Shown here in pieces: positions 1 through 64,000 of a stretch of DNA of 64,000 bases. Numbering within the stretch: position 1 is the stretch's first letter; each line of letters starts with the position of its first letter. The DNA comes from an uncultured delta proteobacterium (GTDB taxonomy: Bacteria > Desulfobacterota > Binatia > Binatales > Binataceae): positions 1,120,001 through 1,184,000 of the forward strand of contig CAWJET010000002.1 in NCBI GenBank assembly GCA_963842085.1, in the 5' to 3' direction. Under the pieces are notes generated by a model. It was not told where the DNA came from and ran no database searches. It saw nothing but the letters and a program-made list of their open reading frames with translations. The position numbers were made by a program, and so were the translations under genes.

Positions 1-384
1 GAAGTACTGGTTCCACATGATCTTGGTCGCGACGTCGGGATCGTTGGGATCGAGCAGCGGGAACGGCTGGCCGGCGACGTAGCCGAGCAGGTCGCGATGG
101 TCCGCGCCGAGGCGCACCTGGCCCGAATATTTTTCGGTCGCATCCTGGTACGGCGGCGGCCAATCGACGCGGCTCGAGGCGACGATGTTCATCTGCATCC
201 CCCTGGAGACCGCGATGAACGCGCCCGGACTCAGGAGCGAGCGGACCTGCTCCGCGTTCTTCACCGTGATCACGTCGCCGGGTTTGACCTGGGCACGAGC
301 CGGAGCGAAGACCAATGTCAGCGCGGAAAAAACTGCGATGACGGACAGCGACACCGGGAAGCGGCGTCCGTTCGGTTTTTTCAT
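1..384 (-). CDS. DUF1329-like secreted protein (partial; runs off the window)
   Basis: Manual translation from the ATG at 384: MKKPNGRRFPVSLSVIAVFSALTLVFAPARAQVKPGDVIT...YQDATEKYSGQVRL...GYVAGQPFPLLDPNDPDVATKIMWN. Signal peptide plus a G.PFP..DP...K.MWN motif typical of DUF1329. Confidence 0.7.
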   Translation of the reverse strand, partial: MKKPNGRRFPVSLSVIAVFSALTLVFAPARAQVKPGDVITVKNAEQVRSLLSPGAFIAVSRGMQMNIVASSRVDWPPPYQDATEKYSGQVRLGADHRDLLGYVAGQPFPLLDPNDPDVATKIMWNQYF

Positions 385-395
385 ATTTTAAAGTA

Positions 396-1055
396 TCACT
401 TTAACTCGACGGCGACCTGCCGGTAGCGTTCTGTTCCGAGATTGACGAACCAGCGATGCGTACCTTTGGGAAACCATAGCACCCGGCCCGCCGGAATCGA
501 TTCCTCGTGCGAGCGTTCGTCGCTGTCGCCGGCGCGCTCGACGATCCTTACCGGTCCGCCTTCGGCGACGTACACCGCCGTGTCGTGCGACCATCGGCGC
601 ACACCGCTTTGTCCGCCCGGCGCGAGCGTGGTTTCGGAAACGCGGACGCGCGCGTTGTCGAGAATCGTAATCGTGCCGGGCTCCGGCTCCTTGCCCGCGA
701 CCGCCTCGCATCCGACGAATCCCAGCTTTTCGCGGCCTGGTTTTGCCGGCCGCTTGAGCTCGAACAGCGCCTCGAAAAATCGCGTGTCGCCCATGTTGTG
801 CGCGCTCTCGATTCCTCCCGCGGGAACAAAGTACGTCGCGCGCGCCTTGACCGGAAACGGCACCATCTTGTGGCCGCCGGGCGACTGCGCGCCCACGTTC
901 GCGCCCGACAGAATGAACAACACGTAGTCCATGGTATGATGATGCAGTCCGCAGACCGCACCGGGCGCCAGATCCATCTCCCACACACGCACGTCGTCGT
1001 TGTCGAAAATCATCCGCGTCGCGACCGGACCGTATTCATTCGCCTGCTTGCTCAT
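396..1055 (-). CDS. Tandem cupin-domain protein
   Basis: Two repeats (FDNDDVRVWEMDLAPG...HHH and LDNARVRVSETTLAPGG...H). Start moved to the ATG at 1055, which follows a GAGGAGG RBS. Confidence 0.7.
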   Translation of the reverse strand: MSKQANEYGPVATRMIFDNDDVRVWEMDLAPGAVCGLHHHTMDYVLFILSGANVGAQSPGGHKMVPFPVKARATYFVPAGGIESAHNMGDTRFFEALFELKRPAKPGREKLGFVGCEAVAGKEPEPGTITILDNARVRVSETTLAPGGQSGVRRWSHDTAVYVAEGGPVRIVERAGDSDERSHEESIPAGRVLWFPKGTHRWFVNLGTERYRQVAVELK

Positions 1056-1077
1056 CGCTGTCGGTCCTCCTCGAATT

Positions 1078-1275
1078 TCATTCCTGCTCGAAGCATCCGC
1101 GGTCCGCGCCGCACTCTTGCGCATCGACGGGCCGCCCGTCAGGCCCCACCGGCCGCTGCGTCTTGAGGCAGGTGTAGCACGCCGTCGAGTCGTCGGGCTT
1201 GAAGATGCGCTCGCCGTCGGGCGTGCGGTAGTACGCGGTCTTGGTGCGCAGGAGCGCGCAGAATGGCGAGGCCAT
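1078..1275 (-). CDS. Small Cys-rich protein (65 aa, 5 Cys) in the molybdoenzyme operon
   Basis: Starts 1 nt after the FAD-subunit stop, with GGAGG upstream. Cys pattern FCALL...CYTCLKT...ECGADRGCF. Confidence 0.7.
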   Translation of the reverse strand: MASPFCALLRTKTAYYRTPDGERIFKPDDSTACYTCLKTQRPVGPDGRPVDAQECGADRGCFEQE

Positions 1276-1276
1276 C

Positions 1277-2269
1277 TTATGCAGCCTCCAGGGCGGCCGC
1301 GCTCATGATCGCGCGGCGCACGATCACCTTCGCAATCACCACCTTGTACGCGTTGTCGGACATCGGCTGCGCATCCTTCAGCGCGGCTTCGGCCGCGGCG
1401 CGCGCGCGCGACTCGTCGAGCGGCCCGCCCTTGAGCGCCGCTTCCGACTCGGGTGATCGCCACGGGATAGGCGCCACCGCGCCCATGACAACGCGCGCAT
1501 CGCGGACAGTCCTGGCGCCGGGCACGCGCTCGAGCGCAATCGCGACGCTGACCAGCGGCCAATCGAAGCTCTGCTTCTCGCGCGCCTCCAGATAATGGCT
1601 GCGCACGCCCGCGGACGGCGCAGGCACGATCACTTCGGTGATTATTTCGCCGGGTTTGAGCGAATTTTCGCGCTTTGGATCGACTGTCGGAAGCGTGAAA
1701 AATTTCTCGAGCTCAACGGTGCGCTCGCCGCCTGGGCCAACGATGGTCGCGCTCGCGCGCATCGCGATCAGCGCGGGCGCAAGATTCGACGGATGCACGA
1801 TGAACGACGGACCGCCGCCCAGGATAGCGTGATAACGATTTAGCCCGCCGATCGAGTAGCAGGTGTCACCGCCCTTCTTCAGACAATTCGCGTCAGGATT
1901 GCGAAAGTACCAGCAGCGCGGGCGCTGCAGGATATTGCCGCCGACGGTGCCGAGATTGCGAATCTGCGGCGTCGCCGCCTCGCCCGCGGCCTCGGCAATC
2001 GCGGTGAACTTTGCGCGGATCGCGGGATGCTCGGCGACTTCGCTCAGCTTCGCCGTCGCGCCGAGGCGAAGATCGCCGGACGGGCGCACCTCTATTCCGC
2101 CGAGTTCCTTCAGGCCCTTGAGATTCACCAGCGCGGTCGGAGATACGATGCTCTGCTTCGACAGATCGACGACATCGACACCGCCCGCCAATGCGACGTG
2201 GCCGTCTTCCGCCAGCAGCCGCGAGGCGCTCGCGAGGTCGGCCGGCGTGATCACTTCGAATCGGTTCAT
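1277..2269 (-). CDS. Xanthine dehydrogenase/PaoB(YagS)-type FAD-binding subunit
   Basis: AGGVD and ATPQIRNLGTVGGN motifs, a QRPRCWYFR...C...C Fe-S insert, and a MGAVAPIPWR C-terminal motif. Confidence 0.92.
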   Translation of the reverse strand: MNRFEVITPADLASASRLLAEDGHVALAGGVDVVDLSKQSIVSPTALVNLKGLKELGGIEVRPSGDLRLGATAKLSEVAEHPAIRAKFTAIAEAAGEAATPQIRNLGTVGGNILQRPRCWYFRNPDANCLKKGGDTCYSIGGLNRYHAILGGGPSFIVHPSNLAPALIAMRASATIVGPGGERTVELEKFFTLPTVDPKRENSLKPGEIITEVIVPAPSAGVRSHYLEAREKQSFDWPLVSVAIALERVPGARTVRDARVVMGAVAPIPWRSPESEAALKGGPLDESRARAAAEAALKDAQPMSDNAYKVVIAKVIVRRAIMSAAALEAA

Positions 2270-2285
2270 CGCAATTCCAAATCGT

Positions 2286-4493
2286 TCACGCGGGTCCCAG
2301 CGCCGCCAGCACGCGATCGGGCGTCATCGGCAGCGAGCGCACCGGCACGCCGATCGCGTCGTACACCGCGCAGGCGACCGCGGCCGTGCTCGCGACGTGC
2401 GCCACCTCGCCGAGGCCCATCACGCCGGTGTTGGTGATGCCGTTGGCGACTTCGAAAAACGTCACATCGATCTGCGGCACGTCGAGCGCGCCGAGCAGCT
2501 TGTAGTCGTCCATCGTCGGATTCACCATGATGCCGAGCTGCGGGTCCATCCGGCGATCCTCGAACAGCGCGTAGCCGATTCCCATCAGGACGCCGCCGTT
2601 GACCTGGCTGCGCGCCGTCAGCGGATCGATGATGCGTCCCGCATCGTGGACCGCGACCACGTGCGTCACGCGCACGATTCCGGTTTCGGTGTCGACTTCG
2701 ACTTCGGCGAACTGGCATCCCGCCTGGTCGGTGCGAAAGCCGCCGTAGTTGGGCACGCGCTCGCCCTGCGCGGAAATCGAATCGCCGGGAATTCGCTTGC
2801 ACACGTCAGTGAACGAAATGGCGCGCGAGGGATTGGTGCGCACGCGAATCGTTTCGCCCGCGGCTTCAAGGTCGCCCGGCTCAGCGCCGAGGATCGGCGC
2901 CGCGAGCCGAAACAGCTTGTCCTTGAGATGCGCCGCAGCCTGGCGCACGGCGGGCGTGTTCGACGGCGCGCTAAGGCTGCCGCCGCTCGGCACTGAGAAA
3001 AGAAAGCGCGTATCGCCGATTTCGGATTTCACACGATCGACCGGCAGGCCGAGCTCTTCGGCCGCGATAATCGCGAGAATCGAGCGCGTGCCGGTGCCGA
3101 TATCCTGGGTGCCGACGCGGACCTCAACCGTGCCGTCGCGATGCGCGATCGCTTGCGCTTCGGGGCCTGATACTCCGACCGCATGCCACTCGGCCGACGC
3201 GACGCCGACCCCGCGCTTGACGGGACCAATGGATTTTGGCGACGAATTTTTTTCAACCCATCCGAACGCGCGCGCGCCAATATCGTATTCGGCGGCGCGG
3301 ACCGGGTTGTCGCTGTTGCGCCGGCGGAACTCGAGCCGGTCGATTCCCGCCTTGCGCGCCATCTCGTCCATCGCGAGTTCCAGCGCGAAGCATCCTTGCG
3401 GCCATCCGGGCGCGCGCATCGGCGACGACGGACCCGCGTTCGTATAGATGTTGCGCTCCTGGGTGCGGATATTCGCGCATCGATAGATTGACCTGAACGG
3501 GCCCGCGCTGCCCGCGCCGCCGCCGATCCCCCCGCTTCCGCGTGTCACCAGATCGATCGCGGTCAACCTGCCGTCGCGATCGACGCCCAGCTTGACCTTC
3601 TGCACCGAGTTCGGACGGTTACCCGTCGAACGATGCTCGTCGCCGCGCGGGAGCATCACCTTCACCGGCACTCCGGCAGCCTTGGCCAGCCGCGCGGCAG
3701 CGATTATTTCAGGGGTCGCACCGAATTTCGATCCGAAGCCGCCGCCAAGATATTCGCAGACCACGCGCACGCTGTCGGGCGGCAGGCTGAAGTATACGGC
3801 CAGGTCGTCGCGCACCGAAAAAATGCCCTGGGTCGAGCACCAGACCGTGAGCTGGTCTCCCGCCGCGTTGAAGCTCGCGACCGCGCCATGCGTCTCGAGA
3901 CAGACATGAGTCTGCACGGCCGTCGTGTAGGTGGCCTCGATCGTGTTTGCTGCGACCTCGAGTCCGCGCGGCACATCGCCGACGCTCGAGCTCGAAATCC
4001 TGCCGACGTTGGATCTGCTGCCGAAAACGCGCGGCGCCGAATCCGCCATCGCGGCGTCCATATCGACCACGAACGGCAGCGTTTCGTAATCGACTTTGAT
4101 CAACTTGAGGGCGTCGGCCGCGATATCTGAACTGAGCGCTGCGACCGCGGCGACTTCCTGGCCGGCGAAGCGGATTTCGCGATTGTCAAGCGCAAGCGCC
4201 GCGCGCACGCCGGCAAGATGCTGAGCGGCGGACAGATCGATGTTGCGAATCCGCGCGTGCGGCCACGGACTGCGCAGGATCGCGCCGAAAAGCATCCCGG
4301 GCAATTCGATATCGTAGGTGTAACGCGCTGCGCCGGTCGCTTTCAGCGGTCCGTCCACGCGCGGCGCGGGCTTGCCGACCACTGACAGGCGATCGCCCCA
4401 ATCCCACGGAGTCGGCTCGTCGTCGGGAATTACGACCGTGACGTCGCGCGTGTTGCCCTGGAAGCCGAGGTTGAGCGTGACGCGCCGCGACAT
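2286..4493 (-). CDS. Xanthine dehydrogenase/PaoC(YagR)-type molybdopterin-binding subunit
   Basis: RVDGPLKATGAARYTYD, GGGFGSK, MRAPG, QDIGTG and GLGE motifs. Start at ATG 4493 overlaps the upstream stop. Confidence 0.93.
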   Translation of the reverse strand: MSRRVTLNLGFQGNTRDVTVVIPDDEPTPWDWGDRLSVVGKPAPRVDGPLKATGAARYTYDIELPGMLFGAILRSPWPHARIRNIDLSAAQHLAGVRAALALDNREIRFAGQEVAAVAALSSDIAADALKLIKVDYETLPFVVDMDAAMADSAPRVFGSRSNVGRISSSSVGDVPRGLEVAANTIEATYTTAVQTHVCLETHGAVASFNAAGDQLTVWCSTQGIFSVRDDLAVYFSLPPDSVRVVCEYLGGGFGSKFGATPEIIAAARLAKAAGVPVKVMLPRGDEHRSTGNRPNSVQKVKLGVDRDGRLTAIDLVTRGSGGIGGGAGSAGPFRSIYRCANIRTQERNIYTNAGPSSPMRAPGWPQGCFALELAMDEMARKAGIDRLEFRRRNSDNPVRAAEYDIGARAFGWVEKNSSPKSIGPVKRGVGVASAEWHAVGVSGPEAQAIAHRDGTVEVRVGTQDIGTGTRSILAIIAAEELGLPVDRVKSEIGDTRFLFSVPSGGSLSAPSNTPAVRQAAAHLKDKLFRLAAPILGAEPGDLEAAGETIRVRTNPSRAISFTDVCKRIPGDSISAQGERVPNYGGFRTDQAGCQFAEVEVDTETGIVRVTHVVAVHDAGRIIDPLTARSQVNGGVLMGIGYALFEDRRMDPQLGIMVNPTMDDYKLLGALDVPQIDVTFFEVANGITNTGVMGLGEVAHVASTAAVACAVYDAIGVPVRSLPMTPDRVLAALGPA

Positions 4494-5152
4494 CAGTCGT
4501 CCCTCGCGACGCGAAAGGGAGGTCCGCCCGGCTTTGCAGCTTTCAGAGCGGCCGCGAAGACGTGCGGGTAAGTGCCGCATCGGCAGATATTTCCTGCGGT
4601 CGCGTGCTTGATTTCTTCAGTCGTCGCAGCGGGATTGCGCTGGAGCGCGGCCGCCACCGACATCACCATCCCGGGCGTGCAGAACCCGCATTGCTGCGCG
4701 TCGCTCTCGACGAACGCAGCCTGCACCGGATGCATATTCGACGGCGCGCCGAGACCTTCGATAGTCGTGATTCGGTGACCGCGCGCGTCGATCGCCAGCA
4801 CCATGCACGAGGTTACGGGTTTGCCGTCGAGATGCACGGTGCATGCGCCGCACGCGCCGCGATCGCAGGCCAGCTTGGCGCCAGTGAGCCCAAGATGCTC
4901 GCGCAGCGCACTCAGCAGCGTGACGCGCGGCTCGATCTCGAGCGTCGCGGGCTTGCCGTTGATGTTAAGTTCGATGGTCGCGGCTCCAGGCCCGAACTGT
5001 TCGGCGACGCCGGCGGGCAGCGTCTTTTGATCGGCGGCTGCCGGCCGAACGCGCACCAGTCCTGCGGCGGCAGCAACCGCACCGGCGCCCTTGATGAAAG
5101 AGCGGCGGCTGATGGCGTGCGGCTTGCGGGGCTTGCGATCGTCGCGATTCAT
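4493..5152 (-). CDS. [2Fe-2S] subunit (PaoA/YagT-type) with Tat signal peptide
   Basis: SRRSFIK twin-arginine motif; CDRGACGACTV, QCGFCTPG and CRCG motifs. Confidence 0.93.
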   Translation of the reverse strand: MNRDDRKPRKPHAISRRSFIKGAGAVAAAAGLVRVRPAAADQKTLPAGVAEQFGPGAATIELNINGKPATLEIEPRVTLLSALREHLGLTGAKLACDRGACGACTVHLDGKPVTSCMVLAIDARGHRITTIEGLGAPSNMHPVQAAFVESDAQQCGFCTPGMVMSVAAALQRNPAATTEEIKHATAGNICRCGTYPHVFAAALKAAKPGGPPFRVARDD

Positions 5153-5703
5153 TTGGAGGTTGCGTCAGCGGTGTCGCCAGCAGGCACGGCGGTCATGAAG
5201 ATAGCAATCGCCACACCGAATAGGATCATGCCGACTGGAAGCGCGAACGCCGCGATTTTGATCGAGTAAACGCCCGCCGTCAGAAGCTTGTCAAGGAACA
5301 TTCCGGTGTCGTAGCGGAAGCGGTCGATGAGCCATTCGTGGGCGGGTGCGCCGCTGGTGAATCTGAAACGGGCAACTTCGGCGCCGACGCGCCCGACGAT
5401 CGGCAGCACCAGGGCGCTGACAATCACCGCGGCCATCATTGAGCGGTACCGCAGCTCCGCGCCATGCACCAGCCGCGCGCCGAGGCGAATTCCGATCAAC
5501 ATTCCGACGGCCGCCGCGGCGCACTCGACAATTGCGAACTCGTTGGAATTCCACCAGGCGCCAAACGATGGATTGAAGTAGCGCACGGCAATATGCGCGC
5601 CCGACCCGTAGCTGAGTGTGGAGATGACGCCGAGCAAGATTGCGAGCGCCGTGAGCCGTTGCATCCAGCCCGGGGTTCGGCCTGGCTTTTTCTTTCGTGG
5701 CAT
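5149..5703 (-). CDS. Hypothetical membrane protein (~4 TM)
   Basis: Hydrophobic segments; stop overlaps the start of the 2Fe-2S gene. Confidence 0.6.
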   Translation of the reverse strand: MPRKKKPGRTPGWMQRLTALAILLGVISTLSYGSGAHIAVRYFNPSFGAWWNSNEFAIVECAAAAVGMLIGIRLGARLVHGAELRYRSMMAAVIVSALVLPIVGRVGAEVARFRFTSGAPAHEWLIDRFRYDTGMFLDKLLTAGVYSIKIAAFALPVGMILFGVAIAIFMTAVPAGDTADATSK

Positions 5704-5713
5704 CCGGGAACCT

Positions 5714-6199
5714 TCAGGGAATCGACGCGATAATCGCGCCGGTGCCGCGCGAGAGTCCGAGCGAGAGATAGACAATCAACAATACGATCAAGCCTACCGT
5801 CAGCCCGACGCGGCGAAAGCGCGCCTGCAGGTCTGCAACTTCCGGACTCGGACCGGCAGCCGAGGTCCGCCAGATTTGAACGCCGAGGTTTCCATACTGA
5901 TAGAGCGCGAGGCCGATAACGACCACCACGAGAATCAACTTGATCGCGAGCACAATCGAAACGCCGCCAATGAAGAGCACGTTGAAGATGCCGGTTACAA
6001 CCAGCACCGCGAGCGAGCTAAGCACGATCGCGCCGAGGCGGCGGACGATCCGTCGGGCGACGCGCAGCCGCGCGGGCGGGTCGAGTTCCGCCGCCAGAAC
6101 GGGAGCGAGCGCGAAAGTGCTGAACAGCGAGCCGCCGAGCGCAACGATCACTGCGACGACATGCACGAACAGCACGGCGAAGCGCAGAGTAAGCATCAA
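5714..6199 (-). CDS. CopD/DUF4149-like 4-TM membrane protein
   Basis: FVHVVAVIVALGGSLF...LAP, VVTG and KLILV motifs. Confidence 0.6.
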   Translation of the reverse strand: MMLTLRFAVLFVHVVAVIVALGGSLFSTFALAPVLAAELDPPARLRVARRIVRRLGAIVLSSLAVLVVTGIFNVLFIGGVSIVLAIKLILVVVVIGLALYQYGNLGVQIWRTSAAGPSPEVADLQARFRRVGLTVGLIVLLIVYLSLGLSRGTGAIIASIP

Positions 6200-6227
6200 G
6201 CAATGAATACTACAGATCGCGGCGGCC

Positions 6228-7343
6228 CTAGAAATCTCGTCGATAAGTCACGAAGTTGCCGGTGACGTGCGCGCCCAGGCTGAGCGCGGTGCGGCGCGAG
6301 GCCCAGTTGTCGTCGAGGACGAGAGTATAGCCGGCAAAGCGCATCCTGCGCCGCGCCATCGCGAGGAACGATCGTGCCGCCATCGCAACCGCCACCCCGC
6401 GTCCACGCGCGCGCTCGACAACTCCGATATTTATCAGCGCGCCGCGAGTGCCGCCCCCGCGTTCGGGACCGAGCCGGAAGCCCCGGCGCACGCGGGCAAG
6501 GGCGGGACTGAGATCGGGCACCGAGAAGACGGCGCCGACGCACTCGCCGCCGACCGTCGCGAGCACCGAGAGGTCGGCGACCGGACTCTCCCACAGCGAC
6601 GTGAGCATCGGACGCACCTCCGCCCGCGTCACGGGATTCCATCCCCAATGGCGATCGAACGCCGCGTTGGTCACGTCGGTCCACGCGTCAATCGCGGCCA
6701 GAAAGCCGTACTCGCGCCAACTCTGAATCGCGACCCCTGCCGTGGCCGCCGCCTCGGCCATCCGGCGATAGCGCGCGATGATTTCAGGCGTTAGCGGCGC
6801 GGTGTAATCAACCTGCCCCTTTTCGGTAACGAAGCCGGCCTCCTTGAAGTAGCGATGGTATGAGGCGGGATTTCCGCGCAGCAGGAACGACGGCAACCCG
6901 TCGTAGTTGTCGATCGCGTAGGGATAATCGAGAAACGCCGCGAAGCCGCTGCGAACGGCGCGCATCCCGCGCTCGCGGAGTGACCCCACGGCCTCGTCGA
7001 GCATCGCGGCCACCGCGATATCCTCGCCCTCAAGAGCCTCGAACTGGATCAACTGCCCGAGTGGCTCGTTCCAGTGCTCGATATAGCGCCGATTGATTAC
7101 CGCGCTGACGCGCGCGACCAGCCGGCCCGCGCGTCGCGCGCAGAAGGGTGTGACTTCGAGGTGCGCCGAGAGCATGCTGCGGTGCGACAGCAGGTCGATC
7201 TCGTTCTGCAGGTCGGGCGGCCACCATGCGTCGCGCTCGCCGTAGACTTGAAATGGCAGGCGCGCGAATTCATCCAACTGCTCGCGGCTCGTCGGACGCT
7301 CGATGCGGACAGTGTCGCCGGATATCTTTGGATTCGCTGCCAT
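6228..7343 (-). CDS. GNAT-fold N-acetyltransferase-like protein (YghO-like)
   Basis: FARLPFQVY..., NPASYHRYFKEAGF, GVVERARGRGVA (acetyl-CoA motif A) and VLDDNWAS. Confidence 0.7.
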   Translation of the reverse strand: MAANPKISGDTVRIERPTSREQLDEFARLPFQVYGERDAWWPPDLQNEIDLLSHRSMLSAHLEVTPFCARRAGRLVARVSAVINRRYIEHWNEPLGQLIQFEALEGEDIAVAAMLDEAVGSLRERGMRAVRSGFAAFLDYPYAIDNYDGLPSFLLRGNPASYHRYFKEAGFVTEKGQVDYTAPLTPEIIARYRRMAEAAATAGVAIQSWREYGFLAAIDAWTDVTNAAFDRHWGWNPVTRAEVRPMLTSLWESPVADLSVLATVGGECVGAVFSVPDLSPALARVRRGFRLGPERGGGTRGALINIGVVERARGRGVAVAMAARSFLAMARRRMRFAGYTLVLDDNWASRRTALSLGAHVTGNFVTYRRDF

Positions 7344-7467
7344 GAGTTGAGCCACATCGCGCGCTCAACATTTCTTATAGCCGCAGAGCGGCAAAAGATC
7401 ATCTCAAAGGCAGAGGAGGAATCTCGAATGGCGCGCGAAATTCGCCTTCCGTGCAACGACATCAGCA

Positions 7468-7568
7468 AAGGACCGCTACGCGATTTCAAAACCGGAACCG
7501 ACTTCGCTCACGCGAAGCTGTCCGAGATCCTTCCTGCCGCTCGCGTTGCTCGCTTCGTCAGGATGACA
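7468..7568. repeat. Dispersed palindromic repeat family B (ends ...CAGGATGACA), copy 1
   Basis: AAGGACCGCTACGCGATTTCAAAACCGGAACCGACTTCGCTCACGCGAAGCTGTCCGAG... closely matches 22641-22741 and, inverted, ~22503-22599. Confidence 0.85.
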
Positions 7569-8373
7569 GAGTGAGCAGGCGGTCAGTCAGCCAGCGCGCG
7601 AGCATTCGATTGATCGCGGCGACGGGATCCTGAATGTCGCCGTCGGCCGCGACGAGGTCGCAAATTTCCGCGAACGTGGCGCCGCGCGAGACTGCCTCGA
7701 GCGCGTCGGCTTCTGCGCGTTCGAGCTCGCGGTGGAGGACCCGCGCGTTGCGCCGCCATACGAGTACCTTGACCGCGCCCTGCTCCGCGGGTTTCCACGG
7801 GCGCTGCTCCTCGACCGCGCGCAACAGCTCTGAGACTCGCCAATCGAGCGCAAGGATTCGCGCTGACGGATGAATTGCGAGCTTCATCGCGGGCCAATCC
7901 TCAGGTGCAATCGCGCGAAGGGAGTCAGGCTCGAGCGCTGCGGCATCGGGACCTTGAAACACCTCGACGACGGCTCGTTCGAGCTTCGCGAGATCCGCGA
8001 CAAACGGCGCGCCGTCGCGCAGCGGATGGTCGCGCAAGTAGTCCGCGAGATGACGTCCGCAATAAGAGATCGACGGCTCGCTCGGTGAATATTCGAGCAG
8101 GTAGCCGGTGACCAGGTTGTGGAAGTTGTCATCGCCGAGGACCGCGAGCGTGCCGGGAAAATCCGCTTTGAGCGCGTCGAGGATGCGGTAGAAATACATG
8201 TTCGCGTAGATGTCCACGCGAGCTTCGGCCGACAGGCGCTCGTCGCCGAGCACGATCGCGTCGAGGCCGCCCGTGCCCAGCTTGCGCTCGGCCGCCAGTC
8301 CCTCGGCGGCGCCGCTAGGCGCGGTGATCAGCCGATAGAGCAGGCTTTGCAGTTCTTTTAGCTGAATCGTCAT
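7558..8373 (-). CDS. DUF2063 / HvfC-BufC-like MNIO partner protein
   Basis: LKELQ...RVDIYANMYFYRILDALKADFP...F...Y...P and ADLAKLE motifs; directly downstream of DUF692. Confidence 0.85.
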   Translation of the reverse strand: MTIQLKELQSLLYRLITAPSGAAEGLAAERKLGTGGLDAIVLGDERLSAEARVDIYANMYFYRILDALKADFPGTLAVLGDDNFHNLVTGYLLEYSPSEPSISYCGRHLADYLRDHPLRDGAPFVADLAKLERAVVEVFQGPDAAALEPDSLRAIAPEDWPAMKLAIHPSARILALDWRVSELLRAVEEQRPWKPAEQGAVKVLVWRRNARVLHRELERAEADALEAVSRGATFAEICDLVAADGDIQDPVAAINRMLARWLTDRLLTLSS

Positions 8374-9208
8374 CGTGTTTAGGAGCTGTGGCGTCGAAAA
8401 TAGCCCGTGCGCGATCCGCGGTCTCAGCCAGCTCCGCGAACTCCGGGATGTTGTCGTCCCACTCGACCAGCGCCGACACCGCGCCGAAGCGCCGTGCCGC
8501 ACGGTCGTACAGCGCCCACACTTCGTCGCGCACCGGATGGTCGTGCGTATCGAGCAGGTGCGTGCCGTGGTCGCTATGCCCGGCGAGATGGTACTGCACG
8601 ACGCGCTCGGCCGGCACCAAGTCAATATACTCATTGCCATCGAAGCGATGGTTGAACGCGCTCACGAAGATATTGTTGATGTCGAGCAGGATGCCGCAAT
8701 CGGCCTCGGCCGCTATGGCGGAAATGAAATCCCACTCGGTCATCGTCGAATCCGCAAACGCCATGTAGCTGGACACATTTTCGATCAGTATCGGGCGTTC
8801 GAGCGCGTCCTGCACATTGCGGATCCGCGCGACGACGTGCCTCAGCGCCTCCTCCGTGTACGGCAGCGGGAGCAAGTCGTGAAGATTGCGCCCGCCTACT
8901 CCTGTCCAGCACAGGTGATCCGAAATCCACGCGGGCTCGAGTCGCCGCGCGAGCTCGCGCAGCTTGTTTAGATAAGTGCGATTCAGCGGATCGGTGGACC
9001 CAATCGACATCGACACGCCATGCATCGCGATTGGATAGTTCGCGCGGACGCCTTCGAGCACTTCGAGCGCGCGGCCGCCCGCGACCATGAAATTCTCGGA
9101 GATGACCTCGAACCAGTCCACCTTGGGACGAGTCTCAAGGACGTAGCTGTAGTGCTGGCGTCTAAGGCCGACGCCGTAGCCAAGCATCGGGAAGTCGGAA
9201 CGTTTCAT
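8315..9208 (-). CDS. DUF692 family multinuclear non-heme iron oxidative enzyme (MNIO; BufB/HvfB-like)
   Basis: GVGLRRQHY, FEVISENF, HGVSMSIG, SDHLCW, LIENVSSY, LLDINN, HLAGH, DTHDHPV and EWD motifs. Confidence 0.95.
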   Translation of the reverse strand: MKRSDFPMLGYGVGLRRQHYSYVLETRPKVDWFEVISENFMVAGGRALEVLEGVRANYPIAMHGVSMSIGSTDPLNRTYLNKLRELARRLEPAWISDHLCWTGVGGRNLHDLLPLPYTEEALRHVVARIRNVQDALERPILIENVSSYMAFADSTMTEWDFISAIAAEADCGILLDINNIFVSAFNHRFDGNEYIDLVPAERVVQYHLAGHSDHGTHLLDTHDHPVRDEVWALYDRAARRFGAVSALVEWDDNIPEFAELAETADRARAIFDATAPKHDDDSAKRTAKPALSADHRA

Positions 9209-9370
9209 TCGTAAACCCGGGCGATCTCCCTGGCTATTGTCGCGTGCCTCGAACCTGCTACAGCCGCATCCCACAGTCTAAACGCCGCTGTCCAACAAGC
9301 GCCAGTGGGAACATTTCACATCTAGCCAAGATTTCAATCATACGGGATGCTATGTTCGTAAATTCGTCAT

Positions 9371-9949
9371 ATGACGAACCCCAGCGGCAGCGGCGCGGAT
9401 CGGCGCAAGCGATTCGAAGACGAGGCGTTGCCTCATCTCGACGCGTTGTACGCGATGGCCGTCCGCCTGGCGCGCAATCCCGACGACGCCAGCGATTTGC
9501 TGCAGGAGACGGTGCTGCGCGCGTACCGCTTTTTCCATCAATTCGAGAGCGGAACGAATTGCCGCGCGTGGATGCTGACCATCCTGTTCAACAATTTTCG
9601 CAACGGCTACCGCAAATCCTTTCGCGAGCAGCCGGCTGCATCTGCCGACGAGTTCGAGCGCAAGGTGGACGAAGAGAGCCTGCGCATCGACCCGGCTGGA
9701 TCGAATCCCGAGATCATGCTTTCGGGACAAGCGATGGAGGGTGAGGTCGAGACGGCGCTGGCGGGCTTGCCGGCAGAGTTTCGCGGCGCGATTCTGCTCG
9801 TCGACGTCGAGGAACTCAGCTACCAGGAGGTTTCGGGGGTTCTGAACATTCCAATCGGCACGGTGAAATCGAGAGTGTCACGGGGACGCGCGATGCTGCG
9901 CGAGGCGTTGGCCGACTTCGCCAAAGAGCGCGGAATAATACGGTCTTGA
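9371..9949 (+). CDS. ECF sigma factor
   Basis: DASDLLQETVLRAY, RAWMLTIL and LSYQEVSGVLNIPIGTVKSRVSRGR (regions 2 and 4). Confidence 0.93.
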   Translation: MTNPSGSGADRRKRFEDEALPHLDALYAMAVRLARNPDDASDLLQETVLRAYRFFHQFESGTNCRAWMLTILFNNFRNGYRKSFREQPAASADEFERKVDEESLRIDPAGSNPEIMLSGQAMEGEVETALAGLPAEFRGAILLVDVEELSYQEVSGVLNIPIGTVKSRVSRGRAMLREALADFAKERGIIRS

Positions 9950-9973
9950 CTCCGGGGAAAAGCGCCGGTTGGA

Positions 9974-10831
9974 GTGAAGCGAGCCGGGCACGATAAAGTG
10001 GACTGCGGCACCTACATAGAGAAATACCTGTCGGCTCAGGTTGACGGGGAGTTGAGCGCGGCTGAGTTGCGCGGCGCCGAGGAACATCTGGCGCGATGCG
10101 TCCATTGTCGCGCGCGCTTCGCCGAGGAACGCGCCGTCAAGGCGATGCTGCGCGAGAGCGCCACGATGCACGGGACGCCGCCGATGGTCCGCGGATCGAT
10201 CCTGGCGGCGCTCGACGCAATCGATACGGGCGACGCCTCGGACGCCGCGGGACGCGGGCGGGCTCGCTCAGCCGGCGCGGATCGCGCCGGCTGGCTCTCG
10301 ATTCGCCGCACGCGGGTCTGGGTGCCCGCTGCAATCGCTGCGGTCGCCGTCTTCGCTTTCGTAATGCTGCATGGCGGAGGCCCGCCGCCGGTGCACGCGA
10401 TCCCTGCCTTCGACATCGCGATCAACCACTATGCGCAGTTCGTCGAGCACTTCGAGCCCAACGTGAAGTCGGACTCGCCCGCCGACATCTCGGACGCATA
10501 TATGGATCACCAACTCCCGGGATTCCTGTGGAACTTTCAGCCGAGCGGCTACAAGCTGATCGGCGGACGGCTGGATCACCTGCCGGATGGAAGTCCGGTG
10601 TCCTTCACCTTCTACCGCGGCGATGCCGGAACCATCCTTTGCACTTACATGAAGTCGCACGGGATGCAGCCGCCCCCGGGCGAGATACAGGAACTAGGCG
10701 CCCATCGCTACTACCAATACAAGGGCTACAGCATCTGCCTCAGCTACCCGCACGGCGGATTCATTTGCGTACTGGTCTCGCACCGGCCCATGAAAGAGTT
10801 CGTGCAGGACATAGTCGACTCCGAGCCCTGA
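9974..10831 (+). CDS. Zinc-finger (zf-HC2) transmembrane anti-sigma factor
   Basis: C...LSAQVDGEL...HLARCVHC, a single TM helix and a periplasmic domain; follows the ECF sigma. Confidence 0.88.
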   Translation: MKRAGHDKVDCGTYIEKYLSAQVDGELSAAELRGAEEHLARCVHCRARFAEERAVKAMLRESATMHGTPPMVRGSILAALDAIDTGDASDAAGRGRARSAGADRAGWLSIRRTRVWVPAAIAAVAVFAFVMLHGGGPPPVHAIPAFDIAINHYAQFVEHFEPNVKSDSPADISDAYMDHQLPGFLWNFQPSGYKLIGGRLDHLPDGSPVSFTFYRGDAGTILCTYMKSHGMQPPPGEIQELGAHRYYQYKGYSICLSYPHGGFICVLVSHRPMKEFVQDIVDSEP

Positions 10832-10838
10832 TCGTCTC

Positions 10839-10901
10839 ACCTCGCCCGTTACTTACGGGAGAGGCGGCCGACCGCATCGCGGTCGCTAGGTGAGGGTTCT
10901 G
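10839..10901. repeat. Dispersed palindromic repeat family A, copy 1 (between convergent genes)
   Basis: ACCTCGCCCGTTA..ACGGGAGAGG..[hairpin]..AGGTGAGGGTTCTG; matches 13411-13474 and the reverse complement of 18554-18617. Confidence 0.88.
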
Positions 10902-10915
10902 CGGCAGGGCTTGCG

Positions 10916-12394
10916 CTAGCGCCGCTCCGCTTTCAGTCCGTCCTCATTGGCGAGAAACAAATGCAACTGCGCGGGCGCGGTATCGCGCGGAATCTCAACC
11001 GGATAGTTGCCGGTGAAGCACGCGTCGCAATACCCCTCGCGGCTCTCGCCGTTGAACGAGTAGAGCCCGTCCCAACTGAGGTAGGCGAGCGAGTCGGCCG
11101 TGATGTAACGGCGGATCTCCTCGACCGAATGCGACGACGCGAGCAGTTCCTCGCGCGTAGGCGTGTCGATCCCGTAAAAGCACGAATGCGTCGTCGGCGG
11201 CGCCGCGATGCGCATGTGGACTTCGCGCGCGCCCGCCTGGCGCAGCATCGGGATAACTTTCCTGAGCGTGGTGCCGCGCACCAGCGAGTCCTCGATCAGT
11301 ACGATTCGCTTGCCACGCAGCAATTCGGCCACCGGGTTGAATTTGATCTTCACGCCGAAATGGCGAATCGACGCGCGCGGCTCGATAAACGTGCGGCCGA
11401 CGTAATGGCTGCGCACCAACCCCATCTCGAACGGTATTCCCGACTCTTCGGCGTAACCGAGCGCGGCCGGCGTGCCCGAATCGGGCACCGGCACCACGAT
11501 GTCCGCCTCGGCCGGAGCTTCGCGCGCGAGCGCCCGCCCCTGCTGCTTGCGGACCTGGTACACGTTGCGGCCGTAGACCTGGCTGTCGGGACGCGAGAAA
11601 TACACGTACTCGAAAATGCATCGCCTGGTCGGCGCATGCGCGAACGGACTCAGCGAGCGCACACCGCTGTCATCGACGACGATCATCTCGCCCGGATTGA
11701 TCTCGCGAATGTACTCGGCGCGCACCAGGTCGAGCGCGCAGGTCTCCGACGACACGATCGTCGCGCCGTTCAGATTGCCCAGCACCAGCGGACGGAAGCC
11801 GTTCGGGTCGCGCACCGCGATCATCGAATCCTCCGTCAGCACGACCAGCGAGTACGCGCCGCGCACCTGCGCCAGCGCCTGCGCGACCCGCTCCGGCAGC
11901 GTGGGCGCGTGCGACGCGGCGATCAGATGAATCATCACCTCGCTGTCGGACGAGGACTGGAAGATCGAGCCCGTCGACTCCAGCCGTTCGCGCAGTTCGG
12001 TGAAATTAACCAGGTTGCCGTTGTGCGCGAGCGCCAGCCCGCCGCGCGCATACTCGACCACCAGCGGCTGACAGTTGCCAATCGTCGTCGAGCCGGTCGT
12101 CGAGTAGCGGTTATGCCCAATCGCGCTGGTGCCTTCGAGCTTCGCGATAATCGTGTTGTTGAAAATGTCGGCGACCAGTCCCATTCCGCGATGCGAGATC
12201 AGCGACTTGCCGTTGGACGAGACGATCCCCGCCGACTCCTGCCCGCGATGCTGCTGCGCGTAGAGGCCGAGGTACGCGAGGTTGGCGGCCTCCGGGTGGC
12301 CATACACGCCGAACACGCCGCATTCCTCGTGGAAGACGTCGAGACTCGATTCTTCGACTGCTTCGACCGCTATGACCGAGTCTTCTTCAGTCAC
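10916..12394 (-). CDS. purF: Amidophosphoribosyltransferase
   Basis: HEECGVFG propeptide/catalytic Cys, [16 protein letters not shown] and EDSLVRGTT. The start is uncertain (GTG 12394). Confidence 0.96.
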
Positions 12395-14648
12395 CGCCTC
12401 TAAGCCTCCTTGGAATCGCGTCTTCATAAATTCGCTGCAACTCGGCAACGTCCTCATCGACTACCGCGCCAACCTTGAGCCTGCGATCGGCGACCACGCG
12501 TCCGATAACCACGAACTCCAGTCCTCGTCCGGCAAACAATTTCTCGACGCCGGCCACATCGCCCGGCGCGATCGACAGGATCACCGTCGACGCGCCCTCG
12601 CCAAAAAAATCAACCGCGTCAGCGTTTCCAGCTCGCCCAAGATCAACTTCGGCTCCCAGAATCGCCCGCGGATTGAAACAGGCTTCAGCCATCGCCACCG
12701 CAAGCCCGCCCTCGGCGATATCGTGAGCTGATCTTATCAGCCCCTGTTCGGCGCCTTCAACCAGCCCCTCGACCAGCGCCGCTTCCCGCGCCAGGTCGAT
12801 CGCGCCAAGCCGCCCGCCATCGATTCCGAAGAGCGCCGCATACTCGCTCGCCGCGAGCGACGGCCTGGCCGTGCGCACCAGAGCGATCGCGTCATCGGCA
12901 TTCTTGAAAAACTGCGTGACGTGCTTCGCGACGTCGATCATAACGCCCAGCACCGCAATCGTCGGCGTCGGCGGAATCGCGTGGCCTTCGGTCTCGTTGT
13001 AGAAGCTGACGTTGCCGCTGACCACCGGCGCGCCGAACGCGAGCGACGCGTCGCGCAGCCCCTCGACGCCCCGGATAAACTGCCACATCACCTCGGCCCG
13101 CTCCGGATTGCCGTAGTTCAGGCAGTTCGTGATTCCGACCGGGCGCGCCCCGGCGCACGCGACATTGCGCGCCGCTTCGCAAACAGTCGCGACGGCGCCG
13201 AGATATGGATCGAGCGCGCACGCGCGCGGATTCGAATCGACCTTGAGTGCCATCGCGCGTCGCGATTTCTTGATTCGGATCACTGCCGCATCGCTGCCCG
13301 GCCCCAGCACCGTGTTGCTCTGGACGATCGAGTCGTATTGCCGATAGACCCACTTCTTCGAAGCGATATTGGGACTGTCGAGCAGCGCGCGCAGCGCCTT
13401 CGCCGGCGTTACCTCGCCCGTTATTTCACGGGAGAGGAGGCCGGCCGCGTTGCGGCCGGCAGGTGAGGGTTCTGGATTGCTCGGCGCGGCCGCCGGACGA
13501 TCGTAAACCGGCGCGTCATCCGCCAGCGCGCCGATCGGAATATCCGCCACCACCTGCCCATGCCATCGCGCGCGCCATCGACGGTCGTCGGTTATGCGCC
13601 CGATCACGACCGCGTGCAGATCCCACTTCTCGAACACCGCCTGCAATTCCGCCTCGCGCCCGCGCTCCGCAACGATCAGCATTCGCTCCTGCGATTCCGA
13701 GAGCAGAATTTCATACGGCGTCAGCCCCGCTTCGCGCAGCGGCACTTGGTCGAGATCGAGTTCGATTCCAAGCCCCCCATGCGACGGCATCTCGCTTGAC
13801 GACGATGTGAGACCCGCCGCACCCATGTCCTGGATGGCGACAATCGCGTCGGTCTTGCCGGCTTCGAGGCACGCCTCGATCAATAATTTCTCGGTGAACG
13901 GATCGCCGACCTGCACCGCCGGGCGCTTGGCCTCGCTCTCCTTGTCGAACTCCGCCGACGCCATCGACGCGCCGTGAATTCCGTCGCGCCCGGTCGCAGA
14001 GCCAACGTAAAGCACCGGGTTGCCCGCGCCGCGCGCCTTCGCGCTCATCATCTCGCCCTTGCGCACCAGCCCGAGGCAGAACGCGTTGACGAGAATATTC
14101 GCGTTGTACGCCGCGTCGAACATCACTTCGCCCGCAACCGTCGGCACCCCCACGCAATTACCGTAACCTCCTATCCCCCCGACCACGCCGCCCAGCAAAA
14201 AGCGCGTCCGCGGATGCTCGAATGAGCCGAACTTGAGCGAGTTCATGCTCGCGACCGGCCGCGCGCCCATCGTGAAAATGTCGCGCAGGATTCCGCCGAC
14301 GCCGGTCGCCGCGCCCTGGTACGGTTCGACGAACGAGGGATGGTTGTGGCTTTCAATTTTGAATACCGCCGCCCATCCATCGCCGACGTCGATCGCGCCG
14401 GCATTCTCGCCGGGGCCCTGCACCACCAGCTCGCTCTTCGACGGCAGCGTCCTCAGATGACTCCGCGACGATTTGTACGAGCAATGCTCCGACCACATCA
14501 CGGAGAAAACGCCGAGCTCGGTGTAAGTCGGCGTCCGCCCGATGATCTGTTCGATCTTGCGATACTCGTCGGGCGCGAGTCCGTGCGCGCGGGCCTGCGC
14601 GACATCGACTTTCGGCTCGCCCGCAAGCGAAACGGGACGCTCGCTCAT
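12387..14648 (-). CDS. purL: Phosphoribosylformylglycinamidine synthase subunit PurL
   Basis: [28 protein letters not shown] and SESQERM. Confidence 0.97.
13411..13474. repeat. Dispersed palindromic repeat family A, copy 2, inside the purL reading frame
   Basis: Near-identical flanks to the copies at 10839 and 18554. Encodes [22 protein letters not shown] in the PurL linker. Confidence 0.85.
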
Positions 14649-15334
14649 CGCGCGCTCCCTGCTATCGACTGAAAAATCTTGAGCCCGTCGGTGCCGCCCA
14701 GCATCGGTTCAACCGCATGCTCCGGATGCGGCATCAAACCAAACACGTTGAAGCGCTCGTTGGCGACGCCCGCAATCGCGCGCATCGAGCCGTTGGGATT
14801 CGCCGCGTCGCTCTCGCGCCCGTCGGCATCGACGTAGCGCAGGATCACCTGCCCGCGCTCTTCCATCTGGCGCAGTTCATCTTCCGGCGCTACGTACAAT
14901 CCCTCGCCGTGCTTGATCGGCAGCCGCAGCAGGTCGCCCTGCTTCGCCGCGCGCGTGAACGGCGTGCTCGCGTTCTCGACCCGCAGCCACACGCGCTCGC
15001 ATATAAAGGAGAGCGAGCGGTTGCGCGTGAGCGCGCCGGGCAGCAGATGCGCCTCGCACAGAATCTGAAAACCGTTGCAGGTACCGATCACCAGCCCGCC
15101 GTCGGCGGCGAACTTGGCCACGCTCTTCATGATCGGCGAGAAGCGCGCGATTGCGCCCGTGCGCAGATAGTCGCCGTAGCTGAACCCGCCCGGCAGCAGC
15201 ACGCACTCGACGCCGCCGAGCGATTCATCCTTGTGCCACAGCATCCGCGCGTCCTGGCCCATCACCTCCGCAAGCGCATACAGCGCGTCTCCATCGTCGA
15301 GCGAGCCGGGGAATCGCACGACGCCCCACTTCAT
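14645..15334 (-). CDS. purQ: FGAM synthase glutaminase subunit PurQ
   Basis: [22 protein letters not shown] and MPHPE. Confidence 0.97.
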
Positions 15335-15576
15335 TCGCCGTCCACCTCGAAGCGGTAGTCTTCGATCACCGGGTTGGCGAGCAGCGCCTCGCACATCTTC
15401 TTCGCTTCGTCGCGCGCCTCCGACGCGGTCCGCGCCTCGACTTCGAGCACGATGTACTTGCCGACTTTGACGCCCGAGACGTTTTTGAAACCGAGACTCT
15501 GCAGCGAACTTTCAACCGCGCGCCCCTGCGGGTCGAGGATTCCCTTGCGGGGCGTCACGAACACTCTTACTTGCAA
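15331..15576 (-). CDS. purS: FGAM synthase subunit PurS
   Basis: ILDPQGRAV and LLANPVIEDY. Confidence 0.95.
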   Translation of the reverse strand: MQVRVFVTPRKGILDPQGRAVESSLQSLGFKNVSGVKVGKYIVLEVEARTASEARDEAKKMCEALLANPVIEDYRFEVDGE

Positions 15577-15623
15577 CTCAAATCCTCGCGGCCGATTCGC
15601 ATTCCATTCTCCTGAACTAAAAA

Positions 15624-15639
15624 CGTTTCACGTGAAACA
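15624..15639. promoter_or_regulatory. parS centromere-like site
   Basis: CGTTTCACGTGAAACA, a 15/16 match to the canonical TGTTTCACGTGAAACA; intergenic. Confidence 0.8.
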
Positions 15640-15697
15640 TTTTCCTCAAAACCTCAACAGACAAGCGGCTTATTTCGACGATCGGGGCGAATTAGCC

Positions 15698-16414
15698 TCA
15701 ATTCTCCACGCGCCGCAGCATCTCGTGATAAGCCTCCTCGACGCCGCCCAGGTCGCGCCGGAACCGATCCTTGTCGAGCTTTTGCCGCGTCGCCTTGTCC
15801 CAGAACCGGCAGGTGTCGGGACAAATTTCGTCGCCGAGCAGAATCTCGCTGTGATGCCGTCCGAACTCGAGCTTGAAATCGACGAGGATCACGCCGCGCT
15901 CATCCAGGAATTTGCTGAGGATGCCATCGACCTTCAGCGCCATCGCGTCGATCTTCTTCAGCTCCTCGGCGGTCGCCCATCCAAACGCGATTGCATGCTC
16001 GCCAAGTATCAATGGATCGTCGAGCGCGTCTGATTTGTAGTAGTACTCGACAATCGGATGAGGCAGCCGCTCGCCCTCTTCGCGGCCGAGCCGTTTCGCC
16101 ATCGAGCCCGCGACGAGATTCCGCACCACGGTCTCGACCGGAATGATCTGCAAGCGCTTGCAGAGCATCTCACGATCGTTCAACCGGCGGACGAAGTGCG
16201 TCTTGACGCCGTTCTTTTCGAGCAGCGTGAAGAATAACTCCGACATCCGGTTGTTCATCACGCCCTTGTCCTCGATCGTGTCGCGCTTCTTGCCGTTGAA
16301 CGCGGTTGCGTCGTCCTTGAAGTAAGCGACCACGAGGTCGGGGTCGGACGTGGAGTAGAGTTTCTTCGCCTTGCCCTCGTAAAGCATTTCGAGTTTCTGC
16401 GGAGTCGTTTCCAC
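15698..16414 (-). CDS. purC: SAICAR synthetase
   Basis: [29 protein letters not shown] and LDKDRFR. Confidence 0.97.
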
Positions 16415-16500
16415 GATTCGTTCTCCCTGTAGCGTATTGAACTATCTTAACCTAATCATCTTACCGACCGGTCGCCTCATCACAACGAAGCCGGCGCCAG

Positions 16501-16535
16501 TTGTCCACAAACCTCCGCGCCGGAGTTGTGGATAG
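16501..16535. terminator. Hairpin downstream of purB; its arms resemble inverted DnaA boxes
   Basis: TTGTCCACAA-AC-CTCCG-CGC-CGGAG-TTGTGGATAG. Confidence 0.4.
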
Positions 16536-16541
16536 CCGGGC

Positions 16542-17987
16542 TTAACGCTTTGCCGCGCGCTCTTTTTTCGCCAATGCGATGTCCGCTGTTGCGGGCGGCG
16601 CGAATCGCTCGACCAGTTTCGCCGCCAGTCCGACGTAGCTGCGCGGATTCAACTCGCGGAGCGCACGGCGCGCGCTGTCGTCCAGAGGCAGCGTCGCGAT
16701 GAACTCCTCGATCACGCGCCGATCGATTCGCCGGCCGCGCGTCAATTCCTTGAGCGTCTCATACGGTTTCGGCAGACCGTGGCGCCGCATTAGAGTCTGA
16801 ATCGCCTCGGCGACCACCTCCCACGCCTGCTCGGCCTCGAGGTCCTCGGCAATCCGCGCGTCGTTGACCTCGACGCGCGCAAGGCCGCGCTCCAGCGACG
16901 CCAGCGCGACCACCAGATGCCCGAACGCCGTACCCATCGCGCGGATCGCGGTGCTGTCCGTGAGATCGCGCTGCCATCGCGAGACCGGCAGCTTCGTCGC
17001 CAGATGGTCGAACAGCGCGCTCGCGATTCCGAGGTTGCCTTCGCAGTTCTCGAAGTCGATCGGATTGACCTTGTGCGGCATCACCGACGAGCCGGTCTCG
17101 CCCGCGACTGCCTTCTGCGCGAAGTAGCCAATCGAGATGTAACCCCACATGTCGCGGCAGAAGCCGAGCAGGATCGTGTCGATGCGCATCAGGATGCCGA
17201 ACAGCTCGGCAATAAAATCGTGGCTCTCGATCTGCGTGGTCAGCGGATTCCAGGTCAGGCCGAGCCGCTCGACGAAATTCTGCGAGTGAGCGATCCAATC
17301 GACCTCGGGATGGGCGAAGTGATGCGCGTTGAAGTTGCCGACCGCGCCGTTGAGCTTGCCGAGAAATTCCTGCCGGCGAAGCTGCGAGAGCTGGCGCGCT
17401 AGGCGCGTCGCGAATATCGCCATCTCCTTGCCGACCGTCGTCGGCGACGCTTCCTGGCCGTGCGTCCGCGCCATCATCGGATGCGACTTGTAGCGATGCG
17501 CCAGCTTGATGATTGGCGCGTTCGCCGCTTCGAGCCGCGGCGTCAGGTCGCTCGCCACGAACTCCTTGAGGATGAGCGCGTAGGCGAGGTTGTTGATGTC
17601 CTCCGACGTGCACGCGAAATGCACCATCTCGATCGGGAGCGCCGCGTCGATCGCGGCAACTCGCTCTTTGACGAAATACTCGACCGCCTTGACGTCGTGA
17701 TTGGTGGTCGCCTCGAGTTCCTTCACGCGGCGCGCGTCGTCGAGCGTGAAGTCCTCGTAAACGGCGCGGAGCTTTTTCGCGGTCGCGGCGGGAATCGGTT
17801 TCAGCGCGCTGATCGCGGGATGCCCGGCGAGCGACAAGTACCACTCGATCTCGACGCGCACGCGGTAGCGAATCAGCGCGAACTCGCTGAAGTACGCCTC
17901 CAAGCTCCGGGTGCGCGCGCGGTAGCGGCCGTCTATAGGCGTCACCGCGGTCAATGCCGCGTCGGTCTCGGTTGGTTTGTCTTTCAC
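16542..17987 (-). CDS. purB: Adenylosuccinate lyase
   Basis: TPIDGRY, TNHDVKAVEY, ARTHGQ and SSVMPHKVNPIDFEN. Confidence 0.97.
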   Translation of the reverse strand: MKDKPTETDAALTAVTPIDGRYRARTRSLEAYFSEFALIRYRVRVEIEWYLSLAGHPAISALKPIPAATAKKLRAVYEDFTLDDARRVKELEATTNHDVKAVEYFVKERVAAIDAALPIEMVHFACTSEDINNLAYALILKEFVASDLTPRLEAANAPIIKLAHRYKSHPMMARTHGQEASPTTVGKEMAIFATRLARQLSQLRRQEFLGKLNGAVGNFNAHHFAHPEVDWIAHSQNFVERLGLTWNPLTTQIESHDFIAELFGILMRIDTILLGFCRDMWGYISIGYFAQKAVAGETGSSVMPHKVNPIDFENCEGNLGIASALFDHLATKLPVSRWQRDLTDSTAIRAMGTAFGHLVVALASLERGLARVEVNDARIAEDLEAEQAWEVVAEAIQTLMRRHGLPKPYETLKELTRGRRIDRRVIEEFIATLPLDDSARRALRELNPRSYVGLAAKLVERFAPPATADIALAKKERAAKR

Positions 17988-18052
17988 CTGGTGCTGATGA
18001 AACTAAATTACGTGGGATCGGTGGCGCAATCGAGAGGGTGGGTCGATCGCGT

Positions 18053-18496
18053 TCAGCGGCCGGTATGGCCGAAACCGCCGGGACCGCGCGAGCTTGGCGC
18101 GAGTTCATCGACCTCGACAATGTCGGCGCGGACGACGGGCGCGATGACGAGTTGGGCGATTCGATCTCCGGGTTTGATCACGATCGGCTGCTCGCCCAAA
18201 TTCACAAGTAACACTTTAACTTCTCCGCGATAGTCGGCGTCGATGGTTCCCGGCGAGTTGATGAGCGCGAGGCCCTCTTTCAGCGCGCGGCCGCTGCGCG
18301 GCCGCACTTGCCCTTCGTAGCCGGCCGGAATCTCAACGGCGATGCCGGTCGGGACGGCGCGGCGCTCGCGCGGCGCCATCTCGATCGGCGCGCCGATGTC
18401 GGCCATCAGATCAATCCCGGCAGCATGCTCGCTATGGTAGGCGGGAAGCGGCAGCGTGCTTTTGCGCACGCGCGCAATTTTCACCGTCGGTCGCAT
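18053..18496 (-). CDS. dut: dUTPase
   Basis: [26 protein letters not shown] and [10 protein letters not shown]. Confidence 0.96.
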
Positions 18497-18553
18497 CGAT
18501 GCAATCTCGTATGGCGAATTGTACGCGCGATGGCAAGCGCTCTGCTGATGCCG

Positions 18554-18617
18554 CAGAACCCTCACTACCGGCCGCTGCGCGGTCGGCCCCCTCTCCCGTA
18601 AAAGTAACGGGCGAGGT
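18554..18617. repeat. Dispersed palindromic repeat family A, copy 3 (inverted)
   Basis: CAGAACCCTCAC...CTCTCCCGTAAAAGTAACGGGCGAGGT is the reverse complement of copies 1 and 2. Confidence 0.88.
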
Positions 18618-18628
18618 AAGAGTCGGAA

Positions 18629-19891
18629 TTACGCCAGCGGGGCGAAGACTTCGCGGCCGATTTTGCGGCCCTTCAGATCGCCTAGCAGGACCATCGCGAG
18701 CTTGTCGGGCTGGAACCAGGTCGACGCCAGCTCGACGATGTTGTCGTTGGTGACGGCTTCGATTCCTACTGATAGCTCTTCCAACGAGACGTCGCGGCGG
18801 AAGTAGATCTCGTTGCGCGCCAGTCGGTTCATGCGGCTGTCGGTGGATTCCATCCCGAGCAGCATGTTGCCTTGCAGTTGGCTCTTGGCGCGCGCGAGTT
18901 CGGCCGGGTCGAGGCCGGCGCGCTCTACCTTTCGGAGTTCGGCGACGGTGACTTCGAGCACCTCATCGACCCATTCCGGATTGGTGCCGGCATAGACACC
19001 GAAATATCCCGAATCGATGAACGACGAGATGAACGAGTAGATGCTGTAGACGCGGCCGCGCTTCTCGCGCACTTCCTGGAACAGCCGCGACGACATCCCG
19101 CCACCGAGCGCGGTGTTGAGCACGTAGCCTGCGTAGCGGAGCGGATGCGACTGGCTGATGCCGGGGCCGCCGATGCAGATGTGCGCCTGCTCGAGCTTCT
19201 TTTCGCGGTTCATCAAAAATGGACGGGCTGCGGGCGGCGAGAATTTTTCGACCTTGCCGTCACCGACGACACCGCCGAACAGACCTGCGCATTTCGCGGT
19301 CAGGCGTTCGTGCTCGACCTGGCCGGCGGCGGCGATAAAGACGCGGCTGGAGCGGTAGCGCGCCGCCATGAACGAGATCAGCTGCTCGCGGTCTATTTTA
19401 TTGACCGTCTCGGCCGAGCCGAAGATCGGCAGCGCGAGCGGATGCCCCTTCCAGAAATTTTCGGTGAACAGGTCGTGGATGAAATCGTCGGGCGTGTCTT
19501 CGGCCTGCGAGATTTCCTGCAGGACGACCTGGCGCTCGCGCTCTATCTCGGCGGGATCGAAAACCGAGTCAAGAAAAATGTCCGCCAGCACCTCGGTCGC
19601 CATCTCGAGGTCCTTGCCGAGCACCTTGGCGTAATAGCAGGTGTACTCCTTGCCGGTGAAGGCGTTAAGCACGCCGCCGACGGCGTCGAAGGCCTCGGCA
19701 ATTTGCGCGGCGGTGCGCTTTTTGGTGCCCTTGAACAGCAGATGCTCAATGAAATGCGAGGTGCCGTTTTCGTGCGGGTCCTCGTAACGCGAGCCGTTCT
19801 CGACCCAGATGCCGATCGACGACGACACCACCTGCGGCATCGCCTCGGTGAGAACTCGCACACCGTTTCCTATGACACTCTTTTGAATCAT
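18629..19891 (-). CDS. M16 family zinc peptidase (pitrilysin-like)
   Basis: HFIEH inverted zinc motif, NAFTGKEYTCYY and GGGMSSRLFQEVRE; typical position downstream of pnp. Confidence 0.94.
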   Translation of the reverse strand: MIQKSVIGNGVRVLTEAMPQVVSSSIGIWVENGSRYEDPHENGTSHFIEHLLFKGTKKRTAAQIAEAFDAVGGVLNAFTGKEYTCYYAKVLGKDLEMATEVLADIFLDSVFDPAEIERERQVVLQEISQAEDTPDDFIHDLFTENFWKGHPLALPIFGSAETVNKIDREQLISFMAARYRSSRVFIAAAGQVEHERLTAKCAGLFGGVVGDGKVEKFSPPAARPFLMNREKKLEQAHICIGGPGISQSHPLRYAGYVLNTALGGGMSSRLFQEVREKRGRVYSIYSFISSFIDSGYFGVYAGTNPEWVDEVLEVTVAELRKVERAGLDPAELARAKSQLQGNMLLGMESTDSRMNRLARNEIYFRRDVSLEELSVGIEAVTNDNIVELASTWFQPDKLAMVLLGDLKGRKIGREVFAPLA

Positions 19892-19898
19892 TCGACGA

Positions 19899-21992
19899 CT
19901 ACTTGTCCTTGTCCGGTTCCTGCTGGGCCTCGCGCATCGAGAGCCGAATTTTGCCGCTGCGATCGACGTCGAGCACCTTGACGTTGATCTCGTCGCCTTC
20001 GTGCAGCACGTCCTCGACGCGGCGGATGCGCTCGTTCGAGATTTGCGAGATGTGGAGCAGACCGTCGGTGCCCGGCATTATCTCGACAAAGGCGCCGAAC
20101 TCGACGATCTTGCGGACCGTGCCGTGATAGATCTTGCCGACCTCGGGCTCGGCGGTGATGGCCTGGATCATGCTGATCGCTTTTTCCATCGCGGTCCCGT
20201 CCGCCGACGCGATCAGCACCGTGCCGTCGTCCTCAATATCGATCTTGCAGCCGGTCTGCTCGACCAGTCCGCGGATGACCTTGCCGCCGGGGCCGATCAC
20301 TTCGCGAATCTTGTCGGGCTTGATGTGCAGCGTGACGATTCGCGGCGCGTAGCTGGAGACGTCCTTGCGCGCCGTGGGCAGCGCCTTTTCCATCACGCCG
20401 AGGATGAACAGACGCGCGTCGCGCGCCTGATGCAGCGCCTGGCGCATAATGTCCTTGGACACGCCACCGGCCTTGTTGTCCATCTGGATCGCAGTAACGC
20501 CGGCCTTGGTGCCGGCGACCTTGAAGTCCATGTCGCCGAGGTGGTCCTCGTCGCCGAGGATGTCGGTCAGCACGCGGACCTTGTCGCCTTCCTTGACCAG
20601 GCCCATCGCGATGCCCGCGACCGGGGACTTGGTGGGCACGCCTGCATCCATCAACGCCAGGCTGCCGCCGCATACGGTGGCCATCGAGGAGCTGCCGTTG
20701 GATTCGAGCACGTCCGACACGACGCGAATCGTGTACGGGAAGTCGTCTTCGTTGGGAAGTATGGGTGCGAGCGCGCGTTCGGCGAGCGCGCCGTGGCCGA
20801 TTTCTCGCCGCGAGGGCGCGCGCAGAAACTTCACCTCGCCGGTTGAGAACGGCGGGAAGTTGTAATGCAGCATGAACTTCTTGAAACGCTCGCCAAGCAG
20901 CGCGTCGATCTTTTGTTCGTCGGACGACGTGCCGAGCGTGACGGTCGCGAGCGCCTGGGTCTCGCCGCGCGTGAACACCGCGGAGCCATGCGTGCGCGGG
21001 AGGACCTGCACGTCGGCGCTGACCTGGCGGATGTCGGTGGACTTGCGATCGTCGATTCGCTTGTCGTCGTCGAGGATCGCGAGCCGAACGCGAGTGCGCA
21101 CCAGGTAGTCGCAGGCGTCGACGATTTCCGCGTTGCGATCGGGAAACTTCTCGCCGAGCTCCGCCACGACCTTGTCGCTGACCGCGTACAGCGCGGCCGC
21201 GCGCTCCTTCTTGCCCTTGGTGGCAAGCGCTTTCTCGATTCCGTCGCCGATGCTCTTTTCGACGGCCGCCAACAGGGCCGCGTCGCGCTGCTTGACGGCG
21301 AATTCGCGCTTGGGCTTGCCCGCGCGCCGGCGCAATTCTTCCTGCATCGCGAACAGCGGCTGCATCGCCTCATGCGCCGTGAACAGCGCCTCGAGGATCG
21401 CCTCTTCGTCAACGATCTGCGCGCCGCCCTCGAGCATCATGATCGACTCGGGGTTGGCCGCGACGACCAGAGAGACGTCGCTGCCTTCGAGCTCGGTGTG
21501 GGTGGGATTGACGACAACTTTACCATCGACGCGGCCCATCCGGACCGACGCAACCGGGCCGTGGTGCGGAATGTCCGAGACCAGCAGCGCAGCCGAGGCC
21601 GCGATCAGCGAGAGCATGTCGGGATCGTTGTCGCGATCGGCGGACAGCACAGTGACGATTATTTGGGTTTCGCGATCGTAGCCCTTGGGAAACAGCGGAC
21701 GCATCGCGCGGTCGATCAGGCGCGAGGTGAGAATCTCTTTCTCGGAGGCGCGCCCTTCGCGCTTGAAAAAACCGCCGGGAATCTTGCCGGCCGCAAACGT
21801 CTTCTCGACGTAATCCACCGTGAGCGGCAGGAAGTCCATGTTGGGCCGCGCTTCGTACTGCGAGACCGCGGTCGCGAGGACTACGGTCTCGCCGTAGCTC
21901 GCGAGCACGCTGCCATGAGCCTGCTTGGCCAGGCGGCCGGTTTCGAGCGACAGCTTGCGCCCCGCAAAATCAATTTCGAGTTTTTCGTACAT
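19899..21992 (-). CDS. pnp: Polyribonucleotide nucleotidyltransferase
   Basis: Two RNase PH domains, RREIGHG, SNGSSSMA, GDMDFKVAG, and KH and S1 domains. Confidence 0.98.
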   Translation of the reverse strand: MYEKLEIDFAGRKLSLETGRLAKQAHGSVLASYGETVVLATAVSQYEARPNMDFLPLTVDYVEKTFAAGKIPGGFFKREGRASEKEILTSRLIDRAMRPLFPKGYDRETQIIVTVLSADRDNDPDMLSLIAASAALLVSDIPHHGPVASVRMGRVDGKVVVNPTHTELEGSDVSLVVAANPESIMMLEGGAQIVDEEAILEALFTAHEAMQPLFAMQEELRRRAGKPKREFAVKQRDAALLAAVEKSIGDGIEKALATKGKKERAAALYAVSDKVVAELGEKFPDRNAEIVDACDYLVRTRVRLAILDDDKRIDDRKSTDIRQVSADVQVLPRTHGSAVFTRGETQALATVTLGTSSDEQKIDALLGERFKKFMLHYNFPPFSTGEVKFLRAPSRREIGHGALAERALAPILPNEDDFPYTIRVVSDVLESNGSSSMATVCGGSLALMDAGVPTKSPVAGIAMGLVKEGDKVRVLTDILGDEDHLGDMDFKVAGTKAGVTAIQMDNKAGGVSKDIMRQALHQARDARLFILGVMEKALPTARKDVSSYAPRIVTLHIKPDKIREVIGPGGKVIRGLVEQTGCKIDIEDDGTVLIASADGTAMEKAISMIQAITAEPEVGKIYHGTVRKIVEFGAFVEIMPGTDGLLHISQISNERIRRVEDVLHEGDEINVKVLDVDRSGKIRLSMREAQQEPDKDK

Positions 21993-22148
21993 TAGTGATA
22001 CCTGAGGGAGGACTGAGGCCGCGCGACGATTGCGGTTTTTTCACTGCCCGCGTGGCGTCACAGGGGACGCGCCTTGTTACCTGCCAGGGTGGCAGCCAAG
22101 GCCCGCGCGCCCGGTGCGTTGAGGGCGTCGCGGCAGAATATGTGCGGC

Positions 22149-22418
22149 CTACCTCCGGATGCCGAGCTTTTCGATCAGCCCTTTGTAGCGCGTGAAATCG
22201 CGCGAATGCAGGTAATCAAGCAGGCGACGACGCTTGCCGACCAATCGCAAAAGACCGCGGCGCGTGTGATGATCCTTTTTGTGCGCCGCGAGATGCTCGG
22301 TCAACTGGTCGATCCGGGCCGAGAGCAGCGCGACCTGAACTTCAGGCGAGCCACTGTCGTTGCTGGTTCGAGCGTTGGCTTGGATGACTTCCCGCTTTCG
22401 GGCTGCTGGCAGAGGCAT
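22149..22418 (-). CDS. rpsO: 30S ribosomal protein S15
   Basis: [12 protein letters not shown] and [12 protein letters not shown]. Confidence 0.98.
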
Positions 22419-22502
22419 TCGGAGTTCTTACTTTCCCTTTTCCTTTATCTTAGCCGACCAAAATAACAGAGCCGGCAGGGGGAGTAAAGGCAGGGGGAGC
22501 CG

Positions 22503-22800
22503 TGGCATTCTAAACGCAGCGAGCAACGCGAGCGCGGAGAAGAATCTCGGACAGCGGCGCGGTAAGCGCCGCCGGTTCCGGTTTTGCGTGGCTGCGTCCA
22601 ATGAGAGCGCCGGAGGTTTGCGCGAGCGACAGCGCCAACCAAGGACCGCTTCGCGATTTCTAAACCGGTACCGGCTTCGCTGGCGCGAAGCTGTCCGAGG
22701 TCCCTCCGCCCGTCGCTAACGCTCCCGTCGTCGGGATGACAAACTGTGGCGCGTTGCTCCTTCGGTCAGGATGACACCAAAAAATTCGGTCAGGATGACA
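22503..22800. repeat. Inverted doublet of repeat family B (~22503-22599 and 22641-22741) plus two extra TTCGGTCAGGATGACA ends (22761-22776, 22785-22800)
   Basis: Alignable with 7468-7568 in both orientations. Confidence 0.8.
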
Positions 22801-22838
22801 GCAAAAAGGTGGACGGAAGAAATTTGCAAAGTGCGGGA

Positions 22839-23732
22839 TCAGGCTTCGAGATTGAAAATTCGCTCGACTATCGCCGTTACTCGCGAGGTTGCGCGCGCTA
22901 CTGCGATCAACTCGCCATGTTGCGAAATCACCTTGAAGAGCGACGCGCCTTGGGGAACCTGGGAATCCAGCACGCGGGAGTCGCCGTTGCGCAGGCGTTT
23001 TTCGTCGGCGATATCGACCACCAGCTCCGGCATGCCGACGAGCGCGGCGCGAGGAGAAATCAGACGCAGCGTCGGCGCGCCGGAATCGAGCGCGGCGAGG
23101 ACGTCTGCGAGCGGCATCGCGTCGGTGAGCGAGAACGCGCCGTTGCGGGTGCGGCGGAGTTGCTCGAGATGCGCGACCGTCCCGAGTGCGACGCCGAGAT
23201 CGCGCGCGAGCGCGCGAGCATAAGTGCCGGGGGAGCATGTCGCGACGAATCGAATCGCGGCGGGCGCTTCGTAGGTGAGATCGAGGCGCTTGATCTCGAC
23301 GCTACGTCTCTCGGGCGGTGCAACATCGTCGCCGCGGCGCGCGAGCCGGTAGAGTGGCACGCCGGCGCGTTTGATCGCGGAGTACACCGGAGGAACCTGC
23401 TCGATCGCGCCGGTGAACCGGGCGGCGACTCGCGCGAGTTTCTCGGCAGAGATCTCGGGCACCTTGGCCCGGCGGACGACGGCGCCGTCGCGATCGAGCG
23501 TGTCGGTCTCGACGCCAAGCCGGATCAGGCCCGCGTACTGCTTGTCGCCGCCGTCGATAAACGGCGCCAGCTTGGTCGCTTCGCCAATCATGATCGGCAG
23601 CAGCCCGGTCGCGAACGGATCGAGCGTGCCGAGATGTCCGACGCGAGCCGGCTTCACGCGCGATTTGACGCGGCGCACCACTTCTGCCGACGAGATTCCA
23701 GCAGGCTTATCCACCAACAAGATTGCGTTCAT
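22839..23732 (-). CDS. truB: tRNA pseudouridine(55) synthase
   Basis: VDKPAG, GHLGTLDPFATG, QVPPVYSAIK and CSPGTYARAL. Confidence 0.96.
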   Translation of the reverse strand: MNAILLVDKPAGISSAEVVRRVKSRVKPARVGHLGTLDPFATGLLPIMIGEATKLAPFIDGGDKQYAGLIRLGVETDTLDRDGAVVRRAKVPEISAEKLARVAARFTGAIEQVPPVYSAIKRAGVPLYRLARRGDDVAPPERRSVEIKRLDLTYEAPAAIRFVATCSPGTYARALARDLGVALGTVAHLEQLRRTRNGAFSLTDAMPLADVLAALDSGAPTLRLISPRAALVGMPELVVDIADEKRLRNGDSRVLDSQVPQGASLFKVISQHGELIAVARATSRVTAIVERIFNLEA

Positions 23733-23816
23733 GGCGAGATCCGTGACCTTAGCCGATAGCGACGCGGCGCTTAAGACTATTCGATCCACCCGGACGGCAG
23801 CGATACGATCGCATTC

Positions 23817-25133
23817 GTGGACGCCTCGTCATCTATTGCAAAACATGTCGTGATCATCGGCGGCGGGTTCGGCGGAATCGCGGCGGCACGGGCGCTCAAG
23901 CGCGCACCGGTACGGCTGACGATGATCGACCGTCGCAACCATCACCTGTTCCAGCCGTTGCTGTACCAGGTGGCGACGGCGGCGCTGAATCCGAGCGATA
24001 TCGCGTCGCCGATACGGCGGATTCTGCGCCGCCAGCGCAACGCCAGCGTGATTCTTGGCGAAGCGACTTCGATCGACACGCGGCGAAAGGTCGTGCAACT
24101 CGCCGACGGCGAAGCCGCGTACGATTATCTGATCGTCGCGACCGGAGCCACGCATTCGTACTTCGGGCATGACGAATGGCTCGAGCCGGCGCCGGGGCTG
24201 AAGACGCTCGAGGACGCGGTCGAGATTCGCCGGCGCGTACTGGTCGCGTACGAAGCGGCAGAGCGCGAGGTCGATGCGGCGGAAGTCGCGAACTGGATGA
24301 CGTTCGTGATAATCGGCGCGGGGCCGACGGGGGTCGAGATGGCGGGTGCGCTGGCCGAGATTTCGCGGCGCGTGCTCGAGCGCGATTTTCGAAAAGTTGA
24401 TCCCGGCAAGGCGCGAATCGTGCTGATTGAGGCGGGCTCGCGCGTGCTGCCCGCGATGTCTCCGCAATCATCGGTGAGCGCGCGTCGGCAACTGGAGCGG
24501 CTGGGCGTCGAGGTAATCACCGACTCGCCGGTGATGGCGGTCGACGACCGCGGCGTCATGCATGGCGGCAAACGGCTCGACTCGCGCACGGTGATCTGGG
24601 CGGCGGGCGTGGCCGCGTCGCCATTGGGCAAGGGGCTGGGCACCGAGGTCAAGCTGGATCGCGCGGGCCGCGTGATCGTGAATCAGGATCTTTCGGTGGC
24701 GGGCGCCGATGGCGTGTTCGTGATCGGCGACCTTGCGTCGATCTCGTCGGACGGCAAGCCGGTGCCGGGACTGTCACCGGCCGCGTTACAGGAAGGGCAG
24801 CATGCGGCGAAGAACATCATGCGATCGATTCGCAGCGAGCCAACGCTGCCGTTCCGCTACCGCGACAAAGGCACGCTTGCGACGATTGGCAAGGCGGCCG
24901 CAGTCGCCGACATAAGGGGGCTGCATCTCAGCGGACTCGTCGCATGGCTGATGTGGCTGTTCGTGCACATTTTCTTTCTGATCGGATTTCGCAACCGGTT
25001 CATCGTGATCGTCGAATGGGCGTGGACCTACGTGCGCAACGATCGCGGCGCGCGACTGATCACAGGCGACGTCGAGCCGCTGCTGGAACGCGGCGCGAAA
25101 TCAGAAGGTCGCGAACGGATGTTGTCGAAGTGA
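23817..25133 (+). CDS. ndh: Type II NADH dehydrogenase
   Basis: GGGFGG, HLFQPLLYQVAT, GAGPTGVEMAG, WAAG and GD motifs, plus a C-terminal amphipathic segment. Confidence 0.92.
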   Translation: MDASSSIAKHVVIIGGGFGGIAAARALKRAPVRLTMIDRRNHHLFQPLLYQVATAALNPSDIASPIRRILRRQRNASVILGEATSIDTRRKVVQLADGEAAYDYLIVATGATHSYFGHDEWLEPAPGLKTLEDAVEIRRRVLVAYEAAEREVDAAEVANWMTFVIIGAGPTGVEMAGALAEISRRVLERDFRKVDPGKARIVLIEAGSRVLPAMSPQSSVSARRQLERLGVEVITDSPVMAVDDRGVMHGGKRLDSRTVIWAAGVAASPLGKGLGTEVKLDRAGRVIVNQDLSVAGADGVFVIGDLASISSDGKPVPGLSPAALQEGQHAAKNIMRSIRSEPTLPFRYRDKGTLATIGKAAAVADIRGLHLSGLVAWLMWLFVHIFFLIGFRNRFIVIVEWAWTYVRNDRGARLITGDVEPLLERGAKSEGRERMLSK

Positions 25134-25152
25134 GAGGCCCGGGCGGACGGGC

Positions 25153-25503
25153 TCAGTCCTTGTGGGTGGACTCTTTCAGCAGCTCATCAATGCGGGCGGC
25201 GCGTTCGAGGGCGGGATCGAATTCGAAATCCAGCTCGGGCGTGTATCTGAGGCCGAGCGCCTTGCCGATTTCGCGGCGGATGAAGCCGCTGGCGCTCCTG
25301 AAGCCGGCGACCGCGGCTGGGGCGCGCACGGAGCCTTCGAGGTGCGAGAAGTAGACGCGGCCGTGGCGCAAGTCGTCGTCCATCTTTACGGCCGTGAGCG
25401 TAATACCGCGCAGGCGCGGATCGCGCAGATCGCGCACCAGCAGCCCCCACAGCTCTCTCAAAATCGCTTCGGCGACTCGCTCCGGTCTCCGACCTTCAGG
25501 CAA
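25153..25503 (-). CDS. rbfA: Ribosome-binding factor A
   Basis: RRPERVAE..DLRDPR and GLRYTPELDFEFD. TTG start at 25503 after GGGGAAG. Confidence 0.93.
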   Translation of the reverse strand: MPEGRRPERVAEAILRELWGLLVRDLRDPRLRGITLTAVKMDDDLRHGRVYFSHLEGSVRAPAAVAGFRSASGFIRREIGKALGLRYTPELDFEFDPALERAARIDELLKESTHKD

Positions 25504-25517
25504 CGTACTTCCCCGTC

Positions 25518-25805
25518 TTAGTAGTTGATAATTTCGAGCTGCTCTTCGCCGAGCGGGACCATGCCCAGCGAATCGATAAAGTTGACGACCTCGCGCAGCG
25601 CCCGGTCCACGAACGCGCGATCGCTGCCGACCTGCGCGATGCCCAATTCGGCGCGCTGCCACAGGTCGTGGCCGTCGGACTCGGCGATCGAGACGTTGAA
25701 CTTGTTGCGGACGCGATCCTTGATTGCGCGCAGCACCTGTCGCTTGCCCTTGAGCGAATGATTCTCCGGCAAAAACAGGGTCAGCCGCATGACGCCGATG
25801 ACCAT
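25518..25805 (-). CDS. DUF503 (YlxP-like) protein
   Basis: HSLKGKR...KFNVSIAE...DLWQRA; conserved position after infB. Confidence 0.9.
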   Translation of the reverse strand: MVIGVMRLTLFLPENHSLKGKRQVLRAIKDRVRNKFNVSIAESDGHDLWQRAELGIAQVGSDRAFVDRALREVVNFIDSLGMVPLGEEQLEIINY

Positions 25806-25867
25806 GATGATACGCCCCCTCCGCCAACGCGCACGCCGCGCGCCCGGAACGACCAACGAACCGCAGT

Positions 25868-28801
25868 CTAAGGCTGTAGCTGCTTTTCGACCGCCGCCTG
25901 GCCGCGCACCGTCTGTGGGCTGGGCGCGGCGAGCTTGCGCAGAATGGCTTCCATCTCGAACGCTTCAATCATGTCGTCCGGTTTCACGTCGTTGAAATTT
26001 TCGAGCGCGATGCCGCATTCGTAGCCCTGCGCGACTTCGCGCACGTCGTCCTTGAAGCGCTTGAGCGTGGCGAACTTGCCCTCCCACACCGGGCGTCCGT
26101 CGCGCACCAGCCGCGCGCGCGCGCCGCGCACAATCTTGCCGTCGACGACCATGCATCCCGCGACGGTGGCGCCGGGCACGTTGAAAATCTTGCGGACTTC
26201 GGCGCGTCCGAGCGCCTTCTCGCGGTAGGTCGGCGCGAGCAGTCCTTCCATCGCCTCGCGCATGTCGTTGATCGCTTCGTAGATGACAGTGTAGAGGCGA
26301 ATCTCGACACCTTCTTTCTCCGCCAGGCTCGCGGCCTTCGGTTCGGGACGGATATTGAAGCCGATTATGATGGCTTTGGAAGCCGACGCGAGCGTAACGT
26401 CGGTCTCCGAGATCGCGCCCGCCGAGGCGTGAATTACCTCGAGCTTGACTTCGTCCGTAGACAGCCGCGCCAGCGCGTCGGCCAACGCTTCGACCGAGCC
26501 CTGCACGTCGCCCTTGAGAATAACTTTGAGTTCCTTGACCTCACCCGCCGCCATCCGCTGGCTCAAGTCTTCGAGCGAGATGCGGCTGGTCTTGGCTAGT
26601 TCGCCTTCGCGCTGCTTGCCGCGGCGATACTCGGCGACCTGGCGCGCCTTCGATTCCTCGACCACCGCGGTAAACACGGTGCCCGGCTCGGGAACGCTGG
26701 AAAGACCGAAAATCTCAACCGGGGTGGATGGGCCTGCCTCGGTCAGACGCTGTCCGAGATGATTCTGCATCGCGCGCACACGTCCGTACGAGGTTCCGCT
26801 GACGAAGGGATCGCCCTGATGCAGCGTGCCTTCCTGGATCAGCACCGTGGCGACGGGGCCGCGGCCGCGGTCGAGCTGCGACTCGATGATCGTGCCGCGG
26901 GCGGCGCGCGACGGATTGGCCTTGAGCTCCATCACGTCGGCCTGCAGCAGGATCATCTCGAGCAGCTTATCGATTCCCTCGCCGGTGCGGGCTGAGACCG
27001 GCACCGTAATCGTGTCGCCGCCGTAGTCTTCGGGCACCAGTCCGACCTGGGTCAGCCGCTGCTTGACGTTGTCGACATTTGCGTCGGGCAGATCGATCTT
27101 GTTGATCGCGACAATGATTGGCACGTTGGCCGCGCGCGCGTGATTGATCGCCTCCTGCGTCTGCGGCATCACGCCTTCGTTGGCCGCGACCACCAGCACG
27201 ACGATGTCGGTGACCTTGGCGCCGCGCGCGCGCATCGCAGTGAACGCTTCGTGACCGGGAGTATCGACGAAGGCGATCGTCCGCCCGTTGGCTTCGACCG
27301 TGTACGCGCCGATGTGCTGCGTGATTCCGCCGAACTCGCGCGCCGTCACGTTGGTGTGGCGAATCGCGTCGAGCAGCGAGGTTTTGCCGTGATCGACATG
27401 GCCCATCACGGTGACGACCGGCGGCCGCGTGACGCTCTCGCCGACGACCGCTTCCTCGGGCGCCTCCTCGATGACTTGCTCGGCATCGAAGGAAACGTTC
27501 TCGACGCTGTAGCCGAACTCACCCGCCAGCAGCGTGGCGGTGTCGACGTCGAGCACCTGGTTCAGCGTCGCCATCTGGCCGAGTTCCATCAATTTCTTGA
27601 TCAAGTCGCCGGCCTTGACGCCCATCGAGCGGCCGAGGTCGCCGACCGTGACGCCCTCGGTAATTCGCACCACGCGCTTGGAGGCCTTGGGCGTGGTGAT
27701 CTCGGTCTTGCGCTGTTCCTTGCCGGGCAGCGCACGGCGCTTCTTCGGCACCCGCAGCCCGCGCATCTCGCGCTCGGCGGCGAGATCGGTGCTGCCCTTC
27801 TTGACGACTTTCTTCTTCTTTATTCCGCGTCCGCCGCCGGGCTTGGCCACTTGATCGGGTGGAAGCTGCGGCATTCCGTCCGCCGGCTGCGCGGGCTGCT
27901 GCTGCGGCGGCGCGAAACGTCCTGTGAGTCCCGGCCGAGAACTCGGGGCGCCCGCCGCCCCACGCGAACCGGGCGACGCGGGCCGCGGCGGCGGCGCCTT
28001 GGGCCGCAGATCGATCTTGCCAAGGACCTTGGGCCCTTTCTGTCCGTCGTCCAGCGTCGGTCCGGTCTGAGAGCCGCGCGTCAGGTTGATCGAACCGCGC
28101 TCGGCCGCTTCCGCCGGGCGCACACGATCGGTGCGATAACCAAAGCGCGAGGACGGCGCCGCCGGCACTGCTTCGGGTGCAGACGCGGCTTCGGCTTCGA
28201 CCGGCGCATGCTCTGGCTCGCGCGCAGCGATCTGCGGCTCGGGTTTGAGTTCCACGTCCTCAAGATGGACGACATCCTCGGGCAGGTGAGCCTCGTAGTC
28301 GGCCGCGCCAATCTCTTCGATTTCAGGCTCCGGCCTGACGACCACTGGCTCGGGCGCGCTATGCGGCTCGACTGCCGGGGCCTCCGCATGATGCCCCGCG
28401 TCGAACATGACCGGTGTCTCTGGCGCCGCCTCGGATGAATCGCCGAGAAAGGGCGCCCCGAACGAGTCATCGCGGGTCTCTTCGACTTCGAAATGGAAAG
28501 GCGTCTCTGCGCCGCCGACGGGCTGGCCGCCCTCGGCATGGCGCCGGCGCATCACGGTGGCGTTCAGGCGCTTTTCCAGAATCTTTCCGCTGCTCGTTTC
28601 GAGTACGGTTTCGCGGCGCAGGATCGACGCGCGATGCGCCTGCTCGTCGAGATCGGCCTTCAGCCGGTCCGCCTCTTCGGGCGAGAGCAGGCTCGACTCG
28701 GACTGCGTATGCCCGAGCTTGAGACGGGCGCATCCGGCGAGCAAATCCTCGACCGGAAAGCCCCATTCACTGGCAAGAGTTTTGATCCGCTTTCGCGCCA
28801 T
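25868..28801 (-). CDS. infB: Translation initiation factor IF-2
   Basis: [24 protein letters not shown] and [11 protein letters not shown]. Confidence 0.98.
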
Positions 28802-28811
28802 CCCAGTTATA

Positions 28812-29096
28812 CTATTCGACCTTTGAGTTTCTATCCAGTCGGAGTTTGATTGCTTCCGCTATCTCGAGCCGCTCGGGACGATCTATTTTCCGCCGGAGGG
28901 CGCGGAACTCCTTAACTTTTGAACTGACAAACCGCTCGACGCATTCGAGCGTCGGATGCAAATAGCCGCCGCGCCCTTGCTGTCGCGCCTCGAAGTCGAC
29001 TTCGACATGTCCGTTAACGACCGCAATCCGTACCATCGCTGCCTTCGCATCCTGCTTAATACATCCGATGCAAGTACGCTCGGGCGATTTAGCCAG
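28812..29096 (-). CDS. ylxR: YlxR/DUF448 protein with a probable CTG start
   Basis: The frame extends upstream of the annotated ATG to CTG-GCT-AAA-TCG-CCC-GAG-CGT-ACT-TGC-ATC-GGA-TGT (PERTCIGC); GRGGYL motif; between nusA and infB. Confidence 0.85.
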
Positions 29097-30497
<1,401 letters not shown>

Positions 30498-30588
30498 ACC
30501 GCCTCCCCGGGGCGCAGACAGAGCTGTGCGCCTATTTTTTTGGTCGCTCCCGAGCCGCGGGAGCCTGTGCATTTATTCGTCGAATGAG

Positions 30589-31074
30589 TCATTTGTCAAA
30601 ATTGTATTCATAATTCGCGCCCGACATCTCGTCGAAACCGATCGCCTGCCGCTTGCGGCTCGTCTCGTCGTCAAGCTCGATTCCACTTTCACTGACCGCG
30701 ACGAGCTTGCCCACGAACGACTTCTGCCCATCGCGCGCGCGATGCGTCCGCACCTTCACCCGCTCGCCCTTGACCGCCTCGAAATGCTCGAGTTTGCGCA
30801 ACGGCCGGTTGATTCCCGGCGACGCGACCTCCAGCGTGTAGCGGCCCTCGACCGGGTCGTATACGTCGAGCAAATCGCCCAGCGTCGGGCTCAACTTCTC
30901 CAGGTCGCTCAGGGCAATTCCGCCGCCCGGCTTGTCGACCAGCAGCCGCAGCAGCGAATTTCGCGTGCCTTTGCGAAAATCCACCGAAACCAGTTCATAG
31001 CCCTGGCGTTCGATATGCGGCTCGAGCAGCGCGGCCACCTTTTCCGCCGTCGGATGAAGCGTCAGGGCGATCAT
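30589..31074 (-). CDS. rimP: Ribosome maturation factor RimP
   Basis: YTLEVASPGINRPL; first gene of the nusA-infB operon. Confidence 0.95.
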   Translation of the reverse strand: MIALTLHPTAEKVAALLEPHIERQGYELVSVDFRKGTRNSLLRLLVDKPGGGIALSDLEKLSPTLGDLLDVYDPVEGRYTLEVASPGINRPLRKLEHFEAVKGERVKVRTHRARDGQKSFVGKLVAVSESGIELDDETSRKRQAIGFDEMSGANYEYNFDK

Positions 31075-31152
31075 CTGCTCTCACCTCTCCGCTCGATGCG
31101 ACCGTCGGCCCGCGGCCGGCTTATGTCACGAAACCCTTTTTGCGACACCAAC

Positions 31153-31176
31153 AAAAAAGTGGGCGCGCGCCCACTT
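31153..31176 (-). promoter_or_regulatory. rimP-leader hairpin with a U-tail (attenuator-like)
   Basis: Minus strand AAGTGGGC-GCGC-GCCCACTTTTTT, ~80 nt upstream of rimP. Confidence 0.65.
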
Positions 31177-31364
31177 CACAACAAGCAGGATACCACCGCA
31201 GCCAACCTGTCAGCAAGCCACGTCAATTGCCGACGCGTGGCTTCGCTTTTGCCGCCGATGTAGATCTGTTTGCAGGCTGGCGTCGCATGAAGCCCCACCT
31301 CCCTGCCCACTCGGATGAAACGCGCGCCTCCCGGGCGCAAGCCGCATAGCTGGAGTCTAGTAAA

Positions 31365-31946
31365 ATGCGTATCGAACCACTCGAAGAAAAGCAGATGAGC
31401 TGGATGCTGAAGCCGCTGACCTGGATGATGAAGCGGCAGATTGGCAAAGTGGTAAATCCGTTCAAGGCGTGGGCGTACCGCCCCGGCATCACGATCGGGA
31501 TGGCGATCTTCATGCAGTCGATCGAAGGCTCCAAGGTCACGCCGCCGGCCTTGAAGCGCATGGTTTGTCTGCGCGCCGCACAGATGGTCGGCTGCGTTTT
31601 CTGAATAGATATCAACGCTGCCGGCGGCAGCAAGGTCGGAATCAGCGACGAGAAACTCGCCGCGCTGGCGGACTACCAGGAAAATCCGCTGTTCACGCCC
31701 GCCGAGCGCGCGGCGCTGCGCTACACCGAGGAGATGACGCTGAGCTCGGTCAATGTTCCCGACGAGGTCTTCGACGAGCTCAAGCGCCACTTCAACACCG
31801 AGCAAATCGTCGATTTGACTGCGACCGTCGCGCTCGAGAACATGCGCGCACGATTCAATCGCGCGCTGCAAATCGAAAGCGACAGTTTCTGCATGCTGCC
31901 GGCGCATCACCCCGCCTTGGCCTCGGATGGTGCCTCATTGAAATAG
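31365..31946 (+). CDS. AhpD/carboxymuconolactone decarboxylase family protein, probable selenoprotein (CxxU)
   Basis: ORF 31365-31604 ends ...QMVGCVF-TGA. The same frame continues IDINAAGGSKVGISDEKLAAL...FTPAERAALRYTEEMT...EQIVDLTATVALEN to TAG 31946. SECIS-like hairpin at 31617-31631. Confidence 0.85.
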
Positions 31947-32102
31947 CCGGCGCACGACTGACCGGGAGCGCGGATTCAGTTCTAAATCCAGATTTTCTCG
32001 ATTCGCGCGAGCCTGATAGTATCCTCGATGTTACTCCCGCGGGCCGTAACTCCGGCCCCACGGCGGAGTTATGCCGTTGGGGAGTTAGAAGGCAATCTCA
32101 CG

Positions 32103-33230
32103 TTGAAGCGATGGTGCGCGACAACTCTCCTCCCGACGCTCGCACTGCTTGCGATTGCCGGATGCTCGCACGGTCCCGCTGACACTTTCGGCGAGCACGA
32201 GGCCGTGCCCATCCTGGCGGCCAAGGTGGAACAGAAAACCGTCGCCGACACGATCCATGCGATCGGCCGCGTCGAGGCTTATTCCACCGTGGACGTGAAG
32301 GCGCAGATTAACGGCCAGGTCATGCAGGTGCACTTCCACCAGGGACAGAGCGTCAAGCAGGGCGACCTGCTGTTCACGATCGATCCGCGCCCGTTCCAGG
32401 TCGCGTTGCATCAGGCCGAAGCGAACCTGGCGAAGGATCGCGCGCAATACCGGCAAGCCGCGGCCGACCAGCAGCGCTACTCGTTTCTGCTCAAGCAGGG
32501 CGTCGGCTCGCAACAGCAATACGATCAAGCCGAGGCTGCGGCGGGATCGCTCAAAGCCGCGATGGAAGCCGACGACGCGGCCGTGCAGACCGCCAAATTA
32601 AATCTTGACTACACCGAGATTCGCGCGCCGATCGACGGCCGCACCGGCGACCTGCTGGTTCACGCCGGCAACCTGGTCAAGCCCGACGCCGACACCGCGA
32701 TGGTCGTTATCAACCAGGTGCGTCCGGTGTACGTCGACTTCGCGATTCCCGAGCAGAAGCTGCCGGCCGTGCGCGAGTACATGGCGGAGCGCAAGCTCCC
32801 GGTCCAGGTCTCGCTGCCCGAGCAGCAAGGCCCGCTCGAGTCGGGCGAGCTGAGCTTCGTCGATAACAGCGTCGATGCGAAGACCGGCACGATAAATCTC
32901 AAAGGACTGTTCACCAACGCCGACGGCCGGCTGTGGCCGGGCGAGTTCGTCAACGCGACGCTGGTTCTGCACGAGCACCCGGGCGCGATCCTGGTGCCGT
33001 CGCAGGCGGTCCAGACCGGCCAGCAGGGTTCGTTCGTCTTCGTCGTGCAGCCGGGGATGAAGGCCGAGATCAGGCCGGTCGTCATCGGCGAATCGATCGA
33101 CAACCACACCGTCATCACCAGTGGACTCAAGCCCGGCGAAACCGTCGTGACCGACGGCCAGCTCAGGCTGATTCCCGGCGCCAAGGTCACGATCAAAAGC
33201 GGCCTGACCGAGACCGGGGCCTCTTCATGA
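32103..33230 (+). CDS. RND efflux periplasmic adaptor (MdtA-like lipoprotein)
   Basis: LAIAGC lipobox, KQGDLLFTIDPRP, IRAPIDGRTG and VVTDGQLRL. The start is uncertain. Confidence 0.92.
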   Translation: MKRWCATTLLPTLALLAIAGCSHGPADTFGEHEAVPILAAKVEQKTVADTIHAIGRVEAYSTVDVKAQINGQVMQVHFHQGQSVKQGDLLFTIDPRPFQVALHQAEANLAKDRAQYRQAAADQQRYSFLLKQGVGSQQQYDQAEAAAGSLKAAMEADDAAVQTAKLNLDYTEIRAPIDGRTGDLLVHAGNLVKPDADTAMVVINQVRPVYVDFAIPEQKLPAVREYMAERKLPVQVSLPEQQGPLESGELSFVDNSVDAKTGTINLKGLFTNADGRLWPGEFVNATLVLHEHPGAILVPSQAVQTGQQGSFVFVVQPGMKAEIRPVVIGESIDNHTVITSGLKPGETVVTDGQLRLIPGAKVTIKSGLTETGASS

Positions 33231-36200
33231 ACATCGCCGAAGCCTTCATTCGCCGCCCTGTGATGACGACGCTGAGTTCGCTGGCGATCGTGCTGTTCGG
33301 CCTGATGGCGTACCGCTATCTGCCGGTGAACGATCTGCCCAACGTCGATTTCCCAACCATCGTGGTCAGCGCGTCGCTGCCGGGCGCCAGTCCCGAGACG
33401 ATGGCTTCGTCGGTGGCGACTCCGCTCGAAAAGCAGTTCTCGACGATCGCCGGGCTGGACTCGATGACCTCGACCAACATCCAGGGCTCGACCAACATCA
33501 CGCTGCAGTTCAACCTGACGCGGAACATCGACGCCGGTGCGCAGGACGTGCAGGCCGCGATCGCCGAGACGCAGGCCCAACTGCCGCAAGGGATGCCGAG
33601 TCCGCCCTCGTATCGCAAAGTCAACCCGGCCGACCAGCCGGTGCTCTATCTCGGCCTCAGCTCGACCACGATGCCGATTTCGCAGGTCGATGAGTACGCC
33701 GAGACCTACCTCGCCGAGCGCATCTCGATGGTCTCCGGCGTGGCGCAGGTGCAGGTCTACGGATCGCAAAAGTACGCCGTGCGGATTCAGCTCGATCCCA
33801 AGGCGCTGGCGACGCGCGGCATCGGCATCGATGAAGTTGCGAGCGCGATCCAGAACGCCAACGTCGATCTGCCGACTGGTACGCTCTACGGCTCACACCA
33901 GGCATTCACCGTCGATACCAAGGGCCAGTTGACCAATGCGGCTGCGTACCGCTCGCTGATCGTCGCGTACCAGAACGGCTCTCCGGTGCGGCTCGAGGAC
34001 CTCGGCCGCGTGCTCGACAGCGTGCAGAACGACAAGACCGCGGGCTGGGCCGACGGCGAGCGATCGGTCGTGCTCGCGGTGCAGCGCCAGCCGGGCACCA
34101 ACACGGTCGAAGTGGTCGACAACGTAATGCGCCTGATTCCCTCCTTCCGGGCTGAAGTTCCGGCCGGGCTGCATATCATCGTGCTGGGCGACCACGCGGA
34201 GACTATTCGCGCGTCGGTCAACGACGTCCAATACACCCTGCTGCTCACCATCTTCCTGGTCGTGATGGTGATCTTCCTGTTCCTGCGCAACCTCTCGGCA
34301 ACCATCATCCCGAGTCTCGCGCTGCCGATGTCCATCATCGGCACCTTCGCCGTCATGTGGACGCTCAACTACTCGCTCGACAACCTCTCGCTGATGGCGG
34401 TCACGCTCGCCGTCGGATTCGTGGTGGACGACGCCATCGTCATGCTCGAGAACATCGTGCGCCACCTGGAGATGGGCAAGGACGTGCTGACCGCGGCGCT
34501 CGACGGCTCCAGCGAAATCGGTTTCACCATCCTCTCGATGACTTTCTCGCTGGCCGCGGTGTTCATCCCGGTGCTGTTCATGGGCGGCATCCTCGGCCGC
34601 CTGCTGCACGAATTCGCGGTCACGATCGGCGCGGCTATTCTGGTGTCGGGCTTCGTCTCGCTGACTTTGACTCCGATGCTGTGTTCGCGCTTTCTGCGCC
34701 CGCCGGGGGCCGAGCGACACGGCAGGTTTTACGCCGTGACCGAGCGTTGGTTCGATCGGATGCTCGACGCCTACCAGCGCAGCCTGGCGTGGGTAATGCG
34801 CCATCGACGCGCGACCATGTATTTCTCCGGCGTGCTGCTGCTGTCGACGATCTACATGTTCTACGCGATTCCCAAGGGCTTCCTGCCGTCGGAAGACGCC
34901 GACCAGTTGATCATTTTCACGCTCGCAGCCCAGGGAATTTCCTTCGACTCGATGGTCGAGCATCAGCTCGCCGCCGCCAGCTTGATCAAGGATGATCCGA
35001 ACATCAAAAGCTACTTCGTCAGCGTCGGCGCGGGCGGACCGGGCGGCGCCACCAATTCAGGCATCATATTTCTGCACCTGAAGCCGGCCTCGGAGCGGAA
35101 ACTCAGCGTCGATCAGTTGATTACGAAGTGGCGGCCGCTCCTGAACAGCGTGCCGGGGCTGCGCGTGTTCCTGCAGAATCCGCCGCCCATCAGTATCGGC
35201 TCGCAATTCACGCGCAGCATGTACCAGATGACCTTGCAGAGCCAGAATACCGCCGCGCTCTACAAGTACGCGCCGATGCTCGAGTCGAAACTGCGCCAAT
35301 TGCCCGATCTGCGCGGCGTCAACAGCGACCTCCAGGTCGATAATCCGCAGATCACCGTCGATATCGATCGCGACAAGGCGCACTCGCTGGGCGTATCGGC
35401 CAATGCGATCGAAGACGCGCTCTACGACGCCTACGGCTCGCGCCAGATCTCCACCATCTACGCGCCCAACGACGAGTACTGGGTGATCATGGAAGTCCTG
35501 CCGCAGTATCAAGCCAATCCGTCCACCCTCTCACTCCTCTACGTTCGTTCGTCCAGCGGAGAGCTGGTGCCGCTCGACACCGTGGTCAAGTTCACGCGCT
35601 CGCTGGGGCCGTTGCAGATCAATCATTCGGGGCAGCTCCCTTCGGCCACCATTTCATTCGACGTCGCACCCGGCGTGTCGCTGGGCAAGGCGCTCGGCGA
35701 GGTCCACCAGCTCGCGGCTGCCACGCTGCCCGACAGCATCACCACCAGTTTCCAGGGCACCGCGCAGGCGTTCGAGTCGTCGCTGTCCGGGCTCGGTGTG
35801 TTGCTGGTGATGACGATCCTCGTGATCTACCTGGTGCTCGGCGTGCTCTACGAAAGCTTCGTCCATCCGATCACGATTCTCTCCGGCCTGCCCTCGGCCG
35901 GCTTCGGCGCGCTGATGACGCTGTGGCTTTTCGGCATGGAGCTCGACCTGTTCGCGTTCGTCGGCGTCATCATGCTGGTCGGCCTGGTCAAGAAAAACGC
36001 CATCATGATGATCGACTTCGCGCTCGACGCGCAGCGCACGGAAGGCAAGTCGCCGGCCGACGCGATCTTCGAGGGCTGCATCATCCGCTTCCGGCCGATC
36101 ATGATGACCACGATGGCGGCGCTGATGGGGACTTTGCCGATCGCGATTGGGCTGGGCGCCGGCGGCTCGTCGCGCCGCCCGCTGGGCGTGGCGGTAGTCG

Positions 36201-36391
36201 GCGGCCTGTTCTTCTCCCAGTTCCTGACGCTCTACATAACTCCGGTCTTCTACACCTACATGGAGGCGTTCCTGGCCCGTTACAACGCATGGCGCGAAGG
36301 CGGCCAGCTTGTGCCCGCGACCCGGCCCGCAGCCGCGAAAATCGCAAGCGCGCCAGCCGCCGACCCGGCCGACGGCCGCCTCGCGTCCTGA
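33227..36391 (+). CDS. RND efflux permease (MdtB/MdtC-like)
   Basis: FIRRPVMT, VGFVVDDAIVMLEN, KKNAIMMIDFA and RFRPIMMTT. Confidence 0.95.
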   Translation: MNIAEAFIRRPVMTTLSSLAIVLFGLMAYRYLPVNDLPNVDFPTIVVSASLPGASPETMASSVATPLEKQFSTIAGLDSMTSTNIQGSTNITLQFNLTRNIDAGAQDVQAAIAETQAQLPQGMPSPPSYRKVNPADQPVLYLGLSSTTMPISQVDEYAETYLAERISMVSGVAQVQVYGSQKYAVRIQLDPKALATRGIGIDEVASAIQNANVDLPTGTLYGSHQAFTVDTKGQLTNAAAYRSLIVAYQNGSPVRLEDLGRVLDSVQNDKTAGWADGERSVVLAVQRQPGTNTVEVVDNVMRLIPSFRAEVPAGLHIIVLGDHAETIRASVNDVQYTLLLTIFLVVMVIFLFLRNLSATIIPSLALPMSIIGTFAVMWTLNYSLDNLSLMAVTLAVGFVVDDAIVMLENIVRHLEMGKDVLTAALDGSSEIGFTILSMTFSLAAVFIPVLFMGGILGRLLHEFAVTIGAAILVSGFVSLTLTPMLCSRFLRPPGAERHGRFYAVTERWFDRMLDAYQRSLAWVMRHRRATMYFSGVLLLSTIYMFYAIPKGFLPSEDADQLIIFTLAAQGISFDSMVEHQLAAASLIKDDPNIKSYFVSVGAGGPGGATNSGIIFLHLKPASERKLSVDQLITKWRPLLNSVPGLRVFLQNPPPISIGSQFTRSMYQMTLQSQNTAALYKYAPMLESKLRQLPDLRGVNSDLQVDNPQITVDIDRDKAHSLGVSANAIEDALYDAYGSRQISTIYAPNDEYWVIMEVLPQYQANPSTLSLLYVRSSSGELVPLDTVVKFTRSLGPLQINHSGQLPSATISFDVAPGVSLGKALGEVHQLAAATLPDSITTSFQGTAQAFESSLSGLGVLLVMTILVIYLVLGVLYESFVHPITILSGLPSAGFGALMTLWLFGMELDLFAFVGVIMLVGLVKKNAIMMIDFALDAQRTEGKSPADAIFEGCIIRFRPIMMTTMAALMGTLPIAIGLGAGGSSRRPLGVAVVGGLFFSQFLTLYITPVFYTYMEAFLARYNAWREGGQLVPATRPAAAKIASAPAADPADGRLAS

Positions 36392-36420
36392 CGCCGGGGT
36401 TTTAGATAAAGAAGGATCCA

Positions 36421-36852
36421 ATGCGAGAGGACCGAAAGAAATCCATGTCGCGAGTGCGCGTTCGGTCTCAGCCACTGATTGCCGTCCGCGACGTACGCGC
36501 GAGCAGCCGCTGGTACAAACGACTGCTCGGTGTCGACACGCTCCCGGAGCATGAGCATCGCGATAGCTATGATCGGATGCTTTGTGATGGTCAGCTGGTC
36601 CTCCAGCTCCACGCGTGGGACGAGGAGGATCACCCTAATCTTGTCAATGCGGACGCGGCGCCACATGGACATGGGGTATTGCTCTGGTTCGAGGTGGACG
36701 ACTTCGATGCGGCCGTCGAACGAGCTCGCTCGCTCCAGGTCGAAGTCATCGAGGAGCCGCACGTCAACCCAAATTCCGGAGATCGCGAGATGTGGCTCCG
36801 CGACCCCGACGGCTACGTGGTAGTGATCGCAAGTCCTGATCGATCAGCTTAG
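36421..36852 (+). CDS. VOC/glyoxalase family protein
   Basis: AVRDVRASSRWY, LWFEVDD and WLRDPDGY. Confidence 0.88.
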   Translation: MREDRKKSMSRVRVRSQPLIAVRDVRASSRWYKRLLGVDTLPEHEHRDSYDRMLCDGQLVLQLHAWDEEDHPNLVNADAAPHGHGVLLWFEVDDFDAAVERARSLQVEVIEEPHVNPNSGDREMWLRDPDGYVVVIASPDRSA

Positions 36853-37959
36853 CCGGTAAAACCGCAACGCGTTCCGGGTCAGGATGTTATCGCGCGCGCT
36901 CGCCGACAACGTCCCCAGCGCCCGGGTCACCTCGCGCACCACACCCGGATACGTGCAATCGAAGTGCGGGTAGTCCGAGCCCCACAGCACGTTGCGCTCG
37001 ACGCCCAGATCAATCATCGCCTTGAGCGTGCTCTCGTCCGGATCCATCGACACGTAGCATCGCTCGGCGAAGTACTCGCTGGGCTTGCGCTTCAGCCACG
37101 GCACGTAGCTGCCCATTTTCTCGTAGTGACTATCCATCCGATCGAGCCAATAGCCCAGCCATCCGATGCCCGACTCGAGGAAGCCGACCGTCAGTTTTGG
37201 AAATCGTGCAAGCACCCCGCCGCAAACTATATCCATGCAGGCCGCCTGCTGCTCGAACGGATGACAAACCATGTGGAAGAAGAAGGGGTCGTGGTAGCGA
37301 TCGCCGCCCATCGTGGGCATGCGCGTACCGAAACTGCCGTGGATGGCCACTGGAATGTCCAGTTCTTGCGCCTCGCGCCAGAACGGATCGTAGGCCGGGT
37401 CGTTGAGGCGGCGCCCGTTGAACGGATTGGGCCTGACGAACACCGCCTTGAAGCCAAGATCGCGCACGACGCGGCGCATCTCGCGCACCGCCTCATCCAC
37501 GCTTTGAACCGGCATCGGCGCGACGCCGAACAACCGTTTCGGAAAGGGCTTGCAGAAATCGGCCAGCCAGTTGTTGTAGGCACGGCACGCCGCCGCGGCG
37601 AGTTGCGGATCGGTCAGATCGCCGTAGAGCAGCCACAACGACGGGTAAAGAACCGCTACGTCGATCCCTTCTTCGTCCATAACCTTGATGCGAGCGTGAG
37701 GATCGTAGCCGCCGGGCAGGATGTCGTCCCAGGTGAGTTTGCGCGCGCGCTCGAGGTCCGAGAGTCCGCCCGGCGTCATCGACGCCGCCACCGGCAGCGA
37801 CGGCCGGCTGCGATTCTCGCCGTCGATCCACAGTTCGTCGCCACCGTCGCGATTGCGGCGAATCTGGATCATGCGCTCGCGGAATTGCGGTTCGGCGTAA
37901 TCCTGCCAGAGCGCGCGTGGCTCGACGATATGCCCGTCGGCGTCGATTATCCGGGTCAT
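36844..37959 (-). CDS. Amidohydrolase_2 family protein
   Basis: IDADGH, MDEEGID, FLESG and WGSDYPH. Confidence 0.92.
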   Translation of the reverse strand: MTRIIDADGHIVEPRALWQDYAEPQFRERMIQIRRNRDGGDELWIDGENRSRPSLPVAASMTPGGLSDLERARKLTWDDILPGGYDPHARIKVMDEEGIDVAVLYPSLWLLYGDLTDPQLAAAACRAYNNWLADFCKPFPKRLFGVAPMPVQSVDEAVREMRRVVRDLGFKAVFVRPNPFNGRRLNDPAYDPFWREAQELDIPVAIHGSFGTRMPTMGGDRYHDPFFFHMVCHPFEQQAACMDIVCGGVLARFPKLTVGFLESGIGWLGYWLDRMDSHYEKMGSYVPWLKRKPSEYFAERCYVSMDPDESTLKAMIDLGVERNVLWGSDYPHFDCTYPGVVREVTRALGTLSASARDNILTRNALRFYRLS

Positions 37960-38017
37960 GAGCGAATTCCTCCTTGAAGGCGGAGTACTCAGATCAATGA
38001 CGCGTCGGGCGGTATTG

Positions 38018-38584
38018 TCAAGAAAGACGGGCGCCAGACCATTCCTCGCGGATCACCGCATACTGGTATTCGTCGCACCACTCGCCCTTGAACCACGCGT
38101 TATGGAGGAAATGCCCTTCTTGTCTCATCCCGAGCCGCTCCATCAGCGCGATGGACGGACCGTTGCGACAATCCGTGGTCGCGATGACGCGGTTCAGCCG
38201 GAGCGCATCGAAAGCAAAATCCACTACGGCTCGGACGGCCTCGGTCGCCAGTCCGCTGTGCTGGTATTCGCGCGCAAAGGTGTAACCGATTTCGCCGATT
38301 CGCGGCGTCGTTCTGATCACCAACAGGGCGCAATCGCCCGCGAGCACGCCGTCCGCTTTGACCTCTGCCGCGAACTGAAACCATTTCCCGGGGACGCCGG
38401 GCCGGTGGCGGCTTTGCTGCGTGATGAATCTCGCCGCCTCGGCGCGCGAGATCGATTCCCATGACTGGTAGCGCGCAACCTCGCGATCGTTTCGGTAGGC
38501 CATGAAGCTCGCGAGGTCTGAATCGCGAAACCGCCTAAGTATCAAGCGCGGGGTCTCGAGACTGATGAATGTTCGCGTGTTCAC
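38018..38584 (-). CDS. RimJ/RimL-type GNAT acetyltransferase
   Basis: LETPRLILRRF, EIGY, GLATEA and N..S..LMERLGM. Confidence 0.9.
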   Translation of the reverse strand: MNTRTFISLETPRLILRRFRDSDLASFMAYRNDREVARYQSWESISRAEAARFITQQSRHRPGVPGKWFQFAAEVKADGVLAGDCALLVIRTTPRIGEIGYTFAREYQHSGLATEAVRAVVDFAFDALRLNRVIATTDCRNGPSIALMERLGMRQEGHFLHNAWFKGEWCDEYQYAVIREEWSGARLS

Positions 38585-38595
38585 CAGTAGATACG

Positions 38596-38853
38596 CTATT
38601 CGAACGCCTCACCAATAAGGTGGAAGGGATAAATTATCGCCGTTCCAATCGCGCTCAGGACGCCGCCGGAATTGCCCGATGAACTCGGGGACGGCACCGG
38701 CGTCGGCATGCTGGACGGATCGCGCGCTTCATCCGAGATAGAGGCGTATGGAGGCGCCGTTTCATAAGTAGTCTCCGTCGTGCATCCCGCCGCGAGCGCG
38801 ATCGCGCCGCCAACAATCGCGGCCGCGAGGATCGATTTCCGCCTTCCCGTCAC
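38596..38853 (-). CDS. Small putative lipoprotein
   Basis: LAAGC lipobox and a C-terminal IIYPFHLIG amphipathic motif; AAGGAAG RBS. Confidence 0.65.
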   Translation of the reverse strand: MTGRRKSILAAAIVGGAIALAAGCTTETTYETAPPYASISDEARDPSSMPTPVPSPSSSGNSGGVLSAIGTAIIYPFHLIGEAFE

Positions 38854-38929
38854 TCGCTTCCTTTCGGCGCTCCGCTAATCACGGTATCGGCAGCGGAGTA
38901 CGGTTTCAACGCGCGGCTGATTTCAATGG

Positions 38930-39244
38930 GTGGACCTGCACGGGCCAGCGACGGGAGGTCGCCGATTTGCCGGACTGAGAGAAAGAAGACCGAGCGAACT
39001 TCTTGCACAAAAGTACTTGCTGACACTGGGATTTGGCGACGGCAGCTCGATAGCGCTCAGTGGCGGCAACAGCGTCGCGATCGACGACGGCACTACGCAA
39101 AACTACCAGACGCTGCCGAGCCGCGTGACGCTAATCAGCAGTGACGTTCATACGATCGTTCCCGACAAGACGACCGGGCAGCAGCACAGTATCGAAGTGG
39201 ATACTCCGAATACGAAGTCGACCGGGCCTTCGCCGGACCAATAG
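38930..39244 (+). CDS. Hypothetical protein or gene fragment
   Basis: The 3' part reads like coding sequence; the start is poorly supported. Confidence 0.3.
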   Translation: MDLHGPATGGRRFAGLRERRPSELLAQKYLLTLGFGDGSSIALSGGNSVAIDDGTTQNYQTLPSRVTLISSDVHTIVPDKTTGQQHSIEVDTPNTKSTGPSPDQ

Positions 39245-39252
39245 CCGGGCTG

Positions 39253-40698
39253 CTAGCGGGCGCGCAACTGATCGCCCGGCACCCACGTCGAGTGGAACCC
39301 GACCGGCACGCGCTGCGGAATCTGAACGCGCGCGATCGGACCCGCCGCGAAATTCTTCGCGTCGATTATGACGACCTCGCCGCTGTTCTTTGCGGCAGCG
39401 TCCGCGACGAACGTCACGACGTAGCCGTCGTCTTCGTCCCGCGCGCCGATGCGCGGCGCGAACGGCGCTTCATTCGAAGTTCGACCCGCGCCAAACAGGT
39501 GTTTCTCCGAGGTCCCGCGAACGGTGTCGTACTTCACCAGCCCTTCATAGTGCGGCACACATGAGTTGTACGCATAGCGCGACTTGCGGCCCATCTTGTG
39601 CCGGTTGATCGTGGGCCATTCGGTCTTTTCGTCGTCGAGCTGCTCTTCGCTCACCGCGCCCGTCACGAGGTTGAACCGCCAGCGGCACAGTTGAGCCTCG
39701 AGGCGCAGGAACGCGCGCATCCGTGCGAGCTCTCCTTCACCGCGCTTCGCGCCCGGCTCCGCCTGGATCACGCGGCACGCTTCCATCACGAACTCGTCGC
39801 CGTCCTCCCACGCGTTGACTACGTGGTAGATATAGCAGGGCGACGCCTCGAACCATCTCACGTCGGCGTTGGTTCCGTAGCGCGGCAGGATGCCGAACCG
39901 GCTCGGCAGTTCCGGGTAATAGGTAACCTTGTGCACCTTGCGCTCGAGCAGTTGCGGGTCCCAGAACAGCGGCAGGTCCATGAGCAACGAGTAATGTTCG
40001 GTGAACGCCATGTCATGCGGCAGGCGCGAGCCGGGAAGCTCGATCGGCGCATGATGGGTCAGTTCGCCGCGCGCCGAGACGACGTTGTAGGTCATGTACG
40101 GCGGCGTGGTCGCATAGTCGAAGAACAGCAGCTCGCCGCTCACCGGATCGACCTTAGCGTGCGCGGACACGGCCCGCTCGAGCTTGCCGCCGAAGCGCTC
40201 GACGCCGAGCGTTTCCAGCGTGCGCGGATCGAGCTTGTACGGCAGCCCGCACTGATACCAGAGCGCCAGCGCGTAGCCGTTGTGAAATACGAGGTCGGTG
40301 TTGGCGGAATCCTTGAGCCATCCGTCGGAACCGGCGCCGCGCGGAACGCTGGGATCGGGACGATCCATCAGGCCCGGCCATATCGTGCGCTTGGCATCCT
40401 GCTCGGCGGCGAACCCTTCGGTGCGAATCCAGCGGTTGCGATAGGCCGCCTTGCCATCATGGAATTCGATGCCGTGCACCATGCCGTCGCCGTCGAACCA
40501 ATGGTAGCGGCCGCGCGGCTGAAAGATCGGATTAGGCCCGTTGCGCAGATACGCGCCGTCGAGGTCGTTGGGAATCTCACCGATGACAGTCAAATCGTCG
40601 GCGGTAATCTCAGTTGAGATCGGCGCATAGATTCCCTTGAGGAACGGATTCTCGCCCGGCTCGATCTGAATAGGAATTTCGCGCTCGATCTTAACCAT
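39253..40698 (-). CDS. Carotenoid oxygenase / lignostilbene dioxygenase (RPE65) family
   Basis: YLRNGPNP, HWFDGDGM, SAHAK, PHDMA, YHVVN, EDDGY and VGFH (four Fe-ligand His). Confidence 0.93.
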   Translation of the reverse strand: MVKIEREIPIQIEPGENPFLKGIYAPISTEITADDLTVIGEIPNDLDGAYLRNGPNPIFQPRGRYHWFDGDGMVHGIEFHDGKAAYRNRWIRTEGFAAEQDAKRTIWPGLMDRPDPSVPRGAGSDGWLKDSANTDLVFHNGYALALWYQCGLPYKLDPRTLETLGVERFGGKLERAVSAHAKVDPVSGELLFFDYATTPPYMTYNVVSARGELTHHAPIELPGSRLPHDMAFTEHYSLLMDLPLFWDPQLLERKVHKVTYYPELPSRFGILPRYGTNADVRWFEASPCYIYHVVNAWEDGDEFVMEACRVIQAEPGAKRGEGELARMRAFLRLEAQLCRWRFNLVTGAVSEEQLDDEKTEWPTINRHKMGRKSRYAYNSCVPHYEGLVKYDTVRGTSEKHLFGAGRTSNEAPFAPRIGARDEDDGYVVTFVADAAAKNSGEVVIIDAKNFAAGPIARVQIPQRVPVGFHSTWVPGDQLRAR

Positions 40699-40804
40699 GA
40701 TGCGCTCCGCCGCGTCCGCGTCAGCTGAGATATTCCGCAAGCGCGAGATTATCACGCACGCAGGCTGCGCAACAAAGCAGTCCGACGCTTATCGCCAGCG
40801 ACGC

Positions 40805-41206
40805 CTACGAGGGGAACTCCTTGAACTGGGGCAGCTTGTCGGTGATCTCGAACCACGGCGCCTTCGAGCCGACAAAGATGTGGGCTTCGGGGCGCACGCC
40901 GGGGTCTTCGTCGAGCGAGCCCAGGTACAGGAACAGGCTGTCCTTCATCGACTCCGCCGCGCCGGCCAGCGGCGAGCCGCAGTTCTTGCAGAACATGCGT
41001 TTTGCGCCGGGCGACGAGGCGTAGCTACCGAGCAGGTTCTCGCCCTTGGTCCATTTGAAATCCTTCGACGCGACCTGCGCCGCCGGTATGAACGCCGAGC
41101 CGCTGTTCTTGCGGCACATCGAGCAGTGACAATTTCCCGCATTTTCGAGCTTGCCGGTGATTTCGTATCGCACGCCGCCGCAGAGGCATCCGCCGTGAAG
41201 AGCCAT
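40805..41206 (-). CDS. GFA (glutathione-dependent formaldehyde-activating) family protein
   Basis: GGCLCG, CHCSMCRK and FCKNCGS. Confidence 0.92.
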   Translation of the reverse strand: MALHGGCLCGGVRYEITGKLENAGNCHCSMCRKNSGSAFIPAAQVASKDFKWTKGENLLGSYASSPGAKRMFCKNCGSPLAGAAESMKDSLFLYLGSLDEDPGVRPEAHIFVGSKAPWFEITDKLPQFKEFPS

Positions 41207-41319
41207 CGTCGTTCCTCCATTTGGATTTTCAGCTTGGGTCTGCTTTTTCCGTATCTATTTCGATTTCGCGACTGAGGCAATCCAACGACGCGCGATGGCG
41301 GCGGCTCGTGTATCGTAGA

Positions 41320-41742
41320 TCAGTCCGTCGCCCGGCACCGGCGCGGAGGCTTCCGTTTCGGCGCAGGCCGTCCGTCCGCTTTGGGAACCTGAGCTCGCTC
41401 GATCAGATAAAGAAGGCCGTTCAGCTCTTCTCCGACCACGTACAACTTCCGCGAAGTGCGCGTGAGGGCTTGAGAGACTGACTTAACAAATACTCTCTCA
41501 ATCGCCACCATCTCCATTTCCTCCGCACCCTCGATGATTGCTTGGCGGACCGAGCGCAGTTGAAGGACTAGATTGGAACGGTCGATCTCGAAAATCCCGT
41601 CTTGATCCAATCGCGGATCGAAAGTCTCAGAAAGATTTGTACCCTGAGGAACATTACGCTTAACCATGACCGACAGGAGAGCACGGATTGTGCCACGGTC
41701 TTGAGGAAAAAAATGCTTTACGAATCTAGTGCGAGAGTCCAA
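41320..41742 (-). CDS. Hypothetical protein
   Basis: ORF with atypical composition, divergent from the activator gene; no recognised motif. Confidence 0.35.
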   Translation of the reverse strand: MDSRTRFVKHFFPQDRGTIRALLSVMVKRNVPQGTNLSETFDPRLDQDGIFEIDRSNLVLQLRSVRQAIIEGAEEMEMVAIERVFVKSVSQALTRTSRKLYVVGEELNGLLYLIERAQVPKADGRPAPKRKPPRRCRATD

Positions 41743-41847
41743 TGGTAACTACCTGACAATGAAGTCCCGTTGCGATAGATCGATCGCAGCGAAATTTCGT
41801 TGAGACAGAAGCAACGAAGTGGCGATCACTCCGCAGAGGGAAACGCC

Positions 41848-43590
41848 ATGGCGACCGAGCTGAGGAAATCCGGCATCGGCATTGTAGGCGAGATGCCATG
41901 GGGCACTCACTTCTGTCAGTTCTACGATACAAGGCACGATTTGCTCGACGTGCTCGTTCCCTATTTCAAGGCCGGCCTGGAGAACAATGAAACCTGTATA
42001 TGGGTTGTTTCAGCGCTGACTGAGCAGGATGCCGGTGACGCATTGAGACACGCTCTTCCCGACTTTGAACGATATGTTGCCGACTACAGCCTGGAAATTT
42101 TCCGAGACACCGAGTGGTACATGCCCGACGGTCATCTCGACCTGGATAGAGTCAAAAGGGCTTGGAGCGAGAAACTCGCCGAGGCATTGGCAAGAGGCCA
42201 CACCGGAATAAGAGTGACCGCTGACACGTTCTGGCTGAAGCGCGAGCAGTGGAGCGATTTCAACGCCTACGAAGATGAGCTCAACCGCTCCATGGTCGAT
42301 CTGCGGATGACCTGTCTGTGCAGCTATCCACTGGCCAAAAGCGGAGCCGCAGACGTCCTCGATGTGACGCGCACGCATCAGTTTACCTTTGCGCGACGAA
42401 GGGGCGATTGGGAGCTGGTCGAAACTTCCGAGCTGAAGCAGGCGAAGTCGGAGATCAAGAGAATCAACGACGAGCTCGAGCGGCGCGTCATAGAAAGAAC
42501 CAAGGAACTGACAGCCGCCAACGAACAGCTTAAACGCGCCCTCGAGGAAATCGACAACCTACGCCGGCGCCTCGAATTGGAGAACGAGTATCTGCGCGAA
42601 GAGGTCCGCGCCGCGACCGGCGACAGCACGATTCTTGGAAACAGCCCGGCCATCCGAAGCGTGCTCGAACGAATCGATATGGTTGCGCCGACCGATGCCA
42701 CGGTGCTGATCCTGGGCGAGACCGGTGTAGGCAAGGAGCTCGTCGCGCGCAACATTCACGAGCGCAGTCGCCGCCGCGAGCGTCCGCTGATCAAGGTGAA
42801 CTGCACCGCAATTCCGCGGGAGCTGTTTGAAAGCGAGTTCTTCGGCCACGTCAAGGGAGCCTTCAGCGGAGCGTTCAGAGATCGGGTCGGCCGCTTTGAG
42901 CGCGCCGACGGCGGTACCCTGTTTCTCGACGAGGTGGGCGACCTGCCGCTGGAGATGCAGCCCAAGCTGCTCCGAGTGCTTCAGGATGGCGAGTTCGAGG
43001 CGCTTGGAGATGAGAAAACGCGCCGCGCCAACTGCCGCGTGATCGCCGCCAGTAACCACGATATTAAGGCCGCCGTCCACGACGGACGATTCCGCGAGGA
43101 TCTCTACTACCGGCTGAGCGTCTTTCCGATCGAGGTGGCGCCGCTGCGCGAACGGCAGGAGGACATCCCGATACTTGCGGACCATTTTCTCGAGGTGGCC
43201 CGCAAGAGGTTCAAGCGGCCGGATCTGCAGTTGACCGAGAGCCAGATCCAGCGCCTCAAGCACTACAATTGGCCCGGAAACGTGCGCGAGCTTCAGAACG
43301 CCGTGGAGCGGGCCGTGATAACGGCGCGCGGCGGCGCACTGCGCTTCGACATTGTGGAGACAGGGACAGAATCGCCGGCTCCGTCGTTGCCGTGGGCAGG
43401 CGATAGCGCCGCCGGCGAGAATCTGAAGGTCGTGTCGGAGGCGGAAATGAAGCGGATGGAACGTGAGAACATCGCCGCCGCGCTGAAACTCAGCAAAGGC
43501 CAAATCTACGGACCGGGGGGCGCAGCCGAATTGCTCGGCGTCAAACCAAGCACTCTTAGCACGCGCATCCGCAAGCTCGGTCTGAAATAA
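41848..43590 (+). CDS. Sigma-54-dependent activator with N-terminal MEDS sensor domain
   Basis: [11 protein letters not shown] (MEDS), [37 protein letters not shown] and a C-terminal Fis HTH. Confidence 0.92.
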
Positions 43591-43681
43591 GCAAGCCAAC
43601 CGCGGCAATCCGACGGCACGCGATGGCCTTGAGCGCGAGCGCATGCTCTACTCAGGTCAAATCCCCGGAGGCGCGCATCGC

Positions 43682-44212
43682 ATGGATGTCACGAAAATTC
43701 CGCCCGGCCGCAACCCGCCCGACGACATCAACGTGCTGGTGGAAATTCCGCAGGGCGGAGTTCCGGTGAAGTACGAAATGGACAAGGTTTCCGGCGCGCT
43801 GTTCGTCAATCGTTTTCTGCATACCGCGATGTACTATCCGGCCAACTACGGATTTATTCCAAACACGCTGTCCGAGGACGGCGACCCCTGCGACGTGCTC
43901 GCGCTGTCGCAGGTGCCGGTCGCGCCCGGCGCCGTCATCAGATGCCGTCCGGTGGGCGCGCTGCTGATAGAAGACGAAAACGGCATCGACGAGAAAATTC
44001 TCGCGGTGCCGGTGGATGAGCTGAATCCATACTTCAACGAAATCGCGAACTACACCGACCTGCCGCCGATCATGCTCGAACAGATCGATCACTTCTTCCG
44101 CCACTACAAGGACCTCGAGAGAGGCAAATGGGTGAAGATCGGTAATTGGGTGGATCGCGAGGCGGCCCGCAAGCTGATCCTCGAAGCAATCGCGCGTATG
44201 CACCAGAAGTAA
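43682..44212 (+). CDS. ppa: Inorganic pyrophosphatase (family I)
   Basis: VKYE, YPANYGF, DGDPCD and FFRHYKDLE. Confidence 0.95.
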   Translation: MDVTKIPPGRNPPDDINVLVEIPQGGVPVKYEMDKVSGALFVNRFLHTAMYYPANYGFIPNTLSEDGDPCDVLALSQVPVAPGAVIRCRPVGALLIEDENGIDEKILAVPVDELNPYFNEIANYTDLPPIMLEQIDHFFRHYKDLERGKWVKIGNWVDREAARKLILEAIARMHQK

Positions 44213-44280
44213 ATTCGCCGGTAAGGCGGCGCCAGCATTTTGCTCGCGCGCGCTTGAGCGCGGACCTGGTTACGAACTGA

Positions 44281-44781
44281 CTATTGAGCCATCTCACCCT
44301 TCGTTTGCGCCAGCGGCACCAACTGCGCGATGTCGCACTGGATCAACGCCTGGATCTTGTTGTCGATCTGATAGAAGCGCGTCACCTTAACTTGCGAGAC
44401 CGCGGCCAGGAACTTCGGAACGAACTCGCGCTGCACGTCAAGCCGCGCCTGCTGAATAGCCATTACCTCGTCGAGCTTCTTTTTCGCATCGGCGTCCGTG
44501 AAGTTTTTGTACTTGGCGGCGAACTCCTTCAGCTCTCGGACGTGGCGGTCTTCGATGCTGTCCATCCGGGCTTCGTAGGCGTCGTAAACCGGCCAGAACC
44601 TGGCCGCTTCATCGGCGGTGAGATTCATGTTGGCGCCGACGGTCGCCTTGCGCTGTGCGCGGGCGGCCGCGATATCAAGTTGCTTCTGCGAGGTCTGCGA
44701 ATACGCCGGCGCCTTGAAGCCAAGCGTGCAGACCAGCAGCGAAGCTACCGTGAAACTCGCGATAATAGTCTTGAGACTCAT
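44281..44781 (-). CDS. Secreted helical hypothetical protein
   Basis: Signal peptide; NMNLTADEAARFWPVYDAY motif. Confidence 0.65.
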   Translation of the reverse strand: MSLKTIIASFTVASLLVCTLGFKAPAYSQTSQKQLDIAAARAQRKATVGANMNLTADEAARFWPVYDAYEARMDSIEDRHVRELKEFAAKYKNFTDADAKKKLDEVMAIQQARLDVQREFVPKFLAAVSQVKVTRFYQIDNKIQALIQCDIAQLVPLAQTKGEMAQ

Positions 44782-45007
44782 CAATGGGGTTCTCCTGGAG
44801 ATTTTGGCTTCAGCAAAGACCGCAGGATGGTGCTGCATTGGGAGATCATAGTCAAGTGATCACTATCTGCGCGCTCGAACTCGGGCTTGTATTGCATTCA
44901 GCGAGGTAAAGTGCGAGTTTGCAGCCGACCAGGCAGGCAACCAGAGGAATTTTCCGCGGGGTCCGGCCATCCGGAACGGAAAGCCTCATCATAGACGGAG
45001 GACCAAA

Positions 45008-45559
45008 ATGAATTCGAAATCACGAGAAATGGTAATCGCACTGGGATTGGCGGTGGCACTGGCCGCGGGTGCGCCATCGGCACGGGCCCAGGGCGCAGCG
45101 CCCGCGCCGGCGCCTGCGGCATCCGGCGGAGGAGCTACCGTTCGGGCAGGATACCTGACTTGTCACGTCGCGGCCGGATGGGGCTTTATTTTCGGCTCGT
45201 CACGCAAGCTGCAGTGCGCGTACGCCCTGCAACCGGGATACACCGAGTATTACACCGGTTCGATCACGAAGTTCGGCGCTGACATCGGATACCTTCAGTC
45301 GGGCGTAATTCTGTGGGCAGTTCTCGCCCCGACCACCAATCTCGGCCAGGGAGCACTCGCGGGTCATTACGGCGGAGCGACCGCGAGCGCGGCGGTCGGA
45401 GTCGGCGCGGGCGCGAATGTGCTGGTCGGAGGCTTCAACAGCTCGATCGCGTTGCAGCCGGTCTCGATCGAAGGACAGAACGGGCTGAACGTCGCGGCGG
45501 GTGTGGCCCAGATGACGTTGAAGTTCAACAAAGAGAAGCCGGCAAAGAGCACCCCGTAG
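45008..45559 (+). CDS. DUF992 family secreted protein
   Basis: GYLTC..GWGFIFGSS...C and GANVLVGG..SIALQPVS...GLNVAAG. Confidence 0.88.
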   Translation: MNSKSREMVIALGLAVALAAGAPSARAQGAAPAPAPAASGGGATVRAGYLTCHVAAGWGFIFGSSRKLQCAYALQPGYTEYYTGSITKFGADIGYLQSGVILWAVLAPTTNLGQGALAGHYGGATASAAVGVGAGANVLVGGFNSSIALQPVSIEGQNGLNVAAGVAQMTLKFNKEKPAKSTP

Positions 45560-45580
45560 CCGGACTTTCAGAGTCACTTA

Positions 45581-45621
45581 CGGCGGGGGCGGTCCTTGCG
45601 GCCGCCTCCGTTTTTCTTTTT
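45581..45621 (+). terminator. Rho-independent terminator-like hairpin
   Basis: GC-rich stem (GGGGGCGG.../...CCGCCTCC) followed by TTTTTCTTTTT, between convergent genes. Confidence 0.55.
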
Positions 45622-45645
45622 CAGTTGACCGTTGGTGTGCGGTTC

Positions 45646-46056
45646 CTAGATCTTGGCCTTTGGATACCGCGCGCGCATCCAGTTCACGAACTTTTCCGGC
45701 GCCGCCATCGTCGAGAGGCGCCCCTGTCGCACCAGCGCCCAGTCGTCGAACTTTCCGGACTGTTTGATTTCCGCCAACCTGACCGGCGGCTCGAGGCGGC
45801 CTGCGAACTCCAAATCGACCACCGCCGACTTCGGATTCCTCGGATCGTCGCGCGGTTGCGACTTCACCACGGCCATCCCGACCACGCTCGTAACGCCGCC
45901 GCTATGATAGATGAACACGATGTCGCCGGGCCTCATATCGCGGATGGCGCGAAGCGCCTGCGGATTCGTCACCCCGTCCCATGTGGTGCGGCCCTCGCGC
46001 TCAAGATCGTCGATCGAGTAAGTCCCGGGCTCGGTCTTGGCAAGAAAGTAGTTCAT
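45646..46056 (-). CDS. EVE domain protein
   Basis: YFLAKTEP, WDGVTN, FIYHSG and RQGRLS. Confidence 0.9.
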   Translation of the reverse strand: MNYFLAKTEPGTYSIDDLEREGRTTWDGVTNPQALRAIRDMRPGDIVFIYHSGGVTSVVGMAVVKSQPRDDPRNPKSAVVDLEFAGRLEPPVRLAEIKQSGKFDDWALVRQGRLSTMAAPEKFVNWMRARYPKAKI

Positions 46057-46139
46057 GAGCGCGTCCTCCTTAGCCGTGATTCAGTGTAAATCTAACATAG
46101 GCGGCGCCGCTCGTGGCGGCCGGGCGCGCTGAAACTCTC

Positions 46140-47039
46140 ATGCCGGAACTACCCGATGTCAGTGTGTACGTGGAAGCGTTGCGGACCCGCGTCGTCGGCC
46201 ACAAGCTCGTCCGGACGCTGGCGAGGTCACCGTTTCTGCTGCGCTCGACGACTCCTCCGCTGAGCGCGACTGCGGGCAGGGCGGTCCGCGACGTGCGACG
46301 GCTGGGCAAACAAATCGCCATCGGCCTCGAGGGCAACCTGTGGCTCGTGCTGCATCTCAAAATCGCAGGCCGCCTGCATTGGAGTACTTCCGCCCCCAAG
46401 CTCGGCGGCAAAAACGTGCTGGTTGCCTTCGAGTTCGACCACGGCTGGTTGTGGCTGACGGAAGCGGGCACCCAGCACCGGGCCGCGCTCCACGTGGTCG
46501 AGGGCGAAGCCGGCCTTCAGTCTTTGAACGCCGGCGGCATCGAACCGCTCGACGCCGGCCTCGGCGCATTCGCCGCCGCGCTGCGATCGGAAAATCACAC
46601 GCTCAAGCGCTCACTCACCGACCCGCACATTTTCAGCGGGATCGGCAACGCGTATTCGGACGAGATACTGCATCGCGCACAGCTCTCGCCGATCGCGATG
46701 ACGAATAAACTGACGGACGTTGAAATCGAGCGTCTCTATGACGCCACTCGCACGACGCTGCTCGAATGGACCGAGCGCCTCCGCGCCGAAGCGGCTGGTG
46801 AATTTCCCGAGAAGGTAACTGCGTTTCGTCCCGGCATGGCGGTGCACGGTCGCTACCGGCAGGCGTGCCCACGATGCGGCGCCAGGGTCCAGCGCATCCG
46901 CTACGCCAGCAACGAGACCAACTATTGTGCGAGGTGCCAGACCGGCGGCCGCCTGCTCGCCGACCGCGCCCTCTCGCGCCTGCTGCACCAGGACTGGCCG
47001 CGTACGCTCGACGAGCTCGAAGCGCTCAGGAAGCGATGA
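46140..47039 (+). CDS. Fpg/Nei family DNA glycosylase
   Basis: MPELPDV, GIGNAYSDEILH (H2TH) and a CPRC...CARCQ zinc finger. Confidence 0.92.
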   Translation: MPELPDVSVYVEALRTRVVGHKLVRTLARSPFLLRSTTPPLSATAGRAVRDVRRLGKQIAIGLEGNLWLVLHLKIAGRLHWSTSAPKLGGKNVLVAFEFDHGWLWLTEAGTQHRAALHVVEGEAGLQSLNAGGIEPLDAGLGAFAAALRSENHTLKRSLTDPHIFSGIGNAYSDEILHRAQLSPIAMTNKLTDVEIERLYDATRTTLLEWTERLRAEAAGEFPEKVTAFRPGMAVHGRYRQACPRCGARVQRIRYASNETNYCARCQTGGRLLADRALSRLLHQDWPRTLDELEALRKR

Positions 47040-47060
47040 GCCCGGTTCGCGTCGCCAAGG

Positions 47061-47468
47061 TCAGGCAGCCCGGCCCGCCTTTTCTCTTTCGTGGTTGGAG
47101 GCGTATTCGTTGCGCAATCGGCTCGCCAATTCCAGTGCGATTCTCCGCCACAGCTGTGGATATCTGTCGGCCAGCGCCGAAAAGTCCGATTCCGAAATTC
47201 GCGCGACCACCGAATCAGAAGTTGCGGTGACCGACGCCGAGCGCGGCGTACGTGGATCGACGACCGCCATCTCACCGACATGCTCGCCGGCCTTCCTGCG
47301 GGCCACGATGCGCCTGTCGATCGCAACCGAAAACGCGCCCTTGAGAATCAGAAAAAGATCGGTGTCAGAGGCACCCTGCTCGATGAGTTTCGTTCCCGCA
47401 GGTACCTCTTCCAACTGTACTCGCGGCGCGACTGCTGCCGCCAGGTCCTTGTCACGGACCAAGGACTG
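47061..47468 (-). pseudogene. Cyclic-nucleotide-binding domain gene, probably 5'-truncated at the element junction
   Basis: LIEQG...LFLILKG...GEHVGEMA...RSASV. The frame opens right after a TAG inside the att-like core and has no RBS or ATG. Confidence 0.7.
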
Positions 47469-47520
47469 CTAATCCTCTGCGTCTGTCTAACCCCTTAATA
47501 TATAAGCCTTATCTCGGCAC

Positions 47521-47660
47521 TGTGCGGAAATTGTGCGGCAGACCCGCGGTGTCAGAAGCGGTGCGAAGCTCGCGTATTGGTTGGGACGCGGAAACGCCGC
47601 ACGGCTCAGGAGACGAGAGCCGCGGGCGGCGTATGGTGATCGTGGTGACTGTGGTGACTG
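47521..47660. repeat. Left-end arm-type repeats: TGTGCGG x2 (47521, 47532) and TGGTGA(TC/CT)G x3 (47634-47660)
   Basis: Counterparts at 61315-61341 (direct) and 61387-61404 (inverted). Confidence 0.8.
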
Positions 47661-48736
47661 TTATTTCCGTCGTTCCCGCGTGATGGTACGACTGTCCGAG
47701 TCGTCGGCCGCGCGTCGAGATAGTGGTCGCGTCGCTCGACAGCGGCCTTGAGATCCGTGCTAGTGGTGATGTTGTAACGAAGAAAAATCTCGCGGGTTTT
47801 GTGACCTGACAGTTCCATCGCAACTTGCTCGGGAACACCCGCGCGGCTGAGGTTCCGAATTGCGCTGCGTCTAAAGTCATGGACAATCAGCTTGGGATAA
47901 CCGATCGCCGTACAGGCGGAAGCCCAGGCGTCGCGAAAATCCCCAATCCGCTTACCGTTGACGTGGAACACGAAAGTACAATCGAGACGACGCGCGGCTC
48001 GCGCGCGTGTGATTATTTCGGCGAGCTCGCCGGACAGTGGCAATTTGCGCGGTTCTTTGTTTTTAGACTTGTCGGGCGGCAGGTTGATTTCGTTGGCCTC
48101 GATGTCGATATCGGACCACTCAAGTCCCTTCATCTCGGAGACACGCCACCCTGAGAGATAGAGGAAGGCGATCGGGTCGCGCAGACGCTCAGGTAGCTCA
48201 TTCCGAAGGGCGTTGAACTCCGCGTTCTCGACGAATCCTTTTCGGGCGTTATCCTCCGCCAGCATGTCGATCTTCGGCGCGCGAGATAGGCACTCGTCGT
48301 CAACGGCGATCTTGAACGCATGTTTGAGCGCTGCCAGCTCACGGTTGATTGTCGCGTTCGCCGCGCCTTGTTCGATCCGCGCTGTCTTATAGGCTTTAAC
48401 CCGGCCGGCATCGATATCGATGGCTAGATCAGTCCCGAAGTAGCCGCTTAGGTGTTTGATGCTGCCCTCCAGCCGCCGTCCGGATCGGCGGCCCTTATGC
48501 AGGTAATCGGTGCGGATCATTTCGGCGAGGTCTTCGAAGCGCACCTTTTCTTCGGCCTGTCCGAGGAACTTAGCGCCGCGGCGTCCGGTTTCCTTGATCC
48601 TTGCGTTCAGCAAGCGCCGCGCGACGGTTTCGGATTCGCTTTCGGACGACTCGCGATATTCCTGGCCGCGGTGCCCGTAGCGAATCCACCAAATTGTCCC
48701 GCGCAAATAGATGCCGCCTGTGCCGCGTTTACTCAT
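47606..48736 (-). CDS. Tyrosine recombinase / integrase
   Basis: N-terminal arm-binding-like GIYLRGTIWWIRY; catalytic R (GWRVSE), K (KSKNK), HDFRR, H (SGH) and Y (RYNI) all present. Confidence 0.95.
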   Translation of the reverse strand: MSKRGTGGIYLRGTIWWIRYGHRGQEYRESSESESETVARRLLNARIKETGRRGAKFLGQAEEKVRFEDLAEMIRTDYLHKGRRSGRRLEGSIKHLSGYFGTDLAIDIDAGRVKAYKTARIEQGAANATINRELAALKHAFKIAVDDECLSRAPKIDMLAEDNARKGFVENAEFNALRNELPERLRDPIAFLYLSGWRVSEMKGLEWSDIDIEANEINLPPDKSKNKEPRKLPLSGELAEIITRARAARRLDCTFVFHVNGKRIGDFRDAWASACTAIGYPKLIVHDFRRSAIRNLSRAGVPEQVAMELSGHKTREIFLRYNITTSTDLKAAVERRDHYLDARPTTRTVVPSRGNDGNNSHHSHHDHHTPPAALVS

Positions 48737-49728
48737 GACTTTCGCTCCTTCTTTTTCATCGGATTCTCACTTTGCCGGATTTCCGTGGCCGCATCGGCGA
48801 CTTTTTTTCTATCGCGTGCGGCCTGCGCGGCGTCGCGGGCTGGGATACGGGCCGCTCGGCAGGTAGGGCAATAGATGCGCCTGGCCGTCGCGTGCCCGAC
48901 TCTCTTACCTGGTGTCGGCTGGCTTGCGGACATAAAAAACAGGCGCGCGCAGGACGAGCAGCGCGCAATCGCCGCGGCCCGGACGGTTGCGGCGACGAGT
49001 TCCAGCGCGATCAACGCTAGGACTGAGCCCGTGTAGCGGTTGGCGCCGAGTTGCGGACGGACACTTCGGCCTTCGATGCCGACGTGGAATCTAACGTCCG
49101 CGATTACGAGCCAGCGATTCAGATTCTCCGCCAGCCGCTCGCGGGGATCGGAAAGAAACTGAGCGATTGGATGGTCCGGCGCATAGCCATCGATTTGCTG
49201 CCATGTTTCCGGGGCGACTTTAGCTCCGCGCTGGGTTGTCGCCGCGGCCTCGAGCAGGCGATTAGCGTCGGCGGCGCGCATACGCCACTGCGATACCGGC
49301 TCGGAATAGAGCAGCGGCGGTTCCCGCCCTATTCGTGGAAGGCAAATGAGGGTCGTCCCACCAGCCCAATGCGGCGCGGCAGGGAATTCTTCGGGCAATA
49401 CGTTGCATCCCATCGTCTCGACGGGCTGATGGTATGCGACGAAATTATGCTGTTCGCAGAGCCAGAGCGGCCCATAAGCGCGGGCAAACTCGAGCACGTC
49501 CTCATTTCCGGCCACGGGTGTTTCGAGGGCAAGGAAACTTTCGAGCATTGCGCCAATCTCGATCTTCCGCGCCGCCGCTTTCGCGCTCCAGAGAAGATCG
49601 TCGCCGGCGAGACTGAGGGTTTCGGGCGCTGACACACTGGAGCCGTCGATCGGCCGGGAGAGACCATAGGCCGTAAACAGGTCGCCCAGTCGCGCTATAC
49701 CTACGGGTTCTGGTGGCCCCTTCGTCAT
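48733..49728 (-). CDS. Hypothetical protein with C-terminal zinc finger (CGNR-like)
   Basis: FARAYGPL motif; CSSC...YCPTC followed by a basic helix. Overlaps the integrase start and is divergent from alpA. Confidence 0.65.
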   Translation of the reverse strand: MTKGPPEPVGIARLGDLFTAYGLSRPIDGSSVSAPETLSLAGDDLLWSAKAAARKIEIGAMLESFLALETPVAGNEDVLEFARAYGPLWLCEQHNFVAYHQPVETMGCNVLPEEFPAAPHWAGGTTLICLPRIGREPPLLYSEPVSQWRMRAADANRLLEAAATTQRGAKVAPETWQQIDGYAPDHPIAQFLSDPRERLAENLNRWLVIADVRFHVGIEGRSVRPQLGANRYTGSVLALIALELVAATVRAAAIARCSSCARLFFMSASQPTPGKRVGHATARRIYCPTCRAARIPARDAAQAARDRKKVADAATEIRQSENPMKKKERKS

Positions 49729-49782
49729 ACGATAATAATACACGAGTTGCAGGCACGCCGCAACCGTGAGACAACTATGCGC

Positions 49783-49983
49783 ATGAGCGCGCAACGCAAC
49801 GAAGAAACACTTCTGTCGCTCGAACAGGTTCTACAGCGCCTGCCGATTGAAGGGCGGCCGCACCGGGTGACGCTTTGGCGTTGGATAAACCAAGGCGTTT
49901 TTCCGCAGCCGTTACGACTCGGGCTGCGCAAGGTCCGATGGCGCGAAAGTGACGTCGATGCCTGGCTGGCGGAACGCAAATGA
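49783..49983 (+). CDS. AlpA family transcriptional regulator
   Basis: TLWRWINQGVFPQPLRLGLRKVRWRESDVDAWL. Confidence 0.9.
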   Translation: MSAQRNEETLLSLEQVLQRLPIEGRPHRVTLWRWINQGVFPQPLRLGLRKVRWRESDVDAWLAERK

Positions 49984-50285
49984 TCACGCTCGACGCTCTT
50001 ATTGCCGGCGAGTGTCCGACCTCGCGCGATGAGGCGGTCGCTCTGATGGGCTTGCTCGCGGCTGCTCACGCCAAGCTCGCTGCGGTCATGGCGGTGGCTA
50101 TGGTCGAGACGCCGACCGCGGACCGGCTGCTGGACGTTGACGAAGCCGCCCAGATGCTCAAGGTGGATCGGCAGTGGATATACCGGCGCACGCGCAAACT
50201 TCCGTTCGTCGTTCGCCTCGACGGCGCCGTCCGCTTTAGTGCCTCGGGCATCGAGCGCTTCATCGCGGCAAAGAGGGGGCGGTGA
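49980..50285 (+). CDS. HTH_17 / excisionase-like DNA-binding protein
   Basis: RLLDVDEAAQMLKVDRQWIYRR...LPFVVRLDGAVRFS. Confidence 0.85.
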   Translation: MITLDALIAGECPTSRDEAVALMGLLAAAHAKLAAVMAVAMVETPTADRLLDVDEAAQMLKVDRQWIYRRTRKLPFVVRLDGAVRFSASGIERFIAAKRGR

Positions 50286-51934
50286 TGGAACCTGCGCGAT
50301 TGAAAATAGTGAAGGCGTTGGAACCGACGCGACCGCGGATAGTGGTGCTGCCAGGCGAGCGGCCGTGGCTGATTGACGGAGCCGAAGAGGCTGTTCTCGA
50401 GAACTACGCTCGATGGGGGCTCTTTCAGCCCGGTGACTTGCTGGTTCGAACGACAACCTTGAGCGCCGAAGACGTTGAAAAAGAGAAACTCATCCGTCGC
50501 AAGGCCGGCTCCGTCATTTTGCGACGAGCCACCGCGCCGATGCTTGAGGACATTTTCGGTCGCGCCATCCACTGGGTGGTGCGGGTCCCGGACAAAGACA
50601 AGGTGCCGGGCTCATTCAAAGACAAGGTGATTGATTGCCCGCCCAAGGTCGCGGCGATCTACCTCTCCCGGGAAGGTATGTGGCGACTGCCGCGTCTGAC
50701 AGGGATTATCGAGGCGCCGATCATGCGGCCCGACGGGAGCGTCCTGACCGCGCCCGGTTACGATGAGGCGACCGGCCTACTCCTCCAGTCTCCGATTGCC
50801 TGGCCGGCGCTGCCCGCACCGTCGAAAGGTGCGGCCGAGGCCGCTGCAAAGTGTCTAATCGAGCCCTTTGACGAATTCCCGTTTTCATCACGCGCCGGCT
50901 CGAGCGTGCTGCTCAGTGCGATGCTCACAGGGCTTCAACGGCGGCTGCTGCCCACTGCTCCCGCGCACGCATTCGACGCGAGCATTCAAGCCGCGGGCAA
51001 AACGATTCAGGGCGACTGCGTATCGCTATTTCTTACCGGACGCGAAATAGCGTCGATGACCTTCAATTCAAACGAAGAAGAATTCCGCAAAAAATTGATG
51101 GCCGGCCTGGTTGCTGGCGATGCGATTTTCGAGATCGACAACATCACGAAACCGCTGCGCTCCGACACTCTCGCGTCGATTCTGACGAAGACACTGCACA
51201 GCGATCGGATCATGGGGCTTGGCGAGAACCGATCGGTGCCCACCAATTGCCTGTTCATTCTTACAGGCAATAATCTACAGTTTTCGGGCGATATGCCGAG
51301 TCGCGTGATCAGTTCGCGCGTCGAGCCCGACTGTGAGCGGCCCGAGGAACGGACCTTCAAAATTTGCAACCTTCGCGCCCATGTGCTCGAGCGTCGGCCG
51401 CAGTTCGTGAAGGCGGCTCTAACGATCTTGCAATCCTATTTTCACGCCGGGCGGCCGCCTCAGGGTCTTAAGCCGTTCGGCCGATTCGAGCAGTGGTCCG
51501 ACGAGATTCGCAGCGCGATCGTCTGGGCGGGGCTCCCAGATCCTTGCTTAAGCCGTGATGAAGTAATCGACGCCGATCCAGAGCGCGACGCCGCACTCGC
51601 AGTCCTCGAAAACTGGTTCCGGGTCCTCGCCGATGCGCAGACCACCATTCAGGCGTTGATCCGATGTGCAACCGGTCACGGGATGCTCGGCGATCATGAT
51701 TTCAGGCCGCCCGACGACGAGCTGAAAACCGCGCTGCTCGGAATCGCCGCAGACTATGAGTGCGCCGACAAGATATCTTCGCAACGGCTCGCTGCGTGGT
51801 GTCGCGATCGTGTCGGTCGCATCTTCGGCGAGTACAAACTTGTCCGCAGCGGCAAGGCGCACGCGGGCTTTCAGACTTGGCAAATTGTGAAATTAAACAA
51901 ACCGACGGAAACGATAGTAACTAAGGAGATTTGA
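50282..51934 (+). CDS. Putative replication helicase (SF3-like ATPase of phage/satellite type)
   Basis: RPDGSVL..PGYD..TG, Walker A (QAAGKT), Walker B (FEIDN) and TGNN motifs. No primase domain recognised. Confidence 0.75.
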   Translation: MMEPARLKIVKALEPTRPRIVVLPGERPWLIDGAEEAVLENYARWGLFQPGDLLVRTTTLSAEDVEKEKLIRRKAGSVILRRATAPMLEDIFGRAIHWVVRVPDKDKVPGSFKDKVIDCPPKVAAIYLSREGMWRLPRLTGIIEAPIMRPDGSVLTAPGYDEATGLLLQSPIAWPALPAPSKGAAEAAAKCLIEPFDEFPFSSRAGSSVLLSAMLTGLQRRLLPTAPAHAFDASIQAAGKTIQGDCVSLFLTGREIASMTFNSNEEEFRKKLMAGLVAGDAIFEIDNITKPLRSDTLASILTKTLHSDRIMGLGENRSVPTNCLFILTGNNLQFSGDMPSRVISSRVEPDCERPEERTFKICNLRAHVLERRPQFVKAALTILQSYFHAGRPPQGLKPFGRFEQWSDEIRSAIVWAGLPDPCLSRDEVIDADPERDAALAVLENWFRVLADAQTTIQALIRCATGHGMLGDHDFRPPDDELKTALLGIAADYECADKISSQRLAAWCRDRVGRIFGEYKLVRSGKAHAGFQTWQIVKLNKPTETIVTKEI

Positions 51935-52389
51935 AAATGGATCGGAAAGAATTCGAGGGGATCGAAACTGAGGAGCGCGTCACATTTTCGCTGAACGATG
52001 CCTGGCGGATCGTCGCCGAAGGGCCCGAGGCCGCGGTCGATCGTGCTCTCGCGCGCATCGCGCCATTCCGCCTCGAGGTCGCCGAGGTCCTGCGCGAACG
52101 GCAGGGGTTGCCTAAGCGCGGCGAAGAAATCGTCAGGCGAGAGGTGTCGGCGAACGTGCCGAGCAAAGAGGTGCAGCGCGCGAACTATATCAAATGGTTC
52201 AGCGAGAAAGGTATGTACTATAGGCCCAGCGAGCAGGAGCTTGACGCGATGTTCGCGCAGGTTAATGAGGGGGATGAGATTTTTTTGATTTCGCCCACTC
52301 GTTCACGGTGCGCCGTCCGAATGGGCTCCTTGTGGCTGTGGACCGCAAGGGCCGCGTCACTCCGCCGTCGCCGTACAGCCCGGCGCTGA
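51931..52389 (+). CDS. Hypothetical protein (possible frameshift at the T7 run 52280-52286)
   Basis: AAGGAG RBS and overlap with the helicase stop. Confidence 0.55.
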   Translation: MKMDRKEFEGIETEERVTFSLNDAWRIVAEGPEAAVDRALARIAPFRLEVAEVLRERQGLPKRGEEIVRREVSANVPSKEVQRANYIKWFSEKGMYYRPSEQELDAMFAQVNEGDEIFLISPTRSRCAVRMGSLWLWTARAASLRRRRTARR

Positions 52390-52435
52390 AAAAGTAGAAA
52401 AGGAACGGCCGCGAGCGTTACGAGCGCCGGCGGCC

Positions 52436-53284
52436 GTGACGGAGAGAAACGCAATGAGTCCGACGACCATATCAGAGCCGCGCGTGCCGTGGCGCAACGA
52501 TCTGCGCGCGGAGTTGAATTCGATCGCGAACTGCAACCTTCACAAGTACACAGGAATCGAAGGGCTGTCCCTCGGGCTGCACGTCATTCACGTGCATCCG
52601 CCAGACTACGTGAGTAAGGACGACTACACCTTTAAGCTGTCCTGGAAGGAGCGACGACTCACTCGCGACCCGCACCGGCCGCAACCGGCGCTATCGCGGC
52701 AAAGGTTTGACGAGCTGGTGGATCATGAACGCCGATTCGGCCGGCGCTCACGCATCGCAGACGAGGATCGCGTGCTCTCGGGCGTCGATCTATTGGCCGA
52801 CAACTCGTGGCCTTTTTGTCGCACTTGCGGCCTGCCCTTCGCCGCGATGCTGAATGGGCACCCGAGACAGGGCTTTTGGGTGTGTCGAATCGAGGACGGC
52901 GCCGATCTCTGCGAGTGCTGCTGGCTGGCTGAGCATTACGCCGGCGACCGCCAAGCGATGATTCAGCACGTGCTCGCGCAAGACCTCGGCGGCGACGTGA
53001 TGCGTGCGTCCGTCAGACTGGGGCTCCGCCGCGGGTGGGATGACGACACCATATTTTTTCGGAACGTGGAGGCCTACTGGACCTCGCCCGGACTCTTCGA
53101 ATTGCTTCGGCTTCATCGGGTCAGCATGTCGGAATCCGCCGGAGTGATCTTGCAGGTGCTCGAGGCGCTGATTGCTGAGGCGAAACCCGAGGAGCGGTTG
53201 TCGAAGCAACAGAGGGACGAGCGACGCGCGGCACTGTGGCGCGACGAGCAGCGCGATCCGCGCACGCTCGCGGCTATCGGGTGA
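52436..53284 (+). CDS. Hypothetical protein with putative Zn-binding motifs
   Basis: CRTC...CECC; operon context. Confidence 0.55.
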   Translation: MTERNAMSPTTISEPRVPWRNDLRAELNSIANCNLHKYTGIEGLSLGLHVIHVHPPDYVSKDDYTFKLSWKERRLTRDPHRPQPALSRQRFDELVDHERRFGRRSRIADEDRVLSGVDLLADNSWPFCRTCGLPFAAMLNGHPRQGFWVCRIEDGADLCECCWLAEHYAGDRQAMIQHVLAQDLGGDVMRASVRLGLRRGWDDDTIFFRNVEAYWTSPGLFELLRLHRVSMSESAGVILQVLEALIAEAKPEERLSKQQRDERRAALWRDEQRDPRTLAAIG

Positions 53285-53340
53285 AAGCACTTGAGCGAGC
53301 GGCGCTGGACCGGGCGCACGGCTGAGGGAGTCCGACCGAC

Positions 53341-53751
53341 ATGAGGTACACCGATACCTTTGAGGTTGGCTGGGCCTTGGTCAAACGCTCGACGGGGAAG
53401 GCGATTCTATGCGTTGGCCGCCCGCCTTGTGTCATCGCCGGCAATGACATGTGGGTGCCGCGCAGCCAACTTCGCTGCGACCTAAGTCGTGTCGGTGACT
53501 ACGGACTCCTAGTTGTAACCGGCTGGTGGGCGAACAAGAGCGGCCTACTCGATATTGACGACGTTGACGACGACCGCTGCGATGAACATCACGAACCACC
53601 AGCACCGCTCCGGCTGGTCGAGACTGAGCAGACTTATCGCCGCCTGGCGAACGAGCATCACCCTGATCACGGCGGCAACCTTCGCGTGATGCAAGCGATC
53701 AACTTGTTAATAGACGCGGTGCACAGGGACCTGCGCCGCGCAAATGGGTGA
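53341..53751 (+). CDS. Hypothetical protein with C-terminal J-domain-like HPD motif
   Basis: YRRLANEHHPDHGGNLRVMQAIN. Confidence 0.65.
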   Translation: MRYTDTFEVGWALVKRSTGKAILCVGRPPCVIAGNDMWVPRSQLRCDLSRVGDYGLLVVTGWWANKSGLLDIDDVDDDRCDEHHEPPAPLRLVETEQTYRRLANEHHPDHGGNLRVMQAINLLIDAVHRDLRRANG

Positions 53752-53805
53752 AATGCAGACATCGGAAATTTTTCAGGCACGCCTTGAGTGTGCTCTTTGT
53801 CGCGC

Positions 53806-53985
53806 ATGGACAGCAATCAAACAGATTCGGGCGCGTTCGTCTCGATTCCGGCCGCGGCGAAAAAATTGGGTGTGAGCACAAAACGGCTTGCGCTGGCGAT
53901 CGATCTGAGGCAGGTGCCGGCGGTCATGCTCGGCCGGCGCAAAGTGATCCCGAGGCAGGCGATCCAGAAGCTACTAGACCAATGA
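53806..53985 (+). CDS. Excisionase-like HTH protein
   Basis: VSIPAAAKKLGVS...VPAVMLGRRKVIPRQAIQKLL. Confidence 0.8.
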   Translation: MDSNQTDSGAFVSIPAAAKKLGVSTKRLALAIDLRQVPAVMLGRRKVIPRQAIQKLLDQ

Positions 53986-54191
53986 GAAAAACGGACGAGC
54001 TATTCGCCGCCTACCGCGCTTTGATCGACGAGCACCTCGCGATGCGAAAACAGCTCGGCGCGGCAATGCGGACCTTTGAACGCGAATTTCGCGCGTGCAG
54101 GCCGGAAGATGAAGCGTCGCTGGCGTCGAAGTTTCGCGCGATTCTGGAGGCGCTTCGTGCGTCTGAAATAGGAAAGGAGAGCAACGAGTGA
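53982..54191 (+). CDS. Small helical hypothetical protein
   Basis: ATGA and GTGA overlaps with both neighbours. Confidence 0.6.
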   Translation: MRKTDELFAAYRALIDEHLAMRKQLGAAMRTFEREFRACRPEDEASLASKFRAILEALRASEIGKESNE

Positions 54192-54865
54192 ACAAGGAAA
54201 TTTTTGATGAAATTTTTGCTGACTTTTCTGCCGCGAACAAACTGATCGAGCGCGATCCGGTCGTGATGGGCGAGAGGCTCGCTCGAGCAGCCTGCGATCG
54301 AATCCTTCTGCCGGATCTGCCGGTGGACGTTCTACACAAGGGTTTAAGTCAGCGGGTTGGTGCGCTGTCGGGCCGCATGAAGGACGCCGTCGAGCGTGGC
54401 AGGGCGTATCTGATTGCCGAAACGATCATCCCGGAATTCGCGAACGATCTGCGCGACTGGATGAGCTATGAGCGAAGGTCAGGGGCGTTGAAGCCCTGGT
54501 CCGCGGCGGACAAGGGCAAGGGCAAGGCTCACCTGTTCGAAGGGTTCGCGTGGCACCGCGAGCCCGGCATGATCATAAGGCGCCTCGAACGTGGCGATGA
54601 TTTCGGAAAGATAACCTTTCGCGAAGTTGAGATCGTCGGCGCTGACGGCACCCATAAGCCTTCGTTCGTACGACGCGATCCGCGTATCGACGACTACCGG
54701 CCGGTCGGTCGGAGCAAAGAGAGTTGGTATCAAGAGTGGTGCACGCCAGAAAGCGTGATCGCCGAAGCTGAGGCGGCGGCGCGGCGCGAGGAGGAAATCG
54801 CAACGCGGCCATTTTCAGCCACGTCCGGGCCGAATGCCGGCGAGGCGACAGTGGTGCGCCGATGA
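54188..54865 (+). CDS. Hypothetical protein
   Basis: AAGGAG RBS; translationally coupled. Confidence 0.6.
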   Translation: MNKEIFDEIFADFSAANKLIERDPVVMGERLARAACDRILLPDLPVDVLHKGLSQRVGALSGRMKDAVERGRAYLIAETIIPEFANDLRDWMSYERRSGALKPWSAADKGKGKAHLFEGFAWHREPGMIIRRLERGDDFGKITFREVEIVGADGTHKPSFVRRDPRIDDYRPVGRSKESWYQEWCTPESVIAEAEAAARREEEIATRPFSATSGPNAGEATVVRR

Positions 54866-55257
54866 GCGGAATTTGCGTCGGCGGGATCGCGATCGAGATT
54901 ATGTCCAATGAAAGGGGGAATTCCATGTATGGTTTAACAGAGCTCTCAACTTATGGCCTGAGAGAGGCCGTGCGCCGCGTTATGACGGCGATGAATGAAG
55001 ATCCCCGCGCAGGGGAAGCGATGCTGCGAGCGCGCGGTAAGGGCGGGCTCGTAGGCGTGTCGCTTCACGCATCTCCACCAGGTTCGCAACCATATCCCGG
55101 AAAACGTGCACCGTCGCCGTTTCCGCCGGCGGATGACTGGCGGCCGTCAAATCCCGGTGTAGTCGAGTCCGACGAAGATGACGACGACGGTCTCGAGATG
55201 GGCGTTCAATTTCCAGATCGATCGACGAACCGCAGTCGCCGAAAAAAGGGGAAGTAA
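54862..55257 (+). CDS. Hypothetical protein (acidic/basic C-terminus)
   Basis: Coupled ORF; the start is uncertain. Confidence 0.5.
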   Translation: MSGICVGGIAIEIMSNERGNSMYGLTELSTYGLREAVRRVMTAMNEDPRAGEAMLRARGKGGLVGVSLHASPPGSQPYPGKRAPSPFPPADDWRPSNPGVVESDEDDDDGLEMGVQFPDRSTNRSRRKKGK

Positions 55258-55259
55258 AC

Positions 55260-55541
55260 ATGGGCTGGAACACGAAACTGAGCAACGTCGCCAAGTCAGG
55301 ATCGACGACGGCGATCAACGCGCTGACCGCCGCGAATTGCGCCGGCGACGTTGGCAAGGATGCTGGTTTCGCGACGCATCTTTCGGCGGCCCAAAACGCC
55401 GCGATCGCCGCCGTCGCGGGGCTCGGAGGCGCCGCTGCGAACTGCGACGTCTCCCTAGTCTGCAATACAGACACCGGACCAGGCCGGGCCGGAATCGACG
55501 CTGGCGCTGTGATCACGATCACAGTGGTCGAGCGACATTGA
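55260..55541 (+). CDS. Small Ala/Gly-rich hypothetical protein
   Basis: GGGGAAG RBS, 2 nt after the previous stop. Confidence 0.6.
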   Translation: MGWNTKLSNVAKSGSTTAINALTAANCAGDVGKDAGFATHLSAAQNAAIAAVAGLGGAAANCDVSLVCNTDTGPGRAGIDAGAVITITVVERH

Positions 55542-55714
55542 TGTGTGAAGAAGTTTTGCCGAGGCGTGCGGTAGTACCGCCCGCTCGAAAGCCGCCGGTT
55601 TTGCCGCCGGCGGCCCCCTCGGCAAAGCCGAGGCAAGCGCGGCCTTGTTCCCCGCGTGAGGGTTCGGTGCGCCTTCCACGCCGGCCCTCAGCCTCGGCGA
55701 TTTCTGAATCGTGA
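55541..55714 (+). CDS. Small Pro/Arg-rich hypothetical protein
   Basis: TGATG overlaps on both sides. Confidence 0.4.
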   Translation: MCEEVLPRRAVVPPARKPPVLPPAAPSAKPRQARPCSPREGSVRLPRRPSASAISES

Positions 55715-56130
55715 TGGAAACTTCAACCGCAATTGAACCGAGTAAGCCTCGACGCACGCCCGCGCTTAAGCGCGACCAACAGCGGCGCCGAAAAGTGACA
55801 GCCTTGGTCCGGCTCAGCGGCCGTGACGATCCTAAGTATCGTCCGGGGTTCCAAATGGCGGCCGAAATTCTTCTGGTCAAAGAGCGCGTCTATTTAAGTT
55901 TGAAAGATCGGGAACTCATTAACCCGGATGGCTCGGTCATCGGTGCGGTCGAAAGTTTCCGAAGACTTTGCGACAGCGCGGGCGCGGCCTTGAAGGCGCT
56001 AGGTCTGCTCCCCAGCTCCGTTCTACCCGATGAGCGTGCCGGATCTCTCGATGCCGTCTTCGAACGGATTTCAAAGGTACGCAGGGTACGCGAAGGGGCC
56101 GCGAGCGGTGAGCAGAGCCCAGCAGCTTGA
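55711..56130 (+). CDS. Putative terminase small subunit
   Basis: Overlaps the terL start; helical, with an ALGLLPSS motif reminiscent of P27-type TerS. Confidence 0.55.
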   Translation: MMETSTAIEPSKPRRTPALKRDQQRRRKVTALVRLSGRDDPKYRPGFQMAAEILLVKERVYLSLKDRELINPDGSVIGAVESFRRLCDSAGAALKALGLLPSSVLPDERAGSLDAVFERISKVRRVREGAASGEQSPAA

Positions 56131-57576
56131 ACACGCCCGCGAGGACCTCGCGGCATACGCAGCGGCGCTCTACCCTCGGTTCGAACTGCCACCGCACCTG
56201 CGCATTCTCGTTTCGGTCCTCGAGCGCGTTGAGCGTGGCGAACTGGACCGCGTGATTGTGGCGATGCCGCCCCGGCACGGCAAGAGCATGACGACGAGTC
56301 AGTTGTTTCCCGCATGGTATCTCGGGCGCAATCCTACCAAGTCGATCATCGCCAGCTCGTACGGACAGGAACTCGCGAGCGACTTCGGGCGCCGCGTCCG
56401 GAACTTCGCCAGCGAACGATTGCATCGTCAGATCTTCCCCGAGTGTGTGATCGCCGACGACAGCGATAGTGTCCGTCGGTTCCATACGACGGCGGGCGGT
56501 GCGTTTTACGGAATTGGCGCCGGTGGACCGATTACCGGCCGCGGCGCTGACCTGCTGCTGATCGACGACCCGATCAAGAGTGCCGACGACGCGCGCTCGC
56601 CTGCGCTGCGCCGTTCGCTTCAAGAGTGGTACCAGAACGTCCTATATACGCGGGCCGAACCGGGTGCCGCGATCGTTTTGATCCAAACGAGATGGCATCA
56701 AGACGACCTCGCGGGCTGGCTACTCAAAGAGCATGCGAGCGAAGGCTGGAAAGTGATCTCACTGCCCGCAATCGCGGAGGTGAGCGAAGGTTGGAGAAAC
56801 GAAGGCGATGCGTTGTGGCCCGCGCGCTTCCCGCGCGAGACACTGGACCGCATCCGCGAAGCGATCGGCACCACGGCATGGACTGCGCTGTACCAACAGC
56901 GGCCGGCGCCCGAGCAAGGCGCTATCTTCCGGCGCGAGTGGTGGCGGCCGTACGCCGGTCCGGTCGAGTGTCACCGAACAATTTTCTCGCTCGACACGGC
57001 GTATAAGGCCGGCCTGGCGAACGATTATTCGGTGATCGCGATTGTCGGCGAGTCGCGCGACGGGTATTACCTGCGCCACGTCAGTCGCGGAAGGTGGGAA
57101 TTTCCACTGAGGCACTTGCCGAGATCTGGAAACCTCACGCCGTGCTGATCGAGGATGCCGCAAGCGGCCAGTCTCTCATTCAGGCGCTCAAAGCCGAGAC
57201 GCGACTGCCGATCCTGCCAGTCAAGCCGCTCGGCGATAAGGTATCGCGCGCGCATGCCGTCAGCCCGCTGGTCGAGAGTGGTCGCGTGTTTGTTCCTGCC
57301 GAGGCTTCTTGGCTCGCCGACTTCATCGATGAGGCGACGTCATTCCCCGCGGCGCCGCACGACGACCAGGTGGACGCGATCACGCAGGCGCTCAATTACC
57401 TACGGGGCGAGGGACACGGCGAGTATCACTTCATCTCGCTGCGCGAATGCGAGGCGGCGGCGGCCGGCGGCCAAAACTACAGTACGCTAGGCCGCCAGCA
57501 GAGGATCGACCGCCTCGAGGACGGACGACTGGCGCGCCAACGGGCGCGGCGGGGCAGGTTCGCGGGTGTTTGGTAG
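56108..57576 (+). pseudogene. Terminase large subunit (Terminase_6-like), frameshifted near 57100
   Basis: PPRHGKS (Walker A), LLIDDP (Walker B), QTRWH and SLDTAYK in frame 1. IEDAASG and HDDQVDA continue in the -1 frame (57094-57576). Confidence 0.88.
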
Positions 57577-57602
57577 AAGAAAAAATTAGTAGTAGAACCA
57601 CA

Positions 57603-57785
57603 GTGCACCTTTTTGTAGGCAACATTTTGTTTTCGATGACCGAGCGAGAGCTGCGCGATTTGCTGGAGCCATACGACTGTGAGAGCGCGCGGGCGGAAAT
57701 TCACATCGAGGTTGCGCCGAGTTCCCGGTTCCGGTCACCTGATCATCGGCGGGCAGCAGCTCGGGCTCCGCGGTCGGCGTGGTAG
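57603..57785 (+). pseudogene. Truncated RNA-recognition-motif (RRM) fragment
   Basis: HLFVGNILFSMTERELRDLLEPY matches RNP-2 plus helix 1; no RNP-1 follows. Confidence 0.55.
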
Positions 57786-58044
57786 CGTCGAACTGCTCGG
57801 GCGGTTGCCCTGCGGAAGCTGCGCGGCACGAGGCCTGATTTAGAATCGCCCCGTAGCGGCAAGGCCGCGAAGGTTTCCGGCAGAGAGCGGATCATCGATA
57901 GGCCGCCTTGTTGCATGGAGCGAAGTTGTCGGCCGCGCGGCAGTTTGCTAACCCACAGACACGACGCTCCGACAAACTGCACGATGAACCTTCCTTGGAA
58001 ACGAAAGCTCCCGACCGGAGAGGCTCTATAGGGAGGCTGAACGG

Positions 58045-58629
58045 ATGGGTGTCTCGCTGTCAGGGCGGGACACTCCGTTAAGGGAACCCGAGTTGCAGCG
58101 CCGTCTGCTCGATGCCCGGGCCGACAGGCGAAATGCGATCCTAAATTGGGGTCAGACCATAGGCATCATCGGCACACTTTTGGTCACGCTTTTCTTTTCC
58201 GCGCGCAATCGGACAGCGCAAGTGAACCAGACGTCCGGCGATTTCATGCTCCGTTTCGATGACAAGCTCAATGCTGGTGGGAGCGGACGTGTTAGCAGGG
58301 CGCTGGATAATGGTGTTCCGCTGACCGGGGACAAGGACGTGTCGGATGACGACATCGACGATTTTCTATCAAATTACGAACTCCTAGCGGCAGCGTATCG
58401 TCATGAATTGATCAACCGAGACATGGCTGAGGACGCGTTCTCGTACGACCTAGAAAAGGCGCTGAAAGAACCGCGCATCGAACAACAACTCGTCGACGAG
58501 AGGCGCGAGGAAAGCGACATCTACGATGGCGTTCTCGAGCTGGCGCGGGCGTGGAATATCAGTACAGATCTGACCGTCCCCGCAAGCCCGACAAGCGCAT
58601 CAAGTCCGACTACTGCGCCGACTCATTGA
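58045..58629 (+). CDS. Membrane-anchored hypothetical cargo protein (DUF4760-like)
   Basis: GGGAGG RBS, one N-terminal TM and a FLSNYELLA..Y helical domain. Confidence 0.6.
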   Translation: MGVSLSGRDTPLREPELQRRLLDARADRRNAILNWGQTIGIIGTLLVTLFFSARNRTAQVNQTSGDFMLRFDDKLNAGGSGRVSRALDNGVPLTGDKDVSDDDIDDFLSNYELLAAAYRHELINRDMAEDAFSYDLEKALKEPRIEQQLVDERREESDIYDGVLELARAWNISTDLTVPASPTSASSPTTAPTH

Positions 58630-58869
58630 TCGTTATTGAGCGCGAGAGGACTATGACGCTTCGGCCGGGAGACGCTTTGCCCAGGCATCCAGTTTCCGCG
58701 AACCTTCGCTTTTCATGACCGCATTTGTTAAACGGCAAGGATGAATCTCCGCCACACTGCCGCGCTCGCGGGTTTGCTCACCTTCGACGCGATTCTCGCG
58801 GAGGCCTGAAAATTCCCCTTGTCCGGGTGGGTCGACTCACCGAGATCGCTCAAGTAGGCTTTTGGCTGA

Positions 58870-59268
58870 ATGGACGGCGCTATCTGCACGGATTGTGGCC
58901 ACGCGTTTGGAGGCGAGAAACCTGGCGTGCCCTGCCCCGAGTGCGGTTCGATCCGACGTACCATCACCGCCGGCGGGGAACAGAAAGCCAAACCGGAGAT
59001 GAAAGGCTCCGGTACGGTCAACTTCGCGGCTCGGATAGAAACGCACTCGGGCCTGACAGGCAGCGTTATCGTTGACAAACTTGTTGTTGTCTTAATAAAC
59101 AACTGGTTTAGGTTCTGCTTGGGGATCGCCCTAATACTTGTGTTGGAAGCGATTAGCTCGGTTTTGCCCCAATTCTTGGGGTCCGTCGTCCGTGTGGTTT
59201 TCGAGGTGGTGATTTTGCTGTGCGTACCCAATTGGCGAGTCCCTGAAGCCAAAAGAAAACGCTCCTGA
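58870..59268 (+). CDS. Zinc-ribbon protein with C-terminal TM helices
   Basis: CTDCG...PCPECGS and two hydrophobic segments. Confidence 0.55.
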   Translation: MDGAICTDCGHAFGGEKPGVPCPECGSIRRTITAGGEQKAKPEMKGSGTVNFAARIETHSGLTGSVIVDKLVVVLINNWFRFCLGIALILVLEAISSVLPQFLGSVVRVVFEVVILLCVPNWRVPEAKRKRS

Positions 59269-59648
59269 TCCGCTGAACCCCCGTGTTAACGGCCTAGGCG
59301 AAGGGCCTGAAAAATGCCCCGGCTCTGGGTTGTTCAAGCCCCTATTATCCAGTAACGGTGAGCAAGCAGAGGATTCACCCTCGACCGGCCTAGGGTTTCT
59401 TTTGGTTGCTCAATGAACGACCGAAATGAACAAGCAGACAACCAGAGAAACCCGCCCTCCGGTTGTTCATCTCGCGGCCGGGCCTACGGATCGGCGTGAC
59501 GCCACGGTTCGGCATCGACACGAACGCCTAACTCGTTTCGCCGATCGCTGATCGCGAGCCCGCGATTCCGCTCGCGCGCGCGATGACGACGTTGCAATGC
59601 CCGCGTGCACAATTCGATCTGCCGAACGTGCCGGCCGGCGCCGGCCGA

Positions 59649-59837
59649 CTAGCGCGAACGGTAGCGTTCGAGCGCGATCAAAGAACCACCAACCAGAAGC
59701 GCCAAGCCACTGGCGACGGTTCCTGGATCGAGCTCCGGAGCAGGCCAAACGCGGGTTGCACCTGCGACTCCTTGGAAGCCAACCGCGAAGACGGCACCAG
59801 CTGCAACGGTCAAAATCCACTTAGGAAGGTTTTTCAT
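59649..59837 (-). CDS. Minimal secreted peptide with PEP-CTERM/VPEID-CTERM-like sorting signal
   Basis: GGAGGAG RBS; signal peptide, then APELDPG, a TM helix and the basic tail ERYRSR. Confidence 0.7.
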   Translation of the reverse strand: MKNLPKWILTVAAGAVFAVGFQGVAGATRVWPAPELDPGTVASGLALLVGGSLIALERYRSR

Positions 59838-60199
59838 TGCATCTCCTCCGTAGAAAGATTAGATACAACCAAAAGCATCTGATTGTCAATTCAAAGAGAC
59901 TCAAATCAAATAAAGTCAAATTAAATAAACCATTCGTACGGTCATTCGTACGGTCCTCTACACCGTTCAACCCCAACGGCCCTAGGGGTTTCGTTGCGCA
60001 GGCCCCTGGCAAACCCAACAAATACTTGATTCGAACGGCTTAAGCCCTTGAAAATAAAGGGAAATATCGGGACCGTACAGGTGTCCAACTGTTTTTCGGG
60101 TGATAAAGGGTGCTTGGTACGAGACGGCGAAGCTACTCACAACAGGGGCCGAAAGCAATTTGCATGGAATTACGCCATATGGTACGGTCTACAGTTTAT

Positions 60200-60430
60200 A
60201 TGGCTGGAACACGATCAATAGATATACAAAAGGGCATCAAGGCCGCCGATAATAGCCGCCGATCCGCATGGGAGCAGTTTCGTAGCGACGAGAAGCTCCA
60301 GCATGCCTACAACGTCAAACCCGAAGAACTGGAATCTCTCTCAAGGCTGGCGATGCTAGGGAACGTCGCAAGCAAGCACGATTATCTTTTCATCCTTAAA
60401 ACGATGCGGGCCAGGCGTCACCGCTACTGA
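60200..60430 (+). CDS. Small hypothetical protein
   Basis: Helical ORF SAWEQF...HDYLFILKTMR; the start is uncertain. Confidence 0.5.
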   Translation: MAGTRSIDIQKGIKAADNSRRSAWEQFRSDEKLQHAYNVKPEELESLSRLAMLGNVASKHDYLFILKTMRARRHRY

Positions 60431-60504
60431 TCGGAGTGATGCCACTTGAGGCGCGTAGAGCGCCGGCGCCAGCATCGCGCTCGCCGCTTGTCCTTCCTGC
60501 TACT

Positions 60505-60590
60505 TCGAGGTCGCGCGTAATGCCGAGGTCGGATAACTTCATTGTCGTCGAGGTCGCGCGTAATGCCGAGGTCGGATAACTTCATTGTCG
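60505..60590. repeat. Perfect 43-bp tandem duplication
   Basis: TCGAGGTCGCGCGTAATGCCGAGGTCGGATAACTTCATTGTCG x2. Confidence 0.95.
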
Positions 60591-60622
60591 TCAGTGACGA
60601 CGATGATTTTCGATCCCGCCTT

Positions 60623-61174
60623 TTATTTCTGAGCTTTCGGTTTGCCGGATGTAATGTCGATGAAACCCGTTCGCCCTTCTTGGCCAACCTGGCGCTCTAT
60701 ATCATTCGCGGCTCTGCGCGAGATCTCGTCGAGCAGGTCCGGCCGCTTCTCAGCCAGCTCTTTAACGTGCTCGGCTGCCCATTTATTAAATTGGCCCTCG
60801 CGAGCTCCTGATCCGGCTTGCAGGATGTTCTGAACCTTTTGTTGCACCTGACGTTTGGCCGCCGTGTTTTCGGTCGTCGCTTCTCCCAGTACGGCAAAAG
60901 TAATCGACGCACGTACAGATTCATCGATCGGGATGGTTAAGTAGGCTTCCGGTTGCCTCACTGAACAGCGAGGATAGCGGACAAGGCTCGTCCCGTTCGA
61001 ACCAAATATCTCAATCTCGAACTCTTTGCCGTTTAGCACCGCACATAAGGTCTCTTGATTGCCGAGCAGTTCACGCCCACGATTCGTGAAAACTAAGGCA
61101 GTTACAGTCATCGTGTCCAGGCCCTCGCGCAGCGTTACTATCTCTCCGGCAGCTCTTCCGATTCCGGTCGCCAT
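60623..61174 (-). CDS. Hypothetical cargo protein
   Basis: Long, lower-GC ORF; the start is uncertain. Confidence 0.5.
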   Translation of the reverse strand: MATGIGRAAGEIVTLREGLDTMTVTALVFTNRGRELLGNQETLCAVLNGKEFEIEIFGSNGTSLVRYPRCSVRQPEAYLTIPIDESVRASITFAVLGEATTENTAAKRQVQQKVQNILQAGSGAREGQFNKWAAEHVKELAEKRPDLLDEISRRAANDIERQVGQEGRTGFIDITSGKPKAQK

Positions 61175-61314
61175 AGCTTGTTCGGTTTGGCCAGGAACCA
61201 AACTTGCCTGATCGGTTTCCCCGAAGGCCACAACATCACAATTCCACCAGAGTTTGACGCCTAGATTGCTCATACAGTGGATGATAGCAGGTGGAAGTCG
61301 GCGCACGAAACTTT

Positions 61315-61404
61315 TGGTGACTGTGGTGACTGTGGTGACTGTATTTTACCCCGTTAGAATTTCTATTGCCCCAGCTTTTCACCCAACCGCACAAAACCTG
61401 TACA
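61315..61404. repeat. Right-end arm-type repeats: TGGTGACTG x3 (61315-61341) and CCGCACA/CTGTACA (61387, 61398)
   Basis: Mirror the left-end repeats; the heptamer pair has the same 11-bp period. Confidence 0.8.
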
Positions 61405-61490
61405 ATCCGCCTTGATCTCCCGGCTTCCAAACACCGCGCTCTGTTCTCGATGGCCGCTATAACTATCTAATTTTATTGTCTAATTTCAAA

Positions 61491-61575
61491 TGCCGGGGGC
61501 GGGACTCGAACCCGCACGGAGCTTTCGCTCCAGAGGATTTTAAGTCCTCTGCGTATGCCATTTCGCCACCCCGGC
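61491..61575 (-). tRNA. tRNA-Leu(TAA)
   Basis: GCCGGGG acceptor stem, anticodon arm AGAGGA-CTTAAAA-TCCTCT, long variable arm GGAGC-GAAA-GCTCC and GGTTCGAGTCC T-loop; CCA not encoded. Confidence 0.97.
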
Positions 61576-61777
61576 CAGTAAGCAAACTAGATCGTTAAAT
61601 CATAAACACATCCGCGGGCGAAGACAGCGCGTTAGGCTGCCCGAGCACGCCTCTGACGCGATTCAGAGCGGCGTGCAATTGCTCATTCTGTCTGGCACGC
61701 GATGGATATATGCTCGGTGTCGCTGCGCGTCACGGATGATGACGGGTCGCCGATTGCGCCGGCGGAAGGGCGGACTG

Positions 61778-62305
61778 TTGCCAGGGAAACTGTTCATCGT
61801 CGCGGTCCTATTGGCGCTGATCATGCCGGGTTGCGCCGTATACCGTCGCTACGAAGCCTCAAAGCCTGAGACCGTTCGGAGAACCGAGGCGATGCTCTCC
61901 GACGCCGGTTTCACCACTATCAAGCTCGACACTTCCGATAAAGTCGGACTCGTGGAAGACCTCCCGCCGCACGAAATTCGCAGCTATGCGGTCCAATCCG
62001 GCAAGGTCTATTGGTATTACGACCCTGATATTTGCGCATGCGTGTATGAAGGACACCAGAGCGAATTCGACCGCTATCAGATGGCGCTTCAGCATCAAGA
62101 TGATCCCGAGCAATATGCCGCCGAATCCAACGACGAGCAGGTTTCCTCATTGAACGCCTTGAACGGTACTTTTTTCCCTCCACCGATTTTTTGGATTGGC
62201 GGATTCAACCCAGGGCCACGCGGATATTACGGCGGCCACGGCGGCTCTCACGGAGGGGGACACGGTTTCGGCGGCGGCCACGGTGGCGGAGGTCACGGAC
62301 GCTAG
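61778..62305 (+). CDS. Putative lipoprotein with Gly/His-rich tail
   Basis: IMPGC lipobox and YWYYDPDICACVYEG motif; the start is uncertain. Confidence 0.7.
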   Translation: MPGKLFIVAVLLALIMPGCAVYRRYEASKPETVRRTEAMLSDAGFTTIKLDTSDKVGLVEDLPPHEIRSYAVQSGKVYWYYDPDICACVYEGHQSEFDRYQMALQHQDDPEQYAAESNDEQVSSLNALNGTFFPPPIFWIGGFNPGPRGYYGGHGGSHGGGHGFGGGHGGGGHGR

Positions 62306-62385
62306 CTGGCCGCATCGATGTGCTGGTGTAGGGCGGGTCGGAGGTTTCAGCCCTAAAATTGATCGACCGAGACGCGGCTTGAATG

Positions 62386-63909
62386 TCAGGCCAGCGCGAG
62401 GCGCTTGAACTGTTCGGCCGGCGCTTCCATCTCGACCAGGGCGGCGCGGAGTTTTTCTGCCGCTCGTTTTTCTTCAGCGGTGCCCGCCAGGTTCGCTTCT
62501 TCCGCGGGATCGTCGCGCACGCGATATAGATGATTGCCACTGAACTTGCCCATCGCCCAGAACGGAAGCAAGTCGCCGGCCCGGAACGGTTGGCGGATGA
62601 CCGGAATCCTTGCACCCGGCATCCGGTCGAGCACCGCGCGTTCGTCCGGCGGCGGCATCAACAGCTGAGGCATCTGCGGTATCGGCATCGTGGTCCATCG
62701 ATTCGACCACAGGCTCAGCGGCGCGTTGCCGCCCGCCGGCGCGCGCGCGTACTTCGCTTGCGTGTCGATCAGATGAACCTCGCGTCCCCACACGCCCGCG
62801 AGCGCCCAGTCGCGAATCGAGCGCGCCTCTCCCGTCACGAGCGGAAGCATCGAGCGCCCGTGCGTACGATGCTTCATCTCGACGCCGAAAACTTCCGCCA
62901 ACGTCGCGCAGATATCAACGTTGGTCGTCAGCGCGTCCACCGCGCCGGCGCCCACTCCGGGCCACGCAACCAACAACGGCGTATGCCCGAGCGGTTCGTA
63001 GATGGGCACCGCGGGCTTGCCCCAGATGTCCTTTTCGCCGAGGTAATGCCCGTGATCGGTGCAAACGATCACTGCAGTATCGTGGTAGAATCCGCCGCGC
63101 TCGATAGCCGCCAGCAACTTGCCCAGCCAGGCGTCGATCATCGTCAGCTTCGCACCGTAAGATGCGCGAATCTGCCGCGCTTGTTCGGCGGTGAGCACGC
63201 CGCGGGCCAGAGCGCCGCGAATATATGGCGGCCAGATCATGTGCGGGCCCTGCCACGACGAATCGTACATCGACGCGTACGGTTCCGGCGTATCGAACGG
63301 CTCGTGCGGATCGAACTCGTCGACGAAGAGCATGAAGCGCTCGTGGCTGCGCGCCGAGCGCTCGAGCCAGTCAGTGGCCGCCGCCATCGTGCGCGGCCCG
63401 GGAAAATCCGCCTCGCCGCGAAAGTAGCCGCGCGAGTTGTCGTACGGAGTATGCCCGCGCGCAAACGATGGCGCGCCCATCCAGCTCGGGTCGGGGCGTG
63501 TCTGCCAAGGGTCGCTCTCATGCCCGCGCTGGTAGTCCCACGCGGTAAAGTCGGTGTGATAGTTTTCGCCACCGACCTCGAACAGGTGCGGATGGTCCGA
63601 CACCAGCTTGGTAACGACGCCGGCCGCGCGAAGATAGGCGGTTAGCGGCCGCTCCCAGATTTCGATCGAGCCCCATGGCTTCCACAAAAAATCGATCGCG
63701 CCGCACAAGATGTCGTGACGCGCCGGAATGCACGGCAGCGAGCCCGAGTAATGACGGTCGAAGCGAACCGCGCGCCGCGCGAAGCGGTCGAGATTGGGGG
63801 TGGCGAACTCGCGCCCGCCGTAGGCACCGAGCATGTGCCGATTGAGGCTGTCGAGCAGTATTACGATGGCGTTTTTCGCAGCCCGTGCCGTGGATTCGTC
63901 CGCGCTCAT
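62386..63909 (-). CDS. Sulfatase family protein
   Basis: LLDSL, TPNLD, CIPAR (CxPxR formylglycine motif), DPHEP and TDHG. Confidence 0.92.
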   Translation of the reverse strand: MSADESTARAAKNAIVILLDSLNRHMLGAYGGREFATPNLDRFARRAVRFDRHYSGSLPCIPARHDILCGAIDFLWKPWGSIEIWERPLTAYLRAAGVVTKLVSDHPHLFEVGGENYHTDFTAWDYQRGHESDPWQTRPDPSWMGAPSFARGHTPYDNSRGYFRGEADFPGPRTMAAATDWLERSARSHERFMLFVDEFDPHEPFDTPEPYASMYDSSWQGPHMIWPPYIRGALARGVLTAEQARQIRASYGAKLTMIDAWLGKLLAAIERGGFYHDTAVIVCTDHGHYLGEKDIWGKPAVPIYEPLGHTPLLVAWPGVGAGAVDALTTNVDICATLAEVFGVEMKHRTHGRSMLPLVTGEARSIRDWALAGVWGREVHLIDTQAKYARAPAGGNAPLSLWSNRWTTMPIPQMPQLLMPPPDERAVLDRMPGARIPVIRQPFRAGDLLPFWAMGKFSGNHLYRVRDDPAEEANLAGTAEEKRAAEKLRAALVEMEAPAEQFKRLALA

Positions 63910-64000
63910 CAATTTAATCCTAGCAGAGCCGAAAGGCGGCCGGCTAAGCATCGAAATACTGCGGTTCAATTGTCTTGGTCTGGTGAAACCACCGCCGCTA

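Follow-up and report, generated by a model that had tools for sequence, protein, structure and literature searches.

An AhpD/CMD-fold gene of Binatia with a conserved in-frame TGA and SECIS-like hairpin, a very probable selenoprotein gene beside RND efflux genes

Selenoproteins of the AhpD-like type, in which selenocysteine (Sec) takes the second position of a CxxU motif, have been known since 2005 and were described from Sargasso Sea and GOS data as AhpD-like 1, assigned to COG2128, and AhpD-like 2, assigned to pfam02627 (Zhang, Gladyshev and co-workers 2005, 2008; PMC1088965, PMC2398784). The table of a 2026 review carries both an 'AhpD-like protein TIGR01926 CxxU' and a 'CMD-like protein PF02627 CxxU' (PMC13188914), and AhpD-like/CMD selenoproteins are also among the entries of BSepDB (PMC13326102); the precedent to which the original prediction for the present locus appealed is thus in print. 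Here we compare these systems with a gene in the window, the 64-kb stretch of Binataceae DNA that was analysed, whose product, if a single in-frame TGA is read through, would be an AhpD/CMD-fold protein of 193 residues. To the extent of their published descriptions, the marine AhpD-like selenoproteins have in common with this product the fold family, the Sec at the second motif position, the existence of Cys homologues and a SECIS element just past the UGA. They are set apart from it by profile score, the window protein reaching 32.8 bits against TIGR01926 ('peroxidase-related enzyme', its second-best NCBIfam match) where the cutoff is 81.8, by its relatives, which are Binatia MAGs whose TGA-carrying records name no marine source, and by its linkage to an RND efflux pump. 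The best curated match is NCBIfam NF053654 ('GroundWater_YciW', a YciW-related (seleno)protein), which aligns with the window protein end to end (residues 2-174 on profile positions 3-175 of 179). On these scores the window family is a sister of NF053654 and not a member, because the window protein (136.8 bits) and all 11 of the 11 relatives tested (109-141 bits) fall below the cutoff of 310; the same 11 relatives also remain below the TIGR01926 cutoff, at 27-47 bits.

Comparison at the level of the fold places the read-through product (P0001; U was entered as C in the searches) within the CMD/AhpD family. It matches Pfam PF02627 (CMD) at 42.9 bits against a cutoff of 23 (E = 5e-11), and an AlphaFold model built from 42 sequences, with a pLDDT of 92.5 and a pTM of 0.87, gave Foldseek TM-scores of 0.78-0.81 against the PDB entries for Bmp8, 2prr, D. 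radiodurans AhpD (6k40) and S. pneumoniae AhpD (6e8l). The predicted fold is AhpD-like, in agreement with the AhpD/CMD identity originally proposed, and in the model residues 78-90 form a helix with C77 and U80 at its N-terminus. In alignments with Pseudomonas aeruginosa PA0269, Agrobacterium Atu0492 and Bmp8, U80 occupies the position of the second Cys of CxxC, which is precisely where the TGA had been predicted to fall. In AhpD proper the motif is CxxCxxxH, with a His four residues after the second Cys. The window protein has Asn84 at that position, and its homologues have Asn or Gly there, so that an AhpD-type proton relay is not guaranteed. The debrominase Bmp8 operates by a thiol-based dehalogenation mechanism. 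Its structures (PDB 6ohi, 6ohj) align with the window protein over residues 5-171 on 14-179 at a TM-score of 0.78-0.79, with CxxC at the same position; Bmp8 differs in its low identity (~22%) and in having Cys at both motif residues. The closest solved sequences are those of PA0269/AhpD (PDB 2ijc, 2o4d, 7xw1) and Atu0492 (2gmy), at E = 2e-20, ~32% identity and an rmsd of 1.5-1.6 Å. Both carry CxxC at the place of the window's CxxU, but they are shorter (133-165 residues, without the N-terminal ~55 residues), have Cys and not Sec, and have His where the window protein has Asn84.

The gene itself occupies positions 31365..31946 of the forward strand, the TAG stop codon at 31944-31946 included, and we consider it very probable that this interval is one intact gene for a 193-residue AhpD/CMD selenoprotein in which the TGA at 31602..31604 on the same strand is decoded as Sec. 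Its designation as a complete coding sequence is based on translation with TGA read as U, the Pfam CMD match, full-length collinear homologues in 63 loci and dN/dS; our confidence in Sec stops short of full because sel genes were unseen in the DNA searched. The ATG start codon at 31365-31367 is confirmed by a conserved MRI... N-terminus across the loci, and a Shine-Dalgarno-like GGAG at 31352..31355 (forward strand), read from the sequence, stands 9 nt 5' of it. The TGA is preceded by 79 codons, lies in the peptide context GCVF*IDIN and is followed by 113 codons free of any further stop. Cys77, with which the CxxU redox motif begins (TGC, 31593..31595, forward strand), is invariant in a 42-sequence alignment (A4), while the pattern of TGA and Cys codons among the loci and the alignment with the CxxC of the PDB relatives point to Sec as residue 80. 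The original prediction had described a gene that the list of open reading frames splits, with an open frame of 113 codons past the TGA. That list does cut the gene in two, 31365-31604 (79 aa) and 31734-31946 (70 aa), the open frame does end at the TAG, and the predicted coordinates of gene, TGA and hairpin all match the sequence to the base.

Conservation of the TGA codon was assessed in both protein and genomic DNA searches. The protein search returned 76 matches at E <= 1e-10 among 199 candidates, and 30 were aligned. Among full-length proteins, the four nearest, at 77-88% identity, show W where the window has TGA, which probably reflects a gene caller's TGA=Trp model applied to short contigs, and nine proteins at 54-59% identity (P0006-P0014) have Cys in the context GCSFCIDIGSA. 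Some 50 of the 76 matches are C-terminal fragments of 106-132 residues, two of them bearing the NCBI name 'hypothetical protein' and coming from Candidatus Binataceae, and all eight of the clean C-terminal fragments that were aligned start at the residue directly after the TGA position. The search of genome contigs for homologous DNA gave 63 loci, mostly from Candidatus Binatus and Binataceae MAGs, the non-Binatia labels being Chloroflexota (3), Pseudomonadota (4), Polyangia (1), Myxococcaceae (1) and Dadabacteria (1). A check for homologues with TGA or Cys at this position had been proposed along with the prediction, and its outcome was clear: the aligned codon is TGA in 53 of the 63 loci and Cys in seven (TGT in six, TGC in one), and TAA or TAG in none. 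The remaining three loci could not be scored at the codon, L039 and L050 being frameshifted before the motif and L060 being a distant homologue without it. TGA forms outside Binatia comprise the records labelled Chloroflexota (3), Pseudomonadota (4), Polyangia (1) and Myxococcaceae (1).

Selection on the region beyond the TGA is evident from substitution rates. Against ten TGA-carrying relatives, dN/dS was 0.09-0.38 over codons 2-79 and 0.11-0.18 over codons 81-176 (10 of 10 pairs), and the latter values indicate that the region downstream of the TGA is translated. All 28 invariant columns of a second alignment (A2) fall after residue 80; of the 22 rows in A2, 8 are C-terminal fragments and contribute nothing before that point. 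Taken with the codon counts, these data show read-through of the gene and selection on the TGA codon. A quick maximum-likelihood tree of 64 rows, whose backbone lacks resolution, puts the window in a starred clade of 30 Sec forms, nearest to L002 and to L004, which is a Candidatus Binatus sp. record; the seven Binatia Cys forms make up one starred clade. Records of Candidatus Binatus themselves differ, L032-L037 and L049 as against L001-L031 showing the Cys or the Sec form at what is seemingly the same RND-linked locus; for example, Cys is found in L035 and Sec in L003 and L004. A few loci are irregular. The gene is frameshifted in L039, L048 and L050, L048 retaining the TGA and having a one-base insertion right after the hairpin, and the Cys-form reading frame of L037 continues for 490 codons without a stop; these frameshifts and the run-on may be either assembly indels or real decay.

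The second element of the prediction was a SECIS-like hairpin with a G-starting loop 18 nt past the UGA. This candidate SECIS hairpin (31617..31631, forward strand) consists of a 6-bp stem with arms GCTGCC (31617-31622) and GGCAGC (31626-31631) enclosing a GGC loop (31623-31625), and the spacing from TGA to loop is exactly 18 nt (31605-31622). Judged from the window sequence alone it is weakly unusual. The single-sequence fold of 70 nt has a z of -0.65, with 52 of 200 shuffles folding at least as well, and of the 1667 TGA triplets in the window 140 (8.4%) are followed by a rule-passing hairpin and 74 (4.4%) by one with an energy of -8.9 kcal/mol or lower. The comparative data put the combination of TGA and hairpin far beyond chance. 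On alignment A3, which holds the 54 TGA-containing sequences (the window and 53 loci), RNAalifold recovers the stem unprompted; the hairpin is kept in 54 of 54 TGA forms, 97.5% of the 318 cells of the six stem pairs are standard pairs, with compensatory changes among them, and none of 500 shuffles matches either the observed pairing or the covariation score. At the outer pair 36 sequences have G-C, 12-13 have U-A, 3 have U-G, 1 has G-U and 1 has no pairing, the changes there stemming from Ala to Ser on one side and from Ser to Arg on the other, and in L055 a C-G replaces the U-A that other sequences have in one stem pair. Owing to self-similarity in the sequence, 85.8% of cells remain paired when the 3' arm is shifted by -3, and no compensatory change occurs in that register. 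A lower stem involving the UGA itself was present in the single-sequence fold, was missing from the consensus structure and was dropped.

Synonymous sites provide a further measure of constraint on the RNA. Third-position entropy is 0.14, 0.00 and 0.14 bits at the three codons lying fully inside the stem, whereas the loop codon reaches 1.51 bits and four-fold sites elsewhere 1.2-1.9 bits, and the GCT stem codon is retained in 52 of 53 sequences despite G+C-rich third positions. The hairpin is a conserved RNA element under selection. Its form was compared with the rules for bacterial SECIS elements as they are set out in the 2026 review, namely a loop of 3-9 nt with a G in its first two bases, a stem of 4-16 bp, a spacing of 16-37 nt and an energy of <= -7.5 kcal/mol (PMC13188914), which we applied with our own script and not with bSECISearch. 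The window hairpin satisfies all four rules, at -8.9 kcal/mol, as do 47 of the 54 TGA forms overall; in the other seven this hairpin is kept, with energies between -5.5 and -7.0 kcal/mol, and only the energy rule is missed. None of the seven Cys forms passes the rules, the hairpin is absent from all seven, and the residues at its site are SAIAM where the TGA forms have AAGGS. A scan of the window at Rfam gathering thresholds returned tRNA-Leu only, and a permissive scan of 31500-31750 returned four chance matches below gathering, none of them to a SECIS family. The hairpin is conserved, covarying and within the published rules, and the prediction made for it stands.

Several other explanations of a conserved TGA within an open frame have to be weighed against Sec. 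We see a small chance that the codon is read as a standard residue such as Trp, Cys or Gly, through a reassigned code or near-cognate suppression, with the hairpin merely stimulating read-through. Such a reading would accommodate the four public gene calls that put W at the codon, and it is consistent with the results of our searches for Sec machinery. No selA, selB, selD or tRNA-Sec was found in the 64-kb window, where the sole tRNA is tRNA-Leu and no sel gene occurs among the 41 ORFs scanned; tblastn with E. coli K-12 SelA, SelB and SelD against the 1,118,530 bases of the window and the 63 loci gave only a match of SelB to the window's infB; and ARAGORN detected no tRNA-Sec in the 60 of 63 loci scanned. 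A second selenoprotein gene was likewise not found in the window, all of its 33 open TGA sites apart from that at 31602 looking like antisense or off-frame artefacts, and the 44 selenoprotein candidates of the window and loci together comprise 37 members of the AhpD-like family and seven that resemble off-frame noise. Against decoding as a standard residue, TGA is the commonest stop codon of the window, ending 13 of its 22 confidently assigned genes, and its use as the usual stop excludes genome-wide recoding. Moreover, the codon alternates with Cys codons only, at the catalytic CxxC position, and in the selenoprotein literature such alternation marks Sec/Cys pairs (PMC13188914). The size of the hairpin, its G-first loop and its spacing are also those of bacterial SECIS elements.

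Very improbable, in our estimate, is a pair of polypeptides, in which a 79-residue N-terminal piece would end at the TGA and a C-terminal piece would be re-initiated just past it. The codon after the TGA is ATG or GTG in 15 of 53 TGA forms, and gene callers begin their fragments there, yet in the window and most relatives it is ATA, ATT or ATC, which are not usual starts; the split would also run through the CxxC motif and break a helix that is continuous in this single-domain fold, and would leave the conservation of the hairpin without explanation. Finally, we give virtually no credence to a pseudogene or sequencing error, that is, a nonsense mutation in an ordinary CxxC CMD gene, to which the two pieces in the ORF list, the frameshifts in three of 63 related loci and the loss from the window of the relatives' upstream genes might point, since 53 of 63 independent genomes share the TGA and none has TAA or TAG at that codon, purifying selection persists past it and 113 codons follow without another stop.

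The genomic context of the proposed selenoprotein gene suggests a link to efflux. Downstream on the forward strand lie genes for an RND efflux periplasmic adaptor of the MdtA/MuxA-like type (32028..33230; TIGR01730, 289 bits) and for an RND efflux permease of the MdtB/MdtC-like type (33227..36391; NF033617, 1213 bits), the start of the latter being approximate, as ORF 32933-36391 matches the family only from residue 99 onward. The adaptor gene begins 81 nt past the selenoprotein stop codon (31947-32027), no terminator-like site was found between the two, and they are likely to be on the same transcript. In 47 of the 63 loci, six of the seven Cys forms among them, an adaptor homologue in the same orientation follows the gene directly, and the permease is also kept downstream among the loci. 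A gene of the glyoxalase/bleomycin-resistance (VOC) superfamily follows on the forward strand in the window (36421-36852), 29 nt (36392-36420) past the permease; it was rejected as a conserved partner, being found in 4 of 63 loci at distances that vary.

Upstream of the gene, and in its orientation, the relatives carry a small membrane-like ORF (in 47 of the 63 loci), an amidohydrolase (in 41), an ECF sigma factor (in 32) and a 2Fe-2S (Fer2)-domain ORF (in 32). In L019 (8253-9983), a TGA-form locus of the complete chromosome OY970324.1, and its equivalents, 32 of the 63 loci in all, the order is ECF sigma factor, 2Fe-2S ORF and then the small membrane-like ORF, which has a weak DUF6632 match, a set that could be a redox-sensing anti-sigma arrangement. 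The sigma, Fer2 and membrane genes are missing upstream in the window, where a rearrangement is seen just 5' of the gene (31075-31364), similarity to the relatives beginning at ~31307. The window has instead a divergent rimP-nusA-infB operon upstream, an arrangement present in 0 of 63 loci and hence rejected as a conserved neighbourhood.

Elsewhere in the window, the interval 47606-57576 resembles an integrated element. It contains two adjacent tyrosine-recombinase-like ORFs (47606-48736 and 48733-49794), an HTH_17 excisionase-like ORF (49980-50285), a phage terminase large subunit split over overlapping ORFs (56030-57148 and 57094-57576) and several ORFs without a family match, and the tRNA-Leu gene (61491-61575) is located near it. 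In a separate ORF at 7558-8640 a DUF2063 domain is recognised, along with weak similarity to HvfC-family RiPP maturation proteins that scores 57.6 bits where the cutoff is 142; the ORF adjoining it at 6228-7355 has no family match.

These observations, together with the known bacterial Sec pathway, suggest how the gene may work. When the UGA at 31602-31604 is reached, the hairpin at 31617-31631 would be bound by SelB with Sec-tRNA(Sec), and selenocysteine would go in at position 80 in place of termination. Cys77 and Sec80, predicted to sit at a helix N-terminus, would then correspond to the redox-active CxxC of AhpD-type proteins and could, judging from fold and motif, cycle between the selenol/thiol and selenenylsulfide states while reducing a peroxide, a peroxiredoxin-type partner or some other oxidised or electrophilic compound. 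The function would accordingly be that of a selenol/thiol oxidoreductase, and the 193-aa Sec redox protein of the original prediction is supported as an interpretation in which both the Sec and the chemistry are inferred. Synteny with the RND efflux genes and, in the relatives, with the ECF sigma, 2Fe-2S and membrane genes leads us to propose that the protein may belong to a stress-responsive detoxification module. A more specific possibility, which we regard as unlikely, is that the Sec AhpD-fold protein is a dedicated partner of the adjacent RND efflux pump and not a general peroxidase helper. It would in that case reductively disarm an electrophilic, halogenated or oxidised small molecule, in a Bmp8-like manner, before or alongside export, and in the relatives the ECF sigma factor with a 2Fe-2S-domain sensor would switch on the whole module.

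In summary, the window gene is in all likelihood a selenoprotein gene of a known kind, within a Binatia-centred subfamily for which there is no curated model. What it offers is not a change in how Sec decoding or the nature of AhpD-like selenoproteins is understood. The mis-annotation that was expected of such a gene is borne out across the family, which is systematically mis-called in public records as the ~50 truncated C-terminal fragments and the four full-length calls with W at the TGA, and because no NCBIfam model reaches its cutoff, annotation pipelines will keep splitting the gene. A full-text literature search found nothing linking Binatia with selenoproteins, and for Binatota one paper that came up has selenocysteine in its reference list only. 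The selenoprotein reading would imply that Binatia decode selenocysteine. Binatia are an uncultured lineage of soil and sediment. Their orthologous, efflux-linked locus provides a clean Sec/Cys pair, and should the protein prove to be a dedicated partner of the pump, the presence of Sec or Cys at orthologous loci of Candidatus Binatus would amount to a natural swap experiment within one genus.

Follow-up and report, generated by a model that had tools for sequence, protein, structure and literature searches.

A probable fossil of a helper-dependent satellite family in Binataceae with its own terminase and without recognisable portal or capsid genes

Introduction

To our knowledge, phage satellites either borrow the large terminase of their helper, as PICIs, PLEs, and P4 do, or bring a whole head of their own, as cf-PICIs do. 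P4 lacks terminase genes and uses Sid/Psu to redirect capsid size. The satellite pattern of de Sousa et al. 2023, in the available part of that paper, comprises an integrase, AlpA, own replication, and reduced size, and PICIs typically contain no structural genes besides terS and a capsid-morphogenesis gene, while the core set of cf-PICIs (Alqurainy et al.) includes capsid, portal, protease, and head-tail adaptor/connector genes (PMC10085698). PLEs depend on packaging proteins of the helper, according to the abstract of PMC11417361, and PLE11 of Vibrio cholerae forms chimeric tails from its own tape-measure protein (TMP), chaperone, and baseplate hub on helper parts, as excerpted from PMC12987554, where, according to the legend of Extended Data Fig. 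10, further putative satellites also have putative tmp genes. Moreover, the EPIPs of Mycolicibacterium are satellites that combine a small terminase with a TMP, a protein that the accessible text of the preprint calls rare in satellites (PMC12822802).

Here, an element of ~14 kb (47470-61488) beside a tRNA-Leu gene is described in the genome of an uncultured soil bacterium of the Binataceae (class Binatia); the window is the whole stretch of 64,000 nucleotides that was analysed. In the literature, no description of a capsid-less, terminase-carrying satellite of such kind was found.

Gene Map of the Window Copy

The window copy was compared with ten sister elements (L004, L005/L087, L006, L007, UViG133, L065-L068, and L070) from Binataceae genomes of four genera. 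Its features are as follows.

47061-47469, minus strand: host flank gene, cNMP-binding-like, whose 5' end is cut off at the element junction (homology to the window ends at 47469)
47470-47482, no strand: TAA-TCCTCTGCGT, left over from the attL core and alignable, with a single gap, to the tRNA anticodon region 61541-61554
47606-48736, minus strand: full-length tyrosine integrase (Pfam Phage_integrase PF00589, E 2.7e-18; phrog_1, E 2e-51)
47634-47674, no strand: left set of TGGTGACTG repeats (repeat family D1), candidate arm-type recombinase sites
48733-49794, minus strand: accessory Zn-ribbon protein of 353 aa with two CxxC pairs
49747-49983, plus strand: AlpA-type regulator/excisionase (PF05930, E 8.3e-9; phrog_66)
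49980-50285, plus strand: HTH_17 DNA-binding protein (E 1.7e-9)
50282-51934, plus strand: replicative helicase, equivalent to the C-terminal part of prim-pol/helicase proteins (phrog_29234, E 3.4e-91; phrog_19930, E 5e-29)
51931-52397, plus strand: o152, frameshifted conserved family protein (sister-matching C-terminus in the -1 frame)
52436-53284, plus strand: o282, family marker, CxxC...CxxC Zn-ribbon and helical domain
53341-53751, plus strand: accessory protein of 136 aa that has a J-domain-like HPD motif (elements L075 and L079 encode homologues)
53979-54191, plus strand: o147, small helical protein, in sisters directly upstream of the tape-measure-like gene
54188-54865, plus strand: o225, helical conserved family protein
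54862-55257, plus strand: o131, conserved family protein
55260-55541, plus strand: conserved small protein of 93 aa (ORFs 51% identical in L070 and L073)
55711-56130, plus strand: TerS-like protein, weakly P27/Terminase_4-like (constant position upstream of TerL, weak family-level matches)
56108-57576, plus strand: terL pseudogene in two frames, 56030/56108-57148 and 57094-57576 (PF03237, E 7.5e-15; PF17289, E 1.6e-13)
57636-57740, plus strand: truncated remnant of an RRM-type gene (an RRM gene follows terL in sisters, RRM_1 in L006)
57741-61306, no strand: variable cargo of lower G+C, with paralogues elsewhere in the genome
61306-61355, no strand: right set of TGGTGACTG repeats
61491-61575, minus strand: tRNA-Leu(taa); sisters have its 3' half (61491-61548) duplicated as attL/attR

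The leftward integrase and Zn-finger gene and the rightward alpA, HTH, and helicase genes of the preliminary description were all recovered through Pfam/PHROGs matches and CxxC pairs. The integrase translation contains the HxxR, GHKT, and LRY motifs, and its C-terminal 25 aa are non-conserved and run through 9-nt repeats; in L005, TGGTGACTG repeats lie near the right end, with an inverted copy near the left end. The 353-aa Zn-ribbon protein has a homologue, 58% identical, in the metagenome sister L081 and zero family matches in Pfam, PHROGs, NCBIfam, and PADLOC profile searches. The helicase has no Pfam match, and a 46% identical paralogue is found within an 834-aa prim-pol/helicase elsewhere in the window's genome; in its place, sisters contain a D5-type or MCM-like protein. 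The window cargo gave no PADLOC match and contains no known defence family, and defence-type cargo is present in some sisters (L005 has an OLD/GajA-like ATPase, and L004 has a type II methyltransferase).

Between the helicase and terminase genes lies a block of conserved small proteins. Cysteines C128, C131, C159, and C162 are invariant among the homologues of o282 (n=25), none of which (0/25) has a Pfam domain. The gene at 53341-53751, earlier taken for an HTH heading a second operon, yielded no HTH match, and its DnaJ matches are non-significant (E 0.54); likewise, a 178-aa ORF formerly placed at 55178-55714 is without homologues, and it is the 93-aa gene that is conserved in this place. A fold search had been suggested for all the small ORFs and returned no HK97, portal, or tail fold, though for the two largest uncharacterised proteins only: their models are confident (pLDDT 81.7 for the AF2 model of o282, and 84.1), present helical or Zn-ribbon folds, and had no Foldseek match at E <= 0.001, with best VIA Z scores of 4.8 and 8.8, the latter to designed helical repeats over residues 1-102. 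The remaining uncharacterised conserved proteins measure 70-170 aa, which falls short of the size of known portals and HK97 capsid proteins. No function is recognised for the conserved small proteins, so their involvement in capsid redirection or interference is a guess.

Distribution of the Family

The conserved small-protein module and the TerS-like gene are common to all ten sisters. A TerL search of the genomes gave 11 loci, and the relatives with the same gene order and an intact terL, for which the preliminary description had proposed to look, do exist: four loci (L004-L007) share the order int, alpA, HTH, rep, o152, o282, o147, o225, o131, terS, terL with the window, and TerL is uninterrupted in nine of the ten sisters. 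These elements are 13-16 kb in size (14-15 kb where both ends are visible), usually have an RRM protein and variable cargo after TerL, and are inserted at tRNA genes for Leu, Phe, Ser, Gly, and Arg, with six different tRNA genes overall. The o282 profile detected 9 of 165 Binataceae genomes, counting the window's own; of 301 genomes sampled from the class it detected 3, all of one family. Moreover, in at least nine additional compact elements of the int-primase-terS-terL type, whose TerL is 54-69% identical, no match to the portal/capsid proteins of phages L011 and L013 was seen.

Terminase Genes

As first described, terL is broken in the window, where both halves of the two-frame split have Pfam and PHROG matches (phrog_38, E 1.9e-88 and 1.8e-26). 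An alignment with five sisters places the break at a 16-nt deletion after 57105, which shifts the frame by -1 and is also present in metagenome contigs of runs X1, X6, and X7. The uninterrupted TerL proteins belong to two unrelated clades, with six sisters in phrog_38 and three in phrog_9. In both clades, TerL is invariably and directly preceded by the TerS-like gene, which stays homologous across them. The earlier assignment of terS is weak, drawing on this position and on weak family-level matches, with Terminase_4 matches in 3/10 members (best E 0.0056), a Terminase_6 match in 1/10 (E 0.0064), and no small-terminase profile match for the window protein itself. The dN/dS ratios, where computable and with dS mostly saturated, are 0.07-0.22 for TerL and 0.11-0.46 for o282, o225, and terS, and hence these genes are under purifying selection where computed. 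Phages L011 and L013 contain TerL relatives at 37-46% identity, followed by a portal, and we take both TerL families to belong to portal-dependent, HK97-type packaging.

Head and Tail Genes

No portal, capsid, or tail family was found in the window (25 ORFs by Pfam and PHROGs, 24 by NCBIfam), and no portal or capsid match by Pfam and/or PHROGs in the ten sisters, where the scan covered 117 ORFs downstream of terL (Pfam), 38 upstream ORFs (Pfam and PHROGs), 16 ORFs of UViG133, and 85 additional ORFs. The absence of portal and capsid is judged here from Pfam and PHROG profiles and two folds, within families that are diverse. A six-frame search with phrog_12 was negative in all five records (0/5), and neither protease nor head-tail adaptor/connector genes were found in the window or the ten sisters. 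Therefore, the claim that the element has no recognisable portal or capsid is borne out, and the refuting case named in advance, sisters with portal or capsid genes after terL, did not appear anywhere in the ten. The accompanying claim of no tail gene holds for the window copy but not for the family, since six of ten sisters contain a tape-measure-like gene and one a LysM/tail-X gene; weak tail-protein matches also exist in sisters. As with portal and capsid, tail tube and lysis genes were not found in the window or the sisters, so that these elements do not correspond to a complete temperate tailed phage.

Ends and Decay

The preliminary description regarded both ends as intact and terL as the only lesion, and just the latter damage was confirmed, among several others. 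At the left end, only TAA-TCCTCTGCGT matches the tRNA: the 58-nt block of the tRNA 3' half is missing, and the two ends share no direct repeat of tRNA 3' sequence, whereas such att repeats are perfect over 58 nt in L005/L087 (the orthologous locus) and span 57 nt in L021. The minus-strand host gene is cut at 47469 and continues in relatives L021-L026 and L087 for ~24 codons further, to an ATG. In metagenome contigs of a near-identical strain, the host flank abuts the tRNA (47469 joined to 61489), an allele that is not derivable from the window copy by a simple integrase crossover. Moreover, o152 (ORF 51931-52389) is frameshifted in a T7 run at ~52279-52285, which contigs of X1 and X6 cover gap-free, and the RRM gene is truncated; the lesions of terL and o152 are thus confirmed in independent metagenome contigs. 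The window copy is decaying, probably immobile, and most likely a fossil member of its family.

Comparison with Known Satellites

Of the PICI core of SatelliteFinder, as given in the available text of PMC10085698, the window has an integrase, a regulator of the alpA/merR/stl type (AlpA), and a primase-replicase module, and the TerS-like gene is a candidate for its small terminase. Within the portions of the sources at hand, the elements resemble AlpA-type PICIs (e.g., EcCICFT073) in their terminal integrase, AlpA, own helicase/primase, small genes before terS, cargo after the packaging genes, and size; unlike PICIs, the Binataceae family has a full TerL of either clade, often a tape-measure-like gene, and no recognisable capsid-morphogenesis gene. 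Where the PICI core allows a capsid-morphogenesis gene as the sole further structural or packaging gene, the window has no capsid-related match and does have a TerL, and TMP-like genes occur in sisters.

As in cf-PICIs, both TerS and TerL are aboard, TerS being weak and TerL broken in the window. However, cf-PICIs, as excerpted, carry head genes and steal tails only, and such head genes were not found in the Binataceae elements; therefore, the dependency would be the reverse, with heads and most of the tail coming from the helper. P4-like satellites, whose helper supplies the whole virion, share tRNA integration, an integrase, an AlpA-like regulator, and a primase/helicase with these elements. 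Unlike P4, the window element contains a TerL, and Sid, Psu, and Delta families had no match in the window by Pfam, PHROGs, or NCBIfam.

An own tape-measure-like protein with a small partner, as in many sisters, is reminiscent of PLE11 as its published excerpt depicts it, although the Binataceae elements are known from their genes alone and no sequence relation was seen; unlike in PLEs as described in PMC11417361, TerL is element-encoded. EPIPs differ in their serine integrase and their head-tail adaptor, stopper, scaffold, and capsid-related genes, and the accessible part of the preprint lists no TerL (PMC12822802).

Proposed Lifestyle and Alternatives

On this basis, we consider it fairly probable that the window holds a fossil of a helper-dependent, tRNA-integrating Binataceae satellite family with its own terminase and without portal or capsid. 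The central idea of a capsid-less satellite with TerS and TerL thus survives, but the copy is not intact apart from terL, and the use of a helper is something that we infer. Because the elements have their own packaging enzyme but no capsid or portal, they probably travel in helper-phage particles. A helper tailed phage would trigger excision and replication of the element, whose TerS-TerL would cut element DNA and fill the portal-bearing procapsids of the helper; where present, the tape-measure protein and its small upstream partner could replace their helper counterparts in the tail, as in PLE11. The chances are about even that such undescribed satellites are widespread in Binataceae, with their own TerS and TerL and often their own tape-measure protein and partner, relying on helper procapsids, portal, and remaining tail, and adapting to helpers by TerL clade swaps while TerS and five private small proteins are kept. 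No helper phage was found, the window's genome having no match to PF04860, PF05065, or PF05133.

The elements might instead be integrative islands that are never packaged and spread by other means, with terminase and tape-measure-like genes either as decoys that would disrupt packaging or tail assembly in infecting phages, making the element a defence island, or as neutral hitch-hikers. The defence-type cargo of L005 and L004 would fit this reading, as would the interference of satellite proteins with helper terminase or TMP that is documented in the available parts of PMC12987554 and PMC11417361, and no circular or virion-derived copy was found: the one IMG/VR record of the family is integrated, with host flanks, and classed linear, and terminal repeats are present in 0/7 metagenome contigs. 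It is nevertheless unlikely, since interference and transfer coexist in known satellites, the TerS and TerL pair conserved through clade swaps better fits a motor matched to different portals, and int, AlpA, own replication, and a size of about a third to half of a typical phage genome form the satellite pattern of the accessible text of PMC10085698.

Five to seven conserved uncharacterised proteins sit where structural genes could be, and the tape-measure-like and weak tail-protein matches in sisters might also suggest an autonomous miniature virus with its capsid and portal among these small proteins. This seems quite improbable given the helical or Zn-ribbon models of the two largest, the small size of the others, the lack of matches for tail tube, protease, and lysis genes, and the portal-dependent packaging that we assume for both TerL families. 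Finally, an ordinary prophage stripped of head and tail genes by chance erosion in this single lineage, which the visible decay of the window copy and the tape-measure-like genes of six sisters as possible leftovers of a tail module might suggest, is scarcely credible, in line with the doubt voiced at the outset, because ten sisters in four genera and at six tRNA genes all lack head genes, nine of them have an open TerL under purifying selection where computed, the at least nine further compact elements have no match to the portal or capsid proteins of L011 and L013, and sizes cluster at 14-15 kb where both ends are visible.

Implications

The window copy itself, as a fossil, is mainly an entry point to the family, which opens a first look at the mobile elements of Binatia, a class common in soil but uncultured. 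The filing of one member in IMG/VR as a 28%-complete virus would make the family relevant for virus-prediction pipelines. If the satellite reading is true, a motor-only element, sometimes with a tail ruler, would represent a third division of labour between satellite and helper. Since a single conserved backbone carries either of two TerL clades, the family would then also serve as a natural experiment on the recognition of foreign portals by TerL.

Gene Content of the Element

The host genome (4.93 Mb in two contigs) has Candidatus Binatus/Binataceae MAGs as its nearest relatives, and the element occupies positions 47470-61488 of the window, next to a tRNA-Leu(taa) gene. The gene set named in the preliminary description, namely int, a Zn-finger gene, alpA, an HTH gene, a helicase, small ORFs, terS, and terL, is present, with the following layout.

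47606-48736, minus strand: tyrosine integrase
48733-49794, leftward: 353-aa protein (o353) with two CxxC pairs
49747-49983, rightward: AlpA
49980-50285, rightward: HTH_17 protein
50282-51934, rightward: helicase (phrog_29234, E 3.4e-91)
After the helicase: string of small ORFs, including o152 (51931-52397), o282 (52436-53284), o136 (53341-53751), and o225 (54188-54865)
55711-56130: TerS-like protein of 139 aa, directly upstream of terL
56108-57576: terL, in two frames (Terminase_6N, E 7.5e-15; Terminase_6C, E 1.6e-13; phrog_38, E 1.9e-88 and 1.8e-26)
61491-61575, minus strand: tRNA-Leu(taa)

No portal, capsid, protease, or tail family was matched in the window, either by Pfam and PHROGs (25 ORFs) or by NCBIfam (24 ORFs), and PADLOC matched none of 16 window ORFs. 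The promoter scan of the window gave 4 sites (4.0 expected) and the terminator scan 17 (16.7 expected), so neither shows a signal, and the Rfam scan found the tRNA alone. In the cargo region, a 106-aa ORF (60110-60430) has eight tblastn matches scattered over the genome, a 99-aa ORF (59583-59882) has a 72% identical copy elsewhere in it, a 194-aa ORF (58045-58629) has a 79% identical fragment elsewhere, and a 43-nt unit is perfectly duplicated in tandem at 60505-60590.

Sister Elements and the Absence of Head Genes

A scan with the N-terminal part of TerL as query, taking one genome per species, returned 11 loci, four of which (L004-L007) encode a TerL 70-80% identical to that of the window and reproduce its gene order: int, alpA, HTH, replication gene, o152, o282, o147, o225, o131, terS, and terL. 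A profile of the small conserved protein o282, built from an alignment of 29 sequences (A1), matched 9 of 165 Binataceae genomes, the window's own included; in a class-wide sample of 301 genomes it matched 3, each from that family. This profile led to further members, L065-L070, the IMG/VR record UViG133 (15,691 nt), and metagenome fragments.

Pfam detected no portal, capsid, or tail family in the 117 ORFs (90 aa or longer) that lie downstream of terL in loci L004-L010; its matches were to IS elements, host genes, and HTH proteins, and to a methyltransferase, an AAA ATPase, and an RRM protein. No portal or capsid family was matched in the 38 upstream ORFs of L004-L007 (Pfam and PHROGs), in UViG133 (16 ORFs), or in L065-L068 and L070 (85 ORFs). 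Across these upstream and whole-element scans, the "head and packaging" category was matched by TerL itself and otherwise just once, weakly, where an HTH-type protein of UViG133 resembles the terS family phrog_57 (E 1e-05). Six-frame searches of the five records or genomes holding L005, UViG133, L004, L006, and L007 gave no match to the portal family phrog_12, and the capsid family phrog_10 matched nothing but two contigs that share the bin of L005 and are distinct from its own contig. The contig of L005 is filed under an "Acidobacteriaceae" bin, and the same element also lies on a longer metagenome contig, L087; this assignment looks wrong, since the sequence flanking the element on L087 is orthologous to the Binataceae locus of the window.

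Head genes following terL in the sisters, which would have counted against the preliminary view that the combination of TerS and TerL without portal or capsid is not the outcome of random erosion, were looked for by Pfam and/or PHROGs and found in none of the ten scanned (L004, L005/L087, L006, L007, UViG133, L065-L068, and L070), so that this view is upheld. Two loci with more distant TerL relatives, L011 and L013, are ordinary phages (TerL 46% and 37% identical) with portal, protease, and capsid genes right after terL. Since the ten sisters share the absence, in contrast to these phages, the head-less state is recurrent and not an accident of the window's copy.

Constant and Variable Parts of the Family

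Integrases, tRNA targets, and replication proteins differ between members: the targets include tRNAs for Leu, Phe, Ser-tga, Ser-gct, Gly, and Arg, and each replication protein belongs to the helicase-only, D5_N/DUF5906, MCM-like, or phrog_2373 helicase type. The constant parts are o152, o282, o147, o225, o131, and the TerS-like protein (alignments A1, A3, A4, and A6-A8). TerL occupies one position but belongs to two unrelated PHROG families, phrog_38 in the window, L004-L007, UViG133, and L068, versus phrog_9 in L065, L067, and L070, while the TerS-like protein upstream of it is homologous across carriers of both. The terL gene is a single open frame in nine of the ten sisters; in L066, TerL is reduced to a 118-aa fragment. 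The gene that follows is usually of the RRM type.

Between o147 and o225, six of the ten sisters carry a tape-measure-like protein of 596-830 aa that matches phrog_28 (E 7.5e-29 to 5.2e-36); its gene is split in L068 and intact in the other five, L004, L006, L007, UViG133, and L067. UViG133 also encodes a protein of 1073 aa that weakly matches a tail protein, and L005 carries a LysM/Phage_tail_X, baseplate-hub-like protein in place of the tape measure. No homologue of the tape measure was found in the window's genome and, at E <= 0.01, neither the L007 tape-measure-like protein nor the window helicase matched any PDB sequence.

Pairwise dN/dS ratios are 0.07-0.22 for TerL (16 pairs) and 0.11-0.46 for o282, o225, and terS (computable for 7 of 10 pairs each, the rest being saturated), all of them rough, as dS is mostly above 1; these ratios point to long-term purifying selection.

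Folds and Families of the Small Proteins

None of the 25 database homologues of o282 has a Pfam domain, and the protein contains four invariant cysteines (CxxC...CxxC). Its AlphaFold model (pLDDT 81.7, pTM 0.77) is helical with a small sheet, the Zn-ribbon loop being poorly modelled. Foldseek against PDB gave nothing at E <= 0.001 (best E 0.69), the VIA-wide fold search gave a best Z of 4.8, and the top ESM Atlas score of 0.84 was under the 0.9 bar. The model of o225 (pLDDT 84.1) is helical with a three-stranded sheet; its best Foldseek hits had E 0.49 in PDB and E 0.16 in BFVD, and the VIA-wide search reached Z 8.8 with designed helical repeats only, over residues 1-102, its fold matches all being to generic helical bundles. 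Judged on the predicted structures, HK97 capsid, portal, and tail-tube folds are all excluded for o282 and o225.

The protein upstream of terL is called TerS mainly because its position is fixed. Weak Terminase_4 matches occur in 3 of 10 members of this family (best E 0.0056), together with one Terminase_6 match (E 0.0064), and its profile found nothing below E 0.13 among PDB sequences. As for the accessory proteins, o136 has a J-domain-like HPD motif, its PDB matches being only DnaJ J-domains at non-significant E values of 0.54-0.83, and o353 had a best E of 0.65 against PDB sequences.

Lesions of the Window's Copy

Relative to five sisters, terL lacks 16 nt after GAATTTCC at 57105, which shifts the frame by -1, and contigs of three metagenome runs (X1, X6, and X7) cross the break without a gap. 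An assembly error or a programmed frameshift is thus ruled out by the deletion itself and by the agreement of the three runs. In o152, a T7 run at about 52279-52285, where contigs of X1 and X6 agree with the window, puts the conserved C-terminus (DFAHSFTVR...) into the -1 frame; a family-wide programmed shift is ruled out, as the sisters are in frame. Of the RRM-type gene after terL, the first 34 codons are left.

The junctions were compared with the element of L005/L087, which sits at the locus orthologous to that of the window, between the same left- and right-flank genes. There the left-flank gene is followed by 3.8 kb of host genes and then by 58 nt that duplicate the 3' half of the tRNA-Leu gene; next come the element, the intact tRNA, and finally the right-flank gene. 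A 57-nt copy of the tRNA 3' half is likewise kept in L021 (relative's genome G001). In the window this block occurs once, within the tRNA itself. The earlier reading of both ends as intact therefore fails on the left, where the junction is reduced to TAA-TCCTCTGCGT and the displaced tRNA half is absent; moreover, the minus-strand host gene that is cut at 47469 has lost about 24 N-terminal codons. This comparison used five relatives, one being the unpublished genome G023, and its conclusion holds on the other four plus L087. A search for an empty site in five same-genus genomes that have the left flank found none; synteny is lost directly after this flank.

The integrase looks complete, as first described, except for a non-conserved 25-aa tail that reads through TGGTGACTG repeats. 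These 9-nt repeats are ruled out as att sites, the att block of the sisters being the tRNA 3' half. With the displaced tRNA half gone, recombination by the integrase at the anticodon loop would destroy the tRNA; the window's copy is therefore regarded as immobile, and it is rated a fossil of the family.

Two soil metagenome runs of one study (X5 and X6) contain a contig that joins 47469 directly to 61489, skipping 14,019 nt, with no shared letters at the joint and 30 letters on its shorter side. Depths of the joint contig, the element contigs, and the shared flank contig are 6.6, about 8.9, and 13.9 in X5 and 7.0, about 6, and 13 in X6; the flank depth is thus approximately the sum of the other two, and the joint stands at about half of it. 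Hence there are near-identical strains whose truncated flank gene directly adjoins the tRNA 3' end. The joint represents an empty site or else an allele that retains attL, the contigs ending too early to separate these. An integrase crossover on the window's form cannot yield the joint form. An ancestor with attL may have given rise to the empty allele by excision, and loss of a 52-nt block would have stranded the window's copy.

Other Terminase Elements

TerL of the window's clade is commoner than o282, with a match in 35 of 165 Binataceae genomes (E <= 1e-10). Nine of ten regions fetched around such copies (L071-L079; TerL 54-69% identical to that of the window) are compact and lie beside various tRNAs, tRNA-SeC among them; they carry terS-TerL, mostly together with an integrase and/or a primase, and have no o282 module. 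Only TerL was seen in the tenth, L080 (44% identical). The portal and capsid proteins of phages L011 and L013 showed no similarity by tblastn to any of the ten regions, and no phrog_12 or phrog_156 portal was found near the TerL copy in five of those genomes.

The window's own genome holds a second capsid-less terminase element, L061 (G000 C2:9001-29000), at tRNA-Leu(tag), encoding an integrase (405 aa), a primase/helicase (661 aa), an HNH endonuclease (131 aa), a phrog_9 TerL (637 aa), and a TerS-like protein (168 aa). An island without terminase, L063 (G000 C2:1036001-1056000), lies at tRNA-Val and encodes a 351-aa integrase and a prim-pol/helicase of 834 aa that shares 46% identity with the helicase of the window. 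Locus L012 of a Vulcanimicrobiota MAG, possibly a capsid-less terminase element in another phylum, has no portal; its TerL, 37% identical to that of the window, is flanked by genes for an 818-aa primase and a sigma factor, and a serine integrase is encoded downstream.

Relation to Known Satellites and Proposed Mechanism

Three common portal and capsid families had no match in the window's genome. None of seven metagenome contigs with an o282 homologue has terminal repeats, the UViG133 contig likewise has none and includes host flanks, and no particle-derived copy was found among these eight contigs. P4 is not known to have a large terminase. PICMIs and VEIMEs are described without one (PMC9618062). 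AlpA-type PICIs, as defined in PMC10085698, resemble the window family in having an integrase, AlpA, their own replication, and a private block of small genes followed by packaging genes and cargo, but they carry terS without terL, whereas the window family has both; in cf-PICIs, according to the same paper, terL comes with capsid, portal, and connector genes, which the window family lacks. No description of satellites with TerS and TerL and without capsid was found in the full-text literature, supplements and subscription-only papers lying outside this scope; the gene tables in the supplements of PMC10085698 and PMC9618062 could bear on this result. The literature on Binatia/Binatota and phages yielded nothing relevant.

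The family is rated a kind of phage satellite. Satellite-encoded tape measures have precedents, with the tape measure and chaperone of PLE11 demonstrated experimentally (PMC12987554) and a tape measure reported for EPIPs (PMC12822802). The best-supported reading is that the family consists of probably helper-dependent satellites that would supply the whole terminase and, sometimes, a tail ruler, and the swap of two TerL clades on one backbone fits an adaptation to helpers with different portals.
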